NCBI GenBank assembly: GCA_947588685.1
Contig: CANPYM010000005.1
Location: 298 to 64,297, forward strand
Reading direction: 5' to 3'
Source: an uncultured Bacilli bacterium
GTDB lineage: Bacteria > Bacillota_I > Bacilli_A > RF39 > UBA660
Length of the DNA stretch: 64,000 nucleotides
Under the pieces are notes generated by a model that saw only the letters and a program-made list of their open reading frames with translations, was not told the origin of the DNA and did not search any database. Positions 1 to 64,000 of this stretch are shown piece by piece. Numbering within the stretch: position 1 is the stretch's first letter; the number at the start of each line of letters is the position of its first letter. A program made the position numbers and the translations under genes.

Positions 1-432
1 ACAATATATCGTCAGACGATGTTTGCTGAATTTGAAATGCTTATGCATGATAAATATCGTGATACCGGCGCTCTTACAGCTGATGATTTTAGTTCAACTT
101 ATTATGATTTGAATAAACTATATTATGGCGATGGCGTTGTTAGTGATGATGATATTCGTTATGAATGGTCAAGAATTCCCCATTTCTATTCCGCATTCTA
201 TGTTTATAAATATGCGACAGGTTTATCTAGTGCTCTAGCGATTGCGGGAGAAATATTAAAAGGTAATACCGAAGTTCGTGATGCTTACTTAGAATTATTA
301 GCGAGTGGTGGCGCTGATTACCCATTAGAGTTATTAAAGAAAGTGGGCGTTGATATGACTAGTAGTGAGCCTATCTTAAGAGCCCTTACGATGTTTAAAG
401 ATAAATTAGACGAATTAAAACAATTGATTTAG
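1..432 (+). CDS. pepF: oligoendopeptidase F (M3B family), C-terminal fragment running off the window start
   Basis: The frame is open from nt 1 (TIYRQT precedes the first Met). The C-terminal pattern FAEFE..H, IPHFY..FYVYKYATG is typical of PepF-type peptidases. Recognised from memory. Confidence 0.7.
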   Translation, partial: TIYRQTMFAEFEMLMHDKYRDTGALTADDFSSTYYDLNKLYYGDGVVSDDDIRYEWSRIPHFYSAFYVYKYATGLSSALAIAGEILKGNTEVRDAYLELLASGGADYPLELLKKVGVDMTSSEPILRALTMFKDKLDELKQLI

Positions 433-444
433 AGGTGAAGCAGT

Positions 445-1575
445 ATGGAAAAAAGAGATTATTATGAAGTATTAGGTGTATCTAAAGATGCTGATGATAA
501 AGCTATTAAAAGTGCTTTTCGTAAATTAGCTAAGCAGTATCACCCCGATGTTAATAAAGCGCCTGATGCGGCCGAAAAGTTTAAAGAAGCCCAAGAAGCT
601 TATGCTGTTTTGAGTGATCCAGATAAACGTCGTCAATATGATCAATTTGGTCATGCCGCTTTTGATAGTATGAATGGTGGCGCTGGATATGATTTTTCTG
701 ATTTTGACTTTAGTGATATCTTTAGTGAAATCTTTGGCAGTGGTTTTGGCTTTGGTTCTTCGCCATTCGGAGGGTCATATTCAAGCCGTGGAGGCTCACG
801 TCGCCGTAAAGGTGCCGATAAATTAATGCGCGTTAATTTAACTTTCGAAGAAGCTGCTTTTGGTACTAAAAAGACGATTACCATACCAGTTGCGCATGAT
901 TGCCCTAGTTGTGATGGCGAGGGTGGACATGGCAAGAAGACTTGTCCAACGTGTCATGGTAGTGGTGTGATGACGACAGAACAACGTACGATGTTTGGAA
1001 CCTTTGCCTCTCGTACGACTTGTTCAAGATGTGATGGTAAAGGTTCTATCTATAGCGAGGTTTGCGGTAAATGTCGTGGTAAAGGAACGATTACGAAGGA
1101 TACTGATATCGAAGTTAAAGTGCCAGCTGGGGTTGATGATGGTAACCAACTTCGGGTTCCTGGTAAGGGTGAAGCCGGTAGTAATGGTGGACCTAATGGC
1201 GACTTATATTTAGAGTTCTACGTTAAAAAGCATGAATTATTTATGCGCGATGGCGATGATATCTATCTTGAAATACCAATTACACTTACCGAAGCTGTCT
1301 TAGGATGCAAAAAAGATGTACCAACTTTATATGGTAATGTTAAATTAACAATTCCCGAAGGTAGTGAAAGTGGTGATAAACACCGCCTAAAAGGCAAGGG
1401 TATTGAAAATGTCCGGAGCGGTATTAAAGGTAACATGTATGTTATCTTAAGGATTGTTGTTCCTAAAAAATTATCTCGTGATCAAAAGAAATTGTTTGAG
1501 CAATTATCTGAGACAGATTTAGAAAGTGGTAGTGAATTTAAAAAATTAAAAGACTATGTTAAGAAAAATGCATAG
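445..1575 (+). CDS. dnaJ: chaperone DnaJ
   Basis: J-domain with HPD motif (YHPDVNK), a G/F-rich linker, and four CxxCxGxG zinc-finger repeats ([32 protein letters not shown]). RBS gaggtgaag upstream. Confidence 0.95.
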
Positions 1576-1708
1576 TCTTTTCTTTATAATATAAGCAAAA
1601 ACCTAGAAAAAATAAGAAAAAAATCCAAAAAGATATTGCTTTTATATTTTAGATATGGTACCATTAAAATGTAAGCAAGATAGCTTGCAATTATAGGAGG
1701 TAAACAAA

Positions 1709-1981
1709 ATGACAAAACAAGATTTAGTTAACCATATTGCAGAAGAAACTGGTTTAACGAAAGCTGATGCTACTCGCGCATTAGATGCTATGATGAGCGG
1801 AGTTATCAAAGGCTTAAAGAAAGAAAAGAAAGTTGCTTTAACAGGTTTCGCTACTTTCACAGCTAAGAAGAAAGAAGCTAAAAAAGGACGTAACCCAAGA
1901 ACTGGTGAAGTTGTAAATATTCCTGCTAGAGTAGCTGTTACAGTTAAAGCTGGATCTAAATTAAAAGACGCATTAAATTAA
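1709..1981 (+). CDS. hup: DNA-binding protein HU
   Basis: 90 aa. Classic HU signature GFATF....GRNPRTGE..I.....V.K.G..LK. Strong RBS taggaggt. Confidence 0.92.
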   Translation: MTKQDLVNHIAEETGLTKADATRALDAMMSGVIKGLKKEKKVALTGFATFTAKKKEAKKGRNPRTGEVVNIPARVAVTVKAGSKLKDALN

Positions 1982-1997
1982 TTTTAATGCTTTTTTT
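1970..1997 (+). terminator. intrinsic terminator after hup
   Basis: Hairpin gcattaaa/tttaatgc overlapping the stop codon, followed by a T7 run. Confidence 0.7.
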
Positions 1998-2065
1998 ATT
2001 ATTAAAGTATACAAAACGTTACTTTTATGCTATAATTCTATTAGAGTAGCCAAGGAGTGATTAGA

Positions 2066-4252
2066 ATGGATTTATGGTTAGAAAGTGAAATAGTAGAAGT
2101 AGAAGGTAAAAAGTATTTAAATGACGTTGCAACAGAACGTTTTTTGAAATTTTATCCAGACTATAAATTAGAAGGTGACGATAAACTTGTTTTATTAACA
2201 GAAGCGCAGAAGACGATGCGTAAAGATAAAGCTAGTAAGATTTTACCTTCATATAAAGCTGATACAGAAGAAGACGTTTATGGTGTGTTAATATATGATG
2301 TTTCTGGCATACTAGCTTTAGGTGGTGAACGTATTAGCGCATCTGAACTATTAGACTATGGTGACATTTTAACAGAAGCAAATTTTGGACATAAAATGGA
2401 TCGTGAGGCTTTCGATGCTTATTTTAAAAGAAATAGAGTTGTAACTTTAAGCCATAATATAGAAGATTTAATATCTAAAGCTGATAGTTTAGATACTTTA
2501 TTTGTTTATCTTACGAAACATACGAGAGCGCTTACAGCAAAAAAATATGACAAAGAAAAAATTTGTGATGCTGTTGTTGATTATATCCATGGTAAAGGCT
2601 ATGATTTAGCTAGTGGTGATCAAGCTAAAGAACTTGCCGATTTCATTTCTAAGATGGTTGGAGCTGAAGATCCACTAGGTATCGTTGCTAGCCTAACTGA
2701 TGGCAGTGAATTGACACCTAATGAAATTTTTGAAGGATTAAATAATGGTAAATCATTATTAGAACTAATTGATCCTAAAGCTTATGAAGAATATCAAGCT
2801 AAAGAAGAGGCTAAAAAGTTAGCTGAAGAATTAAGTGGTTTATCAGCTGCTGAAATAACGGAACGAATTATTAAGCAAGATAAGGATTTAATTATTAGTA
2901 ACCTTGATAAATTTTTTGATGTTTTGCCAGAAGATAAATGGAATGAGGTTGAAGAATATTTAATAGATTTCGTTGCTACAGTCTTTAAACGAGTTTCTTT
3001 GGATCCTAAAAATGAAGCTGATTTAAATAAAATAGGTACTATTTTAGCTACTATTTGCAAATTCCAAGAAGATACTAAATCACAATTGTTTGGTAAAATT
3101 GCTGAAAGATTAGGAATAAGTTTTGATAGCTTACGTGATATAACATCAGCTTATGCTTTTGGAATTGGTTATAAAGGTGTGTTAGGAAATCTTCAAGGTT
3201 ATATTGCCGGTAATTTACTTCCTAAAGGTGATTATAAAGAGATTATTAATATTTTAAATCTATACGAAACAAGTGAATCTGCTTTGTTTAATGATGATTT
3301 CTACCATCAAATTGATATGTCACCAGCAATGTTTAAAGTTAAATTAACGATTGCTAAATTAAATGGTGAACTTCCAATGTCAGAAAAAGAGTTAGAAGAT
3401 TTATTAATTGCTCTTCAACATTGTAACAGCAAAAAAGATGTTGAAAATGTTACTAAAAATCTTGAACTTAACGATTTGTTGGTGCTATTACAATATCTAG
3501 ATCAAAATGCACCTTATTATAAATATTATGTTCAAGTATTAGGTACAGTTAAGGTTAAACGTGATCCTGAGGTTGAAGCAATATTAGATGAAGCAAGAGG
3601 TTTAGACGATACTTCAACACCTGAAAGAACCGAGGAGCCTCCTAAAGAAGAAGTTGCGCCGGTAAGACCTGCTACTGAACCAGTAGACATTGATGAACTT
3701 TTTGATGATGACGAAGAAATTTTAGGAGAAGAAGCCGAAGACGTTTTAGATGATACTGACACAGATGAAGATACTAAAGCAGATAGCCATAGTGCTGGGG
3801 AACTTAGAGTTACTAGACGTCGTAAACCTAAAACAGCTTCTGATAAGAAAAAAGTTGTTTATGCTGTGGTTGCTGGTGTTGGTATTGTGTCATCATTATT
3901 TATGACAACTGTATTGCATCAAAATCCAATAACCATTATTAAAGAATGTGCTTCTACGTTTGGTCGTTTATTACATAGTAATGCGACATTAGGTGAGTTA
4001 GCTGCCAAACTAGGAAATTTAACTGCTTATTTTGGCTCTATAGTAGCTGGATTAGTCGGTGCTAATAAGTTAGGTAATGCTTATGTTAAGGAAGAATCAA
4101 AATCATCTAGTGATGCGAAAAAAACAGAAAGAATAGTTGATGATGAAGGTCTATTTGATCTTGATGACGATGAAGATGAAGATATATTCGATCTTGATGA
4201 AGAAGAAGAGGAAGAAACTCATGAAAAACATTCTTCACGAGGAAGACGATAA
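2066..4252 (+). CDS. hypothetical large acidic protein with C-terminal hydrophobic segments
   Basis: Long ORF. The ATG at 2066 follows RBS aaggag. Poly-D/E tracts (DDDEEILGEEAEDVLDDTDTDED; DLDDDEDEDIFDLDEEEEEE) bracket hydrophobic stretches (VVYAVVAGVGIVSSLFMTTVL; AYFGSIVAGLVGA). No family recognised. Confidence 0.7.
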   Translation: MDLWLESEIVEVEGKKYLNDVATERFLKFYPDYKLEGDDKLVLLTEAQKTMRKDKASKILPSYKADTEEDVYGVLIYDVSGILALGGERISASELLDYGDILTEANFGHKMDREAFDAYFKRNRVVTLSHNIEDLISKADSLDTLFVYLTKHTRALTAKKYDKEKICDAVVDYIHGKGYDLASGDQAKELADFISKMVGAEDPLGIVASLTDGSELTPNEIFEGLNNGKSLLELIDPKAYEEYQAKEEAKKLAEELSGLSAAEITERIIKQDKDLIISNLDKFFDVLPEDKWNEVEEYLIDFVATVFKRVSLDPKNEADLNKIGTILATICKFQEDTKSQLFGKIAERLGISFDSLRDITSAYAFGIGYKGVLGNLQGYIAGNLLPKGDYKEIINILNLYETSESALFNDDFYHQIDMSPAMFKVKLTIAKLNGELPMSEKELEDLLIALQHCNSKKDVENVTKNLELNDLLVLLQYLDQNAPYYKYYVQVLGTVKVKRDPEVEAILDEARGLDDTSTPERTEEPPKEEVAPVRPATEPVDIDELFDDDEEILGEEAEDVLDDTDTDEDTKADSHSAGELRVTRRRKPKTASDKKKVVYAVVAGVGIVSSLFMTTVLHQNPITIIKECASTFGRLLHSNATLGELAAKLGNLTAYFGSIVAGLVGANKLGNAYVKEESKSSSDAKKTERIVDDEGLFDLDDDEDEDIFDLDEEEEEETHEKHSSRGRR

Positions 4253-4271
4253 TTAGAAGGGGTGGCTTGCG

Positions 4272-4523
4272 ATGTTAGAACAAGGAGAAATTTTAAATCT
4301 ATCTAATAGTAAAGAATATGTAGTAGTATCATCTGTTAATTATGAAGGTGAGAACTATGTTTATCTACTAGATACAGAGACTTATAAAGATTATCGGTTA
4401 TGTCATTATCAAGATGATGTTTTAAAAGAGGTAGAAGATCCTGAATTATTTAAAACTTTAATTACAAAGTTCAATGCCGATTTAAAAGAGCATTTAACCG
4501 ATATCATCAGTGCAAATCAATAA
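4272..4523 (+). CDS. small hypothetical protein (83 aa)
   Basis: ORF with RBS gaaggggtgg and codon usage like its neighbours. No motif recognised. Confidence 0.55.
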   Translation: MLEQGEILNLSNSKEYVVVSSVNYEGENYVYLLDTETYKDYRLCHYQDDVLKEVEDPELFKTLITKFNADLKEHLTDIISANQ

Positions 4524-4565
4524 AAAAATATGGATAACATATTTTTTTTGTATTATGGAGGAAAA

Positions 4566-5621
4566 ATGCAATTAAAAGTAAAAGAAATAATGAAGCGCAT
4601 CCAAGAAAATGGCTATGAATGCTATATCGTTGGCGGTTATGTTAGAGATTACTTGCTAGGAATTGATAGTAATGATTATGATTTATGTACCAATGCTCAT
4701 CCTGATGTATTAAAAGAATTGTTTTCAACTTATAAACTTCTTCAACATTATGGGACAATTACACTTTTATTTAATACATTTAAAGTTGAAATAACGACTT
4801 ACAGAAAAGAACTTAAGTATCATAAACGCAAGCCTATTCAATATCTTTTTATAGATAGTTTAAAAGAAGATCTTTATCGCCGAGATTTTACCATTAATAC
4901 CATTTGTATGGACAAAGAGGGAAAGATTATTGACCTTTTGAATGGAAGACGAGACTTAGATAATAAAATCATTAGGTGTGTTGGTGATGTAGATAATAAG
5001 CTAAGGGAAGATCCTTTGCGTATTTTAAGAGCGCTTCGGTTTAGTGCTTATCTTAATTTTAAACTTGATCCAGCATTAGAACGTGGTATTCAAAAATATA
5101 AACATCTGTTAAGAGAATTATCTTATGAACGTAAAAAGGAAGAGATAAGCTATTTGATTAAATGGAAGCGTTTAGATATACTAAATGCTTATAATTTAAG
5201 TGAAGAATTAGAACTAGAGTTAGATGATATAAAATATTATAATGATGACTTTCTTACATGGTATACCATCAACCCTAATTGGCGTTATTTATTCACCCAT
5301 TATGAAGTAAAAATAGCTCGTAGTTTAAGTGCCTTATTAGCTTCTTCTTTCTTGCCATATGATTTATATAATGCCGGTTTATATGTTACCTCACTCGCTA
5401 GTCAATTAATAGATACTAGGTTATTAGATCAGTATAACAAATTACCAATCAAAAAGCGTCAGGATATAAATATTACCGTTGTTGAACTAATAAAGCTTTA
5501 TCCTAGTCAAAAGGTAGGAAGACTATATCATTTACTAGAAGAAGCAATTTTAAATGGAACTTTACCTAATCAAAAAGATGCGATTATGTCTTATTTAGAA
5601 AATTTGAAGCATACCCTTTAA
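4566..5621 (+). CDS. cca: CCA-adding enzyme / tRNA nucleotidyltransferase (poly(A) polymerase family)
   Basis: Motif GGYVRDYLLG....DYDL and RRDFTINT. The start is moved to ATG 4566, behind RBS ggaggaaaa. Confidence 0.85.
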   Translation: MQLKVKEIMKRIQENGYECYIVGGYVRDYLLGIDSNDYDLCTNAHPDVLKELFSTYKLLQHYGTITLLFNTFKVEITTYRKELKYHKRKPIQYLFIDSLKEDLYRRDFTINTICMDKEGKIIDLLNGRRDLDNKIIRCVGDVDNKLREDPLRILRALRFSAYLNFKLDPALERGIQKYKHLLRELSYERKKEEISYLIKWKRLDILNAYNLSEELELELDDIKYYNDDFLTWYTINPNWRYLFTHYEVKIARSLSALLASSFLPYDLYNAGLYVTSLASQLIDTRLLDQYNKLPIKKRQDINITVVELIKLYPSQKVGRLYHLLEEAILNGTLPNQKDAIMSYLENLKHTL

Positions 5622-5631
5622 TGGGTGAAGT

Positions 5632-6216
5632 ATGCGCAAAATAGTTATCATTATTACGCTTTTACTATTTAATTTTTGTATTGTTTATGCTAAAATAAAG
5701 GATAAGAATTTAGATAAGGTTGATATTAAACTAAAAGAAGATGAACTAGGTATCGCCGTTATTACTTTAGAAGGTAGTACCTCTTTAATCCTTAAGTATC
5801 AAGATAAATATATCTTTTATTTAGTTGATTATATAAATGATATTGACCTTGATACTAATATTAAAGTCTTTACGGATAACGTCTATAATAGTTATATGGC
5901 CAAGAATTATGCCTATGATGCGCAAATATTAAAAGAAAAAAGCATCGGTGATTTAACCTTAAAACCTGATCAAATAACATATAAAGACTATAATATTTGT
6001 TTAAATCATAGTCGTGATTGTGACATTGTTATCGCTTTATCTGATGATGTTTTGTTAACTAAAGATATCAATGCTATTTTATATCGGACCGATTTAGATG
6101 AAGGCTATCTTGACTATATTGATACCTTTTGGGTTGATAAATATCGTCTAACAAATCAAAACTATATTGTTATAACTTTAGGTGATGATTTTATTATTGA
6201 TAGTATTTCTAAATAA
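5632..6216 (+). CDS. hypothetical exported protein
   Basis: N-terminal hydrophobic signal-like segment (IVIIITLLLFNFCIVYA). No family recognised. Confidence 0.55.
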   Translation: MRKIVIIITLLLFNFCIVYAKIKDKNLDKVDIKLKEDELGIAVITLEGSTSLILKYQDKYIFYLVDYINDIDLDTNIKVFTDNVYNSYMAKNYAYDAQILKEKSIGDLTLKPDQITYKDYNICLNHSRDCDIVIALSDDVLLTKDINAILYRTDLDEGYLDYIDTFWVDKYRLTNQNYIVITLGDDFIIDSISK

Positions 6217-6248
6217 TAGCTAAAAATTATCCAATAGGTGGTGAGAAA

Positions 6249-6896
6249 ATGAATCAAATTGCTGAAATATTAAAAAGAGGAGACATCCATCTACCATATT
6301 TATTATTAACTAACTATAAAAAAATGAAACTGACAGAATTAGAATTAGTTGTGTTAATCTATCTTATGAATAATGAAAGTTCAACTTATAATCCTAAAGA
6401 CATTAGTAAAACTTTGGATTTGAAACTTAATGATGTCTTAGAAATTATCAATAATTTAACTGAAAAAGGTATTATAAGTGTTGATATTGTTAAGATTAAC
6501 AATCTTCGGACTGAAGTTATTAATCTTGATTTATTATATGAAAAATTAGCTTTTATGGCGATGGGTAAAAGTAGTCAAAGAAAAGATCAAAGCGATTTGT
6601 TTTCAAAGTTTGAAGAAGAGTTAGGGCGCGGATTAACCGGTATGGAATATGAAATTATTCAAGGCTGGTTAGAACTAGAATACACCGAAGAAATAATTTT
6701 ATGTGCATTAAAAGAAGCTGTCTATAATGGCGTATCAAATTTTCGCTATATTGATCGTATTTTACTTGAGTGGCATAAAAAGGGTATTAAAACAAAAGAT
6801 GATGTGGAGAAGAATCGAAAGGAGTTTAAAAGAGCCAAAAGTTCCAAAAAAGAACTTTTTGACTATGATTGGTTAAATGACAAATCAAATAGTTAG
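6249..6896 (+). CDS. dnaD: replication initiation / membrane attachment protein DnaD
   Basis: Winged-helix N-terminal region plus the DnaD/DnaB-type C-terminal repeat (...YEIIQGWLE....IILCALKEAV....NFRYIDRILLEWHKKGIKT). The dnaD-nth adjacency matches Bacillus subtilis. Confidence 0.8.
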   Translation: MNQIAEILKRGDIHLPYLLLTNYKKMKLTELELVVLIYLMNNESSTYNPKDISKTLDLKLNDVLEIINNLTEKGIISVDIVKINNLRTEVINLDLLYEKLAFMAMGKSSQRKDQSDLFSKFEEELGRGLTGMEYEIIQGWLELEYTEEIILCALKEAVYNGVSNFRYIDRILLEWHKKGIKTKDDVEKNRKEFKRAKSSKKELFDYDWLNDKSNS

Positions 6897-7515
6897 TTAT
6901 TTAGATGAACTTTTTCCTAATCCTCGCTGTGAATTAAATTATACCAAAGATTATGAACTTTTAATTGCGGTTATGTTAAGTGCGCAAACGACAGATAAAA
7001 GAGTTAATATGGTAACAGCTAATTTATTTCATCTTTATCCCACCATTGAAGATTTAGCTAATGCTAAATATGAAGATATTATCGATATTGTAAGACCCCT
7101 TGGTACTTTTCATCGTAAAGCGCAAAATGTCATTTTAATTGCGCAAGCACTTGTTAATGATTATGATGGTAAAGTTCCACATCAACGCGAATATTTAGAA
7201 TCCTTACCAGGGGTCGGAAGAAAAACAGTCAATGTCGTTTTTGCTAATTTATTTAATGACAATTGTATTGCAGTAGATACCCATGTCGCCCGGGTTAGTA
7301 AAAGATTAAAACTAGCTAAGGAAAATGATGATGTTCTTATAATTGAAAAAAAGTTGATGAAAAAGTTCCCACCCCAAAGTTTAGGTAGACTCCATCACCA
7401 ACTCGTTTTGTTCGGTCGTTATTATTGCAAGGCTACGCATCCATTATGTGAAGATTGTAAGCTAAAAGATCTTTGCAAAGTGGGTTGTAAAAATGAAAAA
7501 AAGCTTATAAAATAA
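6877..7515 (+). CDS. nth: endonuclease III
   Basis: HhH-GPD motif LPGVGRKTVNVV, catalytic DTHV, and a C-terminal 4Fe-4S ligand pattern C-x6-C-x2-C-x5-C (CKATHPLCEDCKLKDLC). Confidence 0.92.
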   Translation: MTNQIVSYLDELFPNPRCELNYTKDYELLIAVMLSAQTTDKRVNMVTANLFHLYPTIEDLANAKYEDIIDIVRPLGTFHRKAQNVILIAQALVNDYDGKVPHQREYLESLPGVGRKTVNVVFANLFNDNCIAVDTHVARVSKRLKLAKENDDVLIIEKKLMKKFPPQSLGRLHHQLVLFGRYYCKATHPLCEDCKLKDLCKVGCKNEKKLIK

Positions 7516-7534
7516 GGCTTAATAGGCTTAGAAG

Positions 7535-7564
7535 AAACACTAAAAAAATTTAGTGTTTTTTTTA
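7535..7564 (+). terminator. intrinsic terminator after nth
   Basis: Hairpin aacacta/tagtgtt with an A-rich loop, followed by a T-run of at least 8. Confidence 0.75.
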
Positions 7565-7574
7565 AACCTTTTTA

Positions 7575-7603
7575 TTTACAAAGGTATTAAATTGTACTAT
7601 AAT
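7575..7603 (+). promoter_or_regulatory. sigma-A type promoter for lon
   Basis: TTTACA (7575-7580), a 17-nt spacer, then TATAAT (7598-7603), about 30 nt upstream of the lon start. Confidence 0.6.
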
Positions 7604-7634
7604 AAAAACCAATATCTTAATTTGGAGGTGCATA

Positions 7635-9944
7635 ATGATTAATACCGAATTACCTGTCATCCTATTAAAGAAGTCTGTTTTGCTCCCCCATAATGAGTTA
7701 AGATTAGAACTTGATGATCAGAGTAAAAAGATAGCCACGGACGCTTCTTTAAAATATAATAATAAAGTTTTAGTTGTTACCCAGCTAGACCATTTAGAGG
7801 AAAGTACTGTCCTTGAAGATTTACCGATGACGGGGGTCATTGCCGTTTTAGAAAACAAAATTGAATTACCTAATGGCCATCTTCGTATCGCTTTAAATGG
7901 TTTAGCGCGGGCGATTGTCACGTCTTATGCCCAAGCTGGCAGTTACGTTTGCGCTATTTTAACGGAAATGGAACGGGTACCGGTTAAAGATGAAGTTAAT
8001 ATAGCTGTCGTTCGTAAATTAAAAAAAGAAATTGAACATTATATCAAAGTTGTACCATATATCAGCAATAGTGTTATCTCGCAAATTGATGATACTTATA
8101 GTTTAGATGTTTTAACGGATATGATTGTCAGTCAGTTACAGGTACCTGTTGATCGTAAGTTAGAATATGTTGAATGTCCTGATCCTTTAAGGCGGACTAA
8201 GATGGTATTAGAGGACATTTATAAAGATGAAGAATCATATCAAATTGAGTCACGTCTTGACTTTTTAGTTCAAGAAGAATTAGATAAAAATCAAAAAGAA
8301 TATATTTTAAAAGAAAAATTACAATTGATTAAAGCTGAACTAGGGGATGTCAGTTTAAAGGATTCGGAGATTTTTGAACTTCGAAAAAGAGTAGCTAAAT
8401 TAAATGCTAATCAAACGGTTAAAGATAAACTATCTTATGAAATTGATCGTTATGCAGCTTTACCTAATACGTCTTCTGAATTAGGTATGGTAAGAGAATA
8501 TATCGAATGTTTACTTTCCTTACCGTGGAATATTAAGACAGAAGAAAATGCCGATTTAAAATCAATTCGGGAACGTCTTGATAAGTCCCACTATGGTCTT
8601 TTAGATGTTAAAAATAGAATTATTGAATATTTGGCAGTTCGAACAATTAGTGACAAAGTTAAAAGTCCAATTATATGCTTAGTTGGCCCTCCTGGTGTCG
8701 GTAAGACAACGTTAGCTAAGAGTATCGCTGATAGTTTAAATCGTAAATTTGCTAAAATATCAGTTGGCGGAATGAGTGATGAAGCTGAGATTAGGGGTCA
8801 CCGTAGAACTTATGTTGGGGCTTATCCTGGTCGTATTATAACGAGTTTAAAGAATGCTCATAGTAGTAATCCGGTTATTCTAATTGATGAAGTTGATAAA
8901 ATGGAAAAGGGGACCCAAGGCGATCCTGCTAGTGCGCTTTTAGAGGTTTTAGATCGTTCGCAAAATGCTAATTTTCGTGATAACTATCTTGATATTGATT
9001 ATGATATATCTGATGTTATGTTTATTTTAACAGCTAATGATTTAGAAGCTATTCCTTATGTTTTACAAGATCGTTTAGAAATAATTAGATTATCTGAATA
9101 TACAGAATATGAAAAATGCGATATTGCTAAAAAGTATATCTTACCTCGCTTATGTGAAGAACATAATTTAGAAAGTATCATCTATGAAGATACTTTAATA
9201 ACGAATATTATTCGTAACTATACCAAAGAAGCCGGTGTCAGAGAGTTAGAAAGATGCCTAACTGCGGTTCTTCGTAAAATTATTACGAATATGGTTATGA
9301 CGAATGATTATCATACCCAAATTACTTTAGATAATAATGATATTGATAAATATTTAGGACGAATGAAGTTTAAACCGGTCGCTAGTAAATATGAACAAGT
9401 AGGCGTTGTCAGTGCTTTATCATATACACCATATGGTGGGGAGATTATGCCGATTGAAGTTAATTATTATGCGGGTAATGGCAATTTAACTTTAACTGGT
9501 TCTTTGGGTAATATAATGAAAGAAAGTGCGACGATTGCTTTAAGTTATATTAAATCAACCGCTAGTTACTTTGGGATTCATTTTAGCGATCTAGTTAATA
9601 ATGATATTCATATTCATTTACCAGCTGCTTCGATAAGTAAAGATGGTCCAAGTGCCGGTGTTACCTTAGCTACTTCAATTATTAGTGCTTTTAAAGGTAT
9701 TAAGTTTGCTAGTGATGTAGCTATGACAGGTGAAATTACTTTAAGAGGACACGTTTTAGCGGTCGGAGGAATCAAAGAAAAATGCATTGGCGCTATTAAA
9801 AATAATATTAAAAAAATTATTGTTCCATTAGATAATAAGGATGATGTTGAAGCTCTTCCTTCAGAAATTAAAGATAAAGTAGACTTTGTTTTTGTTGATG
9901 ATTATAAACAAATATATGATTATCTAATGATTACAAGTAGATAG
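7635..9944 (+). CDS. lon: ATP-dependent Lon protease (LonA type)
   Basis: N-terminal LON domain, Walker A GPPGVGKTT, Walker B ILIDEVDK, protease Ser motif DGPSAG and downstream GGIKEK lysine. Confidence 0.95.
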   Translation: MINTELPVILLKKSVLLPHNELRLELDDQSKKIATDASLKYNNKVLVVTQLDHLEESTVLEDLPMTGVIAVLENKIELPNGHLRIALNGLARAIVTSYAQAGSYVCAILTEMERVPVKDEVNIAVVRKLKKEIEHYIKVVPYISNSVISQIDDTYSLDVLTDMIVSQLQVPVDRKLEYVECPDPLRRTKMVLEDIYKDEESYQIESRLDFLVQEELDKNQKEYILKEKLQLIKAELGDVSLKDSEIFELRKRVAKLNANQTVKDKLSYEIDRYAALPNTSSELGMVREYIECLLSLPWNIKTEENADLKSIRERLDKSHYGLLDVKNRIIEYLAVRTISDKVKSPIICLVGPPGVGKTTLAKSIADSLNRKFAKISVGGMSDEAEIRGHRRTYVGAYPGRIITSLKNAHSSNPVILIDEVDKMEKGTQGDPASALLEVLDRSQNANFRDNYLDIDYDISDVMFILTANDLEAIPYVLQDRLEIIRLSEYTEYEKCDIAKKYILPRLCEEHNLESIIYEDTLITNIIRNYTKEAGVRELERCLTAVLRKIITNMVMTNDYHTQITLDNNDIDKYLGRMKFKPVASKYEQVGVVSALSYTPYGGEIMPIEVNYYAGNGNLTLTGSLGNIMKESATIALSYIKSTASYFGIHFSDLVNNDIHIHLPAASISKDGPSAGVTLATSIISAFKGIKFASDVAMTGEITLRGHVLAVGGIKEKCIGAIKNNIKKIIVPLDNKDDVEALPSEIKDKVDFVFVDDYKQIYDYLMITSR

Positions 9945-9951
9945 GAGATTT

Positions 9952-10674
9952 ATGTTAGAAGAAAATGATGATACAACCCAATATTTTTATGCTAAAGCTT
10001 TGCTGACCTTATTATTTACTGATGAGTTTTCAATGGAACTAGAAAGAATTAAAGGCTTTATGCCGATTGATAGTATTGATACCATTCATGCTTTAAAAAA
10101 TATGGTTGAAACATATCAAGATGTCTTTGATGATCAAATGAAAAAAAATGTTTTAACTTTTATTCAATATTTAAGATTTGATTATGCCGAACGTCATCCT
10201 GACGAAAAAGAGGAAATTTATAATACGGCTAATGAAATTATTACAATATTAAATAATTGTAGTGGTAAAGCTATTCCACAATTTGTTTTATCGCAAACGC
10301 GCCATCGTCACTACGGCTTATCAACGACTTTAGGTACGATTTTGGTGGCTAGAGATATGTTTAAATGTATTAAGTTTGCCAATGTTGTTGATTTTAATAT
10401 TTTAGTTACTCATTCCATTATTGTCGATGATGAACAATTTGAGGAAGAATCTGATATTTTTTCAGATGTTGATATTGATTATACGACTAATTTAAGAGCT
10501 ATTTTGTTTGAGTGCCCAGAACTTATGGATGACAAACTTTTCATTAAAAGGGCTAAAAAAGTCCTTGATAAATTAGGAGAAAAAATACATCAGTCCGATC
10601 CTAAAGAAGTAGTACATTTTGGTGATGTTAAAAGAAACTATCAATATTGTATCCGTCATGTTAATAATAATTAA
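9952..10674 (+). CDS. hypothetical protein (240 aa)
   Basis: ORF 8 nt after lon, with RBS taggag. No family recognised. Confidence 0.55.
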   Translation: MLEENDDTTQYFYAKALLTLLFTDEFSMELERIKGFMPIDSIDTIHALKNMVETYQDVFDDQMKKNVLTFIQYLRFDYAERHPDEKEEIYNTANEIITILNNCSGKAIPQFVLSQTRHRHYGLSTTLGTILVARDMFKCIKFANVVDFNILVTHSIIVDDEQFEEESDIFSDVDIDYTTNLRAILFECPELMDDKLFIKRAKKVLDKLGEKIHQSDPKEVVHFGDVKRNYQYCIRHVNNN

Positions 10675-10677
10675 TAT

Positions 10678-10699
10678 AAACTGCTACGGCAGTTTTTTT
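10678..10699 (+). terminator. intrinsic terminator
   Basis: aaactgc-tacg-gcagttt hairpin followed by a T-run. Confidence 0.75.
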
Positions 10700-10749
10700 G
10701 TGATATTAAAGCTCATATCTTCATAATATTAAATGATAGGAGAGATAAA

Positions 10750-11367
10750 GTGAAGAAAGTATATACATTTAAAAAAGATATTTTATTCAAGAATAATATT
10801 TATGAAATACTAAGTATTGCGCTTGATAAAACTTTTAGCGTTGATGGTTATACCATCAGGGGTGAGTTTAATATATCAGGAGATTATTTAATTAAGGAAA
10901 GTGAGCAGGATACTTTTAATATTAATATTCCTTATTTAAATTATATTGAGGATGTTTATGATGTTTCTAATATTACGGTTGATATTGATGATTTTTACTA
11001 TGATGTGAAAGATGATAATCGTTTGTGTGTCAATATTGATGTTTTAGTCGATGGCTTAGAAGAAAAAGAAAACCGTGACTTTATTGAAGAGGTGGAAGCT
11101 AAGGGCGAGTTAATTGAAGATGATGACGACGATGACGATGATGATCTTGCTTTCGCTTCACTAGATAATGACCGTCCTAATCATTATTTGGATAGTGATA
11201 ATACGGATGCTTTTGTTACATACCGCGTTTGTATTGTAAGAGAAGGTGACACACTAGAAAGTATTACGGATAAATATGCCGTAACCCTTGATACTTTAAA
11301 GGAATATAATATCATTAATGAAATTAATCCTGGTGATAAACTAATTATTCCATATGAACGCGATTAA
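10750..11367 (+). CDS. SpoVID-like sporulation protein with C-terminal LysM domain
   Basis: GTG start behind RBS taggagag. Central poly-Asp tract (EDDDDDDDDD). The C-terminal stretch YRVCIVREGDTLESITDKYAVTLDTLKEYNII..INPGDKLIIP fits LysM. The downstream ysxE-like gene mirrors B. subtilis spoVID-ysxE. Confidence 0.6.
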   Translation: MKKVYTFKKDILFKNNIYEILSIALDKTFSVDGYTIRGEFNISGDYLIKESEQDTFNINIPYLNYIEDVYDVSNITVDIDDFYYDVKDDNRLCVNIDVLVDGLEEKENRDFIEEVEAKGELIEDDDDDDDDDLAFASLDNDRPNHYLDSDNTDAFVTYRVCIVREGDTLESITDKYAVTLDTLKEYNIINEINPGDKLIIPYERD

Positions 11368-12217
11368 TGAACTATTAAAGCGCCAACATATTCATAGTAC
11401 ACGCTATGAGCAAAGAGGTAAGTGTATGATTGCCACCGGTGATGATAAAGTCGTCATTAAACCCCATAAAACAGACATTTATGCTTATTTAGATTATCGT
11501 AATTTTAATCATTATCCAGCTTTTCAGATTGATGATGGGTATGAGATATCCGAATATATTGAAGATGTGGATATTCCAAGAGAACAAAAAATGATTGACC
11601 TCATCACCTTAACGGCTTCCTTACATAAAAAAACAACGTACTACAAGAAAATAGGTACGTTTGAAGTTAAAGATATCTATGAAGATCTTAAAGCTGAGAT
11701 AAGTGATGTTCGCTATTTTTATGATAGCTTAATGAATGAGATTGAAAGTACTATCTATATGGCGCCATCAGCTTACCTTTTAGCGCGTAATATCAGTTTT
11801 GTCTATCAAATGCTAGATTACGCTAATCATCATCTTGACTTATGGTATGAAAATATTAAAAAAAGTGATCGGGTTAGAGTTGCTATTATCCATAACAATC
11901 TATCTTTAGATCATTTTTTAAATAATACTTTAATCAGTTGGGATAATGCTAAAATTGGTTTGCCGATTATTGATTTATATAAGCTATACAAAAGCGCCTA
12001 TAATGAATATGATTGGAATGAACTTCTAGATATTTATAGTGAGACCTTTCCTTTAAAAGAAGATGAAATATTTTTATTTAAAACACTAATAGCTATTCCC
12101 CTTAAAGTAAAGCTTACTAGTATTGAGATTGATAATGTAAGAGAAGTTAATGAAAAACTTAATTATCTAAAATTAACGAGCCTTTTTCTTACCAAAAAAT
12201 CCGAAACAGCGAAATAA
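11354..12217 (+). CDS. CotS/YsxE-like spore-coat kinase-fold protein
   Basis: HNNLSLDHFL (HxDxxxxN-like catalytic loop) and WDNAKIGLPIIDL (DxD-like), resembling the CotS/choline-kinase fold. Overlaps the preceding gene by 14 nt. Confidence 0.55.
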   Translation: MNAINELLKRQHIHSTRYEQRGKCMIATGDDKVVIKPHKTDIYAYLDYRNFNHYPAFQIDDGYEISEYIEDVDIPREQKMIDLITLTASLHKKTTYYKKIGTFEVKDIYEDLKAEISDVRYFYDSLMNEIESTIYMAPSAYLLARNISFVYQMLDYANHHLDLWYENIKKSDRVRVAIIHNNLSLDHFLNNTLISWDNAKIGLPIIDLYKLYKSAYNEYDWNELLDIYSETFPLKEDEIFLFKTLIAIPLKVKLTSIEIDNVREVNEKLNYLKLTSLFLTKKSETAK

Positions 12218-12407
12218 AGAAAAGAAAGAAAAAGAAAAATAAAAGGAAGACATTAAAACGGGTCACAATAAAGAAAGTAATGATTAATTGATAAAAAATA
12301 ATGATAAAAAAGATAAGAGAAAAGACATACCAAAGACCTCTTTTACGCCACCAATGCATAGTATCACCTATAATAATATATGAGTATAAAAAGATATGTT
12401 GCCTCAT
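12189..12407 (-). CDS. possible small hydrophobic membrane protein
   Basis: 72-aa ORF on the opposite strand in a gap otherwise without genes. It is very Phe/Ile-rich and could be an artefact of the A-rich + strand. Confidence 0.25.
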   Translation of the reverse strand: MRQHIFLYSYIIIGDTMHWWRKRGLWYVFSLIFFIIIFYQLIITFFIVTRFNVFLLFFFFFLFFISLFRIFW

Positions 12408-12427
12408 ATAATTAAGTGGGTGATAAA

Positions 12428-13207
12428 ATGAATATCGGTGATATGGTTACACGTAATTCCCATAATAATGATATTGTTTTTACAATTGTTGATATTGATG
12501 ATGATGTCTATTATTTAAAAGGTATTAATGTCCGATTATATGCTGATAGTTTAGTTGATGATTTAGTTAAGTATGACAATAATGAAGATATTGAGGATGA
12601 AAAAGATTTTCAAGAACGGCTTAAAGAAGACGATGTCGATAGAAATAGTGAATATTTTTATTTACCGGGTAAGATTCTTCATATTGATGGTGACCGTGAC
12701 TATCTAAAAAGATGTTTAAATTACTATGAATCAAAAAATATTGCGGCTATCGGGTTTACGAAAAAAGAAGATGAAATAGCTAATGATATATATGCCTTAT
12801 TAGAAGAGTATCAACCTAATATTTTAGTTATAACAGGTCATGATGCTTACTATAAGAAAAAGGGAGGCTATGAAGAAGCATCGGCTTATAAGAATAGTAG
12901 TTTATTTATCGATGCGGTTAAAGAGGCTAGACGGTTTGAAAGTAGTCATCAAAAACTAATTGTCATTGCCGGTGCTTGCCAGTCTAACTATGAAGCTTTG
13001 ATTAAAGCGGGAGCTAACTTCGCCTCATCGCCTAAAAGGATTAATATTCATGCCCTAGATCCAGCTATTATTGCTGCTCATATGAGTCTTGCTGATACAA
13101 ATAAAGATATCAATTTAAAGGATATTATTGAACACACGAAATATGGCTCTGAAGGTATGGGGGGAATTATTACTAAAGGGACAATGTATACGGGGTATCC
13201 AAGATGA
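12428..13207 (+). CDS. yabG: sporulation-specific protease YabG
   Basis: Strong resemblance to B. subtilis YabG blocks: IGDMV.R, LPGK.LH.DGD..YLK.CL, ILVITGHDAY.K.KGG, GACQS..E.LI.AGANFASSP.R.NIHALDP. The start is moved to ATG 12428. Confidence 0.88.
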   Translation: MNIGDMVTRNSHNNDIVFTIVDIDDDVYYLKGINVRLYADSLVDDLVKYDNNEDIEDEKDFQERLKEDDVDRNSEYFYLPGKILHIDGDRDYLKRCLNYYESKNIAAIGFTKKEDEIANDIYALLEEYQPNILVITGHDAYYKKKGGYEEASAYKNSSLFIDAVKEARRFESSHQKLIVIAGACQSNYEALIKAGANFASSPKRINIHALDPAIIAAHMSLADTNKDINLKDIIEHTKYGSEGMGGIITKGTMYTGYPR

Positions 13208-13431
13208 ATGTCTATCAAATCAAAAAGTATTTAAAAAATAAAATTGGCGCTAAAGCTAAAATAAAATGTAATTTAGGTCGAAATAAATATGAAACATATA
13301 TTGTAACTTTAGATAAGCTTTATGATAATGTCTTCACTGTCATTGAAGAAAAGGAATATGGTCCGATTGTTAAGTGCTTTTCATATAATGATATTATGAT
13401 GCACCTGATTAGGATTGATTTTCATATTTAA
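13204..13431 (+). CDS. veg: Veg family protein
   Basis: 75 aa. IKK.L....G....I..N.GRNK......L...Y.NVF.......FSY.DI matches the Veg pattern. The yabG-veg adjacency is as in B. subtilis. ATGA overlap with yabG. Confidence 0.8.
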   Translation: MNVYQIKKYLKNKIGAKAKIKCNLGRNKYETYIVTLDKLYDNVFTVIEEKEYGPIVKCFSYNDIMMHLIRIDFHI

Positions 13432-13434
13432 ATG

Positions 13435-13443
13435 TGCTATAAT
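13435..13443 (+). promoter_or_regulatory. extended -10 promoter (TGcTATAAT) for ssrA
   Basis: TG at 13435-36 and TATAAT at 13438-43. A short leader hairpin (gttacttgaaa / tttcaagta..aac) lies before the mature 5' end. Confidence 0.55.
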
Positions 13444-13473
13444 CTTGTTACTTGAAAGATTTCAAGTAGTAAC

Positions 13474-13811
13474 GGGGTCGTCTAGTTTCGACGGATCTAC
13501 TGGTACTTAGATGGCAAGTCGGAGGTACACGTTAAGTACAACCCAAAAATAACTGGAAACAGATTTAATTTAGCCTTCGCTTAATAATTAGCAGGCGCTT
13601 CTTATAATCCTTCTCCCACGAGGAATATAAGAGGCTCAACTTTGTGGGATATATCATTATTATGCCTAAGGTAATGATGAATAAGTAGGCTCGCTAAAAA
13701 TTGGGTTGTTAGTTACTAACAATTTTTAGGACTTTTAATAACTAACTAAACTTGTAGAAGTCTAGGGGTTGGTATTTTCGGACATGGGTGCGATTCCCAT
13801 CGACTCCACCA
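13474..13811 (+). ncRNA. ssrA: tmRNA (SsrA)
   Basis: 5' GGGGTCGTCTAGTTTCGACGG and 3' ...GGACATGGGTGCGATTCCCATCGACTCCACCA form the tRNA-Ala-like acceptor/T-arm. The internal tag frame ...GGA AAC AGA TTT AAT TTA GCC TTC GCT TAA TAA (ends 13581, stops at 13582-13587) encodes ...GNRFNLAFA. Confidence 0.93.
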
Positions 13812-13821
13812 GTTTGTTAAC

Positions 13822-13850
13822 AAACTCTTATTTTATAAGAGTTTTTATTT
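13822..13850 (+). terminator. intrinsic terminator after ssrA
   Basis: aaactctta / taagagttt hairpin followed by TTTTTATTT. Confidence 0.7.
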
Positions 13851-13893
13851 TTATAAAAAAATGGTAGAATATAGGTAGTTGGATGGTGGTTAG

Positions 13894-14796
13894 ATGAATA
13901 ATATTGATTTAAATTTATATAAGACTTTTTATATCGTGGCTAAATGTAAAAGTTTTACGAAGGCGGCCGAGTTGTTATATATATCACAACCGGCAGTTAC
14001 GCAAGCAGTACGAAAGTTAGAAGAACAGTTAAATAATCGATTATTTGAAAGGACTTCAACGGGTGTCACTTTAACACCCGCAGGGGAAGTTGTCTACTAT
14101 TATGCGGAAACGATATATAATTTATCTGATGCCACATCAACCCTAACGGAAAAAATTAAAGCAAGTAAAATACGCTCAATTGATATTGGTGTTCCAACCC
14201 ATATTGGCGCCTTTTACTTTGTTAGATATTTAAAACAGTTTAATGACGCATATCCCAATGTTAAAATCAATATTATTAATAAAAAATCCGATGAGATGTT
14301 AAAGATGCTTCAAAAAAGAGAACTTGATATAGTTATTGATACAGATATGGATAATATTGACGACAAAACGATTAAAACTGAGCAAATACTAGAATTAGAA
14401 AGTTGTTTTGTTGGTAGTGAAAAATTTAAAAATGTATCTTTAAAAGGTACGATAAATGCCTTAGATTTAACTAAATATCCTTTGATATTACCTGGCAAAA
14501 CTACCACTAACCGCAAAGTTATAGATTTGTATTTTAAAAGAAGAAATATTGTTTTAAATCCTATTATTGAAGCAAACTCGTCATCAATTTCTAGAGGTAT
14601 CATTCATCAAGGAATTGGTATTGGTTGGATGATTAAAGATTTCGTTGAAGAAGACTTACAAAATGGAAGTTTATTTGAAATTAAAGTAGACATTGATCCA
14701 GTTATGATACCTCTTAGTGTTGCTTATCACAAAAAATTTGTGAGTGATGAGGTTAAAGCCTTTATTAAAATTTTAACGAAGAAAGAAAAAATCTAA
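13894..14796 (+). CDS. LysR-family transcriptional regulator
   Basis: N-terminal HTH_1 signature (L..F..VA...SFTKAAE.L.ISQPAVTQ.V..LE..L...LFER) plus a roughly 200-aa substrate-binding domain. Confidence 0.9.
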   Translation: MNNIDLNLYKTFYIVAKCKSFTKAAELLYISQPAVTQAVRKLEEQLNNRLFERTSTGVTLTPAGEVVYYYAETIYNLSDATSTLTEKIKASKIRSIDIGVPTHIGAFYFVRYLKQFNDAYPNVKINIINKKSDEMLKMLQKRELDIVIDTDMDNIDDKTIKTEQILELESCFVGSEKFKNVSLKGTINALDLTKYPLILPGKTTTNRKVIDLYFKRRNIVLNPIIEANSSSISRGIIHQGIGIGWMIKDFVEEDLQNGSLFEIKVDIDPVMIPLSVAYHKKFVSDEVKAFIKILTKKEKI

Positions 14797-14816
14797 AGAT
14801 GCTTTAGATTTTTTTT
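14790..14816 (+). terminator. intrinsic terminator after the LysR gene
   Basis: aatctaaag-atg-ctttagatt hairpin enclosing the stop codon, followed by T8. Confidence 0.75.
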
Positions 14817-14837
14817 GTTATAATTGAAACTTATAAC
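14816..14837 (+). promoter_or_regulatory. extended -10 promoter of the ten-gene operon, overlapped by a perfect 7-bp inverted repeat (candidate LysR operator)
   Basis: TGtTATAAT (TG 14816-17, TATAAT 14819-24). GTTATAA (14817-23)-N7-TTATAAC (14831-37) is a perfect dyad and a T-N11-A style site. Confidence 0.5.
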
Positions 14838-14902
14838 ATATAAATATTTGATATTGGTAATTTAAGAAAAATCATTATAAAATCAAATTAGGTGATGAAT
14901 AT

Positions 14903-15796
14903 ATGCAATTTAATGGTTATATAGATTTACATATTCATACTAATAATTCTGATGGTCAATTTTCTCCATCAGAAATAATTGAATTCGCTCAAAAAAGCGG
15001 AACTCAATTCATAGCTATCAGTGACCATGATAGTATAAATGGCCTAGAAGAATTTCATGAAAACTTGCCTGTTGATATGTTTGGTATTGATGCGGTGGAG
15101 TTTTCATCTTTTATTTTATTAAACAATCGTAAAATAAGACTTCATCTTTTAGGTTATGGCTTTGATACTAAAAATTATAAAATGGTATCGTTGTTAGACG
15201 AAATGCGTGAGAAACGTCTTAGTGCGCATCATAATTTATTAAGATTATTACAAGAACAAAATGTATGTTTATCTGATGAAAGTCTTGCTAAATTAGATCT
15301 CGAAAGATATTGTTGGTTTGACCGCGAGGTTATCAAATGTTTAGAGCAAGAACATTATTCACCATCGTTAATTTGCGAATACCGAAAATATTTTAAGGCG
15401 CATCGCTTTAGCTATGGTGACGATTATGATTTAGATATTAAAAGAGCTATTGAGACAATTAAAGCATCTGGCGGATATGCTATATTGGCTCATCCGATGG
15501 CTTATAAGTTAGATCGTGATGATGTCTCTAGCATTATTTTAAAGTTACTAACTTTCGGAATTGATGGCATTGAAGTATATCAATCTGATTGTTCTGATGC
15601 TGATAGTGACTATTTAAATGAAATCGCTACAAAATATTCTTTGCTATCATCAGTCGGTAGTGACTTTCATCGCCTTATAAATTCTGATGGAAGAATAATT
15701 GGCCGAGGCATTGATGATAATTTATGTCTTACAGAAACGTCGTTTGCTAATAAAGTATTAGAAAAGAAAATGGTTTTTAAAGGAGGTGCGAAGTGA
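14903..15796 (+). CDS. PHP-domain metal-dependent phosphoesterase (TrpH/YciV-like)
   Basis: DLHIHTNNSDG, AISDHDS, ILAHP, GSDFH: the canonical PHP His/Asp ligand set. Confidence 0.85.
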   Translation: MQFNGYIDLHIHTNNSDGQFSPSEIIEFAQKSGTQFIAISDHDSINGLEEFHENLPVDMFGIDAVEFSSFILLNNRKIRLHLLGYGFDTKNYKMVSLLDEMREKRLSAHHNLLRLLQEQNVCLSDESLAKLDLERYCWFDREVIKCLEQEHYSPSLICEYRKYFKAHRFSYGDDYDLDIKRAIETIKASGGYAILAHPMAYKLDRDDVSSIILKLLTFGIDGIEVYQSDCSDADSDYLNEIATKYSLLSSVGSDFHRLINSDGRIIGRGIDDNLCLTETSFANKVLEKKMVFKGGAK

Positions 15797-16272
15797 AAAT
15801 ATTTATATCGTGTCCTTTTACGGGACTATGTGATGATCATCGATATGAAGTTAAAGAAGAGTATAAAAAGTTTTTTAATCAATTAGTAGCTTTAATGGAA
15901 AAAATGCACTGTGAATATTATTTAGCTATTAAAAGGGAAAATTGGGGTTTAGATCATAAGGGACCAGAAGAGTGTACGAAAAGTGATTTTGAGGGCGTTA
16001 AGGATAGTGATATATTGATTATTATTCCTGGTAACAATATATCACAAGGAATCTCTGGTGGCGTTCATATTGAACTCGGCTGGGCATCAGCTATGCATAA
16101 AAAAATGTATATTTTACTAGAAGACAATTTCAAGTATTCACCAGTTTTACTAGGACTTAATACCCTAAGTCCTACAGAATATGTTCCATGTAATAGTTTT
16201 TTAGATAATCATATGTTAAAAATAATTAAAGAAATTATTGAAAAAGAAATAAAGTTAAGGTTGGGAGTGTAG
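15793..16272 (+). CDS. nucleoside 2-deoxyribosyltransferase-superfamily protein (NDT/DNPH1/BlsM-MilB-like fold)
   Basis: 159 aa. Begins with a beta-strand MKIFISCPF, and SGGVHIELGWA resembles the catalytic-Glu motif (..G...E.G.A) of the family. GTG start overlaps the upstream stop (GTGA). RBS aggagg. Confidence 0.6.
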   Translation: MKIFISCPFTGLCDDHRYEVKEEYKKFFNQLVALMEKMHCEYYLAIKRENWGLDHKGPEECTKSDFEGVKDSDILIIIPGNNISQGISGGVHIELGWASAMHKKMYILLEDNFKYSPVLLGLNTLSPTEYVPCNSFLDNHMLKIIKEIIEKEIKLRLGV

Positions 16273-16274
16273 AT

Positions 16275-17294
16275 ATGTATTTAAAATTAATTGATGAAAA
16301 AGGGGAAAAATTAAATAAGTTTTATGATAAGCCATTTTATGTATATTTATCATTATCAAATATGTGTAATGCCAATTGTGTTTTCTGTGATGTTAGAACT
16401 AATAAAGAAAAAAAATGTAGCATCGATGTAAAAAAATTAATTGATGAATTAGCTAGTATGGGAACACAATATATTCATTTTACGGGTGGTGGCGAACCAT
16501 TTGTCAATGATGATATTTTTACTTATTTAGAATATTGTACACAAAAAAATATCAAAATAATAATTATTTCGAATGGCTTAAATCTTGATGAAGATAAAAT
16601 TAAGCGGATGCAGGCATACAATATTCATACTATCTTCTTTTCACTTGATAGTCATTTACCGGAAATTCATGACCATTTGCGCCGGGTTGATGGTATATGG
16701 GATAAAGTGACTAGTAATATCAATCTAATAAAGAAGTATATGCCATCGGTTAAGATTGTTTTAAATCATGTTTTAAATCGTGAAAATATCGACGATTTTG
16801 ATAAGTTTATTAAATTAAAAGAAAAATATAATTTTGATTATATTAATCCTATTGTAATAAAAGACTATGATGAATTGTTTTTCACACCGGATCAAATTCA
16901 AAAATATAATGCTAACTTAGATTATTATTACGAATTATCTAAAAGTCTTGGTGTTGACTTTTTGGCAAGTAATATTAACTTTTTTAAGAAGGGTGTTAGT
17001 TCATTTGGAGATCGCTATAATAATATCGATTTAAAATGTGTTTATCCATCTTTTGTAGCTTTCATTGATGCGCCAACGGGATATGTTTATCCATGTGATT
17101 GCAGTATTCATCGGGATCGAACAATATATAAAATTGGAGAATTAAAAGAGCAATCATTTCAAGAAATATGGAATGGAAATAAAAGACGTATCTTAAAACT
17201 TAAATTATTGAATAGTGAGTTAGATTGTAAAACAAAATGTGATGAAGCTAATTGTGAGTTTAATAAGTACTATTTTGCGATGAAAGGGGAGTAA
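16275..17294 (+). CDS. radical SAM enzyme with C-terminal SPASM/twitch-type auxiliary Cys domain
   Basis: CNANCVFC (CxxxCxxC), GGGEP SAM-binding motif, C-x13-G-x4-C (CVYPSFVAFIDAPTGYVYPC), and CKTKCDEANC near the C-terminus. Confidence 0.85.
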   Translation: MYLKLIDEKGEKLNKFYDKPFYVYLSLSNMCNANCVFCDVRTNKEKKCSIDVKKLIDELASMGTQYIHFTGGGEPFVNDDIFTYLEYCTQKNIKIIIISNGLNLDEDKIKRMQAYNIHTIFFSLDSHLPEIHDHLRRVDGIWDKVTSNINLIKKYMPSVKIVLNHVLNRENIDDFDKFIKLKEKYNFDYINPIVIKDYDELFFTPDQIQKYNANLDYYYELSKSLGVDFLASNINFFKKGVSSFGDRYNNIDLKCVYPSFVAFIDAPTGYVYPCDCSIHRDRTIYKIGELKEQSFQEIWNGNKRRILKLKLLNSELDCKTKCDEANCEFNKYYFAMKGE

Positions 17295-17295
17295 T

Positions 17296-18417
17296 ATGCG
17301 AATCTTAGTGTCGGCTGAAAGCTTTGGATATGGACCTGTGACAACGGGGCTTAACGTTGTTAAAGAACTAAGAAAATATCCTGATGTTACTTTGGATTTT
17401 ATCGGTTCTGGTATAGCCTTAGAGCAAGCTAAATTAAGTGGCTATTTTCTTAATTTTTATGTATGTGATACATACGATTTAGATAGTTTAAGAAAATATA
17501 AGGATATTTTATCATCATACGATGCCTATTTATCGGCTGAAAATCTTAATGGAGCTATTTTTGCTTTAGAGAATGGATTATATAATACATATTATTTAGA
17601 TAATTTAATGTGGATGTGGGATAAAATACCACCAGAGCTTAATAATGTCAAAAAATATTTCATTTCCGAAATTATTCCTTGTCATCAAAATTTTGCGAGA
17701 ATTGGTAAAGCAATTAAAAATCCTGTTTTTGTAGGACCAATTCGCCAAGTGGAAACCAAAAAGTGCCCATCCCAAAATCAATTGATGATTAATATTGGTG
17801 GAGCGGAATCATTTTTACTTGATCATCATTTAATTGTTAATTTTTATGATAAGTTGATTAACGATATTTTAGAGGTTCCGGAACTAGAACGCTTTTCAAC
17901 TATAATTCTTTGTGGTGGGAGCCGTGTTATAAAAGGGATTAAATTAAAAGGTGGTAATCCAAAAGTAAAAAAATGTACCTTATCACATGATGAATATTTA
18001 AAAGAAATGGAAAAATCTAGTTATTGTATTATGGCATCGGGACTTGGCAATTTTATTGAAGCTGTTGGTAAAAACAAAAATATAATGTTTTTGCCGCCAA
18101 TTAATTATAGTCAGCTTCAACAACTTGAATACTATGAAGAAAACAAATTTGGCTTTGATATTATTAATTGGTCTGACTTTGATTTTTATGAGGATATTCC
18201 CAAATATTTAGATGAAGAAACGGGTGTGGCTTTAGTCACTTTAAATATAGAAAAATATATGCAACAAGATTATAAAGCTTTAATTCAAAATCTTGTTCGA
18301 AAATTTGTCGATAGCGATCAAGAATCTTTTTACAATGTTAGAAATAAATATGTTGAAAGATTTGATAAAGATGCTTCTTCAAAAATTGCTAAAATTATTT
18401 ATGAAGAAAATTGTTGA
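17296..18417 (+). CDS. GT-B fold glycosyltransferase-like protein (GT1/GT28-like)
   Basis: N-terminal MRILVSAESFGYGP (Rossmann start typical of GT1/MurG-like enzymes), a second Rossmann half (INIGGAES...ILCGGS...MASGLGNFIEA). No TM segments. Confidence 0.55.
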   Translation: MRILVSAESFGYGPVTTGLNVVKELRKYPDVTLDFIGSGIALEQAKLSGYFLNFYVCDTYDLDSLRKYKDILSSYDAYLSAENLNGAIFALENGLYNTYYLDNLMWMWDKIPPELNNVKKYFISEIIPCHQNFARIGKAIKNPVFVGPIRQVETKKCPSQNQLMINIGGAESFLLDHHLIVNFYDKLINDILEVPELERFSTIILCGGSRVIKGIKLKGGNPKVKKCTLSHDEYLKEMEKSSYCIMASGLGNFIEAVGKNKNIMFLPPINYSQLQQLEYYEENKFGFDIINWSDFDFYEDIPKYLDEETGVALVTLNIEKYMQQDYKALIQNLVRKFVDSDQESFYNVRNKYVERFDKDASSKIAKIIYEENC

Positions 18418-18426
18418 GGTGATGGT

Positions 18427-19614
18427 ATGATAATACCTAATGATCCTTTTTTAGGAACACATTATATTGGTAAAGAAGAGCAAAAGGCCGCTCGCGAAGT
18501 ACTAAAAAGTAAAAGTTTATTTCGTTATCACGGCCCTAATTTACTATATAAGACTGATGAATTTGAAAAAAATATGGCTAAATATTTAGGCGTTAAATAT
18601 GTTTTAGCTTGTTCAAATGGCGCTGCGGCTATTAAATTAGCTTGTATAGCAAATGATATTGGTCCTGGTGATGAAGTTTTGATGTCGCCTTTTACTTTTA
18701 TCGCATCAGCAAGTAGTGTTTTAGCTTGTGGAGCCGTACCAAAGTTTGTTGATATTGATGAGAGTATGAATATTGACCCATTACAAATTGAAAAGAATAT
18801 TTCGCCACAGACGAAAGCCATTTTAGTTATTCATATGCAGGGTCAACCATGTGATATGCGAAAAATTATGGCCGTGGCAAAGAAATATAAACTAGTTGTT
18901 ATTGAAGATACAGCGCAAGCTCTAGGATCAGAAATTAATGGTAAGAAAGCTGGAACAATAGGAAATTGTGGAGCCTTTAGCTTACAAGCAGGCAAAACAA
19001 TTACATGTGGTGAGGGTGGCTTTTTAGCTACTAATAATAAGACTTTGTATGAAAGAGCTAAAATGTATCATGACAATGGTGGTTACCGCATCGGATGTGA
19101 TTATCCAACTTGGGAAAATGGCAAAACGATTTTTGGTGAAAACTTTAAATTAACCGAACTTCAAAGTGCTATAGCTAATGAGCAGTTGAAGAAGATTAAT
19201 AAAATATTAAAACGTCAAAAACAAGTATATAATTATATTACTCAAAAAATTGATCTTGATTTTTATCATTTACGTCCCGCTCCTAAACATAGTGAGTTAG
19301 TTTATTCTAATATATCTTTTATTTTTAAAACGGAACAAGAATGTCAAAAATTTATCAAATATATGAATGATCGAGGCATTAATTTTAACATTTATTGTAG
19401 TAATTTAATCAATCAATTTGATACTTTCAAATATCAACAATCTTGGCATCATTCCCATTTTCCATACAATATATCTAAATATCAAAGTTCAAAGTGTCCT
19501 AAGGCGCAATCTTTATTTAAAAGAGTAGCTTGGTTTAGTCTATCGGCATCTTTAAAAAAGAAACATCTAAAGTATATTGTTAAGTGTTTAGAGGATTATA
19601 AGAATGAATTTTAG
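18427..19614 (+). CDS. DegT/DnrJ/EryC1/StrS-family PLP-dependent aminotransferase
   Basis: Blocks SNGAAAIKLA, VIEDTAQALGSE..GKKAGT.G..GAFSLQAGKTITCGEGG, with the PLP lysine in the SLQAGK context. Confidence 0.88.
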   Translation: MIIPNDPFLGTHYIGKEEQKAAREVLKSKSLFRYHGPNLLYKTDEFEKNMAKYLGVKYVLACSNGAAAIKLACIANDIGPGDEVLMSPFTFIASASSVLACGAVPKFVDIDESMNIDPLQIEKNISPQTKAILVIHMQGQPCDMRKIMAVAKKYKLVVIEDTAQALGSEINGKKAGTIGNCGAFSLQAGKTITCGEGGFLATNNKTLYERAKMYHDNGGYRIGCDYPTWENGKTIFGENFKLTELQSAIANEQLKKINKILKRQKQVYNYITQKIDLDFYHLRPAPKHSELVYSNISFIFKTEQECQKFIKYMNDRGINFNIYCSNLINQFDTFKYQQSWHHSHFPYNISKYQSSKCPKAQSLFKRVAWFSLSASLKKKHLKYIVKCLEDYKNEF

Positions 19615-20446
19615 TACATCATCCCTTTGGATAAATTCTCTTGCCTTAAGATACCCACTCGATAAAATTCAAAAAATCGGTCGGTTATATTTTTATTTAG
19701 AAAATAACCTTTTAAAATGCCAACACTTTTTTTCCTTTGATATCAATGATGGTGAGTTAGACGAACTAAAAAAACAAATATCCCTTCACCGAAAAATTAG
19801 ATTTAATTATCTTGATGATTCGTCCTTACTTCTAAAATTACAAAAATGGGCTTGTGAAAATCATTTTGTTTATGAAGTTATTGATAGTTGGGAAGCTCCA
19901 AAATTATATTTAAATGATAGTATCAGTGCTTATTTAAAAAATAATAGTAATTCTCAAATAAAAAGAAATTATCAATATTATTTGAAAAATAGAGATCAGT
20001 ATCATTTTTATAATTCGGATGATACTGAGGCTTTAAAGTTATGGAATTATGTCCTTGATATTGATTTTAAATCATGGAAATATCAAGAACATTCTGATAT
20101 GAAAAGCTTAAATCGTGAAGATTTACAATATTTACCATATCTACTAATAAATAAAAAAAATAGCAGTCTAATTGTTATGTGTGATAAAAACGATGTAGCT
20201 CTAGCATATTCTTTAATGTTTAAAAGTGAAGATGACCTTTGGTATGCTGTAAAATGGGGCGCATCAACATTAGGTAGAAAAAATTATGCGGGTATTTTAT
20301 GCTTATTTCAACATTTAGAATATTTAGAACAAAAAGATGGATATATTAATTTGGACTTTTGGGGTCGAAGAAGTCAAGTATATGATTATTTAAAAAATGG
20401 AAGTATCATTAGAAAACATATCCTTATTTATCAAAAGGAGGAGTAG
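19604..20446 (+). CDS. FemAB-like / GNAT (Acetyltransf_6-type) acyl- or aminoacyl-transferase
   Basis: SQIKRNYQYYLKN and C-terminal LDFWGRR..VYDYLKNG resemble BioF2-like/FemAB-like GNAT domains. Overlaps the upstream gene by 11 nt. Confidence 0.5.
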   Translation: MNFSTSSLWINSLALRYPLDKIQKIGRLYFYLENNLLKCQHFFSFDINDGELDELKKQISLHRKIRFNYLDDSSLLLKLQKWACENHFVYEVIDSWEAPKLYLNDSISAYLKNNSNSQIKRNYQYYLKNRDQYHFYNSDDTEALKLWNYVLDIDFKSWKYQEHSDMKSLNREDLQYLPYLLINKKNSSLIVMCDKNDVALAYSLMFKSEDDLWYAVKWGASTLGRKNYAGILCLFQHLEYLEQKDGYINLDFWGRRSQVYDYLKNGSIIRKHILIYQKEE

Positions 20447-20447
20447 A

Positions 20448-21410
20448 ATGCATATTAGTTTAGGTTGCATTGATGAAATACCTAATTTTAATGAACAAGT
20501 TGATAATAGTTTTAATGGAACTTGCTTTGCTTATGATTGGTTTTTAAAATTAAAAAAAAGCAATCAAATTTTAAAAATCTATGATGAAAAAAATATTTTA
20601 CAAGGATTTATGCCTCTTTTCATAAGTGAAGAAAAGGATAAGATTAATCAAAGTACAATGTATATTCCATATGGTGGGCCAGTCATTTTTAAATTACCAA
20701 GTGAAGAGCGTCATAAAATTAGATATTTAAGAGCGCTTGAAAAAGCTTTGTGTCAGTATCTTCAAGCTAATTATGATGAAGTTAATTTTTCAACTGATAA
20801 TAGTATTATAGATATTATGCCTTTTATTCGGATGGGTTTTACTCCGGAAGTTAGGTATACCTATAAGTTAGATTTATCCCGTGGCCTTAAAAACATTTAT
20901 AACGGCTTTGGTCATGACCGTAAAAAAGACATTCGTAAAGCTCTTAAGAGAAATGTGGAATTTATTCCTGATCAAACGATGCAATATTTTGATGTATCTA
21001 AGGCTATGAAATGGGAAAAAAATTATGGTCCAACCTCATCGGTAGATTTTGTTACTGATTATATTCATGCGACTATTAAAAACAATCGAGGTATGTGCTT
21101 TGTTGCGAAAGAAAATGGTGAAGTTATTGGCGGCGTTCATATCGCTTGGGATAAGAAAGTTGCTTATATTTTATATTCTTATTATGAAAGACAAAAGGAT
21201 GATATTGCCATTGCTTATATATACTATAAAATGTTTGAATATTTAATTGATAACAATATTGTAGGTTATGTTGATTTTGAAGGATCTGTCTTTGAAGAGA
21301 TTGAAGATTGGAATATTTCTTTTGGAGCTTACCAAAGTAGATTTTATAATCTTCATTGGAATCATCAAAATGAACCATATTTAAATCTTTATGATTATGG
21401 AGGAAAGTAA
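20448..21410 (+). CDS. FemAB-like / GNAT (Acetyltransf_6-type) acyl- or aminoacyl-transferase, second copy
   Basis: Start reassigned to ATG 20448 (RBS aaggagg, 1 nt after the upstream stop). GHDRKKDIRKALKRNVEF and YVDFEGS....IEDWNISFGA resemble the FemAB-like fold. Confidence 0.5.
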   Translation: MHISLGCIDEIPNFNEQVDNSFNGTCFAYDWFLKLKKSNQILKIYDEKNILQGFMPLFISEEKDKINQSTMYIPYGGPVIFKLPSEERHKIRYLRALEKALCQYLQANYDEVNFSTDNSIIDIMPFIRMGFTPEVRYTYKLDLSRGLKNIYNGFGHDRKKDIRKALKRNVEFIPDQTMQYFDVSKAMKWEKNYGPTSSVDFVTDYIHATIKNNRGMCFVAKENGEVIGGVHIAWDKKVAYILYSYYERQKDDIAIAYIYYKMFEYLIDNNIVGYVDFEGSVFEEIEDWNISFGAYQSRFYNLHWNHQNEPYLNLYDYGGK

Positions 21411-21411
21411 T

Positions 21412-22143
21412 ATGAAAATGTCACGCCAAAAAATATTAGCGTTAATGTATGATTTTTATAATGAAAATACTTTAAAGGGTCAAAATGACGATATTCCGTA
21501 TTATATTGAACAAATAAAAAAATATAACGCTAAAAAAATATTAGTTGTTGGAGCAGGTACCGGTCGGGTTGCTATTCCACTAGCTAATTATGCTGAAGTT
21601 ACGGCTTTAGACTTTGATTCGTCAAGATTAGAAATATTGCTAGAAAGGAATCCTCAAATAAAAACCATTAATGCTAATTTTCTAGAATTTGAAACTAGTG
21701 AGCATTATGATTTAATTATTATTCCTTATAGTACATTACAATTTGCTAATGATACATCTAACCCTAATCGATTTTTAGAACATCTAAGAAAAGCTATGGA
21801 CACCGATTCGTTAGCTATATTTGATGTATCAGAAAGCTTTAATACTAAGCCAAATTGTGATAGGAAGTTACTATTTACAAATTATTGTGAAACGGTTGAC
21901 GATGATGTAAGTGTCTACTATTCGTCTAAAAGATATGATGAGTATATTGCTTTTGTGATTGAGTATCAATTACAAAAACATAAGAAAACATTTTTAGAAA
22001 AAGAAAAATATTATTATTATGATCCAAAATTGTTGACAAAATTAATTGGTGAGAATGCTTTAGAACTTATTAAAATTGACAATGGCTATGGCAAGCCAGG
22101 CTTTAATCATAAACACTTATATCACTGTAGGAGGAAGTTATGA
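21412..22143 (+). CDS. class I SAM-dependent methyltransferase
   Basis: Motif I ILVVGAGTGRVAIPLA, acidic post-I LDFD, and DLIIIPYSTLQF. Start at ATG 21412 behind RBS ggagga. Confidence 0.8.
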   Translation: MKMSRQKILALMYDFYNENTLKGQNDDIPYYIEQIKKYNAKKILVVGAGTGRVAIPLANYAEVTALDFDSSRLEILLERNPQIKTINANFLEFETSEHYDLIIIPYSTLQFANDTSNPNRFLEHLRKAMDTDSLAIFDVSESFNTKPNCDRKLLFTNYCETVDDDVSVYYSSKRYDEYIAFVIEYQLQKHKKTFLEKEKYYYYDPKLLTKLIGENALELIKIDNGYGKPGFNHKHLYHCRRKL

Positions 22144-23021
22144 AAGAGTTTGATGGTCAATATGTAACTATAATGTCGTGTTCAGACTGTAATACGAAAT
22201 GTAAACATTGCTACGTATCATATAAAGGTAATTTTAGTGGTCAAAAGTTATATGATTTAGCTTCAAAACTTAAAGATAAATATGAACTTAACATTAACGG
22301 TACTGAGGTTTTGTTGCATGAAGATTTCTTTGATACATATAATTTAATTGGCCAAAGACGTCTTTTGTCTAATGGGATTATCATTCATACGAATCCAAGT
22401 ATAATTGATAAGATTAAAAAGAGTAGTATTGAGATGGTAGCGATGTCGTATCACTTTGTTATTCAAAATGACATTTCTAGTGTTTCTAATAAATTGTTAG
22501 AAGATAATATTAAAGTGTTGACGAATGAAGGTATCAAAGTTGAACTTATGTGTACTGTTACCAAAGATAACTATGATAAAATAATTCAAATATGTGATGC
22601 CGTTCATCATTTAGGTGTTAAAAAAGTTCGTTTTATCAACTATTTAAAAACTGGTAATGCGACTAAACTAAGTGATAGTAATGTTCTAACTGATGAACAA
22701 AAGAAGATTTTTTTTGAACAGTTAAATATTGCTCGTGAAAAGTATGATAAAGATGAATTACTTATTAAGAGGTGTGGTAGCTTTGGATATGATCATCAAC
22801 ATAAGTGTCATTTTAATTGCCCAGCAGGGATTAATAAGGTTGTTATTGCGCCCGATTTATATGTCTATCCTTGTATTTATATGGTTAAGCCAGAATATCG
22901 AATTGGTTATGTCCGGGATGGTAAAGTATATCTTGATAAACAGATTGTTCATCATCAGGACCGTTGTTTAGCTAGTGATTGTTATAATAAGAATGTGAAA
23001 GTTGTAATGCAAGATATATGA
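22140..23021 (+). CDS. radical SAM enzyme with twitch/SPASM-like C-terminal Cys motif (second copy)
   Basis: CNTKCKHC (CxxxCxxC) at residues 17-24. C-terminal CHFNCPAGINKVVIAPDLYVYPC and CLASDC. Shares the YVYPC block with the 16275 gene. ATGA overlap upstream. Confidence 0.8.
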   Translation: MKEFDGQYVTIMSCSDCNTKCKHCYVSYKGNFSGQKLYDLASKLKDKYELNINGTEVLLHEDFFDTYNLIGQRRLLSNGIIIHTNPSIIDKIKKSSIEMVAMSYHFVIQNDISSVSNKLLEDNIKVLTNEGIKVELMCTVTKDNYDKIIQICDAVHHLGVKKVRFINYLKTGNATKLSDSNVLTDEQKKIFFEQLNIAREKYDKDELLIKRCGSFGYDHQHKCHFNCPAGINKVVIAPDLYVYPCIYMVKPEYRIGYVRDGKVYLDKQIVHHQDRCLASDCYNKNVKVVMQDI

Positions 23022-23998
23022 GAGAAGAAAACTTAAAGTTAGCCTCAAAATTAGCTTCAAAGTTTAATAAGAAATATGGGGTGATAACTTATTCCGGTAC
23101 ACTAGCTATTGAACTTGCTTTAATCAGCTTGAATTTGAGAAAGAAAGCTAAAGTTTTGGTTATGTCCGAAACTTGCTATTCCATCATTAATACCATTTTA
23201 AAATTAGATTTAATCCCGGTTATTTTAGAAACTGAAAATAAATTATATTTGACCGATGAGGATGTATTGGACGTTTTAGAACATCAACAAATTGACTGTT
23301 TATTTTTAGTTCATCAATATGGCATCATAAATAAGATTAATACGAAAGAATACCAAGATAGGGGAATTAAAATTATTGAAGATATGGCCCAAGTTTGGGA
23401 TATCAATAATGATTATTATCAATGTGGACAATATAGCGATATTGTAACAACTTCTTTTGGTAAAACTAAACCATTAAGTTATGGTATTGGTGGGGGATTA
23501 TTTTTTAATGATAAAGATCTTTTAAAAAATGTTGATTATAGCGATAATGAAAGCCGTGAAAATAATGCTATTTTACTATCCTATACCTATCCATTATGCG
23601 AAAATATTAATTATGATAATCTAGTAGAACTTGGTAAACAAAACACCCATATTCAAAGATCTAATGCCCTTAAATATTATAAATTATTTCAAAAATATCA
23701 TTTCATCAACTGTCTTCCATATGGTGAAGATGTGAAAAATACTTGGCATCGTTTTCCTATTTGGATTGATGATAAAAAGATATATGATAAGTTTGTCGAA
23801 GAAGCCACTAAACATAATTTGGCCTTTCAACTATTTCATGATATTGACTTGTTTTCTTTAAAACGAAATCAAAATGCTATTCAAATTCATCGTAATCGTC
23901 ATAAAACTAATTATATATTACTAAGAACACGTAATATTGATATAGATAAACAATTAGCTATTTTAAATACAATAATTGAAATAGTGCTTAATGCTTAA
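23018..23998 (+). CDS. divergent, short DegT-like PLP-dependent enzyme
   Basis: YSGTLAIELALISL, IIEDMAQVW, and TTSFGKTKPLSYGIGGG (Lys in the SFGKTK context) parallel DegT blocks. Only 326 aa. ATGA overlap upstream. Confidence 0.6.
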   Translation: MREENLKLASKLASKFNKKYGVITYSGTLAIELALISLNLRKKAKVLVMSETCYSIINTILKLDLIPVILETENKLYLTDEDVLDVLEHQQIDCLFLVHQYGIINKINTKEYQDRGIKIIEDMAQVWDINNDYYQCGQYSDIVTTSFGKTKPLSYGIGGGLFFNDKDLLKNVDYSDNESRENNAILLSYTYPLCENINYDNLVELGKQNTHIQRSNALKYYKLFQKYHFINCLPYGEDVKNTWHRFPIWIDDKKIYDKFVEEATKHNLAFQLFHDIDLFSLKRNQNAIQIHRNRHKTNYILLRTRNIDIDKQLAILNTIIEIVLNA

Positions 23999-24003
23999 TT
24001 TTA

Positions 24004-24012
24004 TGTTATAAT
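24004..24012 (+). promoter_or_regulatory. extended -10 promoter (TGtTATAAT) upstream of the ABC-F gene
   Basis: TG at 24004-05 and TATAAT at 24007-12, only 5 nt after the stop of the preceding operon. No hairpin/T-run lies between them. Confidence 0.5.
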
Positions 24013-24047
24013 GTAGGTGGTTTTACCTTTGGAAAGAGGTGATTATA

Positions 24048-25703
24048 ATGATCGAAGTAAGTGTTAATAATGCCGAGAAGAGTTTCGGCTTTAAAAAAGT
24101 TTTAGATGGCTTTAGTTTAGAAGCTATGACTGGTGAACGGATTGCCTTAATTGGACCAAATGGTTGTGGCAAAACGACGCTATTTAAAATCATTGCTGGT
24201 GAAGAAAACTTAGATAAGGGAAACGTTTCGATAAGACGTGAGGCTAGAGTTGGTAAGTTGTCACAAATGCCACCTACTGTTAGCGATGATGTCACAGTTA
24301 GAGATGTTTTATTAAAAGAGTTTAAAGAATTGTTTGAGATTGAAAAAAGGTTACAAGCTTATGAAGAAGAACTTGCTTCAACCTCACCAGAAAAAATGAA
24401 TGCCATTCTTAATGCTTACGGAAAATTACAAGAACGTTTTTCTAATATGGGTGGCTATGAAATAGATGAAAAAGTAAGTAAAATTTGTACAGGTTTTAAA
24501 ATATCTGGGGAAATGTTAAATCGAACTTTCAATACTTTATCAGGAGGCGAAAAGACAATTGTCAGTTTAGCTTCTTTAATTATCAGTAATCCCGATGTTT
24601 TACTATTAGATGAACCAACTAACCATTTGGATATTGATACATTAGAATGGTTTGAACAATTTTTAACTAATTATAAAGGAACAATAATTATTAGTTCGCA
24701 CGATCGTTATTTTTTAGATAGAGTTGTTACAAAAACTGTTCTCATTGACCATGGTAAGGCTGATGTTTATCACGGCAATTATTCTTATTTTTTAGAAGAG
24801 AGCGATCGCCGAGCTTTAGCGGAATTTGATGAATATAAAAATCAACAAAAGCAAATTGAAGCTATGAAAGCCGCTGTAAAAAAATTAAGAGAGTGGGGCG
24901 AAAGAGGCGATAATCCTAGATTCTTTCGTCGGGCTGCTTGTATTGAACGTAAGTTAGAAAAAATGCAAGTCTTAGAACGTCCTGAGGCCAAGAAACAGTT
25001 ACCACTAGATTTTGAGATTGATGGACGCTCTGGTAAAGATGTTTTAGTTGTTCAAAATTTAGGAATTATTATTGACGATAAAATTATTTTAGATAATGCT
25101 GATCTATATTTAAGATATGGTGAAAAAGTATGCTTAATGGGTAAAAATGGTACCGGTAAGTCAACTTTTGTTCAAGCTGTTTTATTTGGTGACCATGTAT
25201 GTGGTGGGACCATCAAAATTGGAAGTAATGTCCAAATCGGTTATATCCCACAAGAGATTGTTTTTGATGATGAAAGAGCTACTATCCTCGATGTCGCTAG
25301 AAGTGTTTATGAAGGAACTGAAACCCATCTTCGAGCTTCTTTAGCTAAATTCCTTTTCTATGGTGAGAATGTTTTCAAAAGAGTTGGCAAATTATCCGGT
25401 GGTGAAAAGGTACGACTAAAATTGTTTGAGTTAATTCAAAAACGAGCTAACTTATTAATTTTAGATGAACCAACTAACCATATTGATATTGATACTAAAG
25501 AGATGTTAGAAGAGGCTCTTAGTGAATATCAAGGAACATTATTTTTTATTTCTCATGACCGCTATTTTATTAATAAATTAGCTGAAAGAGTTGTTAACAT
25601 TGAAGACCAAGGTTTCCATGAATATTTAGGAAATTATGATTATTATAAAAAACAAAAAACGAAAACTTTAGTAGCTTCATCTCCAACGCCCAAAAGAAAG
25701 TAG
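24048..25703 (+). CDS. ABC-F family ATPase (two NBDs, no TM domain); translation factor or ribosome-protection type
   Basis: Walker A GPNGCGKTT and GKNGTGKST. Signatures LSGGEKT and LSGGEKV. Walker B LLLDEPTNHLD and LILDEPTNHID. Charged inter-NBD linker (QQKQIEAMKAAVKKLREWGERG...). Start moved to ATG 24048. Confidence 0.88.
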   Translation: MIEVSVNNAEKSFGFKKVLDGFSLEAMTGERIALIGPNGCGKTTLFKIIAGEENLDKGNVSIRREARVGKLSQMPPTVSDDVTVRDVLLKEFKELFEIEKRLQAYEEELASTSPEKMNAILNAYGKLQERFSNMGGYEIDEKVSKICTGFKISGEMLNRTFNTLSGGEKTIVSLASLIISNPDVLLLDEPTNHLDIDTLEWFEQFLTNYKGTIIISSHDRYFLDRVVTKTVLIDHGKADVYHGNYSYFLEESDRRALAEFDEYKNQQKQIEAMKAAVKKLREWGERGDNPRFFRRAACIERKLEKMQVLERPEAKKQLPLDFEIDGRSGKDVLVVQNLGIIIDDKIILDNADLYLRYGEKVCLMGKNGTGKSTFVQAVLFGDHVCGGTIKIGSNVQIGYIPQEIVFDDERATILDVARSVYEGTETHLRASLAKFLFYGENVFKRVGKLSGGEKVRLKLFELIQKRANLLILDEPTNHIDIDTKEMLEEALSEYQGTLFFISHDRYFINKLAERVVNIEDQGFHEYLGNYDYYKKQKTKTLVASSPTPKRK

Positions 25704-25711
25704 GAAATGAT

Positions 25712-26488
25712 ATGAAATTCAATTATGATTTAACAACTAACGTATCTTCCTTTTTAGATAATAGTGCATTAGAAGAAATCGGGATTGGTTGTTCTTCTTC
25801 ACAGGTTATTAAGATTACAAAAGATACGGATGAATATTATTTGAAAATGGCTAAAAAAGGATTGCTTACTAAAGAGTATGAAAAATTAAAATGGCTTGCT
25901 GGCAAATTAGATGTTCCCCAAGTTATTTTATATGAAACAAGTGAAGATGCTGAATTTTTAATAACAAAAGCGATACCAGGACAAATGGTATGTGATGATT
26001 ATTTTCTTAAGAATCCTGAATTAGGTCTTAAAGTTATTGCTGAAGCTTTTAAGAAAATCTATAGCGTTGATATAAAAGATTGCCCTTTTGATACATCGAT
26101 TGATTATAAATTAGCGTTAGTTAATGATAATGTTAGAAAGGGCCTTATTAAGGAAGAAAATATCAAGAAAGAAGTCTTAGAAAAATATGGTAGTATCGAT
26201 AACATTTTAAGTTATTTAAATATTAATAAGTTTTATGAACCATTATGTTTTTCGCATGGCGATACAAGTCTACCTAATATTTTTGCTTTAAATAATCATT
26301 TTAGTGGCTTTATTGATGTTGGTGAATGTGGCATAGCTGATAAATGGTTTGATCTTGCTATTTGTGAAAAATCTATTAGAAGAAACTATGGCGATGAATA
26401 TGTTAAAGCCTTTTGTCAAGAATTAGGTATTACTCCTGATCAAGATAAGATTGATTATTATCTATTAATGATGGAATTATATTTATAA
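25712..26488 (+). CDS. aminoglycoside 3'-phosphotransferase-like kinase (APH(3') family)
   Basis: Collinear resemblance to APH(3')-IIIa: YYLKM, W.L.GKL.VP.V, CPF (DI.DCP), FSHGD...NIF catalytic loop, SGFIDVG..GIADKW.DLA.C..SI, KI.YY.L..EL at the C-terminus. Confidence 0.85.
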   Translation: MKFNYDLTTNVSSFLDNSALEEIGIGCSSSQVIKITKDTDEYYLKMAKKGLLTKEYEKLKWLAGKLDVPQVILYETSEDAEFLITKAIPGQMVCDDYFLKNPELGLKVIAEAFKKIYSVDIKDCPFDTSIDYKLALVNDNVRKGLIKEENIKKEVLEKYGSIDNILSYLNINKFYEPLCFSHGDTSLPNIFALNNHFSGFIDVGECGIADKWFDLAICEKSIRRNYGDEYVKAFCQELGITPDQDKIDYYLLMMELYL

Positions 26489-26511
26489 AGTACCATTAGG
26501 TACTTTTTTTT
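26487..26511 (+). terminator. strong intrinsic terminator closing the accessory block
   Basis: aaagtacc-atta-ggtacttt hairpin followed by T8. It is the first convincing terminator after 14816. Confidence 0.8.
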
Positions 26512-26541
26512 ATTTATGCTATAATGAAGATGGAGGAGAAT

Positions 26542-28149
26542 ATGAAAAATAAAAAGATTTTTAGAAGAATTGTTTTGCCAATTTTAGTAACACTTATTTT
26601 AGGTGCTTTATTATATTATGTCTTTTTGCCACCTATCAATATTCACAGCTTTGGTTTTTGGAGTTTTCTAGTAACTTTAATCGTTATTCATATGTTAACA
26701 TCTTTTTTAGCTAGTTATTCAAAGAAGATTATTGTTAATGTTAAGGATGTTCCTAAAACGTTTAGTGTTAGTACTATTTTAATTATAGCGATTATTGTCA
26801 TTGGACCAATTGTCAATGTTTGTGTCTCACCACTATTTAATTCCAAGAGTTATGCTCGCCGGATAACCATTAATGAGGATACGGAGTTTGAAGATGATGT
26901 CAAAGAGGTTGACTTCAGTAAAATACCTCTTCTTGATAAAGATTCAAGTCAAAAATTAGGGGACCGGGTTATGGGTGAAATGCCAGAGTTAGTTTCGCAA
27001 TTTGATGTATCTGACCTTTATACACAAATAAACTATAATGATGAAATTATGCGGGTTACACCTCTTGAATATTCCGGCATTATTAAATATTTTTCTAATC
27101 GTAAAAATGGTGTTAAAGGATACATTACGGTTAATTCTGTAAATGGTAAAGCCGAATTAGTTAAGTTAGAAAAAGGTATGAGATATATGCCAAGCGCAAT
27201 GTTTAATGAAAATTTAAATCGTAAATTGCGCTTTAGCTATCCAACGGAAATATTTGGTGAAGCATCATTTGAAATTGATAATGATGGTAAACCATACTGG
27301 ATTGTCCCAACTCTTTCTTATTCTGGAGTTGGTATGAAAGAAAAAGTCACGGGCATTATTGCTTTAGATCCAATTACCGGTCACAGCAAGAAATATGCCT
27401 TAGATGAAGTTCCTAGTTGGGTAGATCACGTGTATAGTGCTTATTTAATTATTGAACAAGTTGATGACTGGGGTCAATATCGTGGTGGTTTCTGGAACTC
27501 TATTTTTGGTCAAAAGAATGTGGTTGCGACAACTGAAGGCTATAATTATCTAGTTATGGATGATGATGTTTATTTGTACACAGGTATTACATCAACCTTG
27601 GCTGATGAATCCAATATTGGCTTTATCTTAACCAATATGCGAACCAAAGAAACGCATTACTATGCCGTACCGGGGGCTGAAGAGTATTCGGCTATGGGTA
27701 GTGCGGAAGGACAAGTTCAACAGATGTCATACATTGCTACTTTCCCATTACTTATCAATTTAAAGGGTAAACCAACCTATCTTGTCTCTTTAAAAGATAA
27801 TGCTGGTTTAGTTAAGATGTATGCCTTCATCGATGTTCAAGACTATCAAAATGTCGTTGTTACAGATTATAAAGAAGGCATTGAAAAAGCTGCTGAAAAC
27901 TACTTAAATAATTTTAAAGGCGAAAAAAATACTGATAGTGATAAAGAAGCTAAAGTTACGATTACTAATCTAAAAGAAGTCACTATCGATGGTAATACCT
28001 ATTATTATTTTGAAAGTGGCGAGGATAAGTACCGCGTATCTATTAAAGTAAATCCATCTCTTTTACCATTCATTAAAGATGGCGATGAAGTTAATATCTT
28101 CTACACAGAAGGTAATGTAAGAGAAATTAGTAAGATTGAGATAGTTTAA
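26542..28149 (+). CDS. hypothetical membrane protein with large extracytoplasmic domain
   Basis: The ATG at 26524 lies inside the -10 box (TGcTATAAT 26517-25), so the start is moved to 26542 behind RBS ggaggag. Three N-terminal hydrophobic helices precede a roughly 430-aa soluble region. No family recognised. Confidence 0.65.
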   Translation: MKNKKIFRRIVLPILVTLILGALLYYVFLPPINIHSFGFWSFLVTLIVIHMLTSFLASYSKKIIVNVKDVPKTFSVSTILIIAIIVIGPIVNVCVSPLFNSKSYARRITINEDTEFEDDVKEVDFSKIPLLDKDSSQKLGDRVMGEMPELVSQFDVSDLYTQINYNDEIMRVTPLEYSGIIKYFSNRKNGVKGYITVNSVNGKAELVKLEKGMRYMPSAMFNENLNRKLRFSYPTEIFGEASFEIDNDGKPYWIVPTLSYSGVGMKEKVTGIIALDPITGHSKKYALDEVPSWVDHVYSAYLIIEQVDDWGQYRGGFWNSIFGQKNVVATTEGYNYLVMDDDVYLYTGITSTLADESNIGFILTNMRTKETHYYAVPGAEEYSAMGSAEGQVQQMSYIATFPLLINLKGKPTYLVSLKDNAGLVKMYAFIDVQDYQNVVVTDYKEGIEKAAENYLNNFKGEKNTDSDKEAKVTITNLKEVTIDGNTYYYFESGEDKYRVSIKVNPSLLPFIKDGDEVNIFYTEGNVREISKIEIV

Positions 28150-28211
28150 AACTATCTTTTCTTTTCGTTAAAAATGCGTTATAATAATTAGCAACATTTT
28201 GAGGTGATAAT

Positions 28212-29741
28212 ATGTTAAAGTTTCGTGATTTTTACTTAGGAGGCAAAAAAGAAGCACTTGTCTTATTTAAAAAATCATATGAAGATATAGCTGATATTAC
28301 AAATGCTAATGGCTATAAATTAATGTTACGAAAGGAAGTTGGCAAACGTTTCCTTTTAGATGATACATCAACACATCAAGGCTATGCCTTATGTACGATG
28401 GGTCCTTTTCAAGGTGTCCCATTCATTGCTGGTCTTGTTTTAATCGATTTATCTGATGACCATAAAGACTTAGATGTTACGGTTGAGTTTACTGAGACTA
28501 TACCATATGATATACCAAAATCGGAGCATATTAAATTATTAGCGAGTGATTTAGGTTATATGGCTAATGAATTGGGTTGTTATTTTTATGATGCTGAAAG
28601 GATTCATTTACATCTTTTAAATGATATTCCATTTAATAAAAAGGCTGTTGAATTAAAACCGAAAATGAAGGTTGCTGGGGTTAAAAAGAATTATGTTATC
28701 CCAAATCCTTATCATACTTATATGCCTCTTTTAGTAAAAGAAATGGATGCCTTTGATAGTTATTATCAAGGTGGCGTTAAAGTCTTTAAAAGGGTAGATC
28801 AAAATGTGTTAAGTCAGTCTAATGCTATATCGGATGCAACAATTGAAGAATATAGACAAGGCCTTGTTCCTAATAGTGAAATATTTAATGATGTTACTAG
28901 TGTGGTCTTTGATAAAGAATATGGTGATAGACCAGCTAATATTATTTTTACAAGTAATGGTGAAGTTGTCTATAATCATTATAAAAGAGTTGCTGATGAA
29001 TTAAATGATGGCGATTATCAGACAATTGATACGCATATCTACTCTAGAATATTGGAAGATGATGTGACTGTTCAAATATCTAGTACCGGTCATGGCGAGC
29101 TTGCAATGTTTGAAACGGCTTCAACACCTATTAAAAAGACGAAGAGAGGACTTGAGTTAGAAACAGATTATTTCCCTGATGGTGATGATGCTATTGTTAA
29201 TTTTACGTATGATGCGAAGACGGGTAATCGGTTTTACCGCGGACGAGCTCGTTGTGGCTTTAGTACTTTCTCAACAGAAGTTTGCTATCAAGTTGACTCT
29301 GATGGTCAAATTAAAAGCTGCAATGTTGACTTTAATGATCATAAAGAGTTTGAAACTAGACAAGAACGGGTTCGGGGTAGTTATATGTTAAGAATTAAAC
29401 CGGATAGCGTTAAGTTATTCTATGCGCATCGTCGGGGTCAACATGATGTGTTTGATACAAGCTCTATTACACCTTTATTAAGTGCTGAAGGCGTAATAAC
29501 CGCATCGATGATTGATGGTATTATTGCTAAAGCTATAGAGATTATCAACGAAAGAGAAAACGGTTATGTTATATTAGATCACCCATCAATTTTAAAACTT
29601 GATACGATAACGGCATCTATTACAAGAATTAACGATATTCTTAGTGATTTAAGAGCTAACTTACCAGAATCACACTTAAAAGATGTATTAGATAAAACAT
29701 CTTATGAATTAGAACCAGGAAAGAAGAAAACGTATAATTAA
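28212..29741 (+). CDS. hypothetical protein, paralog A (509 aa)
   Basis: RBS gaggtga. Shares MxKFR(D/N)F, QGY, DL(D/E)V.(V/L)EFTE, G(S/T)YMLRI and overall length with the 29963 gene. Confidence 0.7.
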   Translation: MLKFRDFYLGGKKEALVLFKKSYEDIADITNANGYKLMLRKEVGKRFLLDDTSTHQGYALCTMGPFQGVPFIAGLVLIDLSDDHKDLDVTVEFTETIPYDIPKSEHIKLLASDLGYMANELGCYFYDAERIHLHLLNDIPFNKKAVELKPKMKVAGVKKNYVIPNPYHTYMPLLVKEMDAFDSYYQGGVKVFKRVDQNVLSQSNAISDATIEEYRQGLVPNSEIFNDVTSVVFDKEYGDRPANIIFTSNGEVVYNHYKRVADELNDGDYQTIDTHIYSRILEDDVTVQISSTGHGELAMFETASTPIKKTKRGLELETDYFPDGDDAIVNFTYDAKTGNRFYRGRARCGFSTFSTEVCYQVDSDGQIKSCNVDFNDHKEFETRQERVRGSYMLRIKPDSVKLFYAHRRGQHDVFDTSSITPLLSAEGVITASMIDGIIAKAIEIINERENGYVILDHPSILKLDTITASITRINDILSDLRANLPESHLKDVLDKTSYELEPGKKKTYN

Positions 29742-29765
29742 GACGTTTTCTTTTATTTTTAAATG

Positions 29766-29774
29766 TGTTATAAT
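29766..29774 (+). promoter_or_regulatory. extended -10 promoter (TGtTATAAT) for tRNA-Gln
   Basis: TG at 29766-67 and TATAAT at 29769-74, about 22 nt before the tRNA 5' end. Confidence 0.5.
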
Positions 29775-29795
29775 GATAGTGCTTATGTGTTATCT

Positions 29796-29870
29796 TGCCC
29801 AATAGCCAAGCGGTAAGGCAGTGGACTCTGACTCCACGATGCGTTAGTTCGAATCTAACTTGGGCAGCCA
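29796..29870 (+). tRNA. tRNA-Gln (anticodon CUG), CCA encoded
   Basis: Acceptor stem tgcccaa/ttgggca, D-loop agccaagcggtaag, anticodon stem gtgga/tccac with loop cuCUGac, T-arm gttcgaatc, 3' gCCA. Confidence 0.9.
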
Positions 29871-29878
29871 AGGCTTAT

Positions 29879-29905
29879 AAATACTAGTTTACTAGTATTT
29901 TTTCT
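29879..29905 (+). terminator. intrinsic terminator after tRNA-Gln
   Basis: aaatactag / ctagtattt hairpin followed by a T-run. Confidence 0.65.
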
Positions 29906-29962
29906 TTGCTTTTTTATAGTAAAAGTGCTATCATAGTGATATTGTTTATTCAGGAGGTCGCT

Positions 29963-31420
29963 ATGATCAAATTTAGAAATTTTAGTATTGATGAATTACG
30001 ATTTGTAAAATATGCTGATTGGTGTAATGAATATTTTAAAGGATGCCATCATGAGATAAAACTATTACCAATGGTTAGAAATGCTTCTAAACTTTATAGT
30101 GAAGAATCAGAAGAACAAGGATATGTTATTGGTTTAAATGATGTCGGTATGGATATTATTGGTCTTGCCAGAATTGGGACTTCTGCTAGTGAAGAAGATT
30201 TAGAAGTAGCATTAGAGTTTACTGAAGGCGATACCGATACAAGAAGATATTGGGTTCAAAAAATTATTCATAGTCTTGAAGCTTTAAATTATGATAAGAA
30301 GAAAATTTATGTTTCTATTTATAATAGGGATGTTAAGCTTAATAATGTCTTCTTTAAAAGATGCCAATCTTCTCCTAGAACGCTTGATTATGTAAAAAGC
30401 AATGATAGTTATCCGGTGATGATGCGTATTATTAACGAAATGCAAAGTTATGAAGAGGCCCTAACCCAAACGGGGCGTTATTGGGTGGAATATGCATCTT
30501 TAAGACCTAATTATCGTGATGATATGACACTTAATCAAGCTCTTTTAAAGCATGATATTCCAAGTGATGATATTTTCACTTATGCTGATAAAGTGGCTTG
30601 GAAAGATATTAAAGGTAGTGGTAAGTATACTGATCATATCGGTTTTAAAGCTGATGGTACAGTCGTTTATCGTCGGTGCCTTCGCAGTTTAAAAGAACCA
30701 ACGGCCTATACAACTTTCAGTTTAAAATATAATGTTGCCAGTTCTTGCTTTGGTTTAAAAGCTTTTAGTTCCAATAAAAATGGTAAAACTAGATTTACAA
30801 CCAATAGCGATGTTAGAAATGGTTACATTTTAGCTGATACTTATGTAGATGATAACTTACATATCGCATCTAAAAAGATTGGTTCAAATGATGCGATGAG
30901 GACTTTTACAAGTGTCAGTACTGGAGTTGATACTAAGACATCTATTGCTTTAGCTTTTAAAGAAAATGGTACATTTGACTATTGTTATGTTGATTTTGAT
31001 TCTTATAGTAATCGTCGTCATCAAAACAAAAGATTAGTTAATGGTACTTATATGTTAAGAATTAGAAGATGGGGACGTAACGCTATTAAGGCTAATTTTT
31101 ATTTCACTAAGCGCGATGGCAAGCATGAGTCTTTATTTACCAATCCTGATGCTGAAATACCATTTGATGATTTAACATCACTTCCTTTACTTCAAAGAAT
31201 GATTGATGAAGTTCTTGCGATTGTTAATCGCCGGGAAAGCGCTAAGGGTTATAATTATACAAGACCAATGTCGCTTAGAAAAATGCTTAAAGTAGCTAAC
31301 CGGGTTGATGAGGTAACAACATCTATTCAAACAAATATAGCTGGTCCATATATTAAGGATAGTATGGATGAACAACAAATTGTGGCTGATAGTATTAAAG
31401 AGAAAATTTTAAAAGTGTAG
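29963..31420 (+). CDS. hypothetical protein, paralog B (485 aa)
   Basis: Start moved to ATG 29963 behind RBS caggagg. See paralog A for the shared blocks. Confidence 0.7.
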   Translation: MIKFRNFSIDELRFVKYADWCNEYFKGCHHEIKLLPMVRNASKLYSEESEEQGYVIGLNDVGMDIIGLARIGTSASEEDLEVALEFTEGDTDTRRYWVQKIIHSLEALNYDKKKIYVSIYNRDVKLNNVFFKRCQSSPRTLDYVKSNDSYPVMMRIINEMQSYEEALTQTGRYWVEYASLRPNYRDDMTLNQALLKHDIPSDDIFTYADKVAWKDIKGSGKYTDHIGFKADGTVVYRRCLRSLKEPTAYTTFSLKYNVASSCFGLKAFSSNKNGKTRFTTNSDVRNGYILADTYVDDNLHIASKKIGSNDAMRTFTSVSTGVDTKTSIALAFKENGTFDYCYVDFDSYSNRRHQNKRLVNGTYMLRIRRWGRNAIKANFYFTKRDGKHESLFTNPDAEIPFDDLTSLPLLQRMIDEVLAIVNRRESAKGYNYTRPMSLRKMLKVANRVDEVTTSIQTNIAGPYIKDSMDEQQIVADSIKEKILKV

Positions 31421-31462
31421 TTAATATACACTTTTTTTGTTATAATAAAGATGGGTGATAGA

Positions 31463-32359
31463 ATGCGATATATTATAATAGAAATAGGATCAACCAATAC
31501 TAAAGCCTCATTATATGATAACGGGGTTATAACAGACTTGGGTTATGAGACTATTGAGTTTAAAAATCATTATAAAAAAGAAGGCCACATTAGCTTTGAA
31601 GATAAAGAAGCATTATTTAACTATATTGCTAAATTAAAAGATATTGATGAACATATCTATGTATATGGAACAAGTATTTTTAGAAACTTAAAAGATGAAG
31701 AACAAATAGCTTGGCAAAAAGAGTTTAATGATGTGACTAATCTTACTTTTAATGTTGTCTCACCTGATGAAGAAAATGAATATACGGTCTATGGCGCTAT
31801 CAGTGAAATTACCACGGATGATGTTATTGCCGTTATGATTGGTGGTGGCGGTTCAACGGAACTAGCCCTTGTTCAAAATAAAAAAATTATTGAAAAAATT
31901 AATTATCCTTTTGGAGCGATGGACGTTTCTGATGCCTATCCTGATTTAAGAGGGGATAAAGCTACAACTCCTTTAGATAAGATGTTAAAAGAAACCAAAA
32001 AAGAAATGGAAGTGCCACAACATAAAGCCGATCTTTTAATTTTGGCGGGCGGGGATTATATTATGTTTTATGAAACCCTAAATTATCCTGTTTCTAAAAA
32101 CACTTTTTATGAAGATGTGAAAGCTCCTTATATGCTAGATACAAAAACGATGTGCTCTTTAGATAATAACTTTTTATATGAATTATCTTTAGAGAAAATA
32201 ATTGCCGAAAATGGTAGTGATGGTTGGTGGAGAGGCGCTAGAGGAATGCGGATATGTGTTCAATCTTTATGTGACCTATTAGATACTAAATATATCATTC
32301 CAACAAGAATTAATATGCTATATGGTATTATTGAAAAAATAAATGGAAAAGAGTCTTAA
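31463..32359 (+). CDS. ASKHA-fold (Ppx/GppA-like) phosphatase/kinase family protein
   Basis: IIIEIGSTNTKASLYD (phosphate-1 motif) and VMIGGGGSTELALV (phosphate-2 motif). The ATG at 31451 is too close to the -10 (TGTTATAAT 31438-46), so the start is set at 31463. Confidence 0.6.
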   Translation: MRYIIIEIGSTNTKASLYDNGVITDLGYETIEFKNHYKKEGHISFEDKEALFNYIAKLKDIDEHIYVYGTSIFRNLKDEEQIAWQKEFNDVTNLTFNVVSPDEENEYTVYGAISEITTDDVIAVMIGGGGSTELALVQNKKIIEKINYPFGAMDVSDAYPDLRGDKATTPLDKMLKETKKEMEVPQHKADLLILAGGDYIMFYETLNYPVSKNTFYEDVKAPYMLDTKTMCSLDNNFLYELSLEKIIAENGSDGWWRGARGMRICVQSLCDLLDTKYIIPTRINMLYGIIEKINGKES

Positions 32360-32443
32360 CTCTTTTTTTATCTCACCAAAAACTCTTCAAAATTACACAA
32401 ATATTTCACAAAAATATATTAAGATGAACTGGTGAGGTGAACT

Positions 32444-34021
32444 ATGTATATTATAAAGAATGCCTTTATTAGTATTTTTCGTAATAAAGGAAGAAATATT
32501 TTAGTAGGTATTATTATTATGGTTATCGCATCATCTTGTGCGATAACGCTAGCTATTAGATCATCAGCGGATAAGATTGTCACATCGTATGAAAATAAGT
32601 ATCCAGTTACCGTTACAATTGGGATGAACCGCGCTAATCTAACGAAATCATTTAAAGAAAATGCCTCTTCCCAAGAAGAGATGATTGAAAACTTCAATGA
32701 AATTGAACCTTTAACCATTGAAGATATTGAAACTTTTGGTGATAGTGATTATGTATCAAAATATAACTATACCTATAGTGTCAGTTTAAATGGTAAGGAT
32801 ATTGAAGAAGCGACCGATAGTTTAGTAAAAGAAACAACGACAACGAAAACAGAGACCGAAACAAAGACAGAAACCTTTACTAATCCGGCGCCATCAAGAG
32901 GCGATCATATGCCACCTTTTGGTGGGGATAATGGTGGTAGTACGGAGACAAAAAAGAGTACAACCCAAAGAAAAACGACGACAACCCAAGTTGAAAATAT
33001 CCGTAATGAACGAGCTAGTAAGGGTGTCTTTACTTTACAAGGTTATAACTCTTATGAAGCGATGAGTGAGTTTATTAGTGGTAATTATACCATTACTGAT
33101 GGTGAGGTTAGTAGTGATTTTACTAGTAATAATTGTGTTATTAGTGAAGAATTAGCTACCTTAAATGAATTAAAAGTAGGGGATACAATTACATTAGTAA
33201 GCCCCGATGATGAAAGAATTACTTATGATTTAAATATAACTGGTATTTATAAAGAAAATACAGAAGAAGCAAGTGATATGCGAAGTATGTTTTCTAACTC
33301 TGTTAATACTATCATCACGAATGTAACGACTGTTAAAGATGTTGTAAGTAAAGATGAAGATTTTAATCCGACAGTTAGTCCAACTTATATTTTAAAAGAT
33401 AAAGATGATATTGAGGCCTTTGAAAAGGAAGTTACAGACAAAGGCTTAAGTGAATATTATATGTTAAGTGACAATATCGAGACGATTGAAAATGCCACTA
33501 AATCAATTATAAGTGTCAAATCATTTGCGACGACATTCCTTATTATTACCCTTATTATTGGGGCCGTTGTCCTACTTGTTATCAATATGATTAACATTAG
33601 AGAACGTAAATATGAGATTGGCGTTTTACGGACGATTGGCATGCGTAAGTCACTAGTAAGTTTACAGTTTATGTTTGAATTATTAGTTGTATGTATTGTC
33701 TTCCTATTAATCGGAGCCGGTATTGGCGGTTTAACTAGTGTTAAAGTTTCTAATAAGTTATTGGCTAATGAAATTGCTAATGCTGAAACAGATATGGATG
33801 CTATCAACGATAACTTTGGTGGTAAAATGCGTGATTTCCGTCCTGAAGAGATGGGTATAACGCAGTTAGAGACAATTGAGACAATGGATGCCATTGTCGA
33901 TGTTAAAGTTTTAGGTGAGCTACTTCTAATCGGAGCTGGTCTTACCATCGTTGGCAGTATCGCTAGTATGGTTAGTATATCTCGTTTCTCACCACTTACA
34001 ATATTAAAGGAGCGTAGTTAA
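32444..34021 (+). CDS. ABC transporter permease, FtsX/MacB type
   Basis: N-terminal TM helix, a large extracytoplasmic domain with a Thr-rich linker, and a C-terminal FtsX 3-4 TM bundle (RERKYEIGVLRTIGM motif). Confidence 0.8.
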   Translation: MYIIKNAFISIFRNKGRNILVGIIIMVIASSCAITLAIRSSADKIVTSYENKYPVTVTIGMNRANLTKSFKENASSQEEMIENFNEIEPLTIEDIETFGDSDYVSKYNYTYSVSLNGKDIEEATDSLVKETTTTKTETETKTETFTNPAPSRGDHMPPFGGDNGGSTETKKSTTQRKTTTTQVENIRNERASKGVFTLQGYNSYEAMSEFISGNYTITDGEVSSDFTSNNCVISEELATLNELKVGDTITLVSPDDERITYDLNITGIYKENTEEASDMRSMFSNSVNTIITNVTTVKDVVSKDEDFNPTVSPTYILKDKDDIEAFEKEVTDKGLSEYYMLSDNIETIENATKSIISVKSFATTFLIITLIIGAVVLLVINMINIRERKYEIGVLRTIGMRKSLVSLQFMFELLVVCIVFLLIGAGIGGLTSVKVSNKLLANEIANAETDMDAINDNFGGKMRDFRPEEMGITQLETIETMDAIVDVKVLGELLLIGAGLTIVGSIASMVSISRFSPLTILKERS

Positions 34022-34022
34022 G

Positions 34023-34703
34023 ATGAATAAAAAAGCTAACGTTGTTTTAAGATTAGAAGATGTCTCATATCGCTATAAAGATGCTAAAAAAGATGAATAT
34101 GTCTTTAAAGGCCTTTCCTATGCGTTTGAAGAAGGTAAAGTATACGCTATTAAGGGTAAAAGTGGTAGCGGTAAAACAACTTTGTTATCCCTTATCAGTG
34201 GTTTAGAAAAAGGGTATACGGGTAAGATCTATTATCGTGATAAAGATTTAAGTAAAGTAAAACTAGATAAATATCGTAATTCTGATATTGGAATTGTCTT
34301 TCAAAGTTATAATCTTCTTGTGCATTTAACAGCAGGGGAAAACATTTTACTATCAATGAATATCAATGGTATGAAAGAGCATCATAAAAAAGAATATGTC
34401 AATTCTTTACTAGAACAAGTAGGTCTTACTAAGGAACACGCTAAAAGAAGAGTTTTAAAATTATCAGGTGGTGAACAACAAAGAGTTGCTATTGCTCGTA
34501 GCTTGTCATATCATCCCGATATCATTTTAGCTGATGAACCAACCGGAAACTTGGATAAAGAAACCGAGGATGATATTCTTAAAATCTTTAAAGATTTAGC
34601 CCATAAAGAAAATAAATGCGTCATTATTGTAACGCATTCAGATAATGTTGTTAAAGCATCAGATGAAGTATTTGAGTTAAAAAGTACAAAGAAAAAGGAT
34701 TAA
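34023..34703 (+). CDS. ABC transporter ATP-binding protein (MacB/LolD-like)
   Basis: Walker A GKSGSGKTT, signature LSGGEQQR, Walker B ILADEPTGNLD, H-loop VTHS. Confidence 0.9.
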   Translation: MNKKANVVLRLEDVSYRYKDAKKDEYVFKGLSYAFEEGKVYAIKGKSGSGKTTLLSLISGLEKGYTGKIYYRDKDLSKVKLDKYRNSDIGIVFQSYNLLVHLTAGENILLSMNINGMKEHHKKEYVNSLLEQVGLTKEHAKRRVLKLSGGEQQRVAIARSLSYHPDIILADEPTGNLDKETEDDILKIFKDLAHKENKCVIIVTHSDNVVKASDEVFELKSTKKKD

Positions 34704-34719
34704 TAATTAATCCTTTTTT
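34692..34719. terminator. bidirectional intrinsic terminator between convergent genes
   Basis: 12-bp hairpin aaaaaggattaa / ttaatccttttt flanked by A/T runs. It overlaps both stop codons. Confidence 0.7.
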
Positions 34720-36745
34720 AGTTACTATCAGATTCTGCCACTTGCGAATTACTACTAGATGCTGCATTAGAATTACTATCACCTGTATCTGTTTCTTCAT
34801 CACCAGTAGATCCTGTGTCTGGATCAGTTGATGTTTCTGGCTCAGATGGTGTTGGTGGAGCTTGAACAGATCCAATATAAGTAATCGTTAGAGTTCTTTC
34901 ACTATCTTTTAAGTTATCTAAATCTGTTCTTTCACCAATGCTTTGTTTTGTAACCCGGCCTAACACACTACCATAAGAGCCTTCAATGGAGTTTTCAACA
35001 AGTGCTATATTATTAGCTGAAGCCCAACTCCTTACATAGTCAATTGTTCTTTTCTCACCTACAAAATCTGGCATTAATTTAATTGTTTTACTTCCGGTTG
35101 TATTACCAATAACCGGTTCAGTGTATGTATTTTTAATATTGAAGTTAAATGTTTTAACTGGTGTTAAAGAGGCAAGACCAAGATTTTGTTTCATTGCCTG
35201 AATAACGGCTGTTTTAGAACTCTCATAAATTGGATAGTTATATAAGATTAGATTACCAAAACGAATCATCGCATTATATCCAGTAAGCTTTAGTCTTTGC
35301 ATATTGAAAGCTTCATCAGCACTAGCTGATTTCTTTAAGATATTTTTACCCATCTTATATAATTCTGATAGATTATCAGTAGGGAAGTTCGTATAGATAT
35401 TATCGCCTAAGATATCTAGGATATCCATAACTTGTGAGAAACTATCAATATCATTAAACTTCTTTAATAATCCCTTAATAATGGCTTGTTGGTTTTGACC
35501 TCTAACAAAGTCATTCCAATAACTACCATTTTGGGTATATGATTTACCACAATAATTAACCATATATTGCGTTACCTTACGGTGACGGGCAAAAGCAAGA
35601 GCTTGCTCACCAGTTAAAGTTTGTTTACCAGCTTTAACAAAGACTGTATTTTTACCCCATTTACGCATACTGTTTTGTTCACAGAAGGCGTATGGAACAT
35701 CAACTTCAACGCCACCTAGTTTATCAACTAGTTTAACAACAGCGGCAAAGTTAACTTTAATATAGTAATCAATTTTTATATCAAAGAAGTTTTGGATTGA
35801 GTTTCTAATACAAGAGTCGCCACCTAAACCTCCGGCATCCGTTATTTTTCTACTTTTGTTATTGTTACAAGAAATAGGCATATAAGTATCTCTTGGAATA
35901 CTTAAAATAGTAACATTGGTTGTCGTTGGATTAAAGGTTGCTAAAATTAAGGCATCACCTTGAGCCCGTAAGTTTTTAACAGGGGCTGTCATTTGAGCTT
36001 TAGTCTCAGGAGCAACACCCATGATTAAAACGGTAAATGGTTCATTTAAACTTTTCTTTTCAACTGGTTCTTCAAGTTTAACTTTTTGCTTATCTTCTTT
36101 CGTATAAATAATTTTCGTTTTATTTTCTAAATCGTCAATTCCACTATCTTCGCCATATCTAGCGGCATAGTTAGTTGGAAGAATAGCAAAACCAATTTTA
36201 CCATCAACGACATCTTTAATTAAAGTAATGGCATCTTCATAATATAAGACATTTTTACGATCAATACCATTTTTATCAATAATAAGGTTAGCAAGACTAT
36301 AAAGTTCATAGTCATCTTTATCGGTATTAACCATTCCGACTTTACCTTTTTTAGCATCTTCAATATCTTTGGCCGTTGATTCTTTTTTGACAATAATACT
36401 AGTTGAATAAACTTCTTCAGCTTCTTCGGATGACATTTTATCAATGGCTGAGTAAACACGGGTTAGGGCATAAGCGCCATAAGATAAACCACTTCCATAA
36501 CCGATACTGATAAGGCTTAAGATAAGAAAGACGGTTACTTTAAGCTTCTTTTTAAACTTAACAAGTAAAGTCAGTAAAAGAAATGACGCTACAAATAATG
36601 TTAAGCACCCAACTAGGCGAATCTTCGTTTCAATACCTTTATATAAAATAACAGCAAATGTTAAATATAGGGTACTAAAAAGAAGAAAAACCATTAGGAT
36701 CATTAATAACATATTTTTCCATTTTTTCTTAAAAAATCTTTTCAT
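34718..36745 (-). CDS. LytR-CpsA-Psr (LCP) family cell-wall glycopolymer ligase with extra C-terminal PASTA-like domain and acidic Ser/Thr-rich tail
   Basis: N-terminal TM helices. LCP motif ILSIPRDTY, ....FARHRK. C-terminal segment IKLMPDFVGEKRTIDYVRSWASANNIALVEN....VTKQSIGERTDL......LTITYIG fits the PASTA pattern. Tail PPTPSEPETSTDPDTGSTGDEETDTGDSNSN. Confidence 0.8.
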   Translation of the reverse strand: MKRFFKKKWKNMLLMILMVFLLFSTLYLTFAVILYKGIETKIRLVGCLTLFVASFLLLTLLVKFKKKLKVTVFLILSLISIGYGSGLSYGAYALTRVYSAIDKMSSEEAEEVYSTSIIVKKESTAKDIEDAKKGKVGMVNTDKDDYELYSLANLIIDKNGIDRKNVLYYEDAITLIKDVVDGKIGFAILPTNYAARYGEDSGIDDLENKTKIIYTKEDKQKVKLEEPVEKKSLNEPFTVLIMGVAPETKAQMTAPVKNLRAQGDALILATFNPTTTNVTILSIPRDTYMPISCNNNKSRKITDAGGLGGDSCIRNSIQNFFDIKIDYYIKVNFAAVVKLVDKLGGVEVDVPYAFCEQNSMRKWGKNTVFVKAGKQTLTGEQALAFARHRKVTQYMVNYCGKSYTQNGSYWNDFVRGQNQQAIIKGLLKKFNDIDSFSQVMDILDILGDNIYTNFPTDNLSELYKMGKNILKKSASADEAFNMQRLKLTGYNAMIRFGNLILYNYPIYESSKTAVIQAMKQNLGLASLTPVKTFNFNIKNTYTEPVIGNTTGSKTIKLMPDFVGEKRTIDYVRSWASANNIALVENSIEGSYGSVLGRVTKQSIGERTDLDNLKDSERTLTITYIGSVQAPPTPSEPETSTDPDTGSTGDEETDTGDSNSNAASSSNSQVAESDSN

Positions 36746-36810
36746 AAAACACCTCGCAAACCTACGATAACACTTTAAATATTATAACGCAAAATAAGCT
36801 AGATAACAAT

Positions 36811-38079
36811 CTAAGACTTCATTTTTCTGTAAATTGGTCCTAGAACTTTATAGGCTTTATACATAAGTTTATTTGTAATGAAATCAAACTCCCCAATAAA
36901 CTCAGTGTATTCGCCACCTAATCTTTTCTTAAAAGAATGAATGCCATAAATAGGATTAGATTTATCAGGGTTAGCTATACCACAAGTACCAAAGCAATCA
37001 AAGACTTTATAACCATCATTATAGGCATCTTGCATAATTGTATAATAAAGTAAATAATTAGCGTTTAATCCCATTAGCTTATTACTATTCCCACCATGAA
37101 CTGTCCAAATAGTTTTACCATATTTGGCGGTAATGATAGAAGATAAGACTAATTCTTCTTCTTTGATTTCTTTAATTTCATCTAAATCTTTTTCTAATTT
37201 AGCTAATTGATTATTTAAATCACTAATTTTATTTTGGGCTTTTCCTTTATTTTTATGCTTTTCATCACTTAAATTAGCTATTTCATCCTTAACACTATTA
37301 ATCTTATTTTCAAATGTTTGAATTAATGATGGAATATTTACTTTGACAACATAAATATCACTTAAACCATCCTTGTTAAATAAAGTATAAAAAGCACGGT
37401 AATAATCAAGGGAAGCTTGATATAACCTATCTCTTTTAGCTGTCTCTAACATTGTAAAATAAAAGGCATCAAGGTCTTTTTCATCACCTTTATAAATATT
37501 TAGATTATGTTGATTACCTTTATTAAGAATCTTTCTCGTCGTCGGATGCATCCCGTTATATATTTCATCCCAAGGTCTATCTAGATTAATTCTAAAAGTA
37601 AACCGTGGTTCTTCTTTCTCAAAGCCTAGATTAAACCCCATATGTTTATAACCTAGTTTTTTTAAATCATCAATGACATCGAAGTTATTCTCATCACCTA
37701 TGATGTTGCCATCAGGATCAAGATTATGTAGTTTTAAGGCCGGATCTATTTTAATAAAAATAGCTTTTTTCCTTTTCGCATAAGCTTTAAGACTTTTCGT
37801 AAAAGCTTTAACTAGTTCTAAATTATGAAAATCAATGACATAGCCTCTTGGAGCATAAAAGTATGAGTAACCTAAAAATAATTTCTTTTCTAGTAATAAA
37901 GTTGCACAAATTAATTTTCCCTCATCTTTAAGACCGACATAATGGGGAATAAAACCCTTACATTCTCTAATTTTACCAAACGTATAACTTTGCATAAAAT
38001 GGCCATTAGGACTATTACTTACAAATGCTTCATATTCATCTTTGGATATATTAGTTACAAATTCCATTTTGTTATACAC
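36811..38079 (-). CDS. FemAB-family peptidoglycan interpeptide-bridge aminoacyltransferase (FemX/MurM-like)
   Basis: 422 aa. N-terminal FMQSY.FG and a central coiled-coil insertion (NKINSVKDEIANLSDEKHKNKGKAQNKISDLNNQLAKLEKDLDEIKE), as in FemA/MurM. C-terminal GI..FK..LGG. Confidence 0.85.
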   Translation of the reverse strand: MYNKMEFVTNISKDEYEAFVSNSPNGHFMQSYTFGKIRECKGFIPHYVGLKDEGKLICATLLLEKKLFLGYSYFYAPRGYVIDFHNLELVKAFTKSLKAYAKRKKAIFIKIDPALKLHNLDPDGNIIGDENNFDVIDDLKKLGYKHMGFNLGFEKEEPRFTFRINLDRPWDEIYNGMHPTTRKILNKGNQHNLNIYKGDEKDLDAFYFTMLETAKRDRLYQASLDYYRAFYTLFNKDGLSDIYVVKVNIPSLIQTFENKINSVKDEIANLSDEKHKNKGKAQNKISDLNNQLAKLEKDLDEIKEIKEEELVLSSIITAKYGKTIWTVHGGNSNKLMGLNANYLLYYTIMQDAYNDGYKVFDCFGTCGIANPDKSNPIYGIHSFKKRLGGEYTEFIGEFDFITNKLMYKAYKVLGPIYRKMKS

Positions 38080-38143
38080 CTCATTATAGTTATACCATAA
38101 TTTAGCAAATATATCTATTAAAGCACAAAAAAATTATGTTAAA

Positions 38144-39916
38144 TTATTTTGTTTTAACATAATTTTTATGACAAGTAATGCGAGCTGTTGGTGTTACTTC
38201 TTTATTAACAATTAAAGGAATGAGCATAATTCGGTGAATACCGGCTTCGACAAAGATTTTAACGTGATAAGCATTACATCCACCAGTACTTTTAAGAGAT
38301 GGAATGGCTACAAAGTCTTGCGTTAAATTAATTCCACTAGGTCCGGTTGTACCGATAAAGTCTAAGAAAGACTCGTTTCTCTTAGCTAAGGAGCCATGAT
38401 AATATTCATTTAAATAATCATTGATGCTATCTGATGACGTATTAGCCGTCGTCGCAAAAAGATTAATTTTATGATTATTCCCACCAGGGATAATTAGTGA
38501 TGAGGCATTATATCCTAAGTTGATGAAGTCACTACGATGGGAACATAATTTATCAATAGCGCTGATGCCCATTTTAAAACCAAATTGATCGCTATGGCCA
38601 CCTTGAAGAAAATTGACAATTTGACTATCGTATGGATAGTCAGTAATCGCTTTATGGATTAACTGGCGGTATTTATCAATATGCGCGAGATTATATTTTT
38701 GTCTTGGCTTAGCCCAGAAGAAACTACCTAAACTTACAATATAGTGAATATTATTTTTAGTGCAGTAATCATATATTAAAGATAGTAAATCTTTAGTTTT
38801 ATCATCACTATTGGTACGATATAATGGGTTAGATATGATAATCATTTCAATAATCTCACCACTATTAGCTTTAAAAGCCCATTCTTTTTTAGGAGGTACT
38901 TCTTCATTAATCCCTATGATAGGGGAGAAGGCACTTACGCCTTTAGTTGTAACTCTTAAATGTCTTTTAATCCTATGTAAGTGAGCATTTAAATTAATTT
39001 CATCTAAATCGACACCAAGACGCACCAAATATTTCTTTAAATCTTCGATAGAACAATCATTTTTAAGGAGAAATCTAATAATGTGATTATCAACTTCATA
39101 ACGACTTTTCCATAAGGCATCGTTTTGATCGCGTCCAGCTTTGATTTCTTCTAACTCTCTAATTCTTTTTTGCAAACTTTCAATTTGTGCTTTTTGACCG
39201 GCATTATTTTTGTTATAGACATCGTTTACAAACTGGCATCGCTTTTCTAACTCTTCAATTTTATCCTTAAGACTAAGGATGATATCATCTTCCTCTTGTA
39301 ATTTACCTTGTAAGGCAGCAAGATCTTTCTTAGCTTTAGCTAGTGCCTTATTTAAACTATCTATTTCAGCTTGGGCTTTAGATAGAGCTTGCGTTTTATC
39401 TTGGAGTTTATGTTTATCGCTTTCGGCTTGCTTTCTTAATTTTTCAATCTCTTCGCCCATTACATCTAGCTGTTTACGCATTTCCGTTAATTTCTTATCG
39501 GTCTCATGATCTTTTAAGCGTTCATCCATATCAGCGGGTTTTCTTTTATCAATCATTTCTTTGATTTCCTCAAAGTAGTGAGAAACTTCCGCATCGTCTT
39601 TATCAGGATGTTCTTTGATGAAAGCTTGATATGTAAGATATAAATCATTAAAAGCTAAAATGGCATCAAGGCATAAGTTATCATCTAAAACTTTATTCAT
39701 AAACATACTGGTATGGTATAAAATACGCGCCACAATTTTAGGTGTATATTCACCTTTAAAGCGCATATTAATATCATCCATCATATATAATAGGACATCT
39801 AAAGCTTGATATTGCGCTTTTTTTCTTCCCATAAAAAAGTTAGCATAAACAACATTTTGAATAGGTTGCTTAAAAAGTGCTTGTATATTTTTCTTATCCA
39901 TTGGAGTTAAAGCCAT
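38144..39916 (-). CDS. hypothetical coiled-coil protein with C-terminal degenerate metallophosphoesterase-like domain
   Basis: 590 aa. Residues about 130-270 are heptad-rich (KLTEMRKQLDVMGEEIEKLRKQAESDKHKLQDKTQALSKAQAEIDSLNKALAKAKKDLAALQGKLQEE...). The C-terminal beta-strand/loop series IIISNPLY, IVSLGSFF, LQGGHSD echoes the DxH / GD / GNH(D/E) layout with the ligands replaced. Confidence 0.6.
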   Translation of the reverse strand: MALTPMDKKNIQALFKQPIQNVVYANFFMGRKKAQYQALDVLLYMMDDINMRFKGEYTPKIVARILYHTSMFMNKVLDDNLCLDAILAFNDLYLTYQAFIKEHPDKDDAEVSHYFEEIKEMIDKRKPADMDERLKDHETDKKLTEMRKQLDVMGEEIEKLRKQAESDKHKLQDKTQALSKAQAEIDSLNKALAKAKKDLAALQGKLQEEDDIILSLKDKIEELEKRCQFVNDVYNKNNAGQKAQIESLQKRIRELEEIKAGRDQNDALWKSRYEVDNHIIRFLLKNDCSIEDLKKYLVRLGVDLDEINLNAHLHRIKRHLRVTTKGVSAFSPIIGINEEVPPKKEWAFKANSGEIIEMIIISNPLYRTNSDDKTKDLLSLIYDYCTKNNIHYIVSLGSFFWAKPRQKYNLAHIDKYRQLIHKAITDYPYDSQIVNFLQGGHSDQFGFKMGISAIDKLCSHRSDFINLGYNASSLIIPGGNNHKINLFATTANTSSDSINDYLNEYYHGSLAKRNESFLDFIGTTGPSGINLTQDFVAIPSLKSTGGCNAYHVKIFVEAGIHRIMLIPLIVNKEVTPTARITCHKNYVKTK

Positions 39917-40032
39917 TTTATCACCCTCAGGTCTAATATTTTAATATGTTGTAAGATTAATGTCAACCACCTTTTTATCCGTTGCAATTATCGTATTTAT
40001 CGTGTATACTATATATAGTAGTGGGTAGAGAT

Positions 40033-40659
40033 ATGGAGGCTTATACTGATATGGAATATAAAAAGATTGATTTGATGGATATTGTCAAAGATCGCAAAGA
40101 TATTTTATCAAAGAGAATGTTAACTTTTGCTTGTTTAGGTATTTTAACCATTTTAATTATCGCTTTTTGGTTTCCTGAGGAAGCTAAGATGTGGGTTTTA
40201 ATTGGTGTCATTGCCATATATTTAGTTATTATTGGTCTTCAAGTAAAGGAAATAATTACAATTACGAAAACAGCAAATAAGAATGCCGTTACCATTCAAC
40301 CATATTTAGACGAGACAATTTTCTATAGTAAGGCTCGTTATGTTGTAACAAAAAATGCCGTTGTTAGTATTGATAGTGCCTTTGCTGTAATCGATTATGA
40401 AGATATCGTTTTAATGAATAAAGAAACAGGTGCGAAAGTACGTAATAGTGTCTCTAAAGAAGATATTGTTTTAGAGATATGGTGTAAAGACGAAAGTTAC
40501 TATTGGTTTTATGTATCTGTTGAAAACTCTGAAAAACATGGCTTTGAGACATATGACTTTAGTGATTTAATTAAGGAGAAGAATCCTCGTTGTTTTGTAG
40601 GTAAGACAAGGGAGAATATTGAAGCTGTATATGATAAATATGGCATTAGAATAAATTAG
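40033..40659 (+). CDS. hypothetical membrane protein
   Basis: Two adjacent TM helices (LTFACLGILTILIIAFWF, MWVLIGVIAIYLVIIGL) followed by a soluble domain. The start choice (ATG 40033) is tentative. Confidence 0.5.
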   Translation: MEAYTDMEYKKIDLMDIVKDRKDILSKRMLTFACLGILTILIIAFWFPEEAKMWVLIGVIAIYLVIIGLQVKEIITITKTANKNAVTIQPYLDETIFYSKARYVVTKNAVVSIDSAFAVIDYEDIVLMNKETGAKVRNSVSKEDIVLEIWCKDESYYWFYVSVENSEKHGFETYDFSDLIKEKNPRCFVGKTRENIEAVYDKYGIRIN

Positions 40660-40734
40660 TAGCGTTGCTACTTTTTTATTGCCTGTTTATTTAGGGTGTG
40701 CTATAATATTAGGCATATCGTTTAGGAGGATTAT

Positions 40735-41406
40735 ATGCTTAAAAGAGCTAAATATACAGTACCAAGAGAAAATGTTTATGTTGGTCAAGTAGCAAGAATT
40801 GGTGACACTTATAATGCCTTAAAAGCGACGGGTTATGTTACAAAAGGTGTTAATTATTGTCTATTACTTCCGATGTCTATTCCTTTAAGGAGTATGTTAT
40901 TTACAATTGATAAAAATGGACTTGCTCATGATTTATTGTATGAGTCACCTAATTATCCTGTATTGGATTGGGCTAATCCTGATAGTATTAATGCGACAAA
41001 TCATAACAATAATGGTATTATTATTCAAAGTATATGCCATTTAGATCCATTATTAAAATATTATCAATATAGTCAATTACTAAAATATCCTGATATTGAG
41101 GAGATACGAAGAAAATTTTTCAATGGTCATTTTGCTTTAAAACATTATGATTTATTTGGCTATAAACGTATTAAAAATCCCATTAGAGCAAAAGTGGAAG
41201 CGATAAGAACTTTTGATATGGATACTGCCGTTAAAAAATGCTTTGCTATCGATGAAGAAGCATCTTATATCTTACCGCCAGAATATTTTGGCGTTTTAGA
41301 TAATTATGGCAATATATCATTTATTAAATCTTTTGTTAGTGGTAGACCTATGCATGCTTTTGTGCCACCAGAATTAGAGGGAAAAATTAAAAAGTTATTA
41401 CCTTAA
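40735..41406 (+). CDS. hypothetical protein (223 aa)
   Basis: RBS taggagga and its own TGcTATAAT promoter about 30 nt upstream. No family recognised. Confidence 0.55.
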   Translation: MLKRAKYTVPRENVYVGQVARIGDTYNALKATGYVTKGVNYCLLLPMSIPLRSMLFTIDKNGLAHDLLYESPNYPVLDWANPDSINATNHNNNGIIIQSICHLDPLLKYYQYSQLLKYPDIEEIRRKFFNGHFALKHYDLFGYKRIKNPIRAKVEAIRTFDMDTAVKKCFAIDEEASYILPPEYFGVLDNYGNISFIKSFVSGRPMHAFVPPELEGKIKKLLP

Positions 41407-41466
41407 AAAGAAGTATCAATTTTACTTCTTTTGTTTTATAATGAATATATATAGAAGGGAGTTATT

Positions 41467-41985
41467 ATGGAATTTGAAAAAGTAATTAAAGAACGTTTTT
41501 CAGCAAGAAAGTTTAAGCCAGATACCTTACCTGATGAGGTTATAACCAAAATATTGGAAGCGGGACGACTAGCGCCAACTGCTAAGAATTATCAGCCACA
41601 ATATATTTATGTTATTAAATCAGAAGAAGGATTAGCTAAATTAGATAAGGCAACAAGATGTCGATATAATGCCCCGGTATGTTTTTTAATATGTGGCAAT
41701 ATGAAAGAAGCTTTTCTTAAAATCCAACCTCGGGGAAATCATTCAACTTATGAGATGGATTCCTGCATTGTCGCTACGCATATGATGTTAGAAGCAACGA
41801 ATTTGGGTGTTGATAATATTTGGGTTGAATTATTTGATGAAGAAATTTTAAGGGAAGAGTTTGATATTCCAGAACACATTATTCCCGTTTGTCTTCTTAA
41901 TATGGGCTATAAAACTGATGATTGCCCAGTTAGTCCACTTCATTATGCTAGTAAAGATTTAAAAGATATGGTTACATATCGTTAG
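41467..41985 (+). CDS. nitroreductase-family oxidoreductase
   Basis: ERFSARKF, LEAGRLAPTAKNYQP and the 172-aa size fit the NfnB/NfsB-like fold. Confidence 0.8.
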   Translation: MEFEKVIKERFSARKFKPDTLPDEVITKILEAGRLAPTAKNYQPQYIYVIKSEEGLAKLDKATRCRYNAPVCFLICGNMKEAFLKIQPRGNHSTYEMDSCIVATHMMLEATNLGVDNIWVELFDEEILREEFDIPEHIIPVCLLNMGYKTDDCPVSPLHYASKDLKDMVTYR

Positions 41986-42015
41986 AAGTAAACATTAATT
42001 TGTTTACTTTTTTAT

Positions 42016-42052
42016 GTAACGTAACTTATTTGTAACATACACCCATTATAAT
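42016..42052 (+). promoter_or_regulatory. promoter of the Bce-like ABC operon with GTAAC direct repeats (candidate response-regulator site)
   Basis: GTAAC at 42016, 42021 and 42032 (the last two are 11 nt apart). TATAAT at 42047-52. The repeats occupy the -35 region. Confidence 0.4.
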
Positions 42053-42071
42053 CAAGATAAGAGGTGAGAAA

Positions 42072-42743
42072 ATGGAAATTTTAAGAGTTGAAAATTTAAC
42101 CAAAGTTTATGGTAAAGATGCGACGAAAGTAACAGCTTTAGATAATGTATCCCTTAGCATTAATAAGGGTGAGTTTGTGGCTATTATCGGCGCATCCGGT
42201 AGTGGGAAAAGTACTTTGCTTCATCTTATTGGTGGGGTAGATCGTCCAACATCTGGTAAGGTGTTTATTGATGGCGAGGATATCTATAATTTAAGTGATG
42301 ATAAATTAGCTATCTTTAGAAGAAGACAAGTGGGACTTATCTATCAGTTTTATAATTTAATCCCCATTTTAAATGTTGAAGAAAATATTACTTTACCAAT
42401 GGCTTTGGATAACCGTTCTGTCGATAATGAGGACTTAACGGACCTACTTGATTTACTGGGGTTACTTAAAAGACGTAATCATTTACCTAATGAATTAAGT
42501 GGTGGGGAGCAACAAAGAGCGAGTATTGGCAGGGCCCTAATAACGAAACCATCAATTATTTTAGCTGATGAACCAACTGGTAATTTAGATTCTAAAGCTA
42601 GTGATGAAATTGTGGCTATCCTTAAGAAGACTAACAAAGAGTTAAAACAGACAATCGTTATGATTACCCATAATTTAGAGATTGCTAAATGTGCTGATCG
42701 GATTATCAAATTAGAAGATGGTCATATTGTTAAGGAGGGATAA
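42072..42743 (+). CDS. ABC transporter ATP-binding protein (BceA-like)
   Basis: Walker A GASGSGKST, signature LSGGEQQR, Walker B ILADEPTGNLD, H-loop ITHN. Confidence 0.9.
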   Translation: MEILRVENLTKVYGKDATKVTALDNVSLSINKGEFVAIIGASGSGKSTLLHLIGGVDRPTSGKVFIDGEDIYNLSDDKLAIFRRRQVGLIYQFYNLIPILNVEENITLPMALDNRSVDNEDLTDLLDLLGLLKRRNHLPNELSGGEQQRASIGRALITKPSIILADEPTGNLDSKASDEIVAILKKTNKELKQTIVMITHNLEIAKCADRIIKLEDGHIVKEG

Positions 42744-42744
42744 A

Positions 42745-45336
42745 ATGAACTTACTTAACACTTTCATCATCAAAAATTTGAAGCTTAATAAAAAAAGAAC
42801 GATTGTAACAATTATTGGTATTATTTTATCGGTCGCTCTTATTTGTGCGTTAACATCATTATATGCTAGTGCTGTATCGTCTTTTGCTAAATATGAGACG
42901 GATATTAGAGGTGATTTTCACTATGCCTTCTTTGATGTTGACGTTAAAGACTTAGACCTTTTTGATGATAACATCAAAATTGACTCATACTATGTAATGC
43001 AAAATATTGGATATACAGCTTTAGAAACATCTAATGAATATAAACCATATGCTTTAATTAAGGCCTTATCTGATGAAGCTTTAGCGTCATCTTCGATTCA
43101 TCTATTAGAAGGGCGTTTCCCTAAAAACGCTAATGAAATAGCTATTCCTAGTCATTTAAAAACGAACGGCCATGTTGATTATCAGGTTGGAGATGAAATA
43201 ACGTTAAAGGTTGGTGCGCGAGTTAATCTTGACGGAACTATTTTAAATCAGACGATGGATTATCAAAAGGATGAAGAAAAAATCATCAATACTAAGACTT
43301 ATACTTATAAAATTGTCGGTATTATCGAACGTCCTGCTCCTAGTATTGAACCTTATTCCGCACCGGGTTATACTTTTATTACATACATTCCTAAAGATGA
43401 AATGACAGGATTAGTTGATGTTTATGCCAAGTATACAAAAGCTGGTATTAAAAAACATTATGAGGTTACTGCCGGTATTTTGGGTATCGATGCGAAAACT
43501 TATTCCTTAATAGATCAACCAAGTATGAGTAAAGAAGAAGTTGAAGATTATAATAAAGAGATGAGTAAAGCTCGCTATCAAACAGAAAATAATAGTTATC
43601 TAATTACTTTAGAGACTAATCCTTTAAAGGATGGAGCTTTAGGTGGACTAGGTAGTGTATGTATTATTGTCGCTATCATTATTGTCTTTACATCTGTATT
43701 TTGTATCAAAAATAGTCTTGATATATCAACGACAGAAAAGATTAAACAATATGGAATGTTAAGAAGTGTTGGGGCAACTAAAAAACAGATCAGACATAAT
43801 GTCTTTTATGAGACAACCATTTTAGGTTTAATTGGTATTCCACTTGGTATCTTATGCGGCCTTCTTGCAGCTTTCATTTTAATAATTGTTAGTAATTATT
43901 TTCTAAGTAGTGGGATTGCTTCTTTAAAACTTCAGTTTGCTTTTTCTTTTGTAGCTATTATCATATCTATTGTTATAGGAATGCTTACCCTATACTTATC
44001 ATCAATAAGGAGCGCTAGAGCTGCATCTAAAGTCTCACCAATCGTCTCTATCCGAAATAGTGCTGATATAAAAATTAAAGCTAAGAAATTAAAAACGCCA
44101 AAAGTTATTACTAAATTATTTGGTATCGGTGGGGATATATCTTATAAAAACTTTAAACGTAATAAGAAGAAATATCGAACGACAATAATCTCGATAGCGG
44201 TATCAGTAACGATTTTTATTTCTTTAACATACTTTATGAGTTTAGCTTTTGCTTCTTTCGATAATGAACTTGTAACGTATGATTATAATTTGAGTTTAAC
44301 GTTACCTTTAAATGATAACGTCACTTATGAAACAGCCACGTCTTTAACTGATTTTACTGAGATTAAAGATTATGCTATAAGAAGAAGATACACGGTAGAT
44401 ATTGCTAATCCTAATTTTAATCCGGATTATCTTAAAGTAATGGATGATGATGGAGCATCTATCATTATCTTAGCGCTAGGTGATCATCAATATCATAAAT
44501 ACGTTAAAGAATTAGGACTAGATGATGGTGCGATTATTTTAAATGATATTATTAAATTTAATTTATCTCGTGATGGTAAAGATGAACAATACAGGATGCG
44601 ACTACTTAACTATCAAGCATCGGATGAGATTAGTTTAAACTTTGAAGATAAGACTGTTAAATTAAAAGTAACCGGTGTAACTGATCAAAAACCATTTGCG
44701 ATGCTTAATGATACATCTAATCAACCATATCTTATTGTCAGCGATAAAATGTTTGATAAACTTATTAAGGAAAATACCAAACAAGACCTAGAAAATCTCT
44801 ATTTAACAATCTCTTATGATGCGACTGATGCTAACGCGCTTGAGAAGAAAATTGATGATGCGTTAAAAGGGGAAGATTATAACATTAACAATATTGCAGC
44901 GACGGCTAAAATTATGCAGAACATATATATTCTGATTGGTATTTTCTTATATGGCTTTATTATTGTTATTTCTCTTATTGGTATAACAAATATTTTTAAT
45001 GCTATTACAACGAATATGTATCTTCGTCGGCAAGAGTTTGCGATGTTAAAATCGATTGGTATGACCAATGCTGAGTTTAAGAAAATGATTCGGCTTGAGA
45101 GTATCTTTATGTGCCTTAAAGCTCTTTTTATCGGTATTACTTTAGGAATAATTTTGACAATCATAATGTATAAGACACTAGATTTTGAAAACGTTATTAG
45201 TTACACGCCACCAATTATGGCTATTATAATCGCTATTATCATTGTCTATTTATTAATAAACATTTTGATGCGTTATTCTTTAAAAAAGATCAATAAAGAA
45301 AATACGATTGAAACGATTCGCAATGAAAACATTTAA
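42745..45336 (+). CDS. FtsX-domain ABC permease, BceB-like but enlarged (863 aa)
   Basis: Start moved to ATG 42745 (RBS aaggaggg, 1 nt after the upstream stop). Two FtsX modules (..IKQYGMLRSVGATKKQI.. and ..RRQEFAMLKSIGMTNAEF..), each preceded by a large soluble domain. Confidence 0.85.
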   Translation: MNLLNTFIIKNLKLNKKRTIVTIIGIILSVALICALTSLYASAVSSFAKYETDIRGDFHYAFFDVDVKDLDLFDDNIKIDSYYVMQNIGYTALETSNEYKPYALIKALSDEALASSSIHLLEGRFPKNANEIAIPSHLKTNGHVDYQVGDEITLKVGARVNLDGTILNQTMDYQKDEEKIINTKTYTYKIVGIIERPAPSIEPYSAPGYTFITYIPKDEMTGLVDVYAKYTKAGIKKHYEVTAGILGIDAKTYSLIDQPSMSKEEVEDYNKEMSKARYQTENNSYLITLETNPLKDGALGGLGSVCIIVAIIIVFTSVFCIKNSLDISTTEKIKQYGMLRSVGATKKQIRHNVFYETTILGLIGIPLGILCGLLAAFILIIVSNYFLSSGIASLKLQFAFSFVAIIISIVIGMLTLYLSSIRSARAASKVSPIVSIRNSADIKIKAKKLKTPKVITKLFGIGGDISYKNFKRNKKKYRTTIISIAVSVTIFISLTYFMSLAFASFDNELVTYDYNLSLTLPLNDNVTYETATSLTDFTEIKDYAIRRRYTVDIANPNFNPDYLKVMDDDGASIIILALGDHQYHKYVKELGLDDGAIILNDIIKFNLSRDGKDEQYRMRLLNYQASDEISLNFEDKTVKLKVTGVTDQKPFAMLNDTSNQPYLIVSDKMFDKLIKENTKQDLENLYLTISYDATDANALEKKIDDALKGEDYNINNIAATAKIMQNIYILIGIFLYGFIIVISLIGITNIFNAITTNMYLRRQEFAMLKSIGMTNAEFKKMIRLESIFMCLKALFIGITLGIILTIIMYKTLDFENVISYTPPIMAIIIAIIIVYLLINILMRYSLKKINKENTIETIRNENI

Positions 45337-45376
45337 GGGCTTAAGACCTTTTATGGTATAATGAGGTAGGTGAGTT

Positions 45377-46033
45377 ATGCATATTTTATTAGTTGAAGAT
45401 AATATAACAATCATTAAAGGCCTTTCTTATGCTTTAGAAATGAATAATTATGAGGTTGATAGTAAGATTAACATCAAAGATACGATTGCTTATTTAGAAA
45501 GTAATCCCTTAATTGATTTAATTGTTTTAGATGTTACCTTACCCGATGGGAATGGCTTTGATCTTTTCAGCAACTATATTAAAAAAAGGAATATTCCAAC
45601 AATCTTTTTAACAGCTAAAGATAGTGAAGAGATGATTGTCAAGGGTCTAAATATGGGTGCTGAAGATTATTTAACGAAACCTTTTAGTACCAAAGAATTA
45701 CTGGCTAGAATTAATAAAATTCTTTTACGTAACCAACGGGTTCAACTTCTTAAGGTTAAAGATATAACTTTTGATTTAGATAAAATGCTTGTTTTAAAGG
45801 GTAGCGCTACCTTGTCTTTAACACCTATTGAATTAAAGATTTTACACCTTCTTTTTAGTAATTTAAATAGAGTGGTAAGAAGAACGACGATTCTAGATAA
45901 AATATGGGAATGGACGGGTAATGATGTAGATGATCATACTGTTACTGTCTATTTAAAAAGGTTAAGAGAAAAACTAGGTACGGATATTATCGTAACAGTT
46001 AAAGGGTTAGGATACCGGATTGATGCCGAATAA
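45377..46033 (+). CDS. OmpR-family response regulator
   Basis: Receiver domain (DLIVLDVTLPDGNG, phospho-Asp context; LTAKD; K in YLTKPF) plus a winged-helix output domain (LTPIELKILHLL..., GYRI). Confidence 0.92.
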   Translation: MHILLVEDNITIIKGLSYALEMNNYEVDSKINIKDTIAYLESNPLIDLIVLDVTLPDGNGFDLFSNYIKKRNIPTIFLTAKDSEEMIVKGLNMGAEDYLTKPFSTKELLARINKILLRNQRVQLLKVKDITFDLDKMLVLKGSATLSLTPIELKILHLLFSNLNRVVRRTTILDKIWEWTGNDVDDHTVTVYLKRLREKLGTDIIVTVKGLGYRIDAE

Positions 46034-47222
46034 AAAACGCTTTCATCGCTATTTATATCTAGCGCTTCTTTTAACCATTATTCTAACTATTTTGTTAGGT
46101 GTAATTAATTATTTAGAATATCGTACTTATCGCCATAATTTTAATCAGAAAATTGAAAATATTATTAATGTTGTTATAGAAAAATATCCAGATCTTACCG
46201 AAAAAGATGTTATAAAAATCTTAAATGAGCCCTCTCTTCGGCACCCTTTAAGGCAATATGGCTTTTTAGAAGAAGATGATTTGATTAAGACAAATCATGA
46301 TTATCACATTCGTTTTCTTATCATCAACGTATCTTTCATCTTTTTATCATTACTTATTATCATTTCTTTATTTTTAAAGTATAATCACCATATGGACATC
46401 GAACTTGCATCGATTACAAAGTATATCGAAGAGATTAACAAAAAAAATTATACTCTTAAAATTGATGAAATATCCGAGGATGAATTATCCATTTTAAAAA
46501 ATGAAATATATAAAGTAACTGTTATGTTAAAAGAAAGCGCTGAAAATGCTAGAAAAGATAAGAAGGAATTAAAGCAAGCCTTGGAAGATATTTCTCATCA
46601 GATTAAAACCCCGTTAACATCGATTTTAATTATTTTAGATAATATTTTGGATAACCCTGATATGCCATTAAATATTAGAGAGGATTTTATCAGCGATATT
46701 AAAAGAGAAGTTGGTAATCTTAATCTTTTTATTCAAGACATTTTAAAACTATCAGCTTTTGATGTTAATACCATAACTTTTCATTCGAAAACTGTTAAAC
46801 TAAAAAGTGTTATAACTGATGCTCTTAAAAAAGTAGAACCTTTATGCGATTTAAAGAATGTTAAGGTTGAGCTTGATGTACAACCTAATATAACGCTAAA
46901 GTGTGATCGCTACTGGGAAGTAGAAGCTTTGATGAATATTATTAAAAATGGTATTGAACATTCTTCTAGTCACCTTAAAATTGAAGCTAAAAGTAATCAA
47001 GTTTATACTATGATTACTATTAAAGATGATGGTATGGGCATCGCTAAAAAAGATATGCCTCATATCTTTGAACGCTTTTATAAAGCTAATCTTAATAATA
47101 GTGATGGTAGTGGGATTGGTCTTGCTTTAGCTAAAACAATTATTGAAAAAGATAATGGTACTATCAGTTTAGAAAGTACCAAAGATGGAACAACTTTTAT
47201 CATTAAATATTATAATCTTTAA
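46023..47222 (+). CDS. sensor histidine kinase
   Basis: Two N-terminal TM helices, H-box DISHQIKTPLTSI, N-box NIIKNGIEHS, G-boxes DDGMGI and GSGIGLALAK. Overlaps the regulator stop. Confidence 0.9.
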   Translation: MPNKKRFHRYLYLALLLTIILTILLGVINYLEYRTYRHNFNQKIENIINVVIEKYPDLTEKDVIKILNEPSLRHPLRQYGFLEEDDLIKTNHDYHIRFLIINVSFIFLSLLIIISLFLKYNHHMDIELASITKYIEEINKKNYTLKIDEISEDELSILKNEIYKVTVMLKESAENARKDKKELKQALEDISHQIKTPLTSILIILDNILDNPDMPLNIREDFISDIKREVGNLNLFIQDILKLSAFDVNTITFHSKTVKLKSVITDALKKVEPLCDLKNVKVELDVQPNITLKCDRYWEVEALMNIIKNGIEHSSSHLKIEAKSNQVYTMITIKDDGMGIAKKDMPHIFERFYKANLNNSDGSGIGLALAKTIIEKDNGTISLESTKDGTTFIIKYYNL

Positions 47223-47273
47223 AGATGTCTTTTAAGATATCTTTTTTTCTTGTATAATGGTAGTGGTGATAAG

Positions 47274-47906
47274 ATGAAGAAGTTTTATGATGCATACTTG
47301 AATGAAAAACCTGACTTTGATAAACTTACCCATATTGGTATTATCGCCCTAATGGTTGTTATTGCCGGCGTGTTTGGTTGGGTTTATGAATATATTTTTT
47401 ATTTTTTTAATGGTGGTATGAAAGAGTTCTACTGGCGTGGTGGTAATTTCTTACCTTGGATTAATATCTATGCTTACGGCGCTATTCTAATTTATTTTCT
47501 TATCTTTCGCTATCGTAAGAATCCCTTTAAAGTCTTTATTCTAGGTCTTTTAATATGTGGCGTGTTAGAGTTTATATCAGGATATGTTATGTATACTTTC
47601 TTTGATGGCTGGAGATGTTGGGACTATAATACCGAAATATGGAACTTTGGTAATATTGGTGGCTTTGTTTGCTTAAGAAGCGTTACTTTCTTTGGTGCCT
47701 CTGGCTTACTTTTAATATACGTTATTATGCCTTTATTATATGCGATGGCAAGAAAGCTAAATAAGAAAGTCTTCCTTATTATTGCTTTTACTTTACTTAG
47801 TATCATTTTAATTGATGACTTATATAATTTAATTTTCGCTCGTTTATTACACACCCCAAGGGCATCAACTGTCTATAAGCATCTAGGTTTAAAATTTGTT
47901 GAATAG
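47274..47906 (+). CDS. polytopic membrane protein of the putative 'ABC-transporter type IV'/CmpB-like family
   Basis: Start moved to ATG 47274, because the TTG at 47250 lies in the -10 box. GW.YEYIF and GWRCWDY motifs, 5-6 TM helices. Paralog of the 51347 gene. Confidence 0.5.
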   Translation: MKKFYDAYLNEKPDFDKLTHIGIIALMVVIAGVFGWVYEYIFYFFNGGMKEFYWRGGNFLPWINIYAYGAILIYFLIFRYRKNPFKVFILGLLICGVLEFISGYVMYTFFDGWRCWDYNTEIWNFGNIGGFVCLRSVTFFGASGLLLIYVIMPLLYAMARKLNKKVFLIIAFTLLSIILIDDLYNLIFARLLHTPRASTVYKHLGLKFVE

Positions 47907-47965
47907 TAAATTAATCTTTACTATTTTTATTTATTAATAAATGATATAATAATATTGGTGATGAT

Positions 47966-48580
47966 ATGAGAGCTGTTAAAGTTACCTTGTTTATTTTAAT
48001 TGCTTGCTTGTTAATGATTATTATTGACACTTTGCAAGCCCGATTCCTAAAAAGTAGTCCCATCATTCATTGGCAAGAAGATTTGGGTGGGAATAGCTAT
48101 GTCGATAAGGGCTTTCTTATGGATACTTATTATTGCGCTAAAGAAGATGATGTCGAAATGCACTGGGAATTTAAAACATCAAAGTTTTCATGCCCTATGT
48201 ATGCCATCCATAAACCGGAAGAAATTGAAGGCCTTACGATGACTATTAAAGATGGAACCTTAACAAATACTGGGGCCACCATTATCATTAAAGATGAATC
48301 GGAATTAAAACATGTCTTTGGAGAACCATTTTATATCGATAAATTAGAAGGTGAAGACTGGGTAACTCTAAAGCCTAATGAAAATGTGGCCTTTAATTTG
48401 CCAGCTTATTCGGTTGATGAAAATGATACTTTAGAGTTAACGTGTAATTGGAGTTATCTATATGGCGCGTTAAAACCGGGAACATATCGTCTTGTTAAAG
48501 ATACCTTTTTAGAAGATGATACACCGATAACGGAAGAAGATAAAAAGTATTTTGCCGTTACTTTCAAAATAGAGGAATAG
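47966..48580 (+). CDS. hypothetical exported protein
   Basis: Signal/anchor helix VTLFILIACLLMIIID followed by a beta-rich domain (GTLTNTGATIIIKDES...). No confident family. Confidence 0.55.
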   Translation: MRAVKVTLFILIACLLMIIIDTLQARFLKSSPIIHWQEDLGGNSYVDKGFLMDTYYCAKEDDVEMHWEFKTSKFSCPMYAIHKPEEIEGLTMTIKDGTLTNTGATIIIKDESELKHVFGEPFYIDKLEGEDWVTLKPNENVAFNLPAYSVDENDTLELTCNWSYLYGALKPGTYRLVKDTFLEDDTPITEEDKKYFAVTFKIEE

Positions 48581-48592
48581 GAGAGAGATTTG

Positions 48593-48952
48593 ATGATGAA
48601 TATTGAACCATTAGTTGATTTTAAGGGTGGTAATGGAGATGGATGCTTTGTTTCTGATATGATTATAACGCACGGCTATAAAGTCGGTTTAATGTACCGA
48701 GAAAAACCTGATGAGGATGTTCCTGATAGTGGTTGGCGTTTCTTATTAGGAACTGAAGAAGATGATTACCTTAATAATCCAGATAATATCCATCTTGTAG
48801 ATATCAATACGCTATGTAATTATGACGTATGCGTTATCCCTTATTTGGATGCGCCATATGGTAGTAGTTATATAAGAGTTAATGATAAAGAATTCGCCTT
48901 AGATGATGGTGAAAGAGAAATATATATTGCTAAAAGAGATGCGAATAAATAA
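48593..48952 (+). CDS. small cytoplasmic protein, DUF2185-like
   Basis: DSGWRFLLGTEEDDYLNNPDN resembles the conserved DSGW.F..G.E core I associate with DUF2185. Weak recollection. Confidence 0.4.
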   Translation: MMNIEPLVDFKGGNGDGCFVSDMIITHGYKVGLMYREKPDEDVPDSGWRFLLGTEEDDYLNNPDNIHLVDINTLCNYDVCVIPYLDAPYGSSYIRVNDKEFALDDGEREIYIAKRDANK

Positions 48953-49008
48953 TAAATGTAGATGTGATAAATCTACATTTTTGTTATAATGATATAAAGG
49001 AGTAACTT

Positions 49009-49758
49009 ATGAAAGAGAATCAAGAACTTAAGGATGAAGATAAATATCAAAAACTAAATGATATGATTAAAGAATCTCATAATATCGTTTTCTTTGGCGG
49101 GGCTGGTGTTTCAACCGAAAGTGGTATTCCGGACTTTCGAAGTAAAGATGGATTATATAACCAGCACTATAAGTATCCACCCGAAGAGATATTAGGTCAT
49201 ACATTCTTTATCGACCATATGGATGAGTTTTATACTTTTTATAGAGATAAATTAAATAGTTTAAAGTATGAACCTAATATAACGCATTATAAATTAGCTG
49301 AATTAGAAAAGAAGGGTAAGTTAAAAGCGGTTATAACCCAAAATATTGATGGTCTTCATCAAAAAGCGGGATCAAAGGTTGTTTTTGAACTTCATGGTAG
49401 TGTCTTAAGAAACTATTGTACGAAGTGCCATAAGTTTTACGATGCTTCTTATGTTTTTGATGGCAAAGGTATTCCTAAATGTTCTTGTGGTGGAATTATC
49501 AAACCAGATGTCGTTCTTTATGAAGAAAGGTTAGATGATGAAGTAGTAAGTGGCGCTACTAAGGCGATTAAAAAAGCGGATATGTTAATTGTGGCGGGCA
49601 CGTCTTTGATGGTTTATCCTGCTAGTGGCTTAATCAATTACTTTAATGGTAAGTATCTTGTTTTAATCAATCGTTCAGCGACACCATATGATTATTTAGC
49701 CAATTTAATTATTCATGATTCTTTAGGTAATGTTTTTCAAAATGTTTTAGATGATTAG
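49009..49758 (+). CDS. cobB: NAD-dependent protein deacylase (Sir2 family)
   Basis: GAGVSTESGIPDFRS, TQNIDGLH, HG catalytic His, Zn ribbon CTKC...CSCGG, VAGTS. Confidence 0.9.
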   Translation: MKENQELKDEDKYQKLNDMIKESHNIVFFGGAGVSTESGIPDFRSKDGLYNQHYKYPPEEILGHTFFIDHMDEFYTFYRDKLNSLKYEPNITHYKLAELEKKGKLKAVITQNIDGLHQKAGSKVVFELHGSVLRNYCTKCHKFYDASYVFDGKGIPKCSCGGIIKPDVVLYEERLDDEVVSGATKAIKKADMLIVAGTSLMVYPASGLINYFNGKYLVLINRSATPYDYLANLIIHDSLGNVFQNVLDD

Positions 49759-49766
49759 TAGGTGAT

Positions 49767-50642
49767 ATGATGGAATTAATTAAAGTTGGGGATAAAACTT
49801 ATTATCTTAAAAATCCCACAAATATAGGTATATATAAAGTTGATGATAAAAGTGTCTATCTTATTGATTCAGGAAATGATAAGGATGCGGGTAGAAAAAT
49901 ATTGCATCTTATGGAAGATGAAGGATGGAAGATAAAGGGTATCATTAATACCCATTCTAATGCTGATCATATTGGTGGAAATAAAATTATCCAAGACCGG
50001 ACCAACTGCGATATTTTAACGCACCAAATAGAGGATTGTTTTACCAGTTATCCTATTTTAGAGCCATCATTTCTTTATGGTGGATATCCTTTTAAAGATC
50101 TTAGAAATAAAACTTTACTAGCTAAAGAATCTTCGACCATACCCCTTAAAGATAATTTACCGGAAGGATTAGAATATTTCTCTTTAAAGGGACATTTCTT
50201 TGATATGATTGGTATTAAAACAAGTGATGACGTCTATTTTTTAGCTGATGCCTTATTTAGTGAAGAGACGATAACGAAGTATCATTTATTCTTTATCTAT
50301 GATGTCAGTGAATACTTAAAAACACTAGATTATCTTGATACTTTAAAGGGTAAATTATTTATTCCATCACATGCTTCAGCTACCACATCAATTACATCTT
50401 TAATTAAACTTAACCGGGATAAAATTGAAGAAATTACTAATAAAATATGTCAGATATGCTCATCTGGTAAGACTTTTGAAGAAATCTTAAAAGCTATTTT
50501 TGATGAATATAACTTAACGATGAATCTGAATCAATATGTTCTTGTCGGTAGTACTGTTAAATCCTATCTATCATATTTAGCTGATCTGGGTAGATTAGGT
50601 TACACCTTTAAAGATAATGAAATGTTGTGGTACCAACTATGA
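49767..50642 (+). CDS. MBL-fold metallo-hydrolase
   Basis: THSNADHIGG (HxHxDH-type motif) with downstream His/Asp residues. Confidence 0.75.
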   Translation: MMELIKVGDKTYYLKNPTNIGIYKVDDKSVYLIDSGNDKDAGRKILHLMEDEGWKIKGIINTHSNADHIGGNKIIQDRTNCDILTHQIEDCFTSYPILEPSFLYGGYPFKDLRNKTLLAKESSTIPLKDNLPEGLEYFSLKGHFFDMIGIKTSDDVYFLADALFSEETITKYHLFFIYDVSEYLKTLDYLDTLKGKLFIPSHASATTSITSLIKLNRDKIEEITNKICQICSSGKTFEEILKAIFDEYNLTMNLNQYVLVGSTVKSYLSYLADLGRLGYTFKDNEMLWYQL

Positions 50643-51265
50643 AAATAGAAAAACCTAAAGTTCAAAATTATCCCGAATATAGTTTAAGTATGGCGGTTAA
50701 AGAAAATAGTTTTCAGTATCATACTTATCTTGATACCCCTAAAGAAAACTTAAAAATAGAAGATGTAACCTTTGATAGTTGTCTTTTTAAAGGAATTGAT
50801 TTTAGTAATATTTCTTTAATTGATGTCGATCTTATTGATGTTATATTTGAAGATTGTGATTTATCAAACCAAGTTTTTGATAATCATCTTTTAAGACGCG
50901 TTCGTTTTAAAAATTGTCGCCTTTTGGGAGTATCATTTTTAGGCTCTTTAATTAGAGACGTTGAAATTATTGAATGTAAGGCTAATTATATCAATTTAGC
51001 TACGGCTAAAATAAATAAGTTAGTTACTATAGATAGTGACTTTAGTGAAATGACTTTATTAGATACAATGATTAAAAATTGGGAGATTGATAATGTCAAT
51101 TTCTCATCTTCCGAAATTATGACAACACCCTTAAAAGGGATTGATTTTTCAACATCTAAGATTACTAATATTCGAATTGATCATAAGTCACTAACTGGTA
51201 TGATTATTGATCGGATGCAAGCGGATGAACTTGTTAAAATGCTTGGTGTTACATTTAAAAACTAA
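50639..51265 (+). CDS. pentapeptide-repeat protein
   Basis: Continuous A(D/N)LxX-type pentads (FDSCLFKGIDFSNISLIDVDLIDVIFEDCDLSNQVF...). The ATG overlaps the upstream stop (ATGA). Confidence 0.8.
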   Translation: MKIEKPKVQNYPEYSLSMAVKENSFQYHTYLDTPKENLKIEDVTFDSCLFKGIDFSNISLIDVDLIDVIFEDCDLSNQVFDNHLLRRVRFKNCRLLGVSFLGSLIRDVEIIECKANYINLATAKINKLVTIDSDFSEMTLLDTMIKNWEIDNVNFSSSEIMTTPLKGIDFSTSKITNIRIDHKSLTGMIIDRMQADELVKMLGVTFKN

Positions 51266-51346
51266 AATACTTATCATATTTTTGATAAGTATTTTTTTGG
51301 TGTCAACTATTGAATAAAAATAGATTTCGTACTAATATATTAATAG

Positions 51347-52000
51347 GTGAGAAAGTTGAAAAGTAGTAAGAAGGAAAAAGTAAGTTTTTACAATATGTTT
51401 TGGCTTTTTATTTTTGGCTCTTGTTTTGGCTGGCTTTATGAAGTTATTTTTAGTCTTGTTGTTCATGGCGTTTTTATAAACCATTCGGCTTTAGTTATTG
51501 GCCCCTTTAACATTTGCTACGGAATTTGTGCTTGTGCACTAACTTTTTTACTATATCGCTTTAAAGATAAAGGTATTATTCCCTTATTTTTGATAAGCTT
51601 TTTCTTAGGATCATTATTAGAATATATTATGAGTTGGGGAATGGAACTAGTTTTAGGCTTTTCGGCTTGGGACTATAGTGATATGTTTTTAAACATCAAT
51701 GGCCGGGTATGTCTTGTTATGTCAACACTTTGGGGAATACTTGGTATTGTTTGGATAAAATATATTTATCCTGTGATTGAAAAAATTATTAATAAGATAC
51801 CTAAAACTTTAGGTGATAAATTAATAATTGGTTTATCAATTTTCTTAGTCTTTGATCTGGCATTAACGATTAGTGCGGTTATTAGGGCTAAAGAATGTGA
51901 TGATGGGGTTGAGCCAAGAAATGCTTATGAAAGCTTTTTAGATAACACTTTCAACCGCGATTATTTATATAATATGTTCAATAATAGTTGGAGTGAGTAG
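51347..52000 (+). CDS. polytopic membrane protein, CmpB-like family (paralog of 47274)
   Basis: GW.YEVIF and GFSAWDYS motifs, about 6 TM helices. Start uncertain (GTG 51347 or TTG 51356). Confidence 0.5.
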   Translation: MRKLKSSKKEKVSFYNMFWLFIFGSCFGWLYEVIFSLVVHGVFINHSALVIGPFNICYGICACALTFLLYRFKDKGIIPLFLISFFLGSLLEYIMSWGMELVLGFSAWDYSDMFLNINGRVCLVMSTLWGILGIVWIKYIYPVIEKIINKIPKTLGDKLIIGLSIFLVFDLALTISAVIRAKECDDGVEPRNAYESFLDNTFNRDYLYNMFNNSWSE

Positions 52001-53080
52001 ATGAAAGTATTAGTACTATCTTGTAATACTGGTGGGGGACATAATTCGTGTGCTAAATATATTAAAGAAGAGTTTAATCAAAATGGCATTGCTTGTGATT
52101 TCATTGATTACTTTAGTATTTTAGGTGCTAAATTATCTAAGAGGGTTGAAAAGCTATATTTAAAATCAACGCATGGCAAAGGTAAGCTATTTAAAAGTGT
52201 TTATAAACTAGGGGAAACTTATAGTAAAGTGGGGATTACAAGCCCTGTTTATGAATTAAATAAATTAGCTAAAAATAAAATTCGTGATTATATTGAAAAC
52301 AATCATTATGATGTGGTAATTTGCCCACATTTATTTCCATCAATGGCTGTTACATCTTTAAAAAAAGATGGCTATGATATTAAACTTATCAATGTCGCTA
52401 CCGACTATACCAATATTCCTTTTTGGAATGAGACAACTCCTGATTATTTTGTTATTCCACATCCTTCTTTGAAGGAAGAGTTTACAAATAAGGGTATTTT
52501 AGAAGAAGTGTTGTTGCCTCTTGGTATGCCGATATCAACCCGTTTTATTAAGAGTGAATCTAATCTTTCTTTAAACTATGATAAACCAAATATCTTAGTT
52601 ACATCAGGAAGTATGGGCTTTGGTAATTTAAAAGATGTCGTTAAAGCACTTCTTAAAAACATTGATGCTTATATTATTGTTATTTGTGGTAATAATGAAA
52701 AATTATATCGTAAGCTTAGTAAGATAAAAAATGCTAATTTAATTGTTAAAGGTTTCGTAGATAATATGGACGCTTATATTAAATCTTGTGATGTCATCTT
52801 AACCAAACCAGGTGGTCTTACGAGTAGTGAAGTTGCGGTTTTAAATAAACCGATGATTCATATTATGCCTATTCCTGGGGTAGAAAACTATAATGCTAAT
52901 TTCTTTAAAAAATATCATCTAAGTTTAGTATCCAATACTACTAAAGAAATCATCGATAATACTAAAAGATTATTAACTGATGATAAGTTAAAAGAAGAAA
53001 TGCTTGCTAATCAAAACAAAGTTATATCAAAGACGGCTGCTGCTGATTTAGTAAAGTTCATAGAAGAAAAAATAAAATAA
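52001..53080 (+). CDS. UgtP/MGDG-synthase-like diacylglycerol glycosyltransferase (GT28)
   Basis: VLVLSCNTGGGHNS N-terminal motif and C-terminal TKPGGLTSSEVAVLNKPM. The start codon abuts the upstream stop. Confidence 0.75.
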   Translation: MKVLVLSCNTGGGHNSCAKYIKEEFNQNGIACDFIDYFSILGAKLSKRVEKLYLKSTHGKGKLFKSVYKLGETYSKVGITSPVYELNKLAKNKIRDYIENNHYDVVICPHLFPSMAVTSLKKDGYDIKLINVATDYTNIPFWNETTPDYFVIPHPSLKEEFTNKGILEEVLLPLGMPISTRFIKSESNLSLNYDKPNILVTSGSMGFGNLKDVVKALLKNIDAYIIVICGNNEKLYRKLSKIKNANLIVKGFVDNMDAYIKSCDVILTKPGGLTSSEVAVLNKPMIHIMPIPGVENYNANFFKKYHLSLVSNTTKEIIDNTKRLLTDDKLKEEMLANQNKVISKTAAADLVKFIEEKIK

Positions 53081-53163
53081 AGCGATGAAAATCGCTTTTA
53101 TAGTGTCAAAAGATGCGTTGACAATTATCTTGTTATTCCCTAAAATATAGTAAAGGTGATTAT

Positions 53164-53634
53164 ATGAATATATATGATATTTTAAATGAACTTCATATTG
53201 TGTATGAAGAAGTTAGTCATAAAGCCGTTTTTTCATCAGAAGAATCGCAACACATTAAAGAATTGATTAAAGGTGTAGGGGTTAAAAATATTTTCTTAAC
53301 CAATCACAAAGGACACTATTATCTTTATTTATTTGATGATATGAAACGCGCTAATATCAAAAATGTTAGTAAAGAGGCTAGTGCCGGTCATTTATCTTTT
53401 ACTAGTCCTGACGAATTAAAAGAAATCTTAAAATTAGATCTTGGTAGTGTCACACCACTTGGAATTATTAATGATAAAGATAATGTCGTAACAATTATTA
53501 TTGATGAAGACTTAAAAGGTAAACGTTTGTTGATGCACCCTGATACCAACACGAAGACTTTAGCGCTTTCTTATGATGATTTAATTAAGTTTATTGAATA
53601 TGAACATCATCAATATTTACTTATTAAAAATTGA
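53164..53634 (+). CDS. YbaK/ProX-type aminoacyl-tRNA editing domain protein
   Basis: 156 aa. VKNIFL, GSVTPLG and the overall layout fit the YbaK/EbsC fold. Confidence 0.65.
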   Translation: MNIYDILNELHIVYEEVSHKAVFSSEESQHIKELIKGVGVKNIFLTNHKGHYYLYLFDDMKRANIKNVSKEASAGHLSFTSPDELKEILKLDLGSVTPLGIINDKDNVVTIIIDEDLKGKRLLMHPDTNTKTLALSYDDLIKFIEYEHHQYLLIKN

Positions 53635-53644
53635 GGTGTTATAA

Positions 53645-54307
53645 ATGGAGGAAGAAATATTTAAACGAAGTAAGATTCTTTATGATAAATTAATTCCTTA
53701 TGGCTTTAAAAAAGAAAATGATACTTACATAATGACTAAACTAATTTTAAATGATACTTTTAAAGTTGAGGTTAAAGTAGAAAAAGATAGGGTTAAAGTA
53801 AGTGTTTATGATTTAGATTATGGCGCTGAATATACTAATTATCGCCTTGATCATCCTAATTCTTTTGCCTTTCAAGTTAAAGAAGCTGTTGATAGTATTT
53901 TAGTTGATATTAAAAATAAATGTACGATGCCAAGAGCTTTTATAAGTGATCAAGCTAATGCGATTACTCGTTTAATTTTTGAAGAATACGGGGATCAGCC
54001 TAACTTTGAATGGGAAGATGCTCCCGGGTATGCCACTTTTCATCACAATGATAATCATAAGTGGTATGCTATTATTATGAATATTGATAGAAGTAAACTA
54101 GAACCAAAGAAGAATGGTATGATTGAGATAATTAATGTCAAACTAGATCCCTTAAAAATTACGGACTTATTACGAAAAGAAGGATTTTATAAGGCTTATC
54201 ATATGAATAAGAAAAACTGGATTTCCCTTATTTTGGATGGAACGATTAAAGACCAAGATATTATGGCTTTAATTTATGAAAGCTATAATCTAACGAAAAA
54301 GAGGTAA
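53645..54307 (+). CDS. MmcQ/YjbR-family protein (C-terminal domain)
   Basis: PGYATFHHNDNHKWYAIIM...KAYHMNKKNWISLILDGTI resembles the YjbR fold signature. Confidence 0.6.
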   Translation: MEEEIFKRSKILYDKLIPYGFKKENDTYIMTKLILNDTFKVEVKVEKDRVKVSVYDLDYGAEYTNYRLDHPNSFAFQVKEAVDSILVDIKNKCTMPRAFISDQANAITRLIFEEYGDQPNFEWEDAPGYATFHHNDNHKWYAIIMNIDRSKLEPKKNGMIEIINVKLDPLKITDLLRKEGFYKAYHMNKKNWISLILDGTIKDQDIMALIYESYNLTKKR

Positions 54308-54309
54308 AG

Positions 54310-54681
54310 ATGAATAATAAAATTAATATAATAGCGACTGTTCAAAGAATAATGACGGCAATAATCACGATGATAATTCTCCTTTGGGCGAGCCTTAAAA
54401 ATGGTTTAATGGTTCAAATATTCATTTTACCTTTTCTTATTTGTACAATTGCTTATCTTTTCGAAAATATTTTTTTCTTACTAAAGAAAGATAAACTTGC
54501 GAAAATAGCTCATAAAATATTTGCGATAAGCATCTTTAGTTATGCGCTTGGCTTTTTAATCTATGCCATATACGATATTATTAAAAATAGAAATTATTCT
54601 TTTATTATCATTGTTTTAATTGATGTTATGATTTTAAGTTATATGATAAAAAAGACTTTTTTTAAGAAAAAGACGAAATAA
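54310..54681 (+). CDS. small membrane protein (4 TM)
   Basis: Four hydrophobic helices and a basic C-terminus. Confidence 0.5.
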   Translation: MNNKINIIATVQRIMTAIITMIILLWASLKNGLMVQIFILPFLICTIAYLFENIFFLLKKDKLAKIAHKIFAISIFSYALGFLIYAIYDIIKNRNYSFIIIVLIDVMILSYMIKKTFFKKKTK

Positions 54682-54732
54682 TATCCTCGGATATTATTTT
54701 TTTTGTTATAATTAGTTATAGAAGGTGATGAT

Positions 54733-55440
54733 ATGAAACGTAATGTTATAAGTGTAGTTATTATTACATTACTTGTGATTGGTTTAGGAATTAGTGTTTT
54801 CTTTAATTTAATGCCTACAGAAACTAAAAAAGAAGAATTGCCTACTTTACCTAAACCAGAATTAGCTGAAGGCTTAAGAGGTAAACAATTTGGTATTGAT
54901 AAAAATATTGATGAAACGACAATTGATAAATATCTAAATCGTCCTGATAGTGTTTACCGGGATATGCGAATGTTAAAAGATCCTGGTAATTATGAAGCTA
55001 TTGGTGGAGACTCATACCTATCTGGCTTTATTAAAGGCTTTGAAGTTGTACCTTATCCACTTTTAGTTAATGTAAGTGGTTTACCTGAAGAAGTAGGGGA
55101 TAGCTATACTGGTAAAACTTTATATACGGAAAAAGATGGTAAATATACCCCTAACTATGAAGAATCGTTAAGTATTTTAGAGTATTATTTTCCAAAGGAT
55201 AAAAATATTTTCTTAATTTGTGGCGGTGGCGGTTACGCTGGTATGACAAAAAATATGCTTATAAGTTTAGGTTGGGATGAAGATAAACTTTATAATATTG
55301 GTGGTTATTGGTATTATGAAGGCGATAATAAAGTTCAAGTTAAACGTGAAAAAGATGGCAAAGATGTTTATGATTTTTATAAAGTCATATATCATGATAT
55401 TGACTTTGATAATCTAACGGAGATTAGCGATGAAGAATAA
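54733..55440 (+). CDS. membrane-anchored protein with rhodanese-like C-terminal domain
   Basis: N-terminal anchor VISVVIITLLVIGLGISVFF. IFLICGGGGYAG resembles a rhodanese active-site loop (Cys present). Confidence 0.45.
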   Translation: MKRNVISVVIITLLVIGLGISVFFNLMPTETKKEELPTLPKPELAEGLRGKQFGIDKNIDETTIDKYLNRPDSVYRDMRMLKDPGNYEAIGGDSYLSGFIKGFEVVPYPLLVNVSGLPEEVGDSYTGKTLYTEKDGKYTPNYEESLSILEYYFPKDKNIFLICGGGGYAGMTKNMLISLGWDEDKLYNIGGYWYYEGDNKVQVKREKDGKDVYDFYKVIYHDIDFDNLTEISDEE

Positions 55441-55930
55441 AAAAGTATTAATCGCAATCATTACTATCATAGTTATCTTAGTAGTGGGTCTTGTAATATT
55501 TATCTTAACACGTCCCGAAAAACCTATTAAAGAAGATTATACCGGTGAAAAGTTTACTTTAGATGCTGCCTATTATAATAAAGGTGAGTATCTTGAAAAA
55601 GATAAAGATGAAGTTTTAAAACTCTTAGAAGATAAAGCTAGTTTCTTACTTTTTACGCATAACGATTATTGTACGATGCCGATACCTAGTGATACGATTT
55701 TTCAAAAGACGATGGATAAATATGATATCGATGTTATAAAACTATCTTTTGCCGAGTTTAAAGAAACACCTCTTTATGATACTGTTAAATTAGCGCCATC
55801 CTTTATTCTTATTGAAAATGGTGAAATTAAAAGCTATTTAAGAGCTGATAAAGATGAAGACTATGACCGTTATCAGAAAGAAGCTAACTTTGAAAGTTGG
55901 TTAAATAGTTACGTCAATTTAACTAAATAG
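55430..55930 (+). CDS. membrane-anchored hypothetical protein
   Basis: N-terminal TM VLIAIITIIVILVVGLVIFIL. The soluble domain may be thioredoxin-like but has no CxxC. Overlaps the upstream gene by 11 nt. Confidence 0.5.
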   Translation: MKNKKVLIAIITIIVILVVGLVIFILTRPEKPIKEDYTGEKFTLDAAYYNKGEYLEKDKDEVLKLLEDKASFLLFTHNDYCTMPIPSDTIFQKTMDKYDIDVIKLSFAEFKETPLYDTVKLAPSFILIENGEIKSYLRADKDEDYDRYQKEANFESWLNSYVNLTK

Positions 55931-55961
55931 AGTAGATTATGAAAATAATCTGCTTTTTATA

Positions 55962-56000
55962 TTGACAAAAGTTATATAATGTTATATAGTGTTATATGTG
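55962..56000 (+). promoter_or_regulatory. promoter plus three tandem 10-bp repeats (candidate GntR/YtrA operator)
   Basis: TTGACA (55962-67), 17 nt, then TATAGT (55985-90). GTTATATAAT / GTTATATAGT / GTTATATGTG lie head-to-tail at 55971-56000. Confidence 0.5.
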
Positions 56001-56009
56001 AGGTGCATT

Positions 56010-56384
56010 ATGCGAATAATTGTGAGTAATAGTAGCCCCGTTCCTATCTATGAACAGATTAAAAAGGCCATTATGGATCAAATTATGAATGATGAGTTAA
56101 AAGAAAATGAGCCTTTACCATCAATTAGGGCCTTAGCTAGGGATATTAAAATTAGTGTTATGACCATTAAAAAAGCTTATGATGAATTAGAAAGTGAAGG
56201 CTATATTAAAGTTGTCCAAGGTAAGGGAACTTTTGTTAGTCCTAAAAATCCTGATTTGGCTTTAGAAAATGCCCAAAAGGAAATTGAAAAGCATCTAGAG
56301 GAAGCTTTAAATATTGCTAGTAGGTATGATATATCCAAAGAAGATTTAAAAGAATTAATTGATATTTTAGGAGGCGAGGCATAA
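56010..56384 (+). CDS. GntR-family (YtrA-subfamily) transcriptional regulator
   Basis: PIYEQIK..I......L...E.LPSIR.LA.D..IS..T..KAY..LE..GYI....GKGTFV and a short C-terminal tail, typical of YtrA. Start moved to ATG 56010. Confidence 0.85.
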   Translation: MRIIVSNSSPVPIYEQIKKAIMDQIMNDELKENEPLPSIRALARDIKISVMTIKKAYDELESEGYIKVVQGKGTFVSPKNPDLALENAQKEIEKHLEEALNIASRYDISKEDLKELIDILGGEA

Positions 56385-57232
56385 TGGATGCTATTAATGT
56401 TAAAGATTTAGTTAAAGAATATCGTAATTTTACTTTAGGTAATTTAAATGTCACGATTCCATCTGGTTATATTGTCGGTTTAATCGGAGAAAATGGCGCT
56501 GGTAAAACAACCTTTATTAAATGCTTGTTAGAAATTATTAAACCAACGAAAGGGACAATTAAACTCTTAGGACAAGATATTAAAGATGCCAAAGAAGATA
56601 TTGGCGTTGTCTTAGATGATATGTTTTTTCCAGAAATATTACAAGTTAAAGATATAAGTGCCGTTATGAAAGGCATTTATCAAAAATGGGATGAAGAATT
56701 ATTCTTTAAGTATTTAAAAGATTTTAATTTAGACCCTAATAAAATTATTAAGACGTTATCTAAAGGTATGCATAAAAAACTAGAAATAGCAACCGCTTTA
56801 GCGCACCATCCGAAACTTCTTATTCTAGATGAACCAACCGAAGGCTTAGATCCGGTTGTTCGAAGTGAAGTTTTAGATATCTTTTTAAACTTTATTCAAG
56901 ATGAAGAACATAGTGTTTTATTATCAACCCACATTACGAGTGATTTAGAACATATTGCTGATTGCATCATTTTTATTGCTGATGGCAAAATCTTAATGGA
57001 AAAAGACCGGGATGAGTTATTAGATAATTATGGTATCTTAAAAGTTAATGTCGATGAGATTGATAAGATTGCCAAAGAAGACATCATCGCTTGTCTTAAA
57101 CATCGCTATGACTATGAAATTCTTGTCAGTGAGAAAGATAAGATAAGTAAAAAGTATCCTAACTATATTGTTGATAAGATAACTTTAGAAGAATTGATGG
57201 TTTTAATGATTAAGGGGGAAAGACAATGTTAG
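56384..57232 (+). CDS. ABC transporter ATP-binding protein (ABC-2 type)
   Basis: Walker A GENGAGKTT, signature LSKGMHKK (degenerate), Walker B LILDEPTEGLD. ATAATG junction with the gntR-like gene. Confidence 0.85.
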   Translation: MDAINVKDLVKEYRNFTLGNLNVTIPSGYIVGLIGENGAGKTTFIKCLLEIIKPTKGTIKLLGQDIKDAKEDIGVVLDDMFFPEILQVKDISAVMKGIYQKWDEELFFKYLKDFNLDPNKIIKTLSKGMHKKLEIATALAHHPKLLILDEPTEGLDPVVRSEVLDIFLNFIQDEEHSVLLSTHITSDLEHIADCIIFIADGKILMEKDRDELLDNYGILKVNVDEIDKIAKEDIIACLKHRYDYEILVSEKDKISKKYPNYIVDKITLEELMVLMIKGERQC

Positions 57233-57858
57233 GTTTTATTAAAAAAGATTTATTAACGATTAAAAGTAATTATAAGATTTTAATTGTCTATTTAATTTTT
57301 GTGCTTGTCTTCACTTTTCAAAATAATGCCTTTATCACGTTTTTACCACCTTATTTAAGTGCGATGCTTCTGATGTCGACGTTTGGCTATGATGAAAAGA
57401 ATCACTGGGATGCCTATGCCGCTACTTTCCCTAAAGGCCGTATTAATGTTGTCAGAGCTAAATATTTAGCTACCATTTTAGTTACATTTATTGTTTCACT
57501 TCTAGTCTTCATCATAGCTTTGGGTTTGTCATATTTAGGTGATGATAAGTTTGATATGTTAGAGACGATTGTGACTTTACTTGCCACTTTTGGGGTGACT
57601 ATTATTTTTATTTCTTGTATGTATCCTGTTTTCTTTAAATATGGCGCTGAAAAATCCCGTTTAGTTATCCTTGTCGTAATCGTAGCTATGGTTGGATTAT
57701 TTTATGGAATTATTAAGTTAGCTTCGCTTAAAGCTTTAGCTAGCGTTGTAACATTTATCGGGAAACATATTATATTATTTATGATTCTTACTATTATCTT
57801 AATCACTTATATATCTTATATTATTTCTAAGAAAGTTTATTTAAAAAGGGAGCTTTAA
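57226..57858 (+). CDS. ABC-2 type permease
   Basis: Six hydrophobic helices. Overlaps the ATPase gene by 7 nt. Confidence 0.65.
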   Translation: MLGFIKKDLLTIKSNYKILIVYLIFVLVFTFQNNAFITFLPPYLSAMLLMSTFGYDEKNHWDAYAATFPKGRINVVRAKYLATILVTFIVSLLVFIIALGLSYLGDDKFDMLETIVTLLATFGVTIIFISCMYPVFFKYGAEKSRLVILVVIVAMVGLFYGIIKLASLKALASVVTFIGKHIILFMILTIILITYISYIISKKVYLKREL

Positions 57859-57920
57859 AAAGTAAGTCTTTAGGATTTGCTTTTTTTAGTGTATAATTAA
57901 AAATAGAAAGAAGGTATATT

Positions 57921-58895
57921 ATGTGTACAGCAGTTACTTATTACACTAAGGATCATTATTTTGGTCGTAATTTAGATTTGGAATATTCTTATAATGAAAC
58001 GGTTACGATAACGCCTCGCAATTATGTTTTTAATTTCCGTAAGATGGGGGAAGTTAAAACGCATTATGCGATGATTGGTATGGCTTATGTAGCCGGTAAT
58101 TATCCTTTATATTATGATGCCGTAAATGAGAAAGGCTTGGGCATGGCAGGATTAAATTTCCCTAAAAATGCTTGTTATAAAGATGTTGATGAAGAAAAAG
58201 ATAATGTCGCACCATTTGAGTTCATCCCTTATATCTTAACGCATGCTGCTACAGTTAGTGAGGCAAGAGAATTACTTAAAAATATTAATATTGCAAGTAT
58301 TGATTTTTGTGAAGAATTAAAGGCTTCACCATTACACTGGATTATTGCGGACCAACATGAAGCCATTACGGTTGAAGCCGTTAAAGACGGTGTTAAAGTA
58401 TATGATAATCCAGTTGGTGTTTTAACAAATAATCCAACTTTTGATATGCATATGTTTAACTTAAATAATTATATGTCTTTATCTATCGAACCACCGCAAA
58501 ACACTTTCGCACCTAACTTAGAATTAGATACATATAGTAGGGGTATGGGTGGCTTAGGCTTACCAGGTGATTTATCTAGTGCTTCACGTTTTGTTAAAGC
58601 AACTTTTACCAAGATGAACTCTTTATCTGATGATAGTGAAGCGGGAAGTATTAGTCAGTTTTTCCATATCCTAGAATCTGTATATCAACAAAGAGGTTGT
58701 GTCCATATGGGAGACGATAAGTATGAGATAACTATTTACTCATCTTGTGTCAATATGGATAAAGGCATTTATTATTACAAGACTTATGACAATAGCCAAA
58801 TAACAGGTGTTGATATGCATAAAGAAGACCTTGATGGATCTTTACTTGTTAGTTATGACCTTGTTAAAGATGAACATATATTAATGCAAAACTAG
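57921..58895 (+). CDS. bsh: choloylglycine hydrolase (bile salt hydrolase, Ntn family)
   Basis: N-terminal MCTAV (Cys2 nucleophile), FGRNLD, AGLNFP, NNPTFD, SASRF: conserved BSH/PVA blocks. Confidence 0.88.
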   Translation: MCTAVTYYTKDHYFGRNLDLEYSYNETVTITPRNYVFNFRKMGEVKTHYAMIGMAYVAGNYPLYYDAVNEKGLGMAGLNFPKNACYKDVDEEKDNVAPFEFIPYILTHAATVSEARELLKNINIASIDFCEELKASPLHWIIADQHEAITVEAVKDGVKVYDNPVGVLTNNPTFDMHMFNLNNYMSLSIEPPQNTFAPNLELDTYSRGMGGLGLPGDLSSASRFVKATFTKMNSLSDDSEAGSISQFFHILESVYQQRGCVHMGDDKYEITIYSSCVNMDKGIYYYKTYDNSQITGVDMHKEDLDGSLLVSYDLVKDEHILMQN

Positions 58896-58897
58896 GG

Positions 58898-60076
58898 ATG
58901 ACGATAATGGCAAATGTTAATGATTATTTAAAATGGCGGGGCGATATCCCTATAAGTCGTGATTTTCCTTTTAATGAATTAGATGGGGTCGTTTTAGCGC
59001 GCTTATCATACCTTCTTTTTGATAAGATTAAACTTGATAAGGAAGAAACAATTTTAAGTATCTATCAAAAGATGATAAAACTTAGTCCTAGTTCTTTTAT
59101 TAGAGAAGAAGATTATGATTTAATTAGAAACTTGGGACAATCTAGGCGCTTTAAAGATATGCTTGTAACCGATTATGAACAAGATAACGACAAGGACTTA
59201 GAAAAACAATTCCGAGCAATTACGATTCATCTTTCGTCTAAAGAGATGTTTATCTCTTTTATGGGAACCGATGCGACAATTACCGGGGTTAAAGAAGACC
59301 TTAATATGTCCTTCTTGGATAATGTGCCTTGTCAAGAAAAAGGTTTAGAATATTTAAAAGAGTGTGCTTATCATTATTCTTATAAAAAGATTAGATTAGG
59401 AGGACATTCTAAAGGTGGGAATGTCGCTATTTATGCCTTATTAAGAGCTTCTAAAGATATTCAAAGACGGATTATTAAAGTATATAATTATGATGGACCA
59501 GGATTTACTAATAATATTTTAAGAAAATATGCTAAAGATAAAATTATTAATAAAATCGAAACGTTTATTCCCCAAGATTCGATTATTGGTCGGATGTTAA
59601 ATCATCAAGAAAAAATGACTATTATTTATAGCGATGATACCCTAGCTTCCCAACACAATGTCTATTTGTGGCAAGTTCAAACTGATCATTTTATCAAATT
59701 AGATCATCTTCGGGATGTAAGTGATAATATCGATATGACACTATCGACTTGGTTAGAAGAGACAACGCCATATCAACGCCAAGTCTTAGCTGATACGATT
59801 TTTGAGTTGTTTAAGGCAACTGGCGAAGATAAGTTTCGAGATATATCCCATAATTTAACTAGTAATATTCCTAAAATTTTAAAGAAATATACGGAAATAT
59901 CTCCTGAAGATAAAAAGGTAATGACAAGGTTAATCAAAAAACTTGTCAGTGTTAATGCTAAAGTAATGAAAGAAAAAGAAACACTAAAATGGCATCAAAT
60001 GAAGGATACTTACCTTGAAAAAGGTAAATTAAAGATGCACGAATTAAATGATAAATATTTACATAATAGAAATTAG
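58898..60076 (+). CDS. alpha/beta-hydrolase, DUF2974 (Mbeg1-like) lipase-like protein
   Basis: FMGTD....W.ED and the nucleophile elbow GHSKGGN. Confidence 0.6.
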   Translation: MTIMANVNDYLKWRGDIPISRDFPFNELDGVVLARLSYLLFDKIKLDKEETILSIYQKMIKLSPSSFIREEDYDLIRNLGQSRRFKDMLVTDYEQDNDKDLEKQFRAITIHLSSKEMFISFMGTDATITGVKEDLNMSFLDNVPCQEKGLEYLKECAYHYSYKKIRLGGHSKGGNVAIYALLRASKDIQRRIIKVYNYDGPGFTNNILRKYAKDKIINKIETFIPQDSIIGRMLNHQEKMTIIYSDDTLASQHNVYLWQVQTDHFIKLDHLRDVSDNIDMTLSTWLEETTPYQRQVLADTIFELFKATGEDKFRDISHNLTSNIPKILKKYTEISPEDKKVMTRLIKKLVSVNAKVMKEKETLKWHQMKDTYLEKGKLKMHELNDKYLHNRN

Positions 60077-60084
60077 GAGGATTT

Positions 60085-60648
60085 ATGAAGAAAGAAATTA
60101 AAACAACAGAAGCAATTTTCCCTATGCCCGTTTTGATGATTGCTACCTATAATGAAGATGGTAGTGTGGATGTTATGAATGCCGCTTGGGGTGTGATGTT
60201 AGATCGTGACATCATTGGCCTTAATTTAACTGAAACTCATAAGACTGTTCAAAATATTAAAGCAAGAGGAGCTTTTACGGTTAGTATTGCTGATGCCGCT
60301 CATGTTAAAGAAGCCGATTATTTTGGCGTTGTATCAGCTAATAATACACCTGATAAGTTTGAACGTAGTGGTCTTACGACAACGAAATCGAATCTTGTTG
60401 ATGCTCCTATTGTTAATGAGTTTCCAATCACGATGGAATGTATGTTTATTGAATACCAAGATAGTGAATATGGCATTGGTGTTGTGGGTAAAGTCGTTAA
60501 CACATTAGTTGATGAAGAAGTGATGACGGATGGTAAGGTTGATATATCTAAAGTAAATGCCATTGCTTTTGATCCTTATACGCATGGTTACTATAAAGTA
60601 ACAGAAAGGGTTGGCAATGCTTTTCAAGATGGTTTAACATTAAAGTAA
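60085..60648 (+). CDS. flavin reductase-like FMN-binding domain protein
   Basis: PMPVLMIATYNEDGSVDVMNAAW pattern and a split-barrel size of 187 aa. Confidence 0.7.
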   Translation: MKKEIKTTEAIFPMPVLMIATYNEDGSVDVMNAAWGVMLDRDIIGLNLTETHKTVQNIKARGAFTVSIADAAHVKEADYFGVVSANNTPDKFERSGLTTTKSNLVDAPIVNEFPITMECMFIEYQDSEYGIGVVGKVVNTLVDEEVMTDGKVDISKVNAIAFDPYTHGYYKVTERVGNAFQDGLTLK

Positions 60649-60730
60649 AAATAAGTATTAATTTACTTATTTTTTGTTGCTTATTTAGCTAATAAATGTT
60701 AAAATGAAAAGGCAGTTTGGATGTGATAAG

Positions 60731-61480
60731 ATGAACTATACTTTTAAAGACGTCTTTTTAGCGCTTCGTGAAGAATATAAAAAAACGAATCAAGATGTTA
60801 TGTCTTTATTAGAAACTTTAAAATTAGGACCTAAAGCTACTTATCATCATTTTGATTTAGATAAAATGCAGTGGGAAGAGGGATGTCGCCTTTTTCTAGG
60901 TATCCGCCATTGTACAGGTATATCATTAGGTGGACACTTCCATTTAGGTAATTATCCTGGTGATATAACAGAGTTTAATCTTGATGATTATGGTCATGAT
61001 GCTGTTATCTGTTTTCCTAAAACGAAGCAAGTTGCTTACACAATTGTTGATTATGATGCCTTTAAAGAAAAATTAAGAAGCCTTAAAGAAAGTGCTTTTG
61101 CTAGAAATATAACGACGGGAACTATTATCGTTAATAATGATAGTGAAGAGTTGTTGTTACTAATTAGTGTCAATGGTATTCATCTATTAAAAGATGGCTT
61201 TGTAAGAACTATAGATTATGTTGGTTCAATGGACATGGTTATGCTAAAAGGTTATGATGATGAAGCTTTAAGTTATTTTAAAAAAGTTCTTGACCTACCT
61301 TTAGATATTGACAGTTTAAGTTTGTATCATAAACAAATTATTACATCATCAAAACCTAAAGAATTAGTCTTTGCTGATGATACCCCTAATGATTTAAAAT
61401 CTTTAGCGTTCATTGAAGAGCCTAAGAAACTCGTTTTAAAAGGAACGAATAAAGCCGGTTATCATACGGATTTATTATAA
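60731..61480 (+). CDS. hypothetical protein (249 aa)
   Basis: The ATG at 60704 lies in a TGtTAAAAT -10-like box, so the start is moved to 60731. No family recognised. Confidence 0.5.
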   Translation: MNYTFKDVFLALREEYKKTNQDVMSLLETLKLGPKATYHHFDLDKMQWEEGCRLFLGIRHCTGISLGGHFHLGNYPGDITEFNLDDYGHDAVICFPKTKQVAYTIVDYDAFKEKLRSLKESAFARNITTGTIIVNNDSEELLLLISVNGIHLLKDGFVRTIDYVGSMDMVMLKGYDDEALSYFKKVLDLPLDIDSLSLYHKQIITSSKPKELVFADDTPNDLKSLAFIEEPKKLVLKGTNKAGYHTDLL

Positions 61481-61493
61481 AATAATTTAAGAC

Positions 61494-61521
61494 TTGACAA
61501 TAATAAAAAAAGATGTATAAT
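61494..61521 (+). promoter_or_regulatory. near-consensus sigma-A promoter with no adjacent ORF
   Basis: TTGACA (61494-99), 16 nt including TG, then TATAAT (61516-21). Confidence 0.6.
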
Positions 61522-61527
61522 ACAGAG

Positions 61528-61627
61528 CCAAGTGAGGAGATATAAGCATATTTGTGAGCTATCTCGGGTTTACCTACACAATTATAAAGTAATTGGAGTC
61601 ACGAATAAAATGGTTCGTGGCTTTTTT
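61528..61627 (+). ncRNA. candidate ~100-nt small transcript (sRNA, or leader with micro-ORF) ending at an intrinsic terminator
   Basis: It is bounded by the promoter above and by hairpin gtcacgaa-taaaatgg-ttcgtggc plus T6 (61598-61627). It contains GAGGAG and a possible 12-codon GTG ORF (61554-61592, VSYLGFTYTIIK). No known riboswitch fold was recognised. Confidence 0.3.
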
Positions 61628-61782
61628 GTAGCTACGAAAAAATAGTGAGTATGTATAAGTTTCGACGAGCTACATAGAGATTAATTCTTACACGTGAATC
61701 ACGGAGTCACTATCAAGTTTACATATTGATTTTGTCAACGTGATTTTTAGTTTACGTAAATGCGGTAATGCTAAAGAAAGTA

Positions 61783-61791
61783 TGTTATAAT
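61783..61791 (+). promoter_or_regulatory. extended -10 promoter (TGtTATAAT) for the downstream ABC operon
   Basis: TG at 61783-84 and TATAAT at 61786-91, 36 nt before ATG 61828. Confidence 0.5.
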
Positions 61792-61827
61792 TTTGTTAAG
61801 TAGACCTAAATAGAGGAGGGTGATTTT

Positions 61828-62811
61828 ATGGCCGTAATAGAAGTAAAAGGGTTATCAAAAACGTTTAAAGTAAAACTTAAAGATAAAGGCTTTAAGGGTA
61901 GTTTAAAAGCGATGGTTAAACCAAAGTATAAAACTGTTAATGCCGTTAGGGATATCAGCTTTACGGTTGATAAGGGAGAGATTATTGCCTTTATTGGGCC
62001 AAATGGTGCTGGTAAAAGTACAACTATTAAAATGATGACAAGCATTCTTTTTCCTGATCAAGGCTCAATTAAAATATTAGACTTTGATCCTAAAAAAGAT
62101 CGTAAGAAATTATCTTATGAAATTGGAACTGTCTTTGGTCAAAAAGAACAACTATGGACACATTTAACCCCTTATGATAATTTTAAGTTTTTTGGCGCAA
62201 TTTATGATATTCCTGAAAAAGCGGTTGAAAAGAAAATTGACGAATTAAAGATGCTTTTTGAACTTGATGAGTTTATAAACACACCGGTTCGAAATTTATC
62301 TTTAGGTCAAAGAATAAGATGTGAAATTGTTGCTTCTTTAATCCATAATCCGAAGATATTATTTTTAGATGAACCTACAATCGGTTTAGATCCGGTTGTT
62401 AAAGAAAATATTCGTTCTCTTATCAAAAGAATGAATAAGGAGTATAAAACAACTATTTTCTTAACAAGCCATGATGTTGGCGATATCGAAAAGTTATGTA
62501 AAAGAGTTATCATTATTAATAATGGCCAAATTGTTTTGGATGATTCAATGGACAATTTAAAATATCATTATTTAAATAAAAAGATTGTTGAAGCTAAGAT
62601 GAAAGAGCGAGTTAATCTTGATGATGAAGATGGCATTACTATTTTAAAAGACAAAGGATATAATTTAAAAATTGAAGTGGATACGACTAAAAGAAGTGTT
62701 GCCGATGCGATTAAATTATTAAACCCTGATAATATTATTGATATTAATATTTCTAATATCCCTCTTGAGGATATCATCAGTAGTATTTATCAAAATAAGG
62801 ATCAGTTATGA
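61828..62811 (+). CDS. ABC transporter ATP-binding protein
   Basis: Walker A GPNGAGKST, signature LSLGQRIR, Walker B LFLDEPTIGLD, H-loop TSHD, plus a C-terminal extension. RBS agaggaggg. Confidence 0.9.
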   Translation: MAVIEVKGLSKTFKVKLKDKGFKGSLKAMVKPKYKTVNAVRDISFTVDKGEIIAFIGPNGAGKSTTIKMMTSILFPDQGSIKILDFDPKKDRKKLSYEIGTVFGQKEQLWTHLTPYDNFKFFGAIYDIPEKAVEKKIDELKMLFELDEFINTPVRNLSLGQRIRCEIVASLIHNPKILFLDEPTIGLDPVVKENIRSLIKRMNKEYKTTIFLTSHDVGDIEKLCKRVIIINNGQIVLDDSMDNLKYHYLNKKIVEAKMKERVNLDDEDGITILKDKGYNLKIEVDTTKRSVADAIKLLNPDNIIDINISNIPLEDIISSIYQNKDQL

Positions 62812-63599
62812 AAAAGTATTGGTTTATAATTAAAACAGAAATAATGAGTAATTTACAATACAGATTTGATGTTATATTTGGTTTTGTTAGTTACTTTATT
62901 TTGTTATTTATTTTATTTAACTTATGGCGATATCTATATAGTGATACAAGTGGACTTATCAATGGCTATAGTATGGCCCAAATGATGTGGTATGTCGTTA
63001 TGACAGAAATACTTTGGATGACTTTAGGTGGTCGAAAGTTTAATACGAAAATATGTAATGATGTTAAAACGGGTAATATAACATACAACATTAATAAACC
63101 TTATAGTTATATTGGTTATTCATTATCGATGCATTTAGGCGATATATTAGTTAAGGGTGTCCTTTATGTTTTAATTGGTATGCTTATCGGCTTTATCTTT
63201 TTAGGTCACTTCCCAAGTTTAAGTATTATAGAAATAATAGTTGTTATTATCGCATCAATATTAGCTACAATTATTAGTATCTTTATCATTATGGCTTTAG
63301 GCTTAATATCATTTTTTATTGAGGATGCAACACCTTTTTATTGGGTATATAGTAAATTAATTTTAATATTGGGAACCATTTTCCCAATCGAATATTTTCC
63401 AACTGTTTTACAAAAAGTTTTAAACTTTAGTCCGATTTATGTTGTAAGTTATGGCCCAGCTAAACTATTTGTCGATTTCTCATGGGATAAGGCTATCACC
63501 ATTATTGGTGCTCAATTAATTTATCTAGTTATTACTTATGGAATTTGTAAATTAATCTATCAGAAAGGGGTGAAGAGAATAAGTGTTAACGGCGGTTAG
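62808..63599 (+). CDS. ABC-2 family permease (DUF990-like)
   Basis: Six hydrophobic helices. ATGA overlap with the ATPase gene. Confidence 0.65.
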   Translation: MKKYWFIIKTEIMSNLQYRFDVIFGFVSYFILLFILFNLWRYLYSDTSGLINGYSMAQMMWYVVMTEILWMTLGGRKFNTKICNDVKTGNITYNINKPYSYIGYSLSMHLGDILVKGVLYVLIGMLIGFIFLGHFPSLSIIEIIVVIIASILATIISIFIIMALGLISFFIEDATPFYWVYSKLILILGTIFPIEYFPTVLQKVLNFSPIYVVSYGPAKLFVDFSWDKAITIIGAQLIYLVITYGICKLIYQKGVKRISVNGG

Positions 63600-64000
63600 A
63601 AATCAATGTAAAGTCATATTTTTATCAATAAAGTATGCCTTAATGCGAGAATTACTTAATAAGACAACTTTTATTTCGAATATTATATTTATGATATTAA
63701 ATAATTCTAGTATGATTGTTCAATGGATTGTGTTATTTTCAATTAAAGATAATTTTGGTGGCTATACTTTAAAACACGTTATTTTATTAATTGGGATATC
63801 TTCAAGCCTTTATGGATTTGCACATTTCTTCTTTGAAAAAAGTTTTAAATTGTCTGAGACAATTAATTCGGGTAAGTTAGATGCTTATATTGTTCAACCT
63901 AAAAATATATTGTTATCAACGATAACATCAGATATTCAAGTTTCTGCTTTAGGTGATTTATCATTTGGCTTAATTGCTTATTTTATATATGGTTTTACTA
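63583..64000 (+). CDS. second ABC-2/DUF990-like permease, N-terminal fragment running off the window end
   Basis: The GTG at 63583 opens a frame with no stop to nt 64000 (VLTAVRNQCKVIFLSIKYALMRELLNKTTF...). It is hydrophobic and overlaps the upstream gene by 17 nt. It is absent from the supplied ORF track, presumably because it has no stop codon. Confidence 0.55.
   Translation, partial: MLTAVRNQCKVIFLSIKYALMRELLNKTTFISNIIFMILNNSSMIVQWIVLFSIKDNFGGYTLKHVILLIGISSSLYGFAHFFFEKSFKLSETINSGKLDAYIVQPKNILLSTITSDIQVSALGDLSFGLIAYFIYGFT

Follow-up and report, generated by a model that had tools for sequence, protein, structure and literature searches.

Bagougeramines are known compounds of Bacillus circulans. 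In the pathways to cytosine nucleoside antibiotics, BlsD/MilC and then BlsE/MilG carry out successive steps on cytosylglucuronic acid (PMC3715490). A characterized homologue of one protein described below is BcmB from Clostridium botulinum, an enzyme of the bacimethrin pathway (PMC4081090), and Ard1 of the A201A cluster sets a precedent for cluster-encoded ABC-F self-resistance to a nucleoside antibiotic (PMC10201436).

The window analyzed here, a stretch of 64,000 nucleotides from an uncultured Bacilli bacterium, contains a locus (13894-26506) that is, on balance, probably a LysR-controlled gene cluster that would make a cytosine-based hexopyranosyl amino-nucleoside antibiotic and carries its own immunity genes. 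The best reading of the product is an aminated, N-acylated (probably aminoacylated) hexopyranosyl-cytosine with ribosome-directed self-immunity; we infer the product and its target, the sugar donor and the dependence on tRNA from sequences and models. An earlier note had proposed that ten of these genes make an aminated, methylated, aminoacylated glycosyl-nucleobase. This reading is supported, and the in silico tests set against it all came out in its favor. The closest characterized homologues come from the biosynthesis of cytosine nucleosides and pyrimidine antimetabolites and not from cell-wall or capsule pathways. The same note's view that the class is undescribed in low-GC bacteria is only partly right, given BcmB and the bagougeramines.

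Extent and control of the transcription unit

The genes and elements of this locus lie on the plus strand. The ten open reading frames between 14903 and 23998 were found where the earlier note had placed them, and its junction range of −11 to +9 nt holds once two starts are corrected. Fitting to orthologue lengths moves the start of gene 7 from 20397 to 20448 (orthologues of 319 to 327 aa) and that of gene 8 probably from 21391, where the frame could also open, to 21412. No convincing terminator interrupts 14903-23998, where nothing stronger than a 5-bp stem (at 19494) was detected. The operon does not, however, end at 23998 as had been supposed: an ABC-F gene (24048-25703, also callable from a GTG at 24039) follows after 40 nt and an APH(3') gene (25712-26488) after a further 8 nt. 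The only good terminator of the unit, an intrinsic-type hairpin with an 8-bp stem and T8 (26487-26506), closes it directly after the APH stop codon. The unit is a 12-gene operon, ten genes followed by two resistance-type genes, with a LysR gene in front.

The LysR-family regulator (13894-14796; Pfam HTH_1 and LysR_substrate) marks the 5' end of the cluster, and an orthologue immediately precedes the PHP gene at each locus where the contig is long enough to show it. The dyad GTTATAA-N7-TTATAAC (T-N11-A) at 14817-14837, whose TATAA/TTAT columns are invariant in six divergent loci, looks like a LysR box to which the regulator would bind. The element at 14816-24 that had been taken for the promoter is part of this dyad. 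A conserved −35/−10 pair lies closer to 14854-14883 (TTGGTA ... TAAAAT/TATAAA), and this is the probable operon promoter from a consensus scan and from the conservation of its blocks across loci. A second conserved element, an extended −10 (TGTTATAAT, 24004-24012), precedes the ABC-F and APH genes; its T.TG.TATAAT pattern is invariant in six loci.

Predicted biosynthetic enzymes

The assignments to the PHP, Nuc_deoxyrib_tr, radical SAM plus SPASM, DegT and methyltransferase families were confirmed by direct family matches. As a set, the core enzymes are most similar to the biosynthetic enzymes of blasticidin-type cytosine nucleoside antibiotics. The PDB matches of the gene 2 product (15793-16272) are all CMP N-glycosidases, namely BcmB, BlsM and MilB (4JEN, 5.8e-25; 5VTO, 1e-16; 4JEM, 7e-16). 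No DNPH1 or LOG protein was matched there at E ≤ 1, which argues against a grouping with those enzymes. Residues F9, E49, D65, S88, G90 and E94 are invariant in eight orthologues and correspond to the substrate-binding and catalytic F22, E62, D78, S97, G99 and E103 of MilB. Position 10 (23 in MilB numbering) is T, S or A and not R or K, which predicts CMP rather than hmCMP as the substrate; no MilA/ThyA-like gene is present in the unit. Protein 2 is therefore inferred to be a cytosine-releasing CMP N-glycosidase of the MilB/BlsM/BcmB type, which would open the pathway by converting CMP to free cytosine and ribose-5-phosphate. Its gene has been lost from one orthologous cluster (L021) and is not found within 10 kb in the distant variants L013 and L014.

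The glycosyltransferase encoded by gene 4 (17296-18417) has no Pfam match, and TIGR04467 (CGA_synthase) is its only NCBIfam match (30.5 bits against a cut-off of 300). This is also the only family matched by the 27 members of its glycosyltransferase family, all of which match it, with scores far below the cut-off (best, 3.7e-12). The AF2 model (pLDDT 93) has a GT-B fold, with UGTs, OleD/OleI, CalG1, GtfB and YjiC leading the Foldseek matches. A grouping with MurG-type enzymes is not borne out, the model being nearest to GT1 small-molecule glycosyltransferases with MurG at rank 33. Protein 4 is a GT1-like glycosyltransferase, probably a distant relative of the cytosylglucuronate synthases, and would, as they do, join cytosine to an NDP-hexose or hexuronate.

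Gene 3 (16275-17294) encodes a radical SAM/SPASM enzyme (Pfam Radical_SAM and SPASM; motifs CNANCVFC and GGGEP) whose best PDB sequence match is BlsE (7VOB, 9e-14), followed by SkfB (3e-8). Its score against TIGR04466 is 59.6 bits (cut-off 400), and several other SPASM families equal or beat BlsE in HMM score. The similarities of the glycosyltransferase to CGA synthase and of the radical SAM enzyme to BlsE are remote, so that substrate identity cannot be transferred from them. The BlsE-like enzyme may oxidize, dehydrate or decarboxylate the sugar to a keto intermediate. This could then be aminated by the DegT/DnrJ/EryC1 aminotransferase of gene 5 (18427-19614; Pfam 4.5e-90, SLQAGK lysine, EDTAQ motif), the most conserved biosynthetic gene (66 to 80% identity). 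In Paenibacillus periandrae, the radical SAM-glycosyltransferase-DegT trio is likewise conserved and adjoins an NDT-family gene. The second, N-terminally short DegT-like enzyme (gene 10, 23018-23998; Pfam DegT 4e-23, EDMAQ motif, best PDB match 7KZ3) retains the PLP lysine (SFGKTK) and might provide a second amine or a PLP-dependent elimination.

Genes 6 and 7 had both been called FemAB-like. For protein 6 (19604-20446), which has no Pfam or NCBIfam match, this stands at the level of the fold: its AF2 model (pLDDT 93) is a tandem GNAT, nearest to the aminoacyl-tRNA transferases MprF (C-domain), L-PGS and FemX (Foldseek leaders 4V36, 5VRV, 4V35 and 4II9/1NE9). For protein 7 (20448-21410) it stands only as the Fem-related Pfam family Acetyltransf_6 (PF13480, 23.6 bits, cut-off 22), matched by six of eight orthologues. 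An hhalign comparison with the window's own FemAB was insignificant. Protein 6 might instead be an acyl-CoA-using tandem GNAT, given that Eis and the clavulanate tandem GNAT also match the model, at lower rank. In the unit, the Pfam and NCBIfam searches revealed neither an ATP-grasp enzyme nor an NRPS, nor any other enzyme that activates amino acids, which makes aminoacyl-tRNA the most likely donor. On the preferred, tRNA-dependent reading, which the fold suggests, both GNAT-fold enzymes would N-acylate the amine or amines.

Genes 8 and 9 are accessory, being absent from several orthologous clusters. The class I SAM methyltransferase (gene 8, 21412-22143; Pfam Methyltransf_25/12/11) is missing from L001 and L011. 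Gene 9 (22140-23021) occurs only in the window, L009, L010, L020 and L085. Its assignment as a second radical SAM enzyme is borne out by a CX3CX2C motif (CNTKCKHC) and a Cys-rich C terminus (six Cys); the product has only sub-threshold matches to NCBIfam radical SAM/SPASM families. Both may perform optional tailoring that differs between congener clusters. No exporter, UDP-glucose dehydrogenase or amino-acid-modifying gene was found in the cluster.

Candidate immunity genes and distribution of the cluster

The earlier note missed the cluster-linked ABC-F and APH(3') genes directly downstream, which are the strongest contextual evidence. They are co-oriented with the operon, behind the conserved extended −10 and ending at the sole terminator. 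The ABC-F protein has two ABC_tran domains and ABC_tran_Xtn but no TM domain, and exceeds the cut-off of the ribosomal-protection-like family NF000355 (443 against 380 bits). It resembles the housekeepers YbiT, EttA and Uup to about the same degree as it does known resistance ABC-Fs, and fits no named ARE subfamily. Homologues of at least 64% identity are always adjacent to this APH; the next best homologue is at 43%. It is a candidate ribosome-protection immunity protein that would shield the producer's ribosome. In two variant clusters, a Ham1 nucleotide house-cleaning gene lies 5' of it.

The APH exceeds the cut-off of NF033068 (APH(3'), 223 against 205 bits), keeps the HGDTSLPN and IDVG motifs intact, and matches APH(3')-IIIa in the PDB (3e-38). 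It is a candidate product-inactivating immunity enzyme that may phosphorylate the product, or an intermediate on the way to it, at a sugar hydroxyl. That phosphate could be stripped at maturation by the PHP-family phosphoesterase of gene 1 (14903-15796; Pfam PHP), which might alternatively supply CMP from phosphorylated precursors. Gene 1, found in all orthologous clusters, has sub-threshold NCBIfam matches to RNase RNM and pAp phosphatase, with 9ETK, 2YB1 and 7UG9 as best PDB matches, suggesting a TrpH/YciV or nucleoside 3',5'-bisphosphate phosphatase type.

Alternatively, the APH could serve general aminoglycoside resistance and lie beside the operon by coincidence, its clade being found also far from any cluster. 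Non-producer relatives, sister strains that have lost the biosynthetic genes, retain ABC-F/APH. Three configurations occur, the full cluster in 19 species genomes, ABC-F with APH only in three and APH only in nine, and in the APH tree the orphan APH and ABC-F-APH loci are interspersed among the full clusters. This favors an APH with a role in immunity.

Nineteen species-level gut MAGs, from rabbit, goat and human, share the locus from LysR to APH, set in unrelated flanks. Gene set and order recur in these species-representative genomes at 35 to 82% amino-acid identity, which is more than chance. The cluster suggests an undescribed family of ribosome-targeting antibiotics in animal and human gut microbes.

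A surface-glycan locus was rejected: all the proteins are soluble (no TM helix in the ten, maximum Kyte-Doolittle 19-residue mean 1.58), and neither the unit nor the adjacent sequence encodes a nucleotidyltransferase, dehydratase, flippase, polymerase or initiating transferase. Nor is the operon universal core glycan machinery, being sporadic, set in unrelated flanks and missing from the closest relative.

This relative (L043) lacks window positions 13852-25695, an 11.84-kb segment with LysR, the ten genes and ABC-F, but keeps the promoter and APH, its orphan APH being preceded by the same extended −10 (TGTTATAAT). The flanks align at 98.9% (13139-13851) and 96.4% (25696-26614) nucleotide identity, with about 170 nt between them in L043. 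A tmRNA gene (13474-13811) lies just 5' of the segment boundary at 13852.

The gene unit and its predicted cytosine nucleoside core

The earlier note described ten plus-strand ORFs between 14903 and 23998 with junctions of −11 to +9 nt, a promoter at 14816-24, no internal terminator, and no transmembrane helix in any product. All ten ORFs are present, and the junctions hold once the starts of genes 7 and 8 are moved to fit the lengths of their orthologues: gene 7 then begins at 20448, one base past the gene 6 stop, and encodes 320 aa, and gene 8 most likely begins at 21412. Scanning the plus strand inside the region gave no convincing terminator, and the products contain no membrane-spanning hydrophobic stretch (maximum 19-residue Kyte-Doolittle mean of 1.58). 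The unit is, however, larger than proposed and does not end at 23998. Genes for an ABC-F protein (24048-25703) and an APH(3')-type kinase (25712-26488) follow after 40 and 8 nt, respectively, and the APH stop is overlapped by an intrinsic-terminator-like hairpin (26487-26506), the sole good one in 13-30 kb.

Directly upstream of the operon lies a gene for a LysR-family regulator (13894-14796). The intergenic region between this gene and the first operon gene (PHP) contains an invariant dyad, GTTATAA-N7-TTATAAC with a T-N11-A core (14817-14837), and conserved −35/−10-like blocks near 14854-14883. The supposed promoter is more likely a putative binding site for the LysR regulator. Orthologous clusters were obtained by scanning one genome per species (GTDB representatives) with the glycosyltransferase (GT), ABC-F, and APH as queries. 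The family assignments to PHP, Nuc_deoxyrib_tr, Radical_SAM plus SPASM, DegT, and class I methyltransferase were borne out.

Protein 2, the Nuc_deoxyrib_tr member (PF05014, 32.7 bits against a cut-off of 28.8), matched only CMP or hmCMP N-glycosidases among all PDB sequences, namely BcmB (4JEN, 5.8e-25), BlsM (5VTO, 1e-16), and MilB (7e-16); DNPH1, LOG, and true deoxyribosyltransferases gave no match at E≤1. In MilB, the substrate is bound and cleaved by F22, E62, D78, S97, G99, and E103, the last being the catalytic Glu (PMC4081090). The equivalent residues of protein 2 (F9, E49, D65, S88, G90, and E94) are invariant in the orthologues (n=8). An Arg or Lys at the position of MilB residue 23 marks hmCMP-specific enzymes that are linked to a ThyA/MilA-like hydroxymethylase (PMC4081090). 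Protein 2 falls outside this MilB/BcmB subgroup on both counts, since the equivalent position 10 (Arg23 in MilB, Lys in BcmB) is T, S, or A in the orthologues, and family searches found no gene for a ThyA/MilA-like CMP hydroxymethylase in the cluster. These two features point to CMP as the predicted substrate, with release of free cytosine. The glycosidase gene is kept in all orthologous clusters with a contig covering its position, except one (L021, in the rabbit MAG Lapin-021 bin68).

In the blasticidin and mildiomycin pathways, the cytosylglucuronate (CGA) synthase joins UDP-glucuronate to free cytosine, and BlsE or MilG then acts on the product (PMC3715490). Protein 4 has no Pfam domain, and its sole NCBIfam match is TIGR04467 (hydroxymethylcytosylglucuronate/cytosylglucuronate synthase), at 30.5 bits (E of 2e-7) and below the cut-off of 300. 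This model was matched by all 27 sampled members of the GT family (best 3.7e-12) with no competing family, and the GT family itself is entirely unannotated in databases. A profile search with the GT against PDB sequences gave no match, and the exact sequence of protein 4 is absent from the records. The AlphaFold (AF2) model of protein 4 (pLDDT 93.2) has a GT-B fold, and its nearest structures in Foldseek are GT1 enzymes of small-molecule and natural-product type (plant UGTs, OleD/OleI, CalG1/2, GtfB/D, and YjiC/YojK), with MurG first appearing at rank 33. No UDP-glucose dehydrogenase gene is present in the cluster.

For protein 3, the best solved relative is BlsE ("cytosylglucuronate decarboxylase"; 7VOB/7VOC, 9e-14), which ranks above all other radical SAM structures. 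The match to the BlsE/MilG equivalog model TIGR04466 reaches 59.6 bits and misses the cut-off of 400, and several other SPASM families score similar to or above the BlsE model in HMM searches. Protein 3 carries a CX3CX2C cluster (CNANCVFC) and a GGEP motif (GGGEP); BlsE has Met at the position of the Phe in the former (PMC3715490). The DegT family (PF01041) is represented twice above cut-off, by protein 5 (302.9 bits; PLP lysine in SLQAGK), which is strongly conserved among clusters, and by the short protein 10 (82.6 bits; PLP lysine in SFGKTK), which retains an EDxAQ motif and matches scyllo-inosose aminotransferases, among others. With protein 5, the cluster appears from its sequence to contain the four-part core of the blasticidin and mildiomycin pathways, in remote versions. 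As for the remaining enzymes, the second radical SAM protein (protein 9) carries CNTKCKHC and six C-terminal cysteines, and the PHP enzyme is similar both to nucleoside 3',5'-bisphosphate phosphatases and to TrpH, a 5'-3' exoribonuclease.

Acyltransferases and candidate immunity genes

Proteins 6 and 7 had been described as FemAB-like transferases. For protein 6 this stands at the level of fold and fails at the level of sequence: together with its orthologues it belongs to no Pfam family, including FemAB (PF02388), DUF2156, and the MprF C-domain, the protein itself has no NCBIfam match, and its approximately 137 database relatives are all unnamed. Its structural model (pLDDT 93.2) shows a tandem GNAT fold. 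Among the 26 best structural matches, 19 are transferases that depend on aminoacyl-tRNA (L-PGS, A-PGS, the catalytic domain of MprF, and FemX), which places the predicted fold nearest the FemX/FemABX and MprF/L-PGS enzymes, and the other seven fall on two structures with no assigned function, 2HQY and 3FRM. Protein 7 reaches only the Fem-related family Acetyltransf_6 (PF13480), just above cut-off in six of eight orthologues, and Acetyltransf_1 weakly; a profile search found no relative among PDB sequences.

A bona fide FemAB-family gene is encoded elsewhere in the window, on the minus strand at 36811-38079 (Pfam 6.8e-83), beside a large LytR-CpsA-Psr gene (34718-36745). These two genes are the organism's real cell wall machinery and are unrelated to the GNAT proteins of the cluster. 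Comparisons by hhalign among protein 6, protein 7, and this FemAB were insignificant, with probabilities of 0.3%, 15%, and 0.1%.

Since no ATP-grasp, NRPS, or other amino acid-activating enzyme is encoded in the cluster, aminoacyl-tRNA would be the most economical donor for proteins 6 and 7. PacB of the pacidamycin pathway is a precedent for an aminoacyl-tRNA-dependent transferase in the biosynthesis of a nucleoside antibiotic. The presence of two consecutive enzymes of tandem-GNAT size, with no other means of amino acid activation, would fit stepwise aminoacyl transfer. A serious alternative is that the product is a cytosine amino-sugar nucleoside whose GNAT enzymes depend on acyl-CoA and act in tailoring or self-protection, leaving it N-acylated and not peptidyl. 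This would agree with the generic GNAT families that are the only matches of protein 7, with the presence of the acyl-CoA tandem GNATs Eis2, 2WPW, and VipF among the Foldseek matches of protein 6, and with the insignificant comparison to the FemAB of the window. Enzymes of this kind, such as Eis, nevertheless start only at rank 27 for protein 6, behind the aminoacyl-tRNA-dependent structures, and we consider the acyl-CoA-dependent version unlikely, though by some distance the best of the alternatives.

The ABC-F protein is composed of two ABC_tran domains and an ABC_tran_Xtn domain with intact Walker A, Walker B, and signature motifs and no transmembrane segment. It scores 443 bits against the NCBIfam model NF000355 ("ribosomal protection-like ABC-F"; cut-off 380) and lies far below the cut-offs of the Msr, Vga, Lsa, Sal, OptrA, CplR, and producer-type subfamily models. 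Its best PDB relatives are YbiT, EttA, and Uup, with about equal similarity to resistance ABC-Fs. The kinase passes the APH(3') model NF033068 (223.1 bits; cut-off 205), matches APH(3')-IIIa in the PDB at 3e-38, and has intact HGDTSLPN and IDVG catalytic motifs.

Genomic context, more than sequence, argues for immunity as the role of these two genes. Among 185,579 species genomes, homologues of the ABC-F with at least 64% identity are found only immediately upstream of an APH of the cluster type, and the next best homologue has 43% identity. Three nested configurations are seen for the APH clade: the full cluster with ABC-F and APH; ABC-F and APH without the pathway (L019/L069, L087, and L088); and APH alone, in nine genomes in which at least 6 kb of upstream sequence is free of cluster genes. 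In a neighbor-joining tree, the orphan and pair-only APH genes are interspersed with cluster-linked ones, some being nearly identical.

The closest relative of the window, the rabbit MAG Lapin-004 bin25 (L043), was recognized through Lon and its flanks and belongs to the last configuration. Its flanks align with window positions 13139-13851 and 25696-26614 at 98.9% and 96.4% nucleotide identity, respectively, and are separated by only ~170 nt, so that the 11.84 kb holding LysR, the ten genes, and the ABC-F in the window is missing while the kinase is kept. The short separating segment has the same TGTTATAAT element directly before the 96%-identical APH. In the window, this conserved extended −10 lies at 24004-24012, and it is found ahead of the ABC-F in all six loci compared, so expression of the ABC-F and APH can probably proceed without that of the biosynthetic genes.

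In gentamicin 3',4'-dideoxygenation, a GenP-type APH phosphorylates the substrate ahead of a PLP-dependent elimination. The APH(3')-family kinase of the cluster likewise adjoins PLP enzymes and could act biosynthetically. Its persistence alone in nine genomes without biosynthetic genes, and under a conserved promoter of its own, is unlike a GenP role and favors immunity over biosynthesis. Retention of the ABC-F and APH without the pathway is the pattern expected of genes that give immunity to a toxic product of relatives, and it speaks against a purely biosynthetic kinase.

There is precedent for such a pair. Producers of A201A combine an ABC-F lacking a transmembrane domain with the phosphotransferase Ard2, and Hyg28 and Hyg21 are the hygromycin A counterparts. 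The candidate pair of the cluster resembles this dual immunity to a nucleoside that binds the peptidyl-transferase center; it differs in that its ABC-F belongs to no named ARE subfamily, its kinase is of APH(3') type, and its activities are predicted from sequence. Ard1, the cluster-encoded ABC-F of the A201A producer, confers narrow self-resistance to the nucleoside antibiotic (PMC10201436). The known cytosine nucleosides of the blasticidin class act at the same center, as blasticidin S does (PMC5572114).

Proposed pathway, related systems, and alternative products

The gene content suggests a scheme in which CMP would be hydrolyzed to cytosine, which would then be N-glycosylated from an NDP-hexose or hexuronate. 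A radical SAM step would give a keto or deoxy sugar, and one or two PLP steps would add amine(s) or carry out an elimination. Two GNAT steps would attach acyl or aminoacyl groups, with methylation and the second radical SAM step both optional. A ribosome-associated ABC-F, together with phosphorylation of the drug or an intermediate, would shield the producer, and the PHP enzyme might either dephosphorylate the kinase product at maturation or feed CMP to the pathway. The scheme appears reasonably well supported by homology from CMP hydrolysis through the PLP steps; the GNAT steps rest on the predicted fold and the lack of alternatives, and the immunity roles on context. Neither an exporter nor a gene for sugar-nucleotide supply was found in the cluster. 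Overall, a gene cluster for a cytosine amino-sugar nucleoside antibiotic with self-immunity is, in our judgment, the probable reading, with considerable room for doubt.

Proteins 2, 3, and 4 have their closest relatives, solved or curated, in the Streptomyces pathways for blasticidin S (bls), mildiomycin (mil), arginomycin (arg), and gougerotin (gou) (PMC3715490, PMC4081090). Like the cluster, these combine a CMP N-glycosidase (BlsM/MilB), a cytosine-accepting GT1 (BlsD/MilC), a sugar-acting radical SAM enzyme (BlsE/MilG/ArgF), and a DegT-family PLP enzyme. In the cluster, however, the GT and radical SAM enzyme are remote and far below equivalog cut-offs. The cluster has no ATP-grasp ligase, arginine aminomutase, or guanidino-methyltransferase and carries two tandem-GNAT enzymes instead, along with two DegT-type enzymes and the ABC-F and APH(3') as candidate immunity pair. 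Moreover, the host belongs to uncultured low-GC spore-forming gut Bacilli and is not an actinomycete.

Given a kinase above the APH(3') family cut-off, the product might instead be an aminoglycoside- or aminocyclitol-like pseudo-saccharide that contains no nucleobase, with protein 2 serving nucleotide salvage only. The DegT aminotransferases, a radical SAM dehydrogenase, the GT, and the kinase would then work as they do in producers of butirosin or neomycin. Pathways to 2-deoxystreptamine typically include DegT-type enzymes and radical SAM enzymes that carry auxiliary clusters; scyllo-inosose aminotransferases are among the matches of protein 10, and one orthologous cluster lacks the glycosidase. 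We find such a product improbable. The cluster encodes no 2-deoxy-scyllo-inosose synthase or inositol cyclase, and the glycosidase is otherwise kept wherever contigs cover it, with its catalytic and cytosine-binding residues invariant. In addition, CGA synthase is the sole family link of the GT, protein 3 is closest to BlsE among solved structures, and no ABC-F protein is known to protect from aminoglycosides, drugs that bind the 30S subunit.

The best PDB match of protein 2, BcmB, belongs to the bacimethrin pathway of Clostridium botulinum, also a low-GC Gram-positive anaerobe (PMC4081090). Together with the SAM methyltransferase of the operon, this could indicate a bacimethrin-like pathway in which the released pyrimidine is methylated to a free-base antimetabolite and the sugar enzymes serve something else. 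BcmB, however, prefers hmCMP, carries Lys where MilB has Arg23, and is associated with a ThyA-like hydroxymethylase, whereas the T/S/A of protein 2 is the pattern seen in enzymes that lack an association of this kind, and the cluster contains neither a ThyA/MilA-like CMP hydroxymethylase nor a ThiD-like kinase. The methyltransferase is dispensable in orthologous clusters. The bacimethrin pathway, unlike the cluster, has no sugar or acyl-transfer enzymes, and at least seven conserved enzymes of these kinds would be left unexplained, making this route very improbable.

Slightly less credible still is a locus for cell envelope glycan, teichoic acid, or flagellin sugar modification. The best-scoring models for the DegT aminotransferases are of the PseC, LegC, and WecE types, although every such match is under the equivalog cut-off, and the true FemAB and LytR-CpsA-Psr genes lie in the same window. 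The absence of normal surface-glycan genes claimed in the earlier note was confirmed over 13894-26488, where no initiating phosphoglycosyl transferase, flippase, polymerase, NDP-sugar synthesis gene, nucleotidyltransferase, or membrane protein is encoded. The GT resembles small-molecule GT1 enzymes, and the unit is missing in the closest relative, has unrelated flanks elsewhere, and is linked to the ABC-F and APH. We give least credence to an antiphage or nucleotide depletion system with a viperin-like radical SAM enzyme and an enzyme that cleaves CMP at its center: protein 3 reaches 78 bits against PADLOC pVip models, and NDT-family nucleotide hydrolases occur in defense systems according to a preprint (bioRxiv 10.64898/2025.12.03.692087), but the NCBIfam prokaryotic viperin match (72 against a cut-off of 180 bits) covers the generic radical SAM core only and protein 3 has a SPASM domain, PADLOC otherwise returned generic ABC ATPase matches and no defense family, and no known defense architecture takes the form of a 10-enzyme tailoring pathway that includes a GT together with aminotransferases and acyltransferases.

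Returning to the cytosine amino-sugar nucleoside, its biosynthetic logic belongs to a known class and is not categorically new. Cytosyl-pyranoside nucleoside antibiotics such as blasticidin S, mildiomycin, and gougerotin are known almost only from actinomycetes, and our literature search found no report of a gene cluster of this type from Firmicutes or the gut microbiome, nor a published description of the combination of Fem/MprF-like enzymes with an ABC-F/APH(3') pair. The distinctive proteins are all annotated as hypothetical, and the cluster family occurs in at least 19 species-level gut genomes, human-gut MAGs included. If correct, the reading would imply a new scaffold of ribosome inhibitor, new enzymology (a remote CGA synthase clade and Fem/MprF-like ligases with a nucleoside as substrate), and a new ABC-F/kinase immunity pair already circulating on its own among gut bacteria.

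A fuller proposition is that uncultured spore-forming Bacilli from the guts of rabbits, ruminants, and humans produce a new family of translation inhibitors, namely peptidyl cytosine nucleosides whose assembly depends on tRNA, with immune non-producers among their relatives; this we put forward tentatively, as possible and not as probable. It would mean that congeners differ by methylation and radical SAM tailoring, that the ABC-F is a new ARE subfamily for cytosine nucleosides, and that the APH(3')-like kinase acts on nucleoside antibiotics and forms a reservoir of resistance genes. Producers with the full cluster and immune non-producers with ABC-F and APH, or APH alone, would form a natural immune-cheater polymorphism in the gut, a pattern that would make antibiotic-mediated competition among commensals directly testable.

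Distribution and variation of the cluster

The cluster was found in 19 genomes, all of them uncultured low-GC MAGs labeled Bacilli, "Tenericutes," or Erysipelotrichaceae. They come from the guts of rabbit, goat, and other animals and from human-gut collections (HGM10825, MGYG-HGUT-04029, and UMGS1045). The order LysR, PHP, glycosidase, radical SAM, GT, DegT, GNAT, GNAT, DegT-like, ABC-F, and APH is invariant, and the methyltransferase and second radical SAM genes are present, absent, or moved. Some clusters contain extra genes for a class I/II aminotransferase, a 190-200-aa ORF of no family, or a Ham1 nucleotide pyrophosphatase. The second of these, a 189-202-aa ORF with no detectable family, lies between PHP and glycosidase in L004 (7922-8491), L003, L006, L008, and L009 (6989-7597) and is absent from the window. 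The Ham1-family (non-canonical NTP pyrophosphatase) gene sits just before the ABC-F in L009 (14890-15501) and L011 (16551-17162), and its product may clean up a toxic nucleotide analogue. In L021, the cluster without a CMP N-glycosidase gene, a 38-codon ORF occupies the gap (about 1027-1178); either this cluster is decaying or its cytosine has another source.

Flanking genes are unrelated between cluster loci, and a tmRNA lies near the cluster at no locus other than that of the window (13474-13811, just upstream). Site-specific integration of an island at this tmRNA is unsupported, as neither a direct repeat of the tmRNA 3' end nor an integrase was found. The post-tmRNA site is variable in the lineage, holding the 12-gene cluster in the window, APH only in Lapin-004 bin25, and a HAD hydrolase with an MFS transporter in L047; neither an integrase nor att-like repeats were found there. 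The ~500-aa proteins downstream (26524-31420) were discarded as cluster members, being conserved in the cluster-less Lapin-004 bin25. They comprise a 541-aa ORF with N-terminal transmembrane segments (26524-28149) and two ~505-aa ORFs in 28212-31420 that have no family match, are distant paralogues (23% identity, E of 8e-11), and flank a tRNA-Gln (29796-29870). Arrays of paralogous 510-515-aa proteins, with pairs 52 to 88% identical, flank the cluster of another rabbit MAG (L007; 48-6362 and 18421-19968) and are unrelated to the window ORFs. Sporulation genes of the window at 10750-13207, for a SpoVID-N/LysM protein and a YabG protease, indicate that its lineage is a spore former, though several related MAGs are labeled Tenericutes, Mollicutes, or Mycoplasmataceae.

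The radical SAM-GT-DegT trio also has distant relatives, which lie beside other tailoring and resistance-type genes. A more distant and abundant metagenomic variant (L013/L014), with GT P0118 on 53 contigs, contains two radical SAM/SPASM and DegT modules, a B12-binding radical SAM enzyme, an Acetyltransf_6 protein, a chloramphenicol-phosphotransferase-like (CPT-like) kinase, an NTP_transf_5 protein, and an ABC exporter, with no CMP glycosidase within 10 kb. Upstream of the stand-alone ABC-F and APH of L019 (~800-6613) are genes for a guanylate-kinase-like protein, a metallophosphoesterase, a DUF402 protein, two radical SAM enzymes, and a GT2, a set that may represent another nucleotide-related pathway with the same immunity pair. 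A related cluster is found in a cultured organism, Paenibacillus periandrae (L012; JAJNMU010000025.1, about 5070-20439), where an NDT-family gene and the radical SAM/SPASM-GT-DegT trio are accompanied by genes for a class III aminotransferase, an aldo-keto reductase, a P-loop kinase, a GNAT, a second DegT, an arginase-fold protein, and a second radical SAM/SPASM enzyme. Speculatively, it could give access to a producer that can be cultured, perhaps one of a compound resembling the bagougeramines.
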